A stretch of 23,951 nucleotides of DNA from contig CAWIYV010000003.1 of NCBI GenBank assembly GCA_963840455.1, positions 1 to 23,951 on the forward strand. Reading direction: 5' to 3'. The translations under genes and the position numbers were made by a program. Shown here in pieces: positions 1-23,951 of the stretch (positions are counted from its first letter, which is position 1; every line of letters begins with the position of its first letter). The notes under the pieces are model-generated. The model was not told the DNA's origin. It did not search any database and was given only the letters and a program-made list of their open reading frames with translations. This stretch comes from Nitrospirota bacterium. GTDB lineage: Bacteria > Nitrospirota > UBA9217.

Positions 1-1307
1 CAGTTTCGCAATCGCTTCGTCATTGAACGCATCCAGTTGAATCGATCTCTCAAATGCCTCTCTCGCTTTCTTCGAATCTCCCGTCACGATCCGATGGTAG
101 AATCCCAGTTTCTCATACCCCTCCGAGGACTCCGGATTCTCCCTGATAAGTTTCTCCACCGTTACCCTCGCCTCTTCCCCTTTGTCCAACAGGATGTAGA
201 TCTCCACTTTGAAGGCCAGAAGGAATGGGTCATTTGGAATCGCTCCCAACCCCCTGTCGCATTCTTTCAGCCCCTCAGCGAAGTCGCCGTGAAAGGTATA
301 GAGATAGGACGTGAAGATGCAGGGTACCGGATCTTGAAGAAATGAGTTTTTCGCCTCCTTCAGTATCTCCCCTGCCTCCTCCGGATGATTCCCTGTGATC
401 AACAGGTACGCCTTCCCCAACAGGGCCAAGAGTTCTTTCTTCTCCCTCAGGGCTTTGTCAAGGGAGATCTCTGCCTTCTCCTGTTCCCCCTTCTTCAGCG
501 CGATCAGGCCCAGCCCTGTCAGCGCTCGCGTATTGCCCGGGTCCCTCGACAGGGTCTCCTCAAATACCTTCCCACTCTCATCCAGCTTCCCTTCGTTCAG
601 CAGCGCCTCTCCTCGCCCAAGGCTCCCCTCCCTGAAGGTCAGATACCTCAACAGCCTCTTCTCCGTCAGGTAGTACGTCCACTGCGTCCGCTCTTTCGGC
701 ATCACGATGATGCTCTTCGTCGGCGCCTGGCTCCCGATCACCACCCCCTCTTCGTTCCTCCCTACCGAGATCGATCCGAAGGCATTCGAGAGTTGAACAT
801 TCCCTTCCAGCACGGTCACCCTCGACTCATTCTCCTTGACCGAGAGCCCCCACTCTGTCCCACGGATCGCTGCCGTCGCATAGGGCGTCTCGATCACCAC
901 CCCATCCCGTACCCCTTTCGACCTTGTCCACACCTCCCCAGATTCCAGCCGGAGCAGGATCTTGAGCGGCCCCGCTTTCTCTTTCGACGTCGTCACTTTT
1001 TGATGACGAGCGTCGTGTTGCTCGCCAGCTTCAACTGTGTCTCATCCCGGAACAGCATCGATAGACGACCCCCCGCTGCCGTCTTCACCATGTCATCCGT
1101 CACCAGTTCCTGTCTCGACACCGCCGGCCGGAACACCTCCTCAGGAACCAGACGCACCACGGCCTTCCCTGCCACAAACACAATCTCCCCAACAGGGCTA
1201 AACCCCTTCCTCTCCAACCGTTTTTCTGCGGCTTCACAAAGGGAAACGACCAGGATGATCCCGAGGATCGCTCGAACGGATTGCTTCACCAGAAGGGTCG
1301 CTCTCAT
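1..1307 (-). pseudogene. FecR-domain + TPR-repeat exported protein, split by a 1-nt frameshift at 997-1001; runs off the window edge
   Basis: ATG at 1307 gives a signal peptide and FecR N-part (GEIVFVAGKAVV...DMVKTAAGGRLSMLFRDETQLKLASNTTLVIKK*). The -1 frame from 996 to base 1 is fully open and reads VTTSKEKAGPLKILLRLESGEVW...IETPYATAAIRGTEWGLSVKENESRVTVLEGNVQL (FecR motif), then TPR-like helices (RALTGLGLIALKKGEQEKA; EGYEKLGFYH). Confidence 0.8.
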
Positions 1308-1530
1308 GCCCCACACCCCTTCACCATGGCAATTCACTCTCGTCCCGGCCCGTAGACAGTGCAAGAATCTCCTCCTTCCTTGGAGGGGGGATAAGATGAC
1401 AGATGAGACACAGCGATTTTACCTAATCTATCCAAAATGTCAACTGATTATCAGCCAATGAGAAGCCGGAGGACAAGATTCAGGGTTTTTTGGATGAAAA
1501 GCCCGTCTAAGTTTTCTTGGCCAATACTCG

Positions 1531-1793
1531 GGGCTTACTTCATAGCGTAATGCCTCAGTGACTGGGTCACGCAGTCGTCCACGGAGGTCGACCTACTCCG
1601 TCCTCGCGTTTCAGAGGCGGAACTTCACAGGTGAGCCTAATGAGCCTCTGGACTTTGATGGACGATGGTTTGCCAAGGGTCGTGAGGAGGTCCTTCGCCA
1701 TAGGATCCGCCACTGAACCGCTGCGGGTGAGCAGGTCAACCTCCGTGGAATCAAGGTGTGCCGTGCGGTAACTGAGGGCTTACTCCATAGCGT
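1531..1793. mobile_element. 245-bp fold-back (rod-like) element bounded by 18-bp direct repeats; identity unknown (structured RNA or small mobile element)
   Basis: GGGCTTACTtCATAGCGT at 1531-1548 and GGGCTTACTcCATAGCGT at 1776-1793. Nested complementary segments span 1553-1777, e.g. 1578-1594 pairs with 1733-1749 at 16/17 positions. Confidence 0.6.
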
Positions 1794-1971
1794 CAATTCT
1801 TCTTGACTCCTTCCTTCCATTTTGGTAATGTGATAACCAATATCAAGTCTCTGAGCCAGTTTCCCGTAAATCAACCTACTAACATAACCTTTAACCTTTT
1901 GGAGAGAGTGATGAGGGAAAGATTCCAAAGAGTACCACCAGTCACCCCATTTTTTTAGAAAGGAAAAAGAC

Positions 1972-2037
1972 ATGAGTAAAGGAAAAAAGACAAAACATGG
2001 TAAAAAAATTAGGAAACAGGAAAAGAAAAAGAAGTAA
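1972..2037 (+). CDS. putative 21-aa lysine-rich small protein MSKGKKTKHGKKIRKQEKKKK
   Basis: AGAAAGGA Shine-Dalgarno-like motif upstream of ATG 1972; TAA at 2035-2037; 11 of 21 residues are Lys. Confidence 0.4.
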   Translation: MSKGKKTKHGKKIRKQEKKKK

Positions 2038-2086
2038 CGGTCACAGGGTACAGGTCTGTAAACCTTAACGTTGGAGAACAAACCAA
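2038..2086 (+). pseudogene. degenerate tRNA-Tyr(GTA)-like fragment
   Basis: CGGTCACAGGGTACAGGTCTGTAAACCT resembles the D-loop-to-anticodon segment of bacterial tRNA-Tyr (CGGTCAAAGGGAGCAGACTGTAAATCT). It is followed by a decayed TTGG...CCAA arm, and no acceptor stem is visible. Confidence 0.3.
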
Positions 2087-2262
2087 AACAGACGTGGCGG
2101 GGAGAGTGGAATAAGCCTTGTAGCGGGACCGTCTGAATGCAAAGCACCACGTTTTCCAGACGTTGCTGGACTTGATTTCTGGTGAGGTCTCGCATAATCC
2201 ATTCCATGTCAAAGAAACCCGCATTTACAAGGCTTTCGGAAGTGTTCCCGACGGGTCTGTTT
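2086..2262. repeat. ~177-nt imperfect long hairpin with terminal inverted repeats AAACAGAC/GTCTGTTT
   Basis: 2086-2093 pairs with 2255-2262; AAGCCTTGTA 2113-2122 with TACAAGGCTT 2226-2235; GCGGG 2123-2127 with CCCGC 2218-2222. Inner helices CACCA/TGGTG and TCCAG/CTGGA. Confidence 0.5.
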
Positions 2263-2277
2263 ATGCAACTATGAGTA

Positions 2278-2314
2278 AAATCTGTTTACGTTGGTTCGAC
2301 CCCAACACGGTTCT
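2278..2314 (+). pseudogene. 3' half of a tRNA (tRNA-Cys-like)
   Basis: AAA-TCTGT (anticodon 3' strand)-TTAC (4-nt variable loop)-GTTGG TTCGACC CCAAC (perfect T arm)-ACGGTTC-T (acceptor strand, U discriminator typical of tRNA-Cys). No CCA and no contiguous 5' half. Confidence 0.6.
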
Positions 2315-2321
2315 TTAAAAA

Positions 2322-2358
2322 CCCTCTATCGTCTGGCGGTGAGGACACCTCTATTTCC
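2322..2358 (+). pseudogene. 5' half of a tRNA-Glu(TTC)-like gene
   Basis: CCCTCTA-TC-GTCT-GGCGGTGA-GGAC-A-CCTCT-ATTTCC matches the tRNA-Glu layout (TCGTCTAGCGGTTAGGACACC) up to a TTC anticodon loop, then breaks off. Confidence 0.55.
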
Positions 2359-2583
2359 TTCCCGGCAACAAAAACAGTTGAGCATATCACTATGAGCTGT
2401 TTACCGTGGACTGTGGGCTTTTGTAACGGTAGTTCAAAGTATTAATTTTCAACAATGTCCCCAAAAGTCGATTCAAGGTTTATCCCGTGAATGCCGATCA
2501 AACCTGAGAGATTGCCAAAACCGTCTTCCGACTTTACCTCCTAATCGAAGGGTGCGTCCATAACATTGGAAAAGGAATTTTAT

Positions 2584-3204
2584 ATGTTAAAAAAGATGCT
2601 CATTTTCATATTTGCAGTGATCTTTATCCTCCCGATAAGCACGGTTGCCCTTGAGAGAGACGAACAGATAAAAGGTTTTGAAAAGAAGATAAGAGGGATG
2701 CTTAATAAAACCAGAAGTAGTCTTCCCATCATCGACGTGGAGTACCACCATGGTGGGAAGATAGAGATGCAGAGACTCTTGTCCAAAATGGATCAAAACG
2801 CCGTGGCATTAACGTGGCTGGGACCCAATGAAAACCTCGGAAGCGAAGAATCCATAAGGCTGGGTGAATCATACCCTGACCGATTCGTTCCAACAACCGT
2901 TCACGGTGATGGTGAACGATGGCACAGTAGCGACAAGGGTTTTCTTGAAAAGCTGGCAAAGGACGCGCGGTCAGGGAAATATTTTGCCATGGGGGAGTTT
3001 GAGGCGAGGCATTATGCTTCGGACACAAATAATTATGTCTCGTCGGGGGGAGCTTCCCTTGAGACCGATTGGAAAAAGGTGATTGAGGAGTTCCGGACAG
3101 GTTTGTTTTTTTGTAGCCCTCTCTCCCGGCGGATCGTTTTCCGTCAGGCGCGTCAGTCCGCAGATAATATGAAATCCGTCGCTCTCCAATTACCTAATAA
3201 ATGA
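2584..3204 (+). pseudogene. exported amidohydrolase-superfamily (TIM-barrel) protein, internally deleted and frameshifted
   Basis: Signal peptide, then LPIIDVEYHH...MDQNAV...YPDRFVP...AMGEFEARH. The sequence jumps to LETDWKKVIEEF, where restoring one C at ~3093 gives the family-typical FPDRFVF. Too short for a full barrel. Confidence 0.6.
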
Positions 3205-3445
3205 ACAATACCTTATTGTCCCGATAAAATCAAGTAAACACGGTGCAATAATATAATCTGAAAGATGCATTTATCGAAAAGGGAACGCAACCATAGATAA
3301 TAAGAGAAGAGAGAGATCTGCTCGTATCGATGCGCAGTCCTACAATTTACCTTTCACCAGCGAATCCAACGCCGACGGATCAAGGGGACGACCAGAAGCC
3401 GGCCGATGGGTAATGTGATGCCCCCTACCATGCCGCCGATTCGTA

Positions 3446-3474
3446 TTTACAAGTGAATACTGAGGTGTTATAGT
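3446..3474 (+). promoter_or_regulatory. sigma70-type promoter, probably giving a leaderless mRNA
   Basis: TTTACA (3446-3451), 17-bp spacer, TGt-TATAGT extended -10 (3469-3474). ATG 3482 lies 7 nt downstream of the -10. Confidence 0.65.
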
Positions 3475-3481
3475 ATCCCTC

Positions 3482-3901
3482 ATGAAGCATGGAATGATGC
3501 ATAAGATCATGTCCGGGGCTCTGCTCTTTTATTTCGCCCTTTTCGTCATTCCGCCGGTATCCTCTTTTACCCCAACATCGGGAATGTTCGCGACTGCTGA
3601 TGACGGGTCCTCCCTTGAGCAGGATCATCGCCAGACCAGACTCTATCTCGTTGACATCTTCATCTGGCTCAAGCTGAAGGAGTCCCGGCATTCCGTTGCG
3701 ACGGCGATAGCACCGGTTGACCAGGCCGCTGCGGAAAGACCGGCCGTATCTTTTGACTCGCTCACAGCGCTTCTGCCCGACCAGACAGAGCATATGGTCC
3801 GGGTCACCAGGATCCTCCGGCACGCCATTTCCGGGCACCTTTCCCGGACCTCTGATATCTACTTTGCCCGCTCGGGCATCGCTCCACCCTTCCTCGCGTA
3901 G
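3482..3901 (+). CDS. hypothetical protein with N-terminal TM/signal segment and C-terminal SGIAPP motif (candidate arrest peptide/uORF)
   Basis: 139-aa ORF; hydrophobic GALLFYFALFVIPPV; ends FARSGIAPPFLA*; promoter directly upstream. Confidence 0.65.
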   Translation: MKHGMMHKIMSGALLFYFALFVIPPVSSFTPTSGMFATADDGSSLEQDHRQTRLYLVDIFIWLKLKESRHSVATAIAPVDQAAAERPAVSFDSLTALLPDQTEHMVRVTRILRHAISGHLSRTSDIYFARSGIAPPFLA

Positions 3902-4118
3902 CACCCCGCTGTAATCCACGGAAAACAACTGTTTAGACCGTCAGAGCCGACCCGGCTGTCGAATCGTGCTGTCCGCTGCTTGCTTTTCGCACGGGTTAAC
4001 ATGTTCGTTCACGCGCCTACGCGCGGTGACGGATCGTTTCCCGCCGGTCGGAGGCGTGTTATGCAGCGCGCGTTCACGGCTGGACGCGAAGCTCTCTGTG
4101 AGTCTATTAGGAGAATCT

Positions 4119-4613
4119 ATGAAAGCAAAAGAACTGATGCATCCGGTTAACGATTACCTTAGACCGGAATTGACGCTCAAAGAAGCGGTGTCCCTCCTCA
4201 AGAAATGCAGAACCGGAGAGGAGAACATCTGCGTGCGGGCGCTTCCCGTTTTGGACGAGCAGATGAAGTTCGTGGGCCTGTTATCCATGGGAGACATCCT
4301 GAAGGCAATCTGGCCGAAATACATGTCGCTCATGAGCCTCGGCAACTTCGCATGGGACGGAATGGTAGAGGAACTCGCGAGGCGGTCGAAAGACCTGCGC
4401 GTAGAGGACCTCATGACCCGCGAGGTCGTCACGGTGCGCCCGGATTCGCCGCTCATGGAATGCGTGGACCACATGCTAAAGTTCGGCGTGAAGAAGCTAC
4501 CGGTAGTTGATCCAGACGGTGCAGTAGCCGGCATGCTCTACGAGCGGGATCTGTTCTTCGCCATCGTCGGGGCGATCCTGAACGACAGCGGCAAGCCGGA
4601 GGGCAAGCCATGA
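4119..4613 (+). CDS. CBS-pair domain protein
   Basis: AGGAGA RBS before ATG 4119; two CBS motifs (ALPVLDEQMKFVGLLSMGDI; KLPVVDPDGAVAGMLYERDL). Confidence 0.9.
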   Translation: MKAKELMHPVNDYLRPELTLKEAVSLLKKCRTGEENICVRALPVLDEQMKFVGLLSMGDILKAIWPKYMSLMSLGNFAWDGMVEELARRSKDLRVEDLMTREVVTVRPDSPLMECVDHMLKFGVKKLPVVDPDGAVAGMLYERDLFFAIVGAILNDSGKPEGKP

Positions 4614-5977
4614 CGCTGGAATCATCAACACCGGGGATTGCGTTCATCATGGATCTTCCATTCTGGATCGCTACGGTGGTGTTCTTAACCGCCTACGCGA
4701 TGATCATCACCGAAAAGTTGCATAAGACCGTGGTCGCCATATTCGCGGCTTCCCTCATGCTCGTCCTCCGGATCGTGGAGCAGCATGAGGCGTTCCACGT
4801 GGAGGAGCTCGGCGTGGACTGGAACGTGATCATCCTGCTGATCTCCATGATGCTCATCATTAACCTGATGCGGCCGACGGGCGTCTTCGAATATATCGCC
4901 ATCCGGTCCGCCAAGTGGGGCAAGGGGGACCCCTTTCGGATCATGGTGATCTTCGCCCTCGTCACCGCTGTCCTGAGCGCGCTGCTCGACAATGTAACCA
5001 CGGTCCTTCTGATCACCCCCGCGGCCATCCTGATCGCCGACGCCCTTGAGGTCGACGCCGTACCCTACCTCATCTCGTCGGCCCTCGCCTCGAACATCGG
5101 CGGTACGGCGACGCTCATCGGCGACCCGCCGAACCTGATGATCGCGTCGCGTGCCCAGCTGACCTTCATGGACTTCATTGTCAATCTCGCTCCGCTGGTC
5201 ATCATCCTGTTGGTCCTGTACCTTGTTGCCATGAAACTCATCTGGGGACGCAAACTGGTGACCCGCGACGAATTAAAGGAGCGCATCATGCAGATGGATG
5301 AGCGCGAGGCCATCAAGGACCCGGTCATGCTCCGAAAGTCCCTCGCCGTGCTCGTGCTGGTCCTCGCCGGATTCGTCTTCCACGGCATCCTGCATTTCCA
5401 GCCAGCGACTATCGCTCTATTCGGTGCGGGCCTGCTGCTGCTTCTTTCGCGCACAAACGAGCCCCACCACGTACTTTCAGAGGTCGAGTGGCCAACCATC
5501 TTTTTCTTCCTCGGCCTGTTCATCATCGTTGGAGGTGTCGTGAAGGTGGGGCTCATCAAGCGTATGTCCCTCCAGATTCTTGAACTAACGGGTGGCGACC
5601 TGTTTGCAACCTCGATGATCGTCATGTGGTTCTCCGCCATCGCCTCCGCCGTGGTAGACAACATCCCCTATGTCGCCACGATGAACCCTCTGATCGTTGA
5701 TATGGCGCGGCAGCTCTGGCCGGACCTGTCCGGCATCCAGCTTCTGCAGCACCCTGACCTCATGCCTCTCTGGTGGTCCCTGGCGCTGGGCGCCTGTCTG
5801 GGCGGGAACGCAACGATCGTCGGTGCGTCTGCAAACGTGATCGTCGTCGGCCTCTCGGAAAAGGCGGGGAGGAAGATCTCCTTCTGGAAGTTCATGGCCT
5901 ATGGCACTCCGGTTATGATCATGACGGTGGCGGTCTCGTCCCTCTATGTATGGATACGATACTACCTGCTGCGATGA
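4610..5977 (+). CDS. ArsB/NhaD (SLC13-like, IT superfamily) permease
   Basis: Multiple TM helices; motifs SALLDNVTTVLL, ASNIGGTATLIGDPPN, SAVVDNIPYVATM, LGGNATIVGASAN; ATGA overlap with the CBS gene. Confidence 0.9.
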   Translation: MTLESSTPGIAFIMDLPFWIATVVFLTAYAMIITEKLHKTVVAIFAASLMLVLRIVEQHEAFHVEELGVDWNVIILLISMMLIINLMRPTGVFEYIAIRSAKWGKGDPFRIMVIFALVTAVLSALLDNVTTVLLITPAAILIADALEVDAVPYLISSALASNIGGTATLIGDPPNLMIASRAQLTFMDFIVNLAPLVIILLVLYLVAMKLIWGRKLVTRDELKERIMQMDEREAIKDPVMLRKSLAVLVLVLAGFVFHGILHFQPATIALFGAGLLLLLSRTNEPHHVLSEVEWPTIFFFLGLFIIVGGVVKVGLIKRMSLQILELTGGDLFATSMIVMWFSAIASAVVDNIPYVATMNPLIVDMARQLWPDLSGIQLLQHPDLMPLWWSLALGACLGGNATIVGASANVIVVGLSEKAGRKISFWKFMAYGTPVMIMTVAVSSLYVWIRYYLLR

Positions 5978-6032
5978 GTGATGATCCAATCATCGTTGCA
6001 CTCAGTTCAATGACCTAAAGGAGATACTTTCC

Positions 6033-6881
6033 ATGAAAAGAACTATGATACTGATAGCTGCAGCGCTCGGTGCTCTCGTACTGTATGTAGACCTCAGCGG
6101 CGGTAAATTCCGCGATCGTATCGAGCGTGAGCGAGCATCGATCCTCAAGGCCTGCACAGCCGCTCCTGCCATTTCCGCTTCGCAAAAGGGTCTCGCTGAT
6201 CTTCCTGCGCCCGTGCGGAAATATCTTCAGTTTGCGCTGGGGGGGCGAAGCAAGTCGGTCTCATCCGTGCGGATCAAGCAGTCAGGTTCGTTCCGATTAA
6301 GTGAAAAGGATTCTTGGACGCCCGTCACTGCCAACCAGCTGCTGGCCCTTGGAAAACCGGCTTTTGTCTGGCATGCCCGGCTCCAGCCCCATCCCTATGT
6401 TTGGACGGAAAGCCGGGACATACTGCACGAGGGTGTTGCTAAAACGGAGCACCGGCTATACTCGGCCTTCCCATTCCCCCTCAAACGCTTTATCGGCAAG
6501 GCCGCTGATGTCTCCGCTCTCGTCAGATATCTGACCGAAGCGCCCTGGCTCCCGGCAGCTTTGCTCCCGAGCGACCATCTCTCATGGAAGGCCATTGATG
6601 ACCGTACCGCCAGAGCCACTCTGATCTACAATGGATATCGGGTCAGCGCTGATTTCACGTTCAACAGTGAAAGCGAGATCACTCAGGTGACTACACGGGA
6701 CCGCACCTGGAACCGATCGGGCGCCTCCGAGGCGCATCCCTGGATAGCCCGTTATCAGCGGTATGAGCTACACAGCGGGATCAAGGTTCCCATGGAGATG
6801 GAGACGGAGTGGAGTATCAACGGCAAAAGCTTCCCCTACGCCCGGCTGCAGGTCGACACGATTGCATTCGAAGGTATGTAG
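6033..6881 (+). CDS. conserved hypothetical protein, DUF6544/DUF6920-like, N-terminal membrane anchor
   Basis: AAGGAG RBS; motifs LPAPVRKYL, RYLTEAPWLPAALLP, WKAIDDRTARAT, GIKVP. Confidence 0.75.
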   Translation: MKRTMILIAAALGALVLYVDLSGGKFRDRIERERASILKACTAAPAISASQKGLADLPAPVRKYLQFALGGRSKSVSSVRIKQSGSFRLSEKDSWTPVTANQLLALGKPAFVWHARLQPHPYVWTESRDILHEGVAKTEHRLYSAFPFPLKRFIGKAADVSALVRYLTEAPWLPAALLPSDHLSWKAIDDRTARATLIYNGYRVSADFTFNSESEITQVTTRDRTWNRSGASEAHPWIARYQRYELHSGIKVPMEMETEWSINGKSFPYARLQVDTIAFEGM

Positions 6882-6882
6882 C

Positions 6883-6927
6883 AAAACAAATAAGAGGGGG
6901 GGCCGGCAGTGGATCACCGGCCCCCTC
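6883..6927 (-). terminator. intrinsic terminator of acs (possibly bidirectional)
   Basis: GC-rich stem GAGGGGG(GG)CCGG/CCGGCCCCCTC followed on the minus strand by TTATTTGTTTT; lies between convergent genes. Confidence 0.7.
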
Positions 6928-6964
6928 AGGAGAGAGTTCGTATGAGAAGGAAAAGCTCGTACGA

Positions 6965-8941
6965 CTACAGTTTGCCTTTGACGAGGGAATCCACGACCGA
7001 CGGGTCGGCCAGCGTCGACGTGTCGCCGAGCTCGTCGACCTGGTTATGCGCGATCTTCCGCAGGATGCGCCGCATGATCTTGCCGCTCCGCGTCTTGGGC
7101 AGGCCCGGAGCAAACTGCAGCTTGTCCGGCGTGGCGATGGGGCCGATGACTGTCCGCACGTGGCCCACCAGGATCTTCTTCAGGTCATCGCTCGGGGTCT
7201 GGCCTTCCTTGAGCGTCACGTACACGTAGATGCCCTCGCCCTTGATGTCGTGGGGATAGCCCACGACCGCGGCCTCGGCCACGGCGGGATGGCTCACCAA
7301 CGCGGACTCCACCTCGGCGGTGCCGAGGCGGTGGCCGGAAACGTTGATCACATCGTCAACGCGGCCCATGAGCCAGTAGTCCCCGTCCTCGTCGACCCGC
7401 GCGCCGTCGCCGGTGAAGTAAACGCCCGGGTAGGTCGAGAAGTAGACCTCCTTGATGCGCTTGTTCTCGGGATCGCCGTAGGTGCCGCGCAGCATGCCGG
7501 GCCAGGGCTTCTCGATGACGAGCTTGCCGCCCTCGTTTACCTTGGCGGGCGTGCCATCGTCCTTGAGGACACGGGGAACCACGCCGAAGAACGGCCTTGT
7601 CGCCGAGCCGGGCTTGGTGGTCATGGCGCCGGGCAGCGGCGTGATCAGGATGCCGCCCGTCTCGGTCTGCCACCATGTGTCCACGATGGGAAGCTTCTCG
7701 CGGCCCACGTTCTTGTGGTACCACATCCAGGCCTCGGGGTTGATGGGCTCGCCCACGGAGCCGAGAACCTTGAGGCTCGACAGGTCGTGGTTCGTGACCC
7801 ATTTTTCGCCTTCCTTCATCAGGGCGCGGATGGCCGTCGGCGCCGTGTAGAAGATGTTCACGCGGTGCTTGTCAACGATGTCCCAGAACCGGCCCGGGTT
7901 GGGATAGCTCGGGATGCCTTCGAACATGAGGCTCGTGGCGCCGGCGGAGAGCGGTCCGTAGACGATGTAGCTATGGCCCGTCACCCAACCGATGTCGGCG
8001 GTGCAGAAGTGGATGTCCTCATCGTGATAATCGAAGATGTACTTGAAGGACAGGTTGGTATACAGCATGTACCCCGCCGTGGTGTGCAGCACTCCCTTGG
8101 GCTTGCCTGTGGAACCGGACGTATACAGGATGAAGAGCGGGTCCTCGGCGTCCATCTTCTCGGGCTCACAGTACAGGCCGATGCCGGGGGCATTCACTTC
8201 GTCATGCCACCACGTGTCGCGGCCCGGCTCCATCGGCATCTTTCCCGTTGCGCGCTTGACGACAATGACGTTCTTGACCGTCGGGCACTCGTTCAGCGCT
8301 TCGTCTGCGTTTGCTTTGAGCGCCACGAACTTGCCGCCCCGCATGCCTTCATCGGCGGTGATAAGCAGCGACGACTGGCAGTCCTGAATGCGATCGATCA
8401 TGGACTTGGCGGAGAACCCGCCGAACACGATGGAGTGGATGGCGCCGATGCGGGCGCAGGCCAGCATGGAGATCGCGAGCTCCGGGATCATGGGAAGATA
8501 GATCGTCACCCGGTCGCCCTTCTTGATCCCTTTCTTCTTCAGCACGTTGGCGAACTTGTTCACTTCCATGTACAGCTGCTGGTACGTGAAGGTCCGGTAC
8601 TCGCCTCCGTCGGCCTCCCAGATGAGCGCTGCCTTGTTCCGCGTAGCGTTGTTCACGTGCCGGTCGAGGCACTGCACCGACGCGTTCAGTTTCCCGCCCT
8701 GGAACCACTTGATGTAGGGCTTGTGGAAATCGTAGTCCAGCACCTTGTCCCATTTCTTGTACCACGTCAGGTTCTTCTCGGCCTGCTCGGCCCAGAACTT
8801 GTCCGGGTTCTCCACCGACGCCTTGTACATCTTCTCGTACTCGGCCATGCTCTTGATGTGCGCCTTCTCGCTGAAGGCCTTCGACGGAGGAAAGGTCCTT
8901 TTCTCCGTCGATAGTACTTCAATGCCCTTTTTCTCTGACAT
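6965..8941 (-). CDS. acs: acetyl-CoA synthetase (AMP-forming)
   Basis: [47 protein letters not shown]; AGGAGG RBS before ATG 8941. Confidence 0.97.
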
Positions 8942-9038
8942 CGATGCTCCTCCTTCGTATGAACAGGTTAAGGGTCTCAAACCCTTGGAATGGTCCTCAG
9001 TTCCTCTGCGATGCGAAAAGGCAAAAGGCAACCTAGTT

Positions 9039-9128
9039 GCCGCGAAGGCGCCAAGAGCGCGAAGGAACTCCTGAATAATGCGTGTACGTCCCGTAGTTTT
9101 TCTTCGCGTCCTTCGCGTCTTCGCGGTT
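9039..9128. repeat. palindromic CGCGAAG-unit repeat, copy A
   Basis: GCCGCGAAGGCGCCAAGAGCGCGAAG (9039-9064) inverted against CTTCGCGTCCTTCGCGTCTTCGCGGTT (9102-9128). Confidence 0.8.
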
Positions 9129-9170
9129 CAATTCCTTGTCCGCGCTTCATCGGTATAATGCTTTTCCTCG

Positions 9171-10415
9171 CTACCGTTTCTCCACCAGCAGGCCGAGTTT
9201 CCCCGCCAGCCACTTCGTTGTCGTGGCCTGGATCAGGATCGTCATCAGGATGGCGATGAAGGTGAGCGATGCGATCGCCTGGCTGCCCGGGGCTTTCATC
9301 CCGACGAGCATGCCGGCCAGCGCTGCCGGGATAACGCCGGTCTCGCGGGTCCAGCACATGAACAGGAGTTCCTGCAGGCTCCACTTCGCCCTCCGGTCCG
9401 GACCGGCGCAGACAAAGACCGTTATCGGTCGCGCAATGAACATGAAAACGACGATTACCGCTATACCGCCAACAAGGTGTTTGCCGATCAGCCCGAAGTT
9501 CACGTGTGCGCCCAGCAGGATGAAGATGAACATCCGCATGATGAGCGACGTGGTCAGCACGAATTCTTCGAGCCTTTCCTCTTCATGGTCCTCCATGCGG
9601 AATCCGAAGACGTCCTTGTTCTCGAGCACGACACCGAAAACGAACACGGCCATGAACCCGCTGGCATGGAGGCCGTCGGCGCTGAGATACGCGCCGATCA
9701 CCGCCATGAGCGTAACGAGCGGTGCGTACTCCACAAGGAAATCATATTTCTCATGGGCGATCAGGAAGGCGGCGCAGTAGCCCAGCACGCCGCCGGCAAC
9801 GATGCCAAGGACCGACTCCCACAAGAGGCCAAAGAGCGCTTTCCCGATCGAAAAGCTTCCGGAACCCATGGCGATCCCGAGGATCGAGAAGGTGACGATC
9901 GCGCCCATGGCGTCATTGAACGCAGACTCGCTCATCACGGTCTGGGATACCCGGTCCTTGATGTGGATCTGCTTGAAGATGGGGACAAGCGTCGCCGGGT
10001 CCGTGGAGGCGATCGTGGCGCCCAGGAGCAACGAGATAATGAGCGGCGCGCCAAGGATGTAATGGGCCGCGAATCCCGTGATGGCCGTCATGATCAGAAC
10101 GCCTACCGTGGCGATCACGACCAGCGTGATCCACACCTCCCTAAGCACGCTCAGGCGAAGCGTTGCGCCTCCGTCGAAGAGAATGTAGCAGGAACCGAAG
10201 ATCAGGATGATCTGGTTCAGCGCCGAACTTTCGCTGATATCGATCATCGGGAGCACCTCGGGCCCGAGCAGGATCCCGGTCAGCAGGAACACCACCACAT
10301 CCGGGACCTTGAGCCATTGCGCCAGCAGGCCCGACAGCGAGCCCGCGGCAAGGATGATGCCGAAGACCAGCAGAACGTGTTTTGCGCTTTCGATCGAGGA
10401 GGAGGATTCCATCAT
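9171..10415 (-). CDS. NhaP-type cation:proton antiporter (CPA1)
   Basis: ILFDGG, ASTDPATLVPIF, ESAFNDAMG motifs; many TM helices; start at ATG 10415 or 10412 after GAGGGA. Confidence 0.92.
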   Translation of the reverse strand: MMESSSSIESAKHVLLVFGIILAAGSLSGLLAQWLKVPDVVVFLLTGILLGPEVLPMIDISESSALNQIILIFGSCYILFDGGATLRLSVLREVWITLVVIATVGVLIMTAITGFAAHYILGAPLIISLLLGATIASTDPATLVPIFKQIHIKDRVSQTVMSESAFNDAMGAIVTFSILGIAMGSGSFSIGKALFGLLWESVLGIVAGGVLGYCAAFLIAHEKYDFLVEYAPLVTLMAVIGAYLSADGLHASGFMAVFVFGVVLENKDVFGFRMEDHEEERLEEFVLTTSLIMRMFIFILLGAHVNFGLIGKHLVGGIAVIVVFMFIARPITVFVCAGPDRRAKWSLQELLFMCWTRETGVIPAALAGMLVGMKAPGSQAIASLTFIAILMTILIQATTTKWLAGKLGLLVEKR

Positions 10416-10518
10416 TCCCTCAACACAGAACGAGCACCGTCCCGCGATAGGGAAGCGATGCATCGTGCAACAGATACGAGTATAGCAGAAACAGGGCGCT
10501 ACCGCCCCTTCGTGCCGG

Positions 10519-10830
10519 TCATTTTGCCAGGGGTGGAGGTCCGAAGAACAGGATCAATGCGATCCGGATGATCACAATAAAGAAGAACGAAAAGAACGGT
10601 ATGCACCCGCCGATGGCCCCCCACATGGTCCCCTGCTTTTCCGGCGGGACTGCCGCAAACGGCACGATGGCCCGCACCACCCGGTACACCGGGTCCGTGA
10701 CCTTCCGGAACAGGCTTGAGATGACATTATCTTTTGCGGCAGAGATCAACGTCACCACCACCCTTCCCAGGATCATCCACATGACAAAGGAGAGTGTGTA
10801 GTTAATTATTTGAAATACGTATATGTTCAT
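10519..10830 (-). CDS. YggT-like small membrane protein
   Basis: Two hydrophobic segments flanking NVISSLFRKVTDPVYRVVRAIVP, a YggT-like TDP motif. Confidence 0.7.
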   Translation of the reverse strand: MNIYVFQIINYTLSFVMWMILGRVVVTLISAAKDNVISSLFRKVTDPVYRVVRAIVPFAAVPPEKQGTMWGAIGGCIPFFSFFFIVIIRIALILFFGPPPLAK

Positions 10831-10878
10831 GGATTATTTGAATTCCCTTTGCCCCTGCATGGATAGATAAGACTATGT

Positions 10879-10965
10879 CACCACGAAGTCGCGAAGAGCA
10901 CGAAGAAAATTCTCTGTCTGAAACCAAACGACATAAATCTTCGCAACCTTTGCGCCTTGGCGGTT
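10879..10965. repeat. palindromic CGCGAAG-unit repeat, copy B
   Basis: CACCACGAAGTCGCGAAGAGCACGAAG (10879-10905) inverted against CTTCGCAACCTTTGCGCCTTGGCGGTT (10939-10965). Confidence 0.75.
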
Positions 10966-10992
10966 CTAAAGTTACCTGGCAAGATTCCTTTC

Positions 10993-11035
10993 AGAGAAAG
11001 AAGGCAGGCATCCCCGCCCATGCGGGGATGCCTGC
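10993..11035 (-). terminator. intrinsic terminator after the symporter gene
   Basis: Perfect 14-bp stem GCAGGCATCCCCGC/GCGGGGATGCCTGC with a 4-nt loop, followed on the minus strand by CTTCTTTCTCT. Confidence 0.75.
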
Positions 11036-11052
11036 GAATATGAACAATATGC

Positions 11053-13050
11053 TTACTCTTGAGCTGCCTGCGACGCACCCTTCGGGATGCGGACGCTCTC
11101 GACGAAGTCCTGCAGCTCCTGGCTCGGCGGCGCCGTCATGCGCGACACCGCATAGTTTATGATGAATCCGAGCGGAATGCCGAAGAGACCGGACGAGATG
11201 GTCTTGATGCCCCAGATGTCGAGGCCATAGAACCGGCTGCCGATCATGTAGCCGACGCAGGAAAGGAAGCCTACCCACATTCCGGCGAGCGCGCCTGCTT
11301 TGTTGGCCCGTTTGTCCCAGATGCCCATGACCAGCGCCGGGAAGAACGAGGCCGCGGCGATGGAGAATGCCCAGGCAACGAGTTCCACGATGATGGTGAG
11401 CTTGAAGGTCGCCACCCACGCTGCGATAAGTGCCGTGACCACCAGCAGGGTGCGCGAGATCGCCAGCCGCCTGGTGATCGACGCGTGCTGGTCGATCATC
11501 TTGTAGTACAGGTCGTGCGACAGCGCGTTCGAGATGGTCAGAAGCAGACCGTCTGCTGTGGACAGGGCCGCAGCCAGACCGCCTGCTGCCACGAGGCCGG
11601 AGATCACATACGGCAGACCCGCGATCTCGGGCATGGCCAGCACGATCGCATCAGGCAGGATCGTGAACTCATAGAACTGCAAGATGCCGTCGCCGTTGAT
11701 GTCCGTGAAGGACACCAGGCCGACCTTGCCCCAGTTCGCGATCCACGATGGCAGCTTGTCGATCGGCAGTCCGATGACGTTGTGCAGCACTTCATACCTG
11801 CCGAAAGCGGCGACCGCCGGCGCAGTGAAGTAGAGCAGGAATATGAAGAACAGCGACCATCCCACGGACATACGCGCGTCCTTCACCGACGGAACGGTGT
11901 AGTACCGCATCAGGATGTGAGGCAGGCCTGCGGTGCCCACCATGAGGCAGAAGGTGAGCGCCAGCATGTTCTTGGCGTCAAGCCGAGCGAACGGCTCGAG
12001 GTAAGGCTTGATCGGCTTGGACTTGCCTGCCGCAGTTCCCTTGGCAGCGGTCCACTTTTCCTTCGCTTCGTCAGCGGTCTTCGGGAGCGCAGCCAGAGCT
12101 TTCTCAAGCTTAGCTTTATCATCAGTGTTCGCAGTTGCCGCGATCTTTGCGTTCAGGTCAGCCTTCTTTGCGTCAAGGCTGCCGGGCAGACCCTTGATGT
12201 CAGCATCGAGATCAGCGGCCTTTTGCTTCCAGAGGCCCATGACCTCCTGTTCCTTCGGGCTCGCATTGATCGCCTTCTCCTGAGTGTCGATCTTCTGGAG
12301 CGCCTGACCATAGGCGATCTCGGAGATCGGATTGCCCGTGACCTTGTAGGACATCACTGTAGGCGGGATCAGGTAGGCCACGATCAGAATGATGTACTGG
12401 GCCACCTGTGTCCAGGTGACGGCCTTCATACCGCCGAGCATGGAGCAGACCAGGATGCCCGCGAGGCCCACGAACACGCCGACGGAGAAGTCGAGGTTCA
12501 GGAACCGGCCCATGATGATGCCCACGCCCGTTACCTGCGCGATCAGGTAAGTAAAGGACGCCGTGATGGCGGCGATGATGCCGATGGAGCGGGCAGCGTT
12601 GCCGCCATACCGGGCGCCGAGGAAGTCAGGAATGGTGTACTGGCCGAACTTCCGGAGGTAGGGGCCGAGGAACACGGCGAGCAGCACATAGCCGCCGGTC
12701 CAGCCCATGATGTAGGCGAGGCCGTCATAACCGAGGCCGAAGATGGTGCCGGCCATGCCGATGAACGAGGCCGCGGACATCCAGTCCGAGCCGGTCGCCA
12801 TGCCGTTGAAGAACGCCGGCACCGAGCGGCCGGCAACATAGTATTCCGAGACCTTCGCCGTGCGCGACATGATGCCGATCGCGGCGTAGAGACCTATGGT
12901 CACACCCATGTACACGTAGCCGATGGCCTTCGGGGACATGCCGAATGCAGCCTCGCTTATCCCGAGCGCGATCACGAATACGATGAACCCGACGGTATAG
13001 ATCCCGTAGATCTTGCCAAGGTTGTCAAGAAATCCGCCTTTAAAAGCCAT
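11053..13050 (-). CDS. actP: sodium:solute symporter, ActP/VC_2705-type acetate permease
   Basis: NGMATGSDWMSAASFIGMAG, GTAGLPHILMRYYT, AAALSTADGLLL; neighbours acs and DUF4212. Confidence 0.88.
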   Translation of the reverse strand: MAFKGGFLDNLGKIYGIYTVGFIVFVIALGISEAAFGMSPKAIGYVYMGVTIGLYAAIGIMSRTAKVSEYYVAGRSVPAFFNGMATGSDWMSAASFIGMAGTIFGLGYDGLAYIMGWTGGYVLLAVFLGPYLRKFGQYTIPDFLGARYGGNAARSIGIIAAITASFTYLIAQVTGVGIIMGRFLNLDFSVGVFVGLAGILVCSMLGGMKAVTWTQVAQYIILIVAYLIPPTVMSYKVTGNPISEIAYGQALQKIDTQEKAINASPKEQEVMGLWKQKAADLDADIKGLPGSLDAKKADLNAKIAATANTDDKAKLEKALAALPKTADEAKEKWTAAKGTAAGKSKPIKPYLEPFARLDAKNMLALTFCLMVGTAGLPHILMRYYTVPSVKDARMSVGWSLFFIFLLYFTAPAVAAFGRYEVLHNVIGLPIDKLPSWIANWGKVGLVSFTDINGDGILQFYEFTILPDAIVLAMPEIAGLPYVISGLVAAGGLAAALSTADGLLLTISNALSHDLYYKMIDQHASITRRLAISRTLLVVTALIAAWVATFKLTIIVELVAWAFSIAAASFFPALVMGIWDKRANKAGALAGMWVGFLSCVGYMIGSRFYGLDIWGIKTISSGLFGIPLGFIINYAVSRMTAPPSQELQDFVESVRIPKGASQAAQE

Positions 13051-13051
13051 T

Positions 13052-13333
13052 TTATTCTTCCTCCTCTTCCACGCCGTATTCCTTGTCAGCCGCGTTCATC
13101 TTGAAGGCATACCAGAAGATCAGGATCACGAAGATGATCAGCGAACCCTGCGCACCCATGTAGTAGCCGAAGGGGAATCCGGCAATCACGATGTTGTTCA
13201 ACAGCGGCGTGAAGAAGATCGCCACGTAGGTCACCACGAACCAGATGACCATGATGATCGTCGTGAGCCGTATGTTGAACGCCCAGTACGCTTTTAACTT
13301 CTCTTTATCAAGGCCTTTTAATTCTTTAGCCAT
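13052..13333 (-). CDS. DUF4212/DUF485 small symporter-associated membrane protein
   Basis: AYWAFNIRL...GFPFGYYMGAQGSLIIFV...DKEYGV; AAGGAGG RBS; 1 nt upstream of the symporter. Confidence 0.9.
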   Translation of the reverse strand: MAKELKGLDKEKLKAYWAFNIRLTTIIMVIWFVVTYVAIFFTPLLNNIVIAGFPFGYYMGAQGSLIIFVILIFWYAFKMNAADKEYGVEEEEE

Positions 13334-13422
13334 ACTGCTTCCTCCTTACACTATGATAGGATGTAGATCAGTTAATCCTGGATACTGTACTGCAAACGTT
13401 TTTTCCCTCTCACCTCCTCCCT

Positions 13423-14091
13423 TTATGGTTTCGCGATCCGCAGCAGGTCCTTCACGGTCCTGACGCCGAGCCCCGGCAACAGGCTTAAGAACCTCTGAAA
13501 GAGCTGCGCCGTTATGAACGCATCCATGAGCGCGTTGTGCGCCGCGGAAACCGGTATATGATATTTTTTAGCCATGCTGAACAGGTCCTTGTTCTCCTCA
13601 CAGGTATCGTACTGACTGCGCGATCCCCTGCTGTGGTCCTGCATCCATCCATGGATCTGCAGGGTGTCCGCAACAGGCTGTGGGAACTTTGTATTATGAA
13701 GCCGTTTCATCTCCTTGTTCAGGAAGCCCAGGTCCAGGGACAGGAAGTGCCCCACCACTACTGCGCCCTCACAGAACTTTAACAGGTCCCCGATCACTTC
13801 CCCGATGACTCGTTTGTCTGCCACGTCCGACGGCGTGATGCCGTGGACCACGATGCTTGCGGACCTGAGCGCCGTCTCGGGGCTCACCATCTCATAGAAG
13901 GTCTCGCCCAGAAGGATCCTGCCGCCCTGCATCCCCACAGCCCCTACCGAGACGATGGAGTCCTTCCTGAAGTCCAGCCCCGTGAGCTCCGTGTCCATGA
14001 CCACATATCGGGCCGCTTCAATGGGCACCGCAAGGTCGACGCCGGTGTTAACGGCCGGCCTGCGCATGAACAGCCCCATCAGGTTGTTCAC
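13423..14091 (-). CDS. DEDDh 3'-5' exonuclease-family protein
   Basis: ExoI VVMDTELTG, ExoII GHFLSLDLGFL, ExoIII HNALMDA; GTGA overlap with the upstream gene. Confidence 0.92.
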   Translation of the reverse strand: MNNLMGLFMRRPAVNTGVDLAVPIEAARYVVMDTELTGLDFRKDSIVSVGAVGMQGGRILLGETFYEMVSPETALRSASIVVHGITPSDVADKRVIGEVIGDLLKFCEGAVVVGHFLSLDLGFLNKEMKRLHNTKFPQPVADTLQIHGWMQDHSRGSRSQYDTCEENKDLFSMAKKYHIPVSAAHNALMDAFITAQLFQRFLSLLPGLGVRTVKDLLRIAKP

Positions 14092-16004
14092 CCCCCGACC
14101 ATGCCGGGCCCGTACTGGTTGATGATGCCGTCCTGCACCGACGTGATGACCTGGAACGATTCCTTCAGGATCCGCTTTTCCAGGTTGCTCAGGTTTCTTG
14201 GATTGATGAAATTGTCGGGCGGCTCTCCGCGCTCGATCTGCCCCACCTGGTGGTGGATCCGGAGCAGGGTGATGAACTCGAAGGCCTGCGCCAGTTCGCT
14301 CCCCATGGTGTCAATGGTGGGGTGTTTGCCCTTCATAGACTCGATGCGCTCGAGCGTCGAGGTCTCGCTGACGCCGGACTCGAGAGAAAGGAGGCGGACG
14401 ATGTCCACGAGCGGCCCGATGCCCCGCAACTTGAGGTTCAGCTCGTCCTTGTGCTCGCCGCCCTTCTCCACGATGAAGGTGCGGAAAAAGCCGAGCGGCG
14501 GCCGGTTCCTCGTCGTCGCCGCTGCCATGTGCGCGAGGAACAGGTTCTGCCCCTTCAGGCTCTTCATCAGGAACTCGCGCAGTTCGATGCCCAGGGCCTC
14601 CTCGCCGTAGAGCGGGCGGAAGTCGAAGAAGATCAGCGACCGCAGGATCGCGTCGGGTGTGGGGTGATGGATCCAGCCTGCGAAGTGCTTCTTCCAGACC
14701 GAAAGCGGCTGGCACCACTTGGGATTGCTCGCCATGTAATCCGCCGGGCAGAGCGGGAAGCCGCACTTCACCAGGCCGTCGCGCACATAGAGCGCGAAGG
14801 CGGAAAAGTACTTTTGCGCCGCCTCTTCCTGGACCGCGCCCGCTGGGTCCGCATAGACGATGGCGTTGTCCTGGTCGGTCTTGAAGGTCTGCTCTTTCCG
14901 GCCCTCGCTCCCGAAGGAGAGCCAGCAATAGGGCACCGGCGGCTTCCCGAATTTCCGTTCGGCGAACTCCAGCACTTTCCGCACCAGCCGGTCGTTCAGT
15001 TCGGCGATGATCTTGGTGATGTTGCTCGCCCGGGCTCCCTCCTTCAGCAGGAGTCCCACCACCCGGTTGATCTTTGCCGAGACCGGCACCAGCCCGTCGA
15101 TGCTCTCCTGGCTTTCCAGGTCCTTGGCAAAGGAGAGCGGGGACGAACCCTGCAGCAGCATGAGGTCGTGGTTCGAAAGGACCCCCTTGAGCCTCCCCTC
15201 CTTGATCACCAGGATGTGGTGGATGTTGTGCTTGATCATCTTGAGGACCGCTTCAAAACAGTAGTCCTTCACGTCCACGCGGATGAGCGGCAGGGTCATG
15301 ATGTCCTTGACCGGGTCGTTCACGCTCCGCCCGCGGGCAACCACCTTTTCCCGGAGATCGCGGTCCGTTATGATGCCCGCGGGAAGTCCGTTCCGGTCCA
15401 TGACGATCAGGCAGCTGATACGGTTCTTCGACATCTCCAGCGCGGCATCCCGGATCGTGGTGTCCGCCTCGACCGTGACCACGCCGGTGGTCGCGATATC
15501 GCCCACGGGCGTCGTGAACAGGAGATGGTCGCTGCTTCCGTAGAAGAGGCTCTTCGAGTGCATCTCCCGGTAGACCTTGTCCACGTACTTCGTGAAATGG
15601 CTCTGGAGAAAGTATTCGGTGAACGCCGGATTGGATTCGATCAGTTCAAGGATCTTTTCCCGCCCCAGGAGAAAACAGATGGTGTCCTCGAGGGCAACGA
15701 CCGTGGTCTTCTGGCGGTCCTGGCCCATGAGGGAGATGAGGCCGAAGGTGTCGCCCTCACCTCTATGGTCGATGATCACTTCTTCGCCGTTCTCGGTCCG
15801 CACCGAGACTATGACGCCGCCTTTCTTGATGATCCTGAGTGAGTCGCTCGCGGGGGTGTCCTGTTTCAGGATGACCGCGTCCTTGGGATAGAACTCGATG
15901 GTGAGGTTCTCCGCGACAGCCCGCAGGTCCGCTTCCTCCAGGAACTGGAAGGGGGGCACGTTCTTCAAAAATACAACGATGTCCTCTGCAATGACGCTGG
16001 GCAT
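14088..16004 (-). CDS. cNMP-binding + CBS-pair + DUF294 nucleotidyltransferase protein
   Basis: N-terminal cNMP fold (PPFQFL...GDTFG), CBS pair (GIITDRDLR), NTase motif FGSEGRKEQTFKTDQDN, DUF294_C (PPLGFFRTF...NLKLRGIGPLVD). Confidence 0.93.
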   Translation of the reverse strand: MPSVIAEDIVVFLKNVPPFQFLEEADLRAVAENLTIEFYPKDAVILKQDTPASDSLRIIKKGGVIVSVRTENGEEVIIDHRGEGDTFGLISLMGQDRQKTTVVALEDTICFLLGREKILELIESNPAFTEYFLQSHFTKYVDKVYREMHSKSLFYGSSDHLLFTTPVGDIATTGVVTVEADTTIRDAALEMSKNRISCLIVMDRNGLPAGIITDRDLREKVVARGRSVNDPVKDIMTLPLIRVDVKDYCFEAVLKMIKHNIHHILVIKEGRLKGVLSNHDLMLLQGSSPLSFAKDLESQESIDGLVPVSAKINRVVGLLLKEGARASNITKIIAELNDRLVRKVLEFAERKFGKPPVPYCWLSFGSEGRKEQTFKTDQDNAIVYADPAGAVQEEAAQKYFSAFALYVRDGLVKCGFPLCPADYMASNPKWCQPLSVWKKHFAGWIHHPTPDAILRSLIFFDFRPLYGEEALGIELREFLMKSLKGQNLFLAHMAAATTRNRPPLGFFRTFIVEKGGEHKDELNLKLRGIGPLVDIVRLLSLESGVSETSTLERIESMKGKHPTIDTMGSELAQAFEFITLLRIHHQVGQIERGEPPDNFINPRNLSNLEKRILKESFQVITSVQDGIINQYGPGMVGG

Positions 16005-16047
16005 TAGGGCTCAATTTATTGAGGTACTGTGACAACGTGAAAAAACC

Positions 16048-16094
16048 ATTATATTTTGCATGCAATTATATTAAGTAAGCAAATAAAATACCAA
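16048..16094 (-). promoter_or_regulatory. probable promoter/operator of the acetate cluster
   Basis: Two TATAAT hexamers on the minus strand (16048-16053, 16065-16070), TTGGTA 18 bp upstream of the latter, and palindrome TTGCATGCAA (16056-16065) between them. Confidence 0.45.
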
Positions 16095-16513
16095 TTGAGC
16101 GAGAAATGTCATGGGTAAGGACGACGGGGAGTAAAGCGGAAGATGTAGAACGAGAAGAGGAGTGTTTAATGAAATTACACCGGACCGCAGCGTTATGCAA
16201 GAGTTCAGTGAATTGTGCTGAACCTATTGATGAATTGCGTCATATTCTTTTATTGTTGGGAACAACGGTGCCGGACTGTTCATATTGCCAGAACGAAGAA
16301 TTCATAAATGTTTTCCGTTTAAAAGACTGGATAAATTTAAACATTATATAATTATAGATTTAATTGTTCTTATATTGGATTATATTGATTTGTTGGAATT
16401 TTATGATGTTAGTAACTTCAGGTTACATACTGTTATCGACTTATGTTACCTTGTGTATCGATTGACATTCTCACTTCAAACTTAACTCCTCGTGCGTTTT
16501 TTTCAATTAATTA

Positions 16514-17023
16514 TTAATGGATATACAGTATGGACCCCTTCTCAAATGAATAGAAGAGAGCCGCCAGGTCCTTACGGGCAATGACCAGTGACGAGATCTT
16601 TTTCTCTCGCGGCAGCCTGCCTGAATATCCCTTCCCCCGGATGATGATCGAGTCCTGGACAAACAGGGACATTTTCCCCGGCGCACCGTCGGTCTTTCCC
16701 GTGAGAACATAGCGGCCCTTCCGGAACTGCGGAGGCCGTGCGGCGGAAAACGTGAACCCGAAGGTCCGGAGGATGCGATTCCGGTACTTGAGCGTGCCGG
16801 TTCTCGTCGAAAGATCGATCAGGAGGTACTTGGAGTCGGATCCCGCGAACGACCGCTGGAACAACAGGAAGTCCTGCTCCTGCTTCAGCGCCTCGATCCG
16901 GGTGGCTAGCTTTGCCTTTTGTGCCTCGAGAAGACGCTGATCATCCTTTTCCCGTGGGGGGCCATCCATGCCCATAAGCAGCGCCGACAGGAGGAGCAGG
17001 AGCCCCTGTGTCATTTTGCGCAT
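16514..17023 (-). CDS. exported YkuD-fold protein lacking catalytic residues (L,D-transpeptidase pseudoenzyme); start uncertain (17014-17095)
   Basis: Signal-like LLLLLSALL, coiled coil, then colinear similarity to the adjacent L,D-transpeptidase with IHG replaced by IRG and THGCI replaced by ISSLV. Confidence 0.7.
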   Translation of the reverse strand: MRKMTQGLLLLLSALLMGMDGPPREKDDQRLLEAQKAKLATRIEALKQEQDFLLFQRSFAGSDSKYLLIDLSTRTGTLKYRNRILRTFGFTFSAARPPQFRKGRYVLTGKTDGAPGKMSLFVQDSIIIRGKGYSGRLPREKKISSLVIARKDLAALFYSFEKGSILYIH

Positions 17024-17110
17024 GCTTTTTTCCATAAAAAGCCCGAAAGGAGAACGTAACATGATCGTAAATCTCGGCATCTGTCTCGCCTTCACAGTTT
17101 TTTCAATATC

Positions 17111-17872
17111 CTAGTAGATATAAACCTTGGTCCCGATCTTTACCGTCTTGTACAGTTTTTCAAGGTCCTTGTCCCCCACCGAGATGCAGCCGTGAGTGAA
17201 ATGGGTCCCCAGGAGCTCCGTGTACTTGGTGCCATGGATCTTATATCCGTTGCCGAGGATGAGGGCGTATTTACCCAGCACCTCCCGCACGATCCGGTCC
17301 GGATCGTTCTCCGCCGGAACCGGCATGTTCTCCTCTACATAGGACCAGTCGGGCCTGATCCACACCGGATTCCGCTCCTTTCCCAGCACGGTCAGGGACC
17401 CCATGGGGCTCTCGAAGTACCAGTTCCTCCCTGTCTCCTCCTCGATGAACTGCCTGCTGCCGGTCCCCACGACCGCGGTGAGCAGGACCTTGTCGCCCTG
17501 GCGGAGCGTCAGCCTGTTGTTCTCGGTGTCGACGACGATGTACGGCGCATCATCATCCATCTCCTTCAGCATCCGGCTGAGGCCCTGGTTCTGTTCCTCC
17601 AGGACCGCGGCCTCCTTCTCGAGTGCGGCGACCTTCGCGCGGAGGACATCGAGGGGAAACTCATCATCTGATGCCCGCGTCGTATGAGGACAGATCAAGA
17701 ACGCCACCGAGACACAGAGGCACAGAGCTGTTCCGTACAACGAAAAGGATCTCACCGCAAAGGCGCGAAGGTCGCGAAGGAAAACCGGGGATCCGCTCAT
17801 AGGATTCTGCTGTCCTCGCGCTCTTCGCGTCTTCGCGGTAATGCCGGCATTTCTTTTCCCGTCATTCCTCAC
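17111..17872 (-). CDS. L,D-transpeptidase (YkuD family) with N-terminal coiled coil; start GTG 17872 or ATG 17800
   Basis: YIVVDTENNRLTL...NPVWIRP...YKIHGT...THGCISV catalytic His/Cys motif. Confidence 0.9.
   Translation of the reverse strand: MRNDGKRNAGITAKTRRARGQQNPMSGSPVFLRDLRAFAVRSFSLYGTALCLCVSVAFLICPHTTRASDDEFPLDVLRAKVAALEKEAAVLEEQNQGLSRMLKEMDDDAPYIVVDTENNRLTLRQGDKVLLTAVVGTGSRQFIEEETGRNWYFESPMGSLTVLGKERNPVWIRPDWSYVEENMPVPAENDPDRIVREVLGKYALILGNGYKIHGTKYTELLGTHFTHGCISVGDKDLEKLYKTVKIGTKVYIY
17703..17840. repeat. CGCGAAG/CACAGAG-unit repeat, copy C (three arms) within the 5' end of the L,D-transpeptidase ORF
   Basis: GCCACCGAGACACAGAGGCACAGAG (17703-17727); CACCGCAAAGGCGCGAAGGTCGCGAAG (17753-17779) inverted against CCTCGCGCTCTTCGCGTCTTCGCGGTA (17814-17840). 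Confidence 0.75.
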
Positions 17873-17875
17873 TCC

Positions 17876-19252
17876 TCACTCCGTGCTCAGGAAGATCTTC
17901 CCGGGATTCAGGATATTGTTCGGGTCCAGCGCCCGCTTGATCCGTCTCATGGCCTCGAGGGCTTGTTCCCCGGCTTCCAGCGGCAGGAAGGGCGCCTTGG
18001 TGATACCGATGCCGTGTTCCCCGGAAATGCTTCCCTGCATCCGGAGGACGGCTGCGAAGATCTCCTTCACCGCAAGCTCGGCCTGCGGCCGCTCCTCTTC
18101 CTCTAGCATGATGTTCACATGGATGTTCCCGTCCCCTGCATGGCCGAAGCAGACGATCAGGAGGCCATAGCGCTTCGCAATGTCCTGTACCTCGGCAAGG
18201 ATGTCCGGCACCCTTGCCGGGGGGACAACGATGTCCTCGTTGATCTTCCGGGGCTTGATAGTATACAGCGCAGGGGAGATGGCTCGCCGCAGCTTCCAGA
18301 TCCTATCCTGTTCACGTTTATCGGTCGCCCGCGTGACCGTAATTGCGCCCGCTTCCCGGCAGGCGCGCTCAAGGGCATCGGCCTCCAACGCCGTGGCCCG
18401 CGGAGATCCATCCACTTCAGCGATGACCATGGCGCCTGCGCCATGGGAAACGTCCTCTTTGAGATAGGTCTCGACGGCGCGGATTGCTCCGGAATCGATG
18501 AGTTCAAGAGCCCGGGGAAGGATGCGGCCTTCAGATATCTTTGAGACCGCGATAGCGGCGCTTCGAATGTCGGGAAAGAACGCAGAGAGGGTCTCGACGC
18601 TCTCCGGCCGCGGCAGGAGCCGCACGATGATCTTCGTCACCACCCCCAGCGTCCCCTCGGACCCGACGATGAGCCGCGTGAGGTCGTAGCCGGCCACGCT
18701 CTTGAGCGTGCGCGATCCGGTCTCGATGATCTCGCCCGTCGGCAGGACCACCTCAAGGCCGAGGACATAATCCCGCGTCACGCCGTACTTGACGGCGCGA
18801 AGCCCGCCGGCGCATTCGGCGATGTTCCCTCCCAGGGTGCAGAACTGCTGGCTTGCCGGGTCAGGCGGATAGAACAGCCCCCGCGCCTCGACCTCCCGCT
18901 GGAGGTCGCCGGTGATGACGCCCGGCTCCACGATTGCCATGCGGTTCCGTTCGTCGATCTCGAGGATGCGGTTCATGCGCTCGAAGGACAGGACCAGCCC
19001 TCCCCGGACCGGCACCGAGCCGCCGGACATGCCTGTCCCCGCCCCGCGCGGCACGACCGGGAAACGCCTACGGTTGGCGAGGAGGAGTATCTGAGAAACT
19101 TCCCGGGCGGTCGCCGGACGGGCGACGGCTGCGGGAAGGGATGCAGTCCGGGTCGCGTCGTAAGAATAAACAACCAGTTCTTCGGGACCGGTGAACAGGT
19201 GGGCGGGGCCGACGATGGCCGCGAGCTCCTTGAGGACCAACGGATCAAGCAT
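17876..19252 (-). CDS. FAD-linked oxidase, GlcD/D-lactate dehydrogenase family
   Basis: PRGAGTGMSGG, FYPPDPAS, GGLRAVKYGVTRDYV, GHAGDGNIH, SGEHGIG, DPNNILNPGK. Confidence 0.93.
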   Translation of the reverse strand: MLDPLVLKELAAIVGPAHLFTGPEELVVYSYDATRTASLPAAVARPATAREVSQILLLANRRRFPVVPRGAGTGMSGGSVPVRGGLVLSFERMNRILEIDERNRMAIVEPGVITGDLQREVEARGLFYPPDPASQQFCTLGGNIAECAGGLRAVKYGVTRDYVLGLEVVLPTGEIIETGSRTLKSVAGYDLTRLIVGSEGTLGVVTKIIVRLLPRPESVETLSAFFPDIRSAAIAVSKISEGRILPRALELIDSGAIRAVETYLKEDVSHGAGAMVIAEVDGSPRATALEADALERACREAGAITVTRATDKREQDRIWKLRRAISPALYTIKPRKINEDIVVPPARVPDILAEVQDIAKRYGLLIVCFGHAGDGNIHVNIMLEEEERPQAELAVKEIFAAVLRMQGSISGEHGIGITKAPFLPLEAGEQALEAMRRIKRALDPNNILNPGKIFLSTE

Positions 19253-20825
19253 AGACGCGGTAATTGATGTCCGGGAAGAGGTTGTCCTTATACTCGATGT
19301 CGCTCAGCCAGGCCTCGTCGATGCGGTTCGCCCGGATGTCGTCGTAGAGCCGCGTGAACCGGAGGACGTGGTCCTGCGTCCGTTTGACCGCGTATTCCAC
19401 GTGGCTGCCGGTCTTCATGATGAAGGCCCAGTCCGAGCTCTGCGCGAGCAGGAGTTCCCGGGCCGCCTGGTTCAGGGCGCGCCGGAGCAGGCCGTCGGCG
19501 CTCGGGAACTGGCGCGCCAGCTCTACCATCCGGTCTGCCGCCGTATGCAGATGACGGTAGATCCAGTCATTGGTCCCATTGAGCCAGACCTCGGCGTAGC
19601 CCTTGAAGCCCCAGCTCGACAGGGACGGCGTGGCTACCTGGCAGGTGGGGTTCTCGGCAAGGTATTCCATGGGCGTCGTCAGCTTGATGGTCTTCTGGTC
19701 ATAGGCCATCTTCCGCATCAGGAAGTTGATCCAGTCCGGCCCTTCGAACCACCAGTGCCCGTACAGCTCGGCATCGTAGGGCGCGACGATGATCGGCTTC
19801 CGGTCCTGCACAATGCCTGCCAGCCACTCGATCTGCTTCTCCCGGTTGAACATGAAGTTCGCCGCCTGGTCGGCCGCCCGGTCGAGCGCCCACTGCCGGA
19901 CATAGGGGTCCTTGTGGTTCGACTTGCCGGTGATCTTGTAGTACTTGATCCCCAGGTTCACGCGCACGCCGTCGGCGGGGAGATAGGGCCTGACGTAATC
20001 GTAATCCAGGTCGAAGCCGACGTCGCGGTAGAACTCCCGGTAGTTGTAGTCCCCGGGATACCCCTCGACAGAGCTCCAGACCTGCTTCGACGACTCGATG
20101 TCCCGGCCGAAGGCGGCCACGCCCGACTTGCAGCAGATCGGCGCGTATACGCCGTACTTGGGCCGCGGGGACGCATGGAAGACACCGTGGGAATCGGTGA
20201 AGAAGTAGCGGAGGCCCGCCTCCTTCAGGAACTCGTCAAGGCCTTCGAAGTAGCCGCACTCCGGCAGCCAGATGCCCCGCGGGGGCCTTCCGAGGTGCTT
20301 GGTGTGCTGTTCGACGGCGACCTGGATCTGGGCGCGCACGGCGTTCGGATTCAGCATGAGCGGCAGGAACCCGTGGGTCGCGCCGCAGGTGATGATCTCC
20401 AGCTTGCCCAGGTCCTGGAACTTCTTGAAGGCCGTGACGAGGTTCCTCCCGTACTTTTCCTCGAAGACGTACCGCGAGTTCCGGAAGATGTCCCGGTACA
20501 TGTGGGCGATAGGGTTGAACTCAGGCTGATCCTTCGTGCGCACGATCTCCTTCTCGGCGAGCTCGATCAACTTGGTGATGTGCCGGACGTAGCGGTGCTG
20601 GAGCAGCGGGTCCGTGAGCATGCCGATGAGCGTGGGCGTCAGGCTCATGGTGATGCGGAAGTCCACGCCGTCGTTCACCAGTCCGTCGTAGACATTGATG
20701 AGCGGGATGTAGGTCTCAGTGATCGCCTCGAAGAGCCAGTCCTCTTCCAGGAACTGGTCGTACTCGGGATGCCGCACATACGGCAGGTGGCTGTGCAGCA
20801 CCAGCGCAAGATAACCCTTTTCCAT
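19245..20825 (-). CDS. GH57 1,4-alpha-glucan branching enzyme (DUF1957)
   Basis: LVLHSHLPYVRHP, GIWLPECGY (nucleophile Glu), APYDAELYGHWWFEG (acid/base Asp), LLAQSSDWAFI. Confidence 0.95.
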   Translation of the reverse strand: MEKGYLALVLHSHLPYVRHPEYDQFLEEDWLFEAITETYIPLINVYDGLVNDGVDFRITMSLTPTLIGMLTDPLLQHRYVRHITKLIELAEKEIVRTKDQPEFNPIAHMYRDIFRNSRYVFEEKYGRNLVTAFKKFQDLGKLEIITCGATHGFLPLMLNPNAVRAQIQVAVEQHTKHLGRPPRGIWLPECGYFEGLDEFLKEAGLRYFFTDSHGVFHASPRPKYGVYAPICCKSGVAAFGRDIESSKQVWSSVEGYPGDYNYREFYRDVGFDLDYDYVRPYLPADGVRVNLGIKYYKITGKSNHKDPYVRQWALDRAADQAANFMFNREKQIEWLAGIVQDRKPIIVAPYDAELYGHWWFEGPDWINFLMRKMAYDQKTIKLTTPMEYLAENPTCQVATPSLSSWGFKGYAEVWLNGTNDWIYRHLHTAADRMVELARQFPSADGLLRRALNQAARELLLAQSSDWAFIMKTGSHVEYAVKRTQDHVLRFTRLYDDIRANRIDEAWLSDIEYKDNLFPDINYRVYA

Positions 20826-20846
20826 GTTTCCTCCGGATGATCCGTG

Positions 20847-20953
20847 ACCACGGAGACAAGGAGGGCGCGGAGAAGCGGTCCGGCCTGCTTGCCGGCTTAC
20901 TTTTTTTTAGCAGGCCTGTCGACCCTCCTCCGCACCTCGGTGCCTCGGTGGTG
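20847..20953. repeat. palindromic CACGGAG-unit repeat, copy D
   Basis: ACCACGGAGACAAGGAGGGCGCGGAG (20847-20872) inverted against CTCCGCACCTCGGTGCCTCGGTGGTG (20928-20953). Confidence 0.7.
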
Positions 20954-21034
20954 AGATAGGGTTTTGAAAAGAAAAGCCCATCCACAGGGGATGGACTCTC
21001 GCATGAACCAGGCGGCGTCAGTGACCGTCGTGCC

Positions 21035-22021
21035 TTACTTTTTCCTCGGCCTCTGCTTCGGGAACGTACCCGGCGAGGTGATCTCGAGCAGCCTGCGCTG
21101 CCGCAGGACTTCCTGGGCCTCGGGCGATGAGAAGCCACCGTGTACGCCGCGGACCGAGCCCGGGACGCCGTAAAGCTTCATGAACTCCTCGTCCACAAGC
21201 ATCCACTCCTCGTCCAGCACATCGGAGACGCCATCCCGCGGCATGGTCACTCTGTTCGAGCGGACCAGCGTGAGGAACCGGCCGTTCGGCGCCATGAGAC
21301 CCAGGTCGGCGCAGAACGAATGGGTCGGCCTGCCGAAGTCGAAGTACCAACTGCCCACGCGTTCGTACACCTCCTGGTCGAAATAGGCCGCGGCATTCGA
21401 TCCATCGAACTGGATCCCGGTCACATCATACACGCGAATACAAAGCTTGCTGTCCCAGCCGAACCACGCCTTTTCCTTCTCCAGCCGGACCTGGGGCAGT
21501 TCCCAGTAGCCCAGTGCCATATAGGGATCGCGCGCCAGCAAGGCCATACGCTCGCCGCCGTATTCATGTGGGAGCGTGTCATAGGGCATCGGCGGCTTAT
21601 GCTCAGACGTCCCCGTGTAGTACTTGGCGTCAGACACCCGCTCCTGGGCCATGAGCGGTTCTTCCACGCCCGAAGGCATCTGCCACTCACGCCGGGGCAA
21701 TGCCTCTTTAACGGGCTTTGTCGCGGCGGTCTTGCGAGGAACAGTCCGTTTCTTTGCCGACGCCGTCCTGCCGGACGTCTTCTTTTTGACCGCGGCCGTC
21801 GTCGTCTTCGTTGCGGACTTCGCTGCCGACTTTTTAGCAACCGTCGTGTCCGCTTTCTTGACAGCGGCTTTCGAGGTCTTCTTGGCCGTTGCGGAAGCGG
21901 TCTTGGCAAGAGCCGTTACCATCTCCGCCTTTTTCGCCCCGGCAGGCAGGGCGATCTTGTTCTTCCTCGCCAGGGTTTTGAGCTCTGCGATCGTCATGGA
22001 CACCAGTTTGTTCTTGTTCAT
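21035..22021 (-). CDS. DUF4912 domain protein with Rho-N-like helical N-terminus and Lys/Ala-rich linker
   Basis: MTIAELKTLARKNKI...KKAEMVTAL; LPHEYGGERMALLARDPY..GYWE, IRVYDVT, SWY, LVRSNRVTMP; upstream of GH57. Confidence 0.85.
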   Translation of the reverse strand: MNKNKLVSMTIAELKTLARKNKIALPAGAKKAEMVTALAKTASATAKKTSKAAVKKADTTVAKKSAAKSATKTTTAAVKKKTSGRTASAKKRTVPRKTAATKPVKEALPRREWQMPSGVEEPLMAQERVSDAKYYTGTSEHKPPMPYDTLPHEYGGERMALLARDPYMALGYWELPQVRLEKEKAWFGWDSKLCIRVYDVTGIQFDGSNAAAYFDQEVYERVGSWYFDFGRPTHSFCADLGLMAPNGRFLTLVRSNRVTMPRDGVSDVLDEEWMLVDEEFMKLYGVPGSVRGVHGGFSSPEAQEVLRQRRLLEITSPGTFPKQRPRKK

Positions 22022-22064
22022 CTCAAACCCCCTTTCGATAGTTCTCTTCCTCTTAGTTATTTTC

Positions 22065-22093
22065 ACTATAACACAAAAAACCGCGATTATCAA
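22065..22093 (-). promoter_or_regulatory. sigma70-type promoter for the DUF4912-GH57 operon
   Basis: Minus strand TTGATA (22093-22088), 17-bp spacer, TGt-TATAGT (22070-22065). Confidence 0.65.
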
Positions 22094-22125
22094 TCAGTTT
22101 AAGGCCTTGCACGCCTCGCGAGGCT

Positions 22126-22155
22126 TTGACAAATCGGGGTAAAACACCGTATACT
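22126..22155 (+). promoter_or_regulatory. sigma70-type promoter for fabF, likely leaderless transcript
   Basis: TTGACA (22126-22131), 18-bp spacer, TATACT (22150-22155); ATG 8 nt downstream with no SD. Confidence 0.7.
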
Positions 22156-22163
22156 GCACGGCG

Positions 22164-23402
22164 ATGAAAAACCGTGTCGTTATAACAGGACTGGGAGCGG
22201 TAACGCCGCTCGGGAACGACATGAAGACCGCCTGGAATGCCCTTGTCCAGGGCCGATCCGGGATCGAGCGCATCACGAAGTTCGACGCCTCGTCGCTCCC
22301 CTCGCGCATTGCCGGTGAGGTCAAGCGATTCGACCCGCTCTGCTTCATGGCCCCCAAGGAAGCGCATCGGACCGATCCCTTCATCCAGTACGCCCTTGCG
22401 GCCGCTCTCATGGCGGTCGAGGATGCAAAGCTTGAACTGACGCCGGCGTCCGGACTCCGGACAGGCGTATTGGTCGGTTCCGGACGGGGTGGCATCATGA
22501 CGAGCGAGAAGAATGTCATCGCTTTCCTGGCCAAGGGACACCGCGCCGTCTCGCCCTATTACACGCCCATGACGCTCGTGAACATGGCGTCAGGCTACAT
22601 TGCCATGAAGCTCGGTGCCCGAGGGCCCTGTCTGGACGTTTCCACTGCCTGCGCCACGGGCACCCATGCGATCGGCGAGGCCATGAAGATCATCCAACGG
22701 GGCGATGCTGATGTAATGCTCGCCGGCGGGACCGAGGCCGCGCTCACGCCGACCGTGTTCGCAGGTTTCTGCCAGGCGAAAGCGCTGTCCCGGCGGAACG
22801 ATGCGCCGGAGAAAGCCAGCAGGCCTTTTGACCGGGACCGCGACGGGTTCGTACTTGCAGAAGGCGCCGGGGTCCTCATCCTCGAGGAACTGCGGCATGC
22901 GGAAAGACGCGGTGCGGACATCTACGCTGAACTGGCGGGATACGGGCTAACCTCCGACGCCTTCCATTATACCCGGCCCGATCCCGACGGCGACGGAGCC
23001 GCGCGCGCCATGTCCCTGGCATTGGCCGACGCGGGAATGCGGACAGAGGAGATCGACTACCTCAATGCCCACGGGACCTCGACCATATCGAACGATGCCA
23101 TCGAGACGCTCGCCATCAAGCGGGCGTTCGGGGCCCATGCGAAAAAGCTTTTCGTGAGCTCCACGAAATCCATGCTTGGCCACATGCTCGGCGCCGCTGG
23201 CGCCGTCGAGGCGGCCATAACCGCGCTCGCGGTCCGTGACGGCATTATCCCTCCGACAACCAATTATGAAACGCCCGACCCGGCATGCGATCTCGACTAC
23301 GTGCCGAATCAGTCGAGGAGACAACCGGTCAGCGCAGCCCTCTCCAACTCGCTCGGGTTCGGCGGGGTCAATGCAGCGCTGGTGATCGTGAAAACAACAT
23401 AA
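22164..23402 (+). CDS. fabF: 3-oxoacyl-ACP synthase II
   Basis: [21 protein letters not shown] (Cys), NAHGTST and GHMLGAAG (His-His), [12 protein letters not shown]. Confidence 0.95.
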
Positions 23403-23447
23403 GCTGACATGCTTGCAGGCTTGCACGCTGATGAGCCAGGAGGTTCT

Positions 23448-23873
23448 ATGATCGGAGCGAAATTGTATCAGAGGAAGGAGCGGATGTATCTCTTGCTCGC
23501 CTTGTATGGGATACTGGCACTACTAGGGGCTGCCTACAGCATCGTGATGGCAACGCGGGGCCAGGACCCGTCCGGGGCGGCAGGATTCATGATCGTCTTC
23601 GGCGTTGGAATGTGCATCCAGACTTATCTGAAGAGCAGGAAGCCTTTTGTCATTGTGCAGGAGGAGCGGCTCGAACTGAACCAGACGAACCGCCCCGAGT
23701 ACGTCCGCTACAAGGACATCATCAGCGTCGAGCAACGGGACGCCGGACAGATCGTCCTGAAGGTGCGTGACGGTCATACGCCGCGCATAGTGACCATATA
23801 TGGCAAATATCTGGAGAAGAAGGATGCGGAACAGCTCGCCGCGTTCCTGCAAAAGAAAGGATGGAAGCGCTGA
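23448..23873 (+). CDS. hypothetical membrane protein (2 TM + small beta-rich domain)
   Basis: AGGAGG RBS before ATG 23448; two hydrophobic segments followed by a soluble domain. Confidence 0.75.
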   Translation: MIGAKLYQRKERMYLLLALYGILALLGAAYSIVMATRGQDPSGAAGFMIVFGVGMCIQTYLKSRKPFVIVQEERLELNQTNRPEYVRYKDIISVEQRDAGQIVLKVRDGHTPRIVTIYGKYLEKKDAEQLAAFLQKKGWKR

Positions 23874-23881
23874 CGGGGCCG

Positions 23882-23943
23882 TCAAGCCCGGCAGGCACAC
23901 CCTGCACCTTACCTGCCTGCGTCGGAGGCAGGCTCGGGCTTGA
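23882..23943. repeat. branched hairpin downstream of the last gene (possible terminator or palindromic element)
   Basis: TCAAGCCCG (23882-23890) pairs with CGGGCTTGA (23935-23943) and encloses CCTGCCT/AGGCAGG (23912-23932); no U-tract. Confidence 0.45.
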
Positions 23944-23951
23944 ACTTCGAT

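Follow-up and report, generated by a model that had tools for sequence, protein, structure and literature searches.

A rod-folding 245-bp unit in a Nitrospirota genome is probably a stranded, non-coding MITE with IS66-family ends

The 245-bp rod-folding unit near the left end of the window (the entire 23,951-bp contig C3 of G000, a 4.03-Mb, 14-contig assembly with 58% G+C) is, with a probability that we put at roughly 0.9, a single, stranded copy of a non-coding MITE with IS66-family end sequences. The element is ordinary mobile DNA and not a viroid-like circle. Its assignment as a MITE follows from the combination of TIRs, a target-site duplication of fixed length but variable sequence, the lack of a coding frame and the existence of many dispersed copies. 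The original prediction, made from the letters of the window alone, had offered two readings, a DNA copy of a viroid-like RNA or a non-coding mini-element integrated as a circle by site-specific recombination; what the copies, TIRs and target-site duplications bear out is a non-coding mobile mini-element whose direct repeats mark its insertion.

The element is present as a single copy in its own genome; 60 relatives, a sample of 400 genomes of the phylum and, by a search in distant mode, plasmid and phage collections gave no match. The original prediction had proposed a BLASTN search for other copies, and these were found outside G000. An exact-pattern scan with the conserved core of the element led to G061, a 2.8-Mb MAG labelled uncultured delta proteobacterium, in which BLAST identified seven full-length copies (80-97% identical), half of a further one and some short remnants; 80 relatives of G061, a set distinct from the sample of the window phylum, gave no match to the element. 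A second core pattern recovered 29 metagenome loci, many of them with the match at a contig end. In the alignment of the copies with their flanks similarity stops at the edges of the unit, the length of which is 235-237 bp. The several dispersed copies per genome that are expected of a MITE are seen in G061 (seven full copies and fragments) and not in G000 (one copy). Two end-only matches in G061, L039 and L041, proved to be short remnants beside ordinary genes rather than ends of a larger element, and L030, L046 and L047 were judged to have matched the search patterns by chance. A scan with the 18-mer direct repeat of the original prediction returned seven scattered single matches in unrelated taxa, which we attribute to chance, as by our own estimate tens would be expected.

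The anatomy of the window copy, as read from these copies and from the transposase gene at locus L050 that is described below, is as follows.

1526-1538, plus strand: right-end-like 13-bp stub ACTCGGGGCTTAC, outside the element and directly left of the left target-site duplication
1539-1546, no strand: left 8-bp target-site duplication TTCATAGC, identical to 1784-1791 at 7 of 8 bases
1547-1783, plus strand: MITE body of 237 bp, non-coding, one imperfect hairpin, delimited by end-to-end alignment with the G061 copies (80-97%) and with metagenome copies
1547-1564, plus strand: left TIR GTAATGCCTCAGTGACTG, 14 of 18 bases matching the reverse complement of the right end
1577-1621, plus strand: conserved left inner arm, mean pairwise identity 0.88-0.93, pairing with 1697-1741
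1666-1669, plus strand: apical loop TGGT of the MFE hairpin, from the MFE fold
1697-1741, plus strand: conserved right inner arm, mean pairwise identity 0.90-0.97
1766-1783, minus strand: right TIR, reverse complement GTAAGCCCTCAGTTACCG, 17 of 18 bases identical to the end beside the L050 IS66-family transposase gene
1784-1791, no strand: right 8-bp target-site duplication TCCATAGC, placed from the aligned copies

A repeat search gave a direct repeat with a start-to-start distance of 245 between 1526-1563 and 1771-1808 (74% over 38 nt), which is strongest in the 18-bp direct repeat from which the unit had been defined (1531-1548 and 1776-1793, one mismatch). The same search gave an outer inverted repeat at 1542-1562 and 1768-1788. 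The family consensus starts with GTAACCCCTCAGTTACCG and finishes with its reverse complement, and the 18-bp TIRs, which match at 14/18 in the window copy, form a perfect inverted repeat in copies L036 and L037. The ends begin with GTAACCCC in the consensus, and with GTAATGCC and GTAAGCCC in the window copy. No ORF is preserved among the copies, as these differ from one another by 1-nt indels, in keeping with the original remark that the unit contains no convincing ORF; at 237 bp the body is also well within the limit of about 500 bp that is customary for MITEs.

The 8 bp that had been described as the spacer of a recombination site are the target-site duplication. Duplications were counted at eight independent loci with both ends recognisable, drawn from 21 aligned rows. 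The rows dropped include several copies with aberrant ends, namely L032 (which represents one locus together with L056 and L064 and lacks the left end), L033 and L035 (with rearranged ends) and L084 (diverged ends); in L057 and L071 the right end is replaced by another repeat, L070 and L075 are the same locus as L031, and L080, L067 and L074 are cut by contig ends. The two 8-mers flanking a copy agree at 49 of 64 positions, versus 21 of 64 for the next outward 8-mers, which served as a control. At five of the eight loci the agreement is 7/8 or better (chance 3.8e-4 for each), while the remaining three have poor duplications (5/8, 4/8 and 3/8). The 8-mers differ between loci, being GATTTTCA and GGTTTTCA at L031, CGGAAGAA on both sides at L036, AAAATTTC on both sides at L037, and CGTCGTCC and GGTCGTCC at L081. 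A duplication of fixed length, here 8 bp, whose sequence varies by copy is the signature of staggered-cut DDE transposition, and since the 8-mers vary between copies and match within a copy they point to that process and not to site-specific recombination. The matching duplication in the window also joins both flanks of the element, which speaks against a chimeric contig put together at the repeat.

We consider it very improbable, in consequence, that a non-coding circle was integrated by a tyrosine (or serine) recombinase at a 13-8-13 site, with the repeats as attL and attR. Such an arrangement does exist at 1526-1559, and the succession of right end, 7-8 bp and left end recurs at L033 and L050; the 13-8-13 geometry is likewise that of tyrosine-recombinase sites of the loxP/FRT type. 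The original prediction had arrived at it by joining the two repeats, a step that is not needed, as the window already contains ACTCGGGGCTTAC, then TTCATAGC, then GTAATGCCTCAGT in linear order. However, a crossover core borne by the element would be constant, as opposed to the variable 8-mers TTCATAGC, GATTTTCA, CGGAAGAA, AAAATTTC and CGTCGTCC, and unlike the spacer of loxP/FRT sites that of the element varies by copy and is duplicated on both sides. Moreover, six of the eight counted copies have no end-like 13-mer outside the duplication, the ends match those of an IS66-family DDE element, and no Pfam family was found for the ORFs adjoining the element in the window. Neither was a recombinase gene found among the neighbouring window ORFs, which have TPR/FecR, CBS or CitMHS domains or nothing.

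The stub at 1526-1538 lies outside the element, is identical to the element's own right end at 11 of 13 bases and to the consensus right end of the family at 10 of 13 (chance of at least 10/13 at a fixed place, 1.3e-4), and together with the 8-mer that follows it makes up the left half of the direct repeat (18-23 bp) noted originally. At L033 a right end is followed by 7-8 bp and a 12-nt left-end stub while the first 11 nt of the copy itself are missing, and this copy looks circularly permuted; at L050 a 14-nt right-end-like sequence stands 8 bp before the exact IS66-family end. The element may have inserted into the duplication next to an end or pseudo-end that was already there, or the stub may be what is left of a circle junction or tandem dimer, by analogy with copy-out-paste-in IS elements. 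A combined proposal, that the abutted ends are relics of circles or dimers and that the inner hairpin is in addition a functional single-stranded RNA or DNA module, is one that we regard as rather unlikely. If it is true, then copy-out-paste-in would be the mode of movement of this IS66 branch, and the spacer would have the length of the target duplication. The literature that we searched yielded no description of the transposition pathway of this branch, and IS66 is absent from the circle-forming IS families in the list given by one preprint (10.1101/2023.06.07.543989). Abutted ends at target-duplication spacing, in an IS family with a poorly known pathway, could be of modest interest for the study of transposition.

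Ends that start with GTAA, in combination with an 8-bp duplication, point to the IS66 family. A scan of species-representative genomes identified the exact 18-bp end at 11 loci, one of which, L050, is a contig of 1866 bp from a Deltaproteobacteria MAG. Here the end occupies positions 38-55, and 15 bp separate it from the stop codon of an ORF of 450 aa (70-1422, minus strand) that is an IS66-family transposase gene, as judged by its matches to PF03050 (E 6.3e-40, besides a weak match to zf-IS66) and to NCBIfam NF033517 (239 bits vs a cut-off of 180). The original prediction had listed similarity to an IS end among the outcomes that would refute it, and this exact 18-bp terminus beside an IS66-family transposase gene is such an outcome. 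A 141-aa ORF upstream of tnpC on the same contig had no family match in Pfam or NCBIfam. At a second locus, L101, a 14/18 variant of the end lies approximately 200 bp from another PF03050 fragment. The MITE and the L050 IS have ends of 18-19 bp alone in common and their interiors are unrelated. L050 represents an autonomous element with the same ends, of which the contig shows a single IS end; a complete IS66 parent with both ends was not recovered, and a scan for relatives of the L050 transposase returned L050 itself only. Neither G000 nor G061, with its several copies, gave a PF03050 match, so that the helper is unseen in both hosts, although IS copies are often lost from MAGs.

With 18-bp TIRs of IS66 type (GTAA...) flanking a gene-free body, the element would be expected to move only when an IS66-family DDE transposase is provided in trans. 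The transposase would bind both ends and insert the element at staggered cuts 8 bp apart, and repair of the cuts would give rise to the 8-bp target duplication, in this case TTCATAGC and TCCATAGC. The rod-like fold is an outcome of the design of the element, its two halves being imperfect inverted copies of each other, as is common in MITEs.

The window copy is 97% identical to two of the G061 copies, while the best FabF matches of G061 are 45-54% identical to the window FabF, compared with 56-57% for other families of the window phylum. Copies that are 97% identical in such distant hosts fit the horizontal spread of a mobile element. The window acetyl-CoA synthetase, for its part, is 95% identical to that of G001, which belongs to the same genus. 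We infer that the window copy was in all likelihood acquired horizontally along with a helper, that this helper was later lost and that the copy is now immobile; it is probably stranded, since no IS66 transposase was found in the 100%-complete, 14-contig assembly.

Metagenomes of freshwater sediment and wetland are rich in the family, which breaks assemblies there, with many copies at contig ends. In 20 public runs from 19 studies (freshwater sediment, wetland and soil) about one-fifth of the sampled words of 1301-2100 were present. In four of these runs the stretch of approximately 1553-1780 was found on 120, 89, 5 and 24 contigs at 85-99% likeness and with unlike flanks, and the summed depth reached approximately 400 over the element vs 2-6 on the flanks. 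A related population carries the element at the same site as the window, as seen from a soil contig of 1050 nt that runs collinearly with 1553-2062 (34 differences) and from short contigs that span the two junctions. None of the contigs of the four runs skips the element, although contigs cannot show absence.

In the window the element sits in a gap of approximately 1.2 kb without a convincing gene. Its left neighbour, a minus-strand FecR/TPR-like gene, is divided between ORFs 993-1364 and 1-996, and the element is approximately 100 bp upstream of the promoter-like site of this gene, with no evident effect. To its right is an AT-rich stretch (38-50% G+C). ORFs 1611-2207 (minus strand, overlapping the element) and 2566-3204 (plus strand) matched no Pfam or NCBIfam family, and blocks 1868-1948 and 1951-2062 had no match in G000, G061, the 60 relatives or the fetched loci. 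Positions 1-3110 of the window have no DNA-level sharing with five same-genus genomes, and DNA synteny with one genome, G003, runs from 3110 onward; by this synteny and by its acetyl-CoA synthetase, the right part of the contig is assigned to the genus of G000. No tRNA or tmRNA was found in the window. As a separate observation, 10 of 13 independent loci of the element lie between divergently oriented genes, based on rough ORF calls and with the window counted as divergent by ORF annotation; this share has a binomial p of 1.3e-4 at an expected 0.25 and of 0.008 at 0.4.

The single unbranched imperfect hairpin that had been paired by hand, with a proposal to fold it against shuffled controls, withstood that comparison on both strands. 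As RNA, the plus strand of 1531-1793 folds at -116.7 kcal/mol vs -95.6 +/- 5.1 for shuffled sequences (z -4.1) and the minus strand at -109.5 kcal/mol (z -5.5), with 0 of 200 shuffles as good in either case; the MFE of the MITE body (1547-1783) is -112.8 kcal/mol. The repeat search gave long inner arms of 44 nt at 1578-1621 and 1706-1749 that are 77% complementary. An apical loop is present as predicted, but it was placed as GATG at 1664-1667, two bases away from the loop of the MFE fold at 1666-1669.

It is exceedingly improbable that this hairpin was copied into DNA from a circular rod RNA of viroid size. The rod-like fold and the presence of the element in RNA-library contigs are compatible with such an origin; however, there are many chromosomal DNA copies, in several genomes, with TIRs and target-site duplications. 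Nor does the expected closure into a rod-shaped circle bring a gain in energy, the circular fold of the 245-nt unit being no better than the linear one (-108.7 vs -113.1). The contigs of the four runs, which can miss rare forms, contain no back-joining joint. There is no ribozyme or other Rfam family, with no match at gathering score over the window, which upholds the original statement that a canonical ribozyme core is lacking, and a search of 1300-3600 at E up to 10 gave no family, only a spurious lncRNA match at E 9.2. A retron or omega-RNA was also considered and dropped, as the ends and duplications account for the structure and no reverse transcriptase or nuclease gene lies beside any copy.

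We give equally little credence to a chance local inverted duplication or a host repeat of the REP/BIME type. The element does occur once in its own genome, and the original prediction had remarked, by eye, on a REP-like palindrome in one arm. Yet chance does not account for the near-identical copies in metagenomes and other genomes, which have defined ends and carry duplications, and REP elements are present in many copies per genome, as opposed to the one in G000.

Within the MITE, the two inner arms are better conserved than the rest. Among the window copy and the seven BLAST-found G061 copies, mean pairwise identity falls from 0.88-0.97 in the arms to 0.76-0.84 at the apex and 0.60-0.74 at the ends, and between the window copy and L036 differences occur at 8 of 90 arm positions vs 36 of 148 elsewhere (Fisher p 0.003). 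Within the interior it is the apex that varies most, some metagenome variants being without it (joints 1615>1702 and 1620>1702), and the deepest metagenome cover is on the left and right inner arms. The two strands also differ. The original count of about ten G-T vs about three A-C positions on the plus strand was right as to the excess but too large, since a strand-neutral palindromic self-alignment of the window copy yields 7 G·T vs 3 A·C; the MFE structure of this copy has 9 G-U pairs on the plus strand vs 3 on the minus strand. Over 14 copies the plus-strand totals are 131 G·T vs 65 A·C cells, with G·T larger in 13 copies and one tie, and the plus strand folds better than the minus strand in 13 of the 14. 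In the RNAalifold analysis the A·C breaks are all singletons and G-U variants are common to several copies, while 1 of 48 predicted pairs has changed on both sides and is still paired (U-A to C-G, in 3 sequences), and the covariation term amounts to -1.03 of -49.7 kcal/mol.

Conserved arms, strand asymmetry and sites between divergent genes do not follow from a purely selfish MITE. One might propose, as a supplement to the MITE reading and not as its replacement, that the arms at 1577-1621 and 1697-1741 form a selected RNA, ssDNA or protein-binding hairpin, a proposal that we consider unlikely. The better conservation of the arms, the stronger folding of the plus strand, its excess of G·T over A·C, the contrast between singleton A·C breaks and G-U variants common to several copies, the one doubly changed pair and the occurrence of the element on 24 contigs of a metatranscriptome run are all consistent with it. 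Against this, the covarying pair is one event in one subfamily and the covariation term is small; the copies are related, so that shared G·T positions are partly inherited; and the metagenome copies were gathered with exact patterns from the same arms, by which the apparent conservation is inflated. Contigs from an RNA library neither prove transcription nor give the strand, a hand count of orientation towards the nearer gene gave no bias (7 vs 4), and there is no Rfam match. Conserved subterminal arms could also be binding sites for the transposase or an accessory protein, which would explain their conservation equally well. Inner arms that are conserved above the transposase-binding ends could be of modest interest for transposition research.

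The MITE assignment has its main value in annotation, as it accounts for a rod-shaped, repeat-bounded structure without viroid-like agents, and the window copy marks a recent horizontal event through its 97% identity to copies in a distantly related sediment bacterium. In the published papers searched, no description of this element or of any IS66-derived MITE was found.

The element may be compared with three further known systems. The succession of right end, spacer of duplication length and left end, which we have seen three times, is like the IR-IR junctions of copy-out-paste-in IS elements (IS30, IS3, IS256 and others) as these are outlined in PMC9333248 and 10.1101/2023.06.07.543989; unlike those junctions, it consists here of 12-14 bp stubs of a second end in chromosomal DNA, and no circle or dimer was observed. 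The likeness to IS66-family IS elements lies in the GTAA-starting ends, the 8-bp duplication and the identical 18-bp end beside an NF033517/PF03050 gene. Terminal repeats of 20-30 bp starting with GTAAGCG and characteristic 8-bp direct repeats are the IS66 features given in PMC11946415, and the element has 8-bp direct target repeats and ends that match as GTAA(G)C and not as the full GTAAGCG. In contrast to those IS elements it is without transposase or accessory genes and is 237 bp long, vs about 2.7-2.8 kb for the two IS66 members with 8-bp repeats in Table 2 of PMC3281130.

Bacterial MITEs such as MITEPsy1 and MITEAba12, in the accounts of PMC3189936 and PMC6382973, are likewise small and non-coding, with TIRs in common with an autonomous IS, which for MITEPsy1 is an IS5-family element (PMC3189936). 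Target-site duplications, several copies, intergenic sites and a hairpin fold are further points of agreement (PMC3189936). Unlike MITEPsy1 and MITEAba12, the window element is in a host genome with one copy and no helper, and its inner arms are conserved above its ends; it also differs from both in having IS66-type ends with an 8-bp duplication and in that its entire body is one long foldback.

The sequence on either side of the MITE, the 237-bp IS66-type non-coding element at 1547-1783, has features of its own. To its left, a FecR/TPR-like gene (1-1364, minus strand) is broken into two ORFs, 993-1364 and 1-996, between which the FecR domain is shared out; the split gene may represent a frameshift or a pseudogene. 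To its right, the interval 1800-3400 is AT-rich, with a G+C content of 38-50% vs. 58% for the genome, and its ORFs had no family match. In addition, no counterpart of 1-3110 was identified among five same-genus genomes. Together, the AT-rich composition, the lack of family matches for 1800-3400 and the lack of a same-genus counterpart for 1-3110 suggest that this region is variable or acquired.

Synteny with one of these congeners, G003, sets in abruptly at 3110, with 82% identity across 3110-6196. A segment just inside this boundary (3145-3292, within 3110-3430) also matches a second genome of the genus, G004, at 70%, where the counterpart adjoins an acetyl-CoA synthetase gene instead. This could be a block of conserved non-coding sequence traveling with differing neighbors.

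Closer to the MITE, a short block at 1868-1948 (together with 1951-2062) was found on numerous metagenome contigs with dissimilar flanks, and its summed depth in sequencing run X1 reached up to 214. The block occurs once in the Nitrospirota genome, and was found neither in G061, an unrelated MAG with at least seven full MITE copies, nor among the 60 relatives searched; an Rfam search of it returned no match. It might be a further small repeat, or else a leader that has been conserved.

Variant copies of the MITE were observed elsewhere. On two metagenome contigs there are shorter variants without the apex, in which position 1615 or 1620 (window coordinates) is joined straight to 1702. L032, L056, and L064, which represent one locus in related strains, carry copies without the left terminal 11 nt, and in L032 the right end is likewise deleted. 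The host flanks of L032, CAACATAGAAGTT and AACTTCTATGTTG, are themselves inverted repeats and lengthen the hairpin.

At the right ends of several MITE copies there is a second repeat family, consisting of a GC-rich hairpin (...GCACAGCGCGGGGCTTCCCG...) followed by ...ATATTGTGCCCC. This family replaces, or nests in, the right end at L057, L071, and L070/L075, and also adjoins a MITE remnant in G061 (L041, 1390-1440).

The MITE's 18-bp terminal sequence was also found with a different interior behind it at three loci (L054, 122-1793; L049, 2641-2692; and L051, 2792-2826). In L054, from a Verrucomicrobiota MAG, an exact 18-bp end and an 89% copy of that end bracket ~1.7 kb containing a DAHP synthase ORF; possibly, this segment is a relative of the composite or cargo-carrying type.

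Follow-up and report, generated by a model that had tools for sequence, protein, structure and literature searches.

A family of exported leader peptides ending in SG[I/L][S/A]PP as candidate export-coupled ribosome arrest peptides ahead of ion-transport and osmolyte operons in Nitrospirota

The 139-aa open reading frame at 3482-3901 of the window (the whole 23,951-nt stretch of DNA that was analysed) is a real gene and belongs to an unnamed family. Its product probably acts in cis as an export-coupled ribosome arrest peptide (monitoring substrate), whose arrest motif would be new; from the sequence comparisons described below we assign this reading a probability of roughly 0.6. That the peptide is an arrest-type regulator of some kind is highly likely, while for osmotic or salt stress as the input we would give even odds. 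As far as sequence goes, the anatomy is that of a SecM/VemP-like monitoring peptide outside the RAPP class. The features of the locus are as follows:

3446..3474 (+), sigma70-type promoter: -35 box TTTACA at 3446-3451, 17-nt spacer, TG extension and -10 box TATAGT at 3469-3474 (10/12 matches)
3482-3901 (+), upstream open reading frame (uORF) for a candidate exported arrest peptide of 139 aa, supported by homolog searches and purifying selection
3482..3565 (+), residues 1-28, in which LL-x-YF and P-x-S are conserved; predicted to be a Sec signal peptide (pattern, model)
3641..3694 (+), residues 54-71, conserved DxxxW helix, 64-81 residues before P135
3695..3832 (+), residues 72-117, linker or spacer of free sequence and fixed length (pN close to pS in the L010 paralogs; pLDDT <50)
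3872..3889 (+), S131-G-I-A-P-P136, candidate arrest motif with the core SG[I/L][S/A]PP, three codons before the stop
3878..3946 (+), stretch rich in C and poor in G that includes the Pro codons and the stop and extends 45 nt past it; it may be a rut site, an anti-Shine-Dalgarno (anti-SD) or both (suggestive only)
3902..4118 (+), intergenic region of 217 nt with the SD AGGAG of the CBS gene at 4109-4113; no Rfam match
4119..4613 (+), tandem-CBS protein of 164 aa when read from the ATG at 4119; its gene is the one next to the uORF and putatively regulated (PF00571, E 2e-26)
4610..5977 (+), IT-superfamily (CitMHS/ArsB/NhaD-like) permease whose start overlaps the CBS stop
6033..6881 (+), DUF6920/DUF6544 protein, whose gene closes the operon and is found after the permease in 7/7 CBS-type loci

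The protein-coding status of the frame is backed by its comparison with the closest relative, at locus L002 (pS 0.30, pN 0.09). Homolog searches yielded 8 and then 20 homologs, and later 57 clusters at 50% identity, 71 distinct proteins altogether, and all members with a known source are Nitrospirota. The frame ends in SGIAPP-FLA-stop, exactly as an earlier, sequence-only reading of this DNA had described for a 139-aa frame with SGIAPP three codons ahead of the stop; the start given there, position 3446, is that of the -35 box, and the promoter ends 7 nt before the ATG of the uORF. Searches of Pfam, NCBIfam and PDB with family members gave no credible match to the uORF, a weak dihydroneopterin-aldolase match being discarded as chance (E 0.009, one helix only), and plasmid searches returned generic CBS matches and none to the uORF.

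The motif xGx[S/A]PP lies 0-6 residues from the C-terminal end in 68 of the 71 homologs, with exactly three trailing residues in 46. Its commonest forms are SGISPP (29) and SGLSPP (15), and of the three homologs lacking it one is truncated and two have SDxSPP instead. Because the original search profile contained the motif, matches were rescored with a profile of residues 1-75 that is blind to the C-terminus. Hereby, the motif was found in 60 of 62 significant matches and in 40 of 42 outside the training set, which confirms the conservation among homologs that the earlier proposal of an arrest peptide had called for. The Arg of RSGIAPP, in contrast, drops out of the core motif, since R130 is present in only 61% of homologs. 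With a top-residue frequency of 0.88 the motif is the most conserved region of the peptide (residues 13-28, 0.67; DxxxW helix, residues 51-70, 0.52; linkers, 0.22-0.27). All six motif codons vary synonymously, so that selection acts on the peptide; a function of the motif as an RNA element is ruled out.

A distant class of about 189 aa (P0074-P0084 and P0086), which carries a KKKRA motif and a second hydrophobic segment, ends in SGL[S/A]PP in 14 of 15 new matches. In the Atlas, the top match to the family is an unnamed 52-member cluster whose commonest phylum is Thermodesulfobacteriota (phylum known for 7), and the range of the family may therefore extend beyond Nitrospirota. The nearest Pfam-named look-alikes there, judged by language-model features and taken as a lead only, are SecM (score 0.94; 140 of 256 features shared) and DUF2946/CzcI clusters (119 of 256), as compared to typically 170 for true family members.

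The N-terminal segment retains L15 in 95%, Y17 in 92%, F18 in 91%, P25 in 100% and S27 in 98% of homologs. Since its hydrophobicity is only moderate (best 19-residue Kyte-Doolittle value 1.63) and it ends in V/L/I-S-S/A, we favour a cleavable Sec signal peptide, with cleavage likely after residue 28, over an anchor. The hydrophobic segment noticed earlier is thus present, but resembles a cleavable signal more than a transmembrane anchor. The linker behind it, which had been called long and polar, is indeed long and of free sequence, but it is not featureless: it holds a conserved helix with the consensus L-x-L-x-D-x-x-x-W-x-x-L-K (D58 98%, W62 95%, L65 83%, K66 74%). W62 and P135 are 68-78 residues apart (median 73; 65/71 measurable homologs, at 20-30% identity). 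The expectation that only the N-terminal segment and the terminal motif would be conserved has accordingly to be widened, both being kept together with a third element at a fixed distance from the prolines. An amphipathic membrane-surface helix was ruled out on account of the low hydrophobic moment (mean 0.18), the helix being evenly hydrophobic. Between the two L010 paralogs the linkers show pN values of 0.58-0.60 at a pS of 0.55, and the three conserved blocks pN values of 0.12-0.20. An AlphaFold2 model contains two helices (3-22 and 44-75) and no globular domain (pLDDT 60, pTM 0.25). Across the 71 homologs there is no conserved Cys column, and the sole His column reaches 46%.

With the monitoring substrates of the Sec/YidC machinery (SecM, MifM, VemP, Apd) the family shares an N-terminal signal or membrane segment, predicted here from hydropathy, helix 3-22 and the cleavage pattern, and a short C-terminal motif at a set distance from upstream elements. 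In VemP, Arg74-Trp86 contacts the translocon in the arrested state (PMC7793623) and the P-site residue is Gln156 (PMC5449182). By our computation the contacting stretch lies 70-82 residues from Gln156, against 64-81 residues between the family helix and P135. VemP resembles the family in being an exported uORF that stalls three codons ahead of its stop (at Q156 of 159; the family stall is putative), in having a conserved element about 71 residues upstream, which in VemP acts at the translocon, and in responding to salinity through its own export, to which we liken the putative stress response of the family. That salinity response is already known and is indirect. Unlike the family, VemP has an arrest window, H138-Q156, without Pro-Pro and controls secDF2 via an SD stem-loop, whereas the family carries SG[I/L][S/A]PP before ion-transport and osmolyte genes and has no sequence match in PDB or Pfam.

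The RAPP/RGPP peptides SecM, ApdA, ApdP and RQH are likewise small, begin with a localisation signal, carry x-small-P-P near the C-terminal end and stand first in the operon. The family differs from this class in having I or L at the Arg position, an invariant Ser-Gly upstream of it and no sec or yidC gene behind it; the SecM Pfam model does not match the uORF, and there is no homology to a named RAPP/RGPP member in Pfam, NCBIfam or PDB. The Arg, which in that class stands three residues before the A-site Pro (R-small-P-P or RAGP), is described as irreplaceable in RAP(P) arrest peptides (PMC12992588), while position 133 of the 68 motif-bearing homologs is I, L, S, V, T, C, N or W and never R. 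Arrest is therefore not transferable from the RAP(P) family, and EF-P may be able to resolve a plain di-proline. The earlier suggestion of a non-RAPP, non-Sec variant (SGxxPP) agrees with this lack of Arg at position 133 and with the absence of Sec/YidC genes behind the peptide at the ten loci described below. Among peptides outside the RAPP class, uA_LPPP of Planctomycetota, the other non-RAPP motifs of Fujiwara 2024 and LudP are also lineage-restricted exported uORFs with a C-terminal motif of their own, uA_LPPP even with a Leu before the prolines. All of them are described before secA, secDF or yidC, whereas the present family has [I/L][S/A]PP behind Ser-Gly instead of L-P-P-P, belongs to Nitrospirota and is not followed by secA.

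Between 2300 and 4300 there are 6 promoter-like sites (shuffles, 2.0 ± 1.4), of which TTTACA-17-(TG)TATAGT ranks first; it predicts a transcription start site at or just before the ATG. A sigma70-type site ending 5-9 nt before the ATG is found at 8 of 10 family loci as compared to 3 of 91 control genes, the controls being crude gene calls, many of them operon-internal; the remaining two loci have a good -10 box at the same position, judged by eye. At these 8 loci the promoter geometry is consistent with a leaderless mRNA, and SD-like pairing upstream of the uORF is absent at 8 of 10 loci (-3.0 kcal/mol or weaker). Because the window and L002 carry GAGGTG 14 nt before the ATG, within the promoter spacer, leaderless initiation, which the sequence-only reading had already called probable, is taken here as probable and not as established. 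An element GATTC(C/G)T(A/G)TT runs into the -35 box at five of the ten loci (window, 3438-3451; L002; both L010 copies; L009), with a near match in the upstream region of L001, and could be a regulator site or an extended promoter signature common to these salt-stress operons.

Genomic contexts were taken from one DNA-pattern scan of GTDB, which returned 12 loci with 8 in-frame members, all Nitrospirota; L003, L007, L008 and L011 were dropped as out-of-frame chance matches. Since the motif was part of the pattern, which also demanded a TAT codon, the scan gives a partial view of the family and no test of motif conservation. The 8 members, one more core member in their flanks and the window make up 10 core loci, and the flanks also gave one distant member. 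The homologs beyond these loci, about 75 in number, derive for the most part from contigs of metagenomes. At all 10 core loci the gene next to the peptide has the same orientation and a good SD (-6.6 to -12.3 kcal/mol); the gap between them measures 82-336 nt, a range shared by all 11 loci of the mRNA set. The trio CBS-permease-DUF6920 directly follows the uORF at six core loci, and at L005 with one exported-protein gene in between. Further along these CBS-type operons, or next to them, are genes for Ca/Na or Na/H exchangers and an MPGP-family phosphatase, for a MOFRL protein of the glycerate-kinase-like type, for GT2 and GpgS-like synthases, and for a protein with a mechanosensitive-channel helix. 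At L010 each of the two copies precedes a LapA-domain gene, followed by MOFRL-MscS-DUF5752-TreT-TPS/TPP or by MPGP-GT2, and the L012 uORF precedes DUF3124 and a Kef-type CPA2 antiporter. Two genomes hold two paralogous uORFs before different operons (L010, 253-759 and 7884-8363; L005 and L012). On a midpoint-rooted tree the peptide is kept while the downstream operon appears to have been switched at least two times; where the tree splits deepest, the CBS context is found on either side, and the other two contexts thus look like later switches.

Hence, the contexts number three and not ten independent cases, and two of the three that carry the osmotic theme come from one gene island. Genes of the sec/yidC group directly follow at none of the 10 core loci, and copper genes do not occur downstream. 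The proposal that a transporter is controlled in place of Sec/YidC genes therefore stands as regards the latter, but needs enlarging, since the putatively regulated genes also include those for osmolyte synthesis. The motif itself is probably not strictly salt-specific, because the distant SGLSPP class, seen in context once (L001:3325-3996 (-), after a CBS-permease operon), precedes an unrelated 547-aa exported protein and an exosortase-like gene.

The CBS gene and an ArsB/NhaD-superfamily permease do follow the uORF as had been noted, but the permease misses the NhaD cut-off (NF038006, 36.7 vs 80 bits; TIGR00775, 58.6 vs 577) and falls below the cut-off of every listed NCBIfam family, so that the name NhaD is not established. 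The constant place of the DUF6920/DUF6544 protein behind the permease suggests a role in ion or osmotic homeostasis. As a side observation, the CBS protein (4119-4613) has a weak likeness, at 32.5 bits against a cut-off of 125, to the model for CbpB, a c-di-AMP-binding protein.

Taken as an export-coupled arrest peptide, the uORF product might work as follows. The ribosome would start at the 5' AUG and the signal peptide would engage SecYEG during translation. Elongation would pause at SG[I/L][S/A]P-P; if the RAPP peptides are a guide, P135 would then probably occupy the P site. At this point the DxxxW/Lys helix would lie in or just past the translocon and serve as the checkpoint setting the pull needed for release, comparable to Arg-85 of VemP. 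Salt or osmotic stress would slow export and keep the ribosome on the C-rich stretch, where it would block Rho loading and/or free the downstream SD, and the ion-transport and osmolyte genes would be expressed. A wider version is more tentative, and we hold it to be possible at odds below even: the peptide may be a portable, leaderless osmo-sensor that uses its own passage through SecYEG as a gauge of the envelope state (turgor, ionic strength, ion-motive force), a helix-gated device duplicated and placed before operons for Na+/K+ transport, mechanosensitive channels and trehalose or glucosylglycerate.

The arrangement of genes bears on an alternative that we consider unlikely, namely that the uORF encodes an ordinary small exported or membrane protein, a transporter subunit or chaperone, whose C-terminus is a binding or degradation signal and which does not stall ribosomes. 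Signal peptide and helix are indeed conserved beyond what generic export needs, and the gene travels with one operon at 7 of the 10 loci. Yet no folded domain is predicted, the linkers of the protein are near-neutral although their length is kept, its partners change while the peptide does not, and it is always the first gene, with a long gap in place of coupling.

The helix could alternatively be a sensor. If the nascent DxxxW helix bound a cation, or responded directly to the ionic strength of the periplasm or to lipid packing, the peptide would be a ligand-sensing arrest peptide in the manner of CutF and CruR, for which export rate is not decisive. D58 and W62 are nearly invariant and the downstream genes handle ions and osmolytes. 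CruR and CutF (DUF2946) are uORFs of the same size, roughly 120-145 aa; they contain a sensor motif, are rich in Pro at their end and are followed by a long gap. These two, however, have CxxC/CxxxC copper sites and head copper operons, i.e. non-Sec homeostasis genes, while the family is not followed by copper or heavy-metal operons and gave no DUF2946/CzcI match. The missing Cys column and the weak His column, the single acidic residue, which makes a poor ion site, and the even, non-amphipathic hydrophobicity of the helix further speak against ligand binding, and we regard it as quite improbable.

The leader peptide MgtL is cytoplasmic and Pro-rich, belongs to an ion transporter and is osmotically responsive. 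A pause uncoupled from export, be it EF-P- or prolyl-tRNA-dependent as in MgtL or a constitutive Rho shield, with a signal peptide that only clears the product, would fit the di-proline end of the motif ([S/A]-P-P), the C-rich stretch beneath the ribosome and the tight coupling of transcription and translation that a leaderless start may bring, but it is very unlikely, as it leaves unexplained why the DxxxW helix keeps a distance of 68-78 residues from the motif and why S131-G132 is invariant.

How an export-coupled pause would reach the downstream genes is the weakest part of the model. In line with the earlier statement that no clear terminator separates the uORF from the CBS gene, a strict scan found neither a terminator nor a promoter in the 217-nt gap. 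A looser script gave one weak hairpin with a U run here and such hairpins in 4 of 10 gaps, which were not counted as evidence; an intrinsic attenuator was rejected, the strict scan being negative in the gaps of the window and L010a. An independent promoter before the CBS gene, which had been named as an argument against control by the uORF, was not seen in the window: lax 8/12 promoter matches occur in 3 of 10 gaps and not in this one. No Rfam family reaches its gathering score in the gap, so that no known riboswitch is present, and a snoRNA match (E 8.1) is chance. The gap folds no better than shuffles (z 0.34), and a conserved RNA hairpin in it is unsupported by folds, shuffles and pairing controls.

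For the anti-SD model, the downstream SD pairs mainly with the ribosome-footprint codons in 6 of 11 folds, and masking these codons clearly raises SD accessibility in four. In the 332-nt fold of the window the SD does not pair with the footprint and masking gives no clear gain; in a shorter fold the SD does pair, with codons 134-135. Cognate versus swapped SD/footprint pairs gave p 0.056 and synonymous recoding a mean z of -0.44, and the anti-SD model is thus not established. The region around the stop is C-rich and G-poor at all 11 loci, which is partly forced by the Ser and Pro codons. In the 45 nt after the stop the skew of C over G is 0.17, and 25 control genes that have a free 3' gap give -0.08 (p 0.003, for loci that are not independent and of which 2 of 11 are negative). 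The stretch 3878..3946 is suggestive of a rut-like and/or anti-SD element that a stalled ribosome would cover. For CruR, regulation is described to proceed via Rho termination at a C>G bubble and a stalled ribosome on cruR blocks Rho (PMC9426467), and CutF is described as acting via an SD stem-loop (PMC9973294; bioRxiv 2025.02.05.636593). The resemblance of the family's stretch to the cruR bubble is suggestive only; in this window, Rho shielding appears somewhat more likely than SD unmasking.

Arrest peptides controlling non-Sec genes are already known (CruR, CutF, Streptomyces RAPP peptides). What appears new here, from the comparisons above, are the motif, the three-block ruler, the conserved leaderless-type start and the putative osmoprotection regulon. 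In the full-text literature searched, none of the matches listed describes the motif, and none links an arrest peptide with osmotic genes, antiporter genes, leaderless mRNA or Nitrospirota. SG[I/L][S/A]PP is not among the motifs given in PMC10987492, and the SGLSPP/SGISPP family is absent from those of its supplements that were searched; the searched supplements of PMC12992588 do not contain it either, the GLSPP rows among those listed being unrelated RAPP proteins. The two large arrest-peptide surveys were restricted to regions upstream of sec/yidC or to RAPP/RGPP, and a non-RAPP family before other genes would therefore have escaped them by design. The short motif without Arg offers a direct test of an independent alternative to the RAPP geometry at the peptidyl-transferase centre. 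Force-dependent release outside protein-localisation pathways is left open in the discussion of Fujiwara et al. (PMC12992588), and the fixed spacer together with the osmotic-stress operons makes it testable. If the wider reading as an osmo-sensor is true, a force-sensing arrest peptide would control osmoprotection directly, instead of the Sec machinery or a metal pathway. The family would also supply a first candidate post-transcriptional salt-stress switch in Nitrospirota.

The surroundings of the operon add some minor observations. At 2566-3204 (+) the window has a 212-aa frame with an export-signal-like start and no Pfam match, while the corresponding site of L002 holds a divergent cluster of a Na+/H+ exchanger, a Ca/Na exchanger and MPGP; the region upstream of the promoter has thus been rearranged. 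The cluster at 6965-16004 (-), which adjoins the uORF operon in L004 and L009 too, includes a CPA1 Na+/H+ exchanger (Pfam) and YGGT, together with what we take to be an acetyl-CoA synthetase, an ActP-like symporter, an exonuclease and a CBS-nucleotidyltransferase. Farther on, at 19245-22093 (-), lies a gene for a DUF4912 protein whose N-terminal domain is HeH/Rho_N-like and whose linker is rich in Lys and Ala; a presumably GH57-like gene follows.
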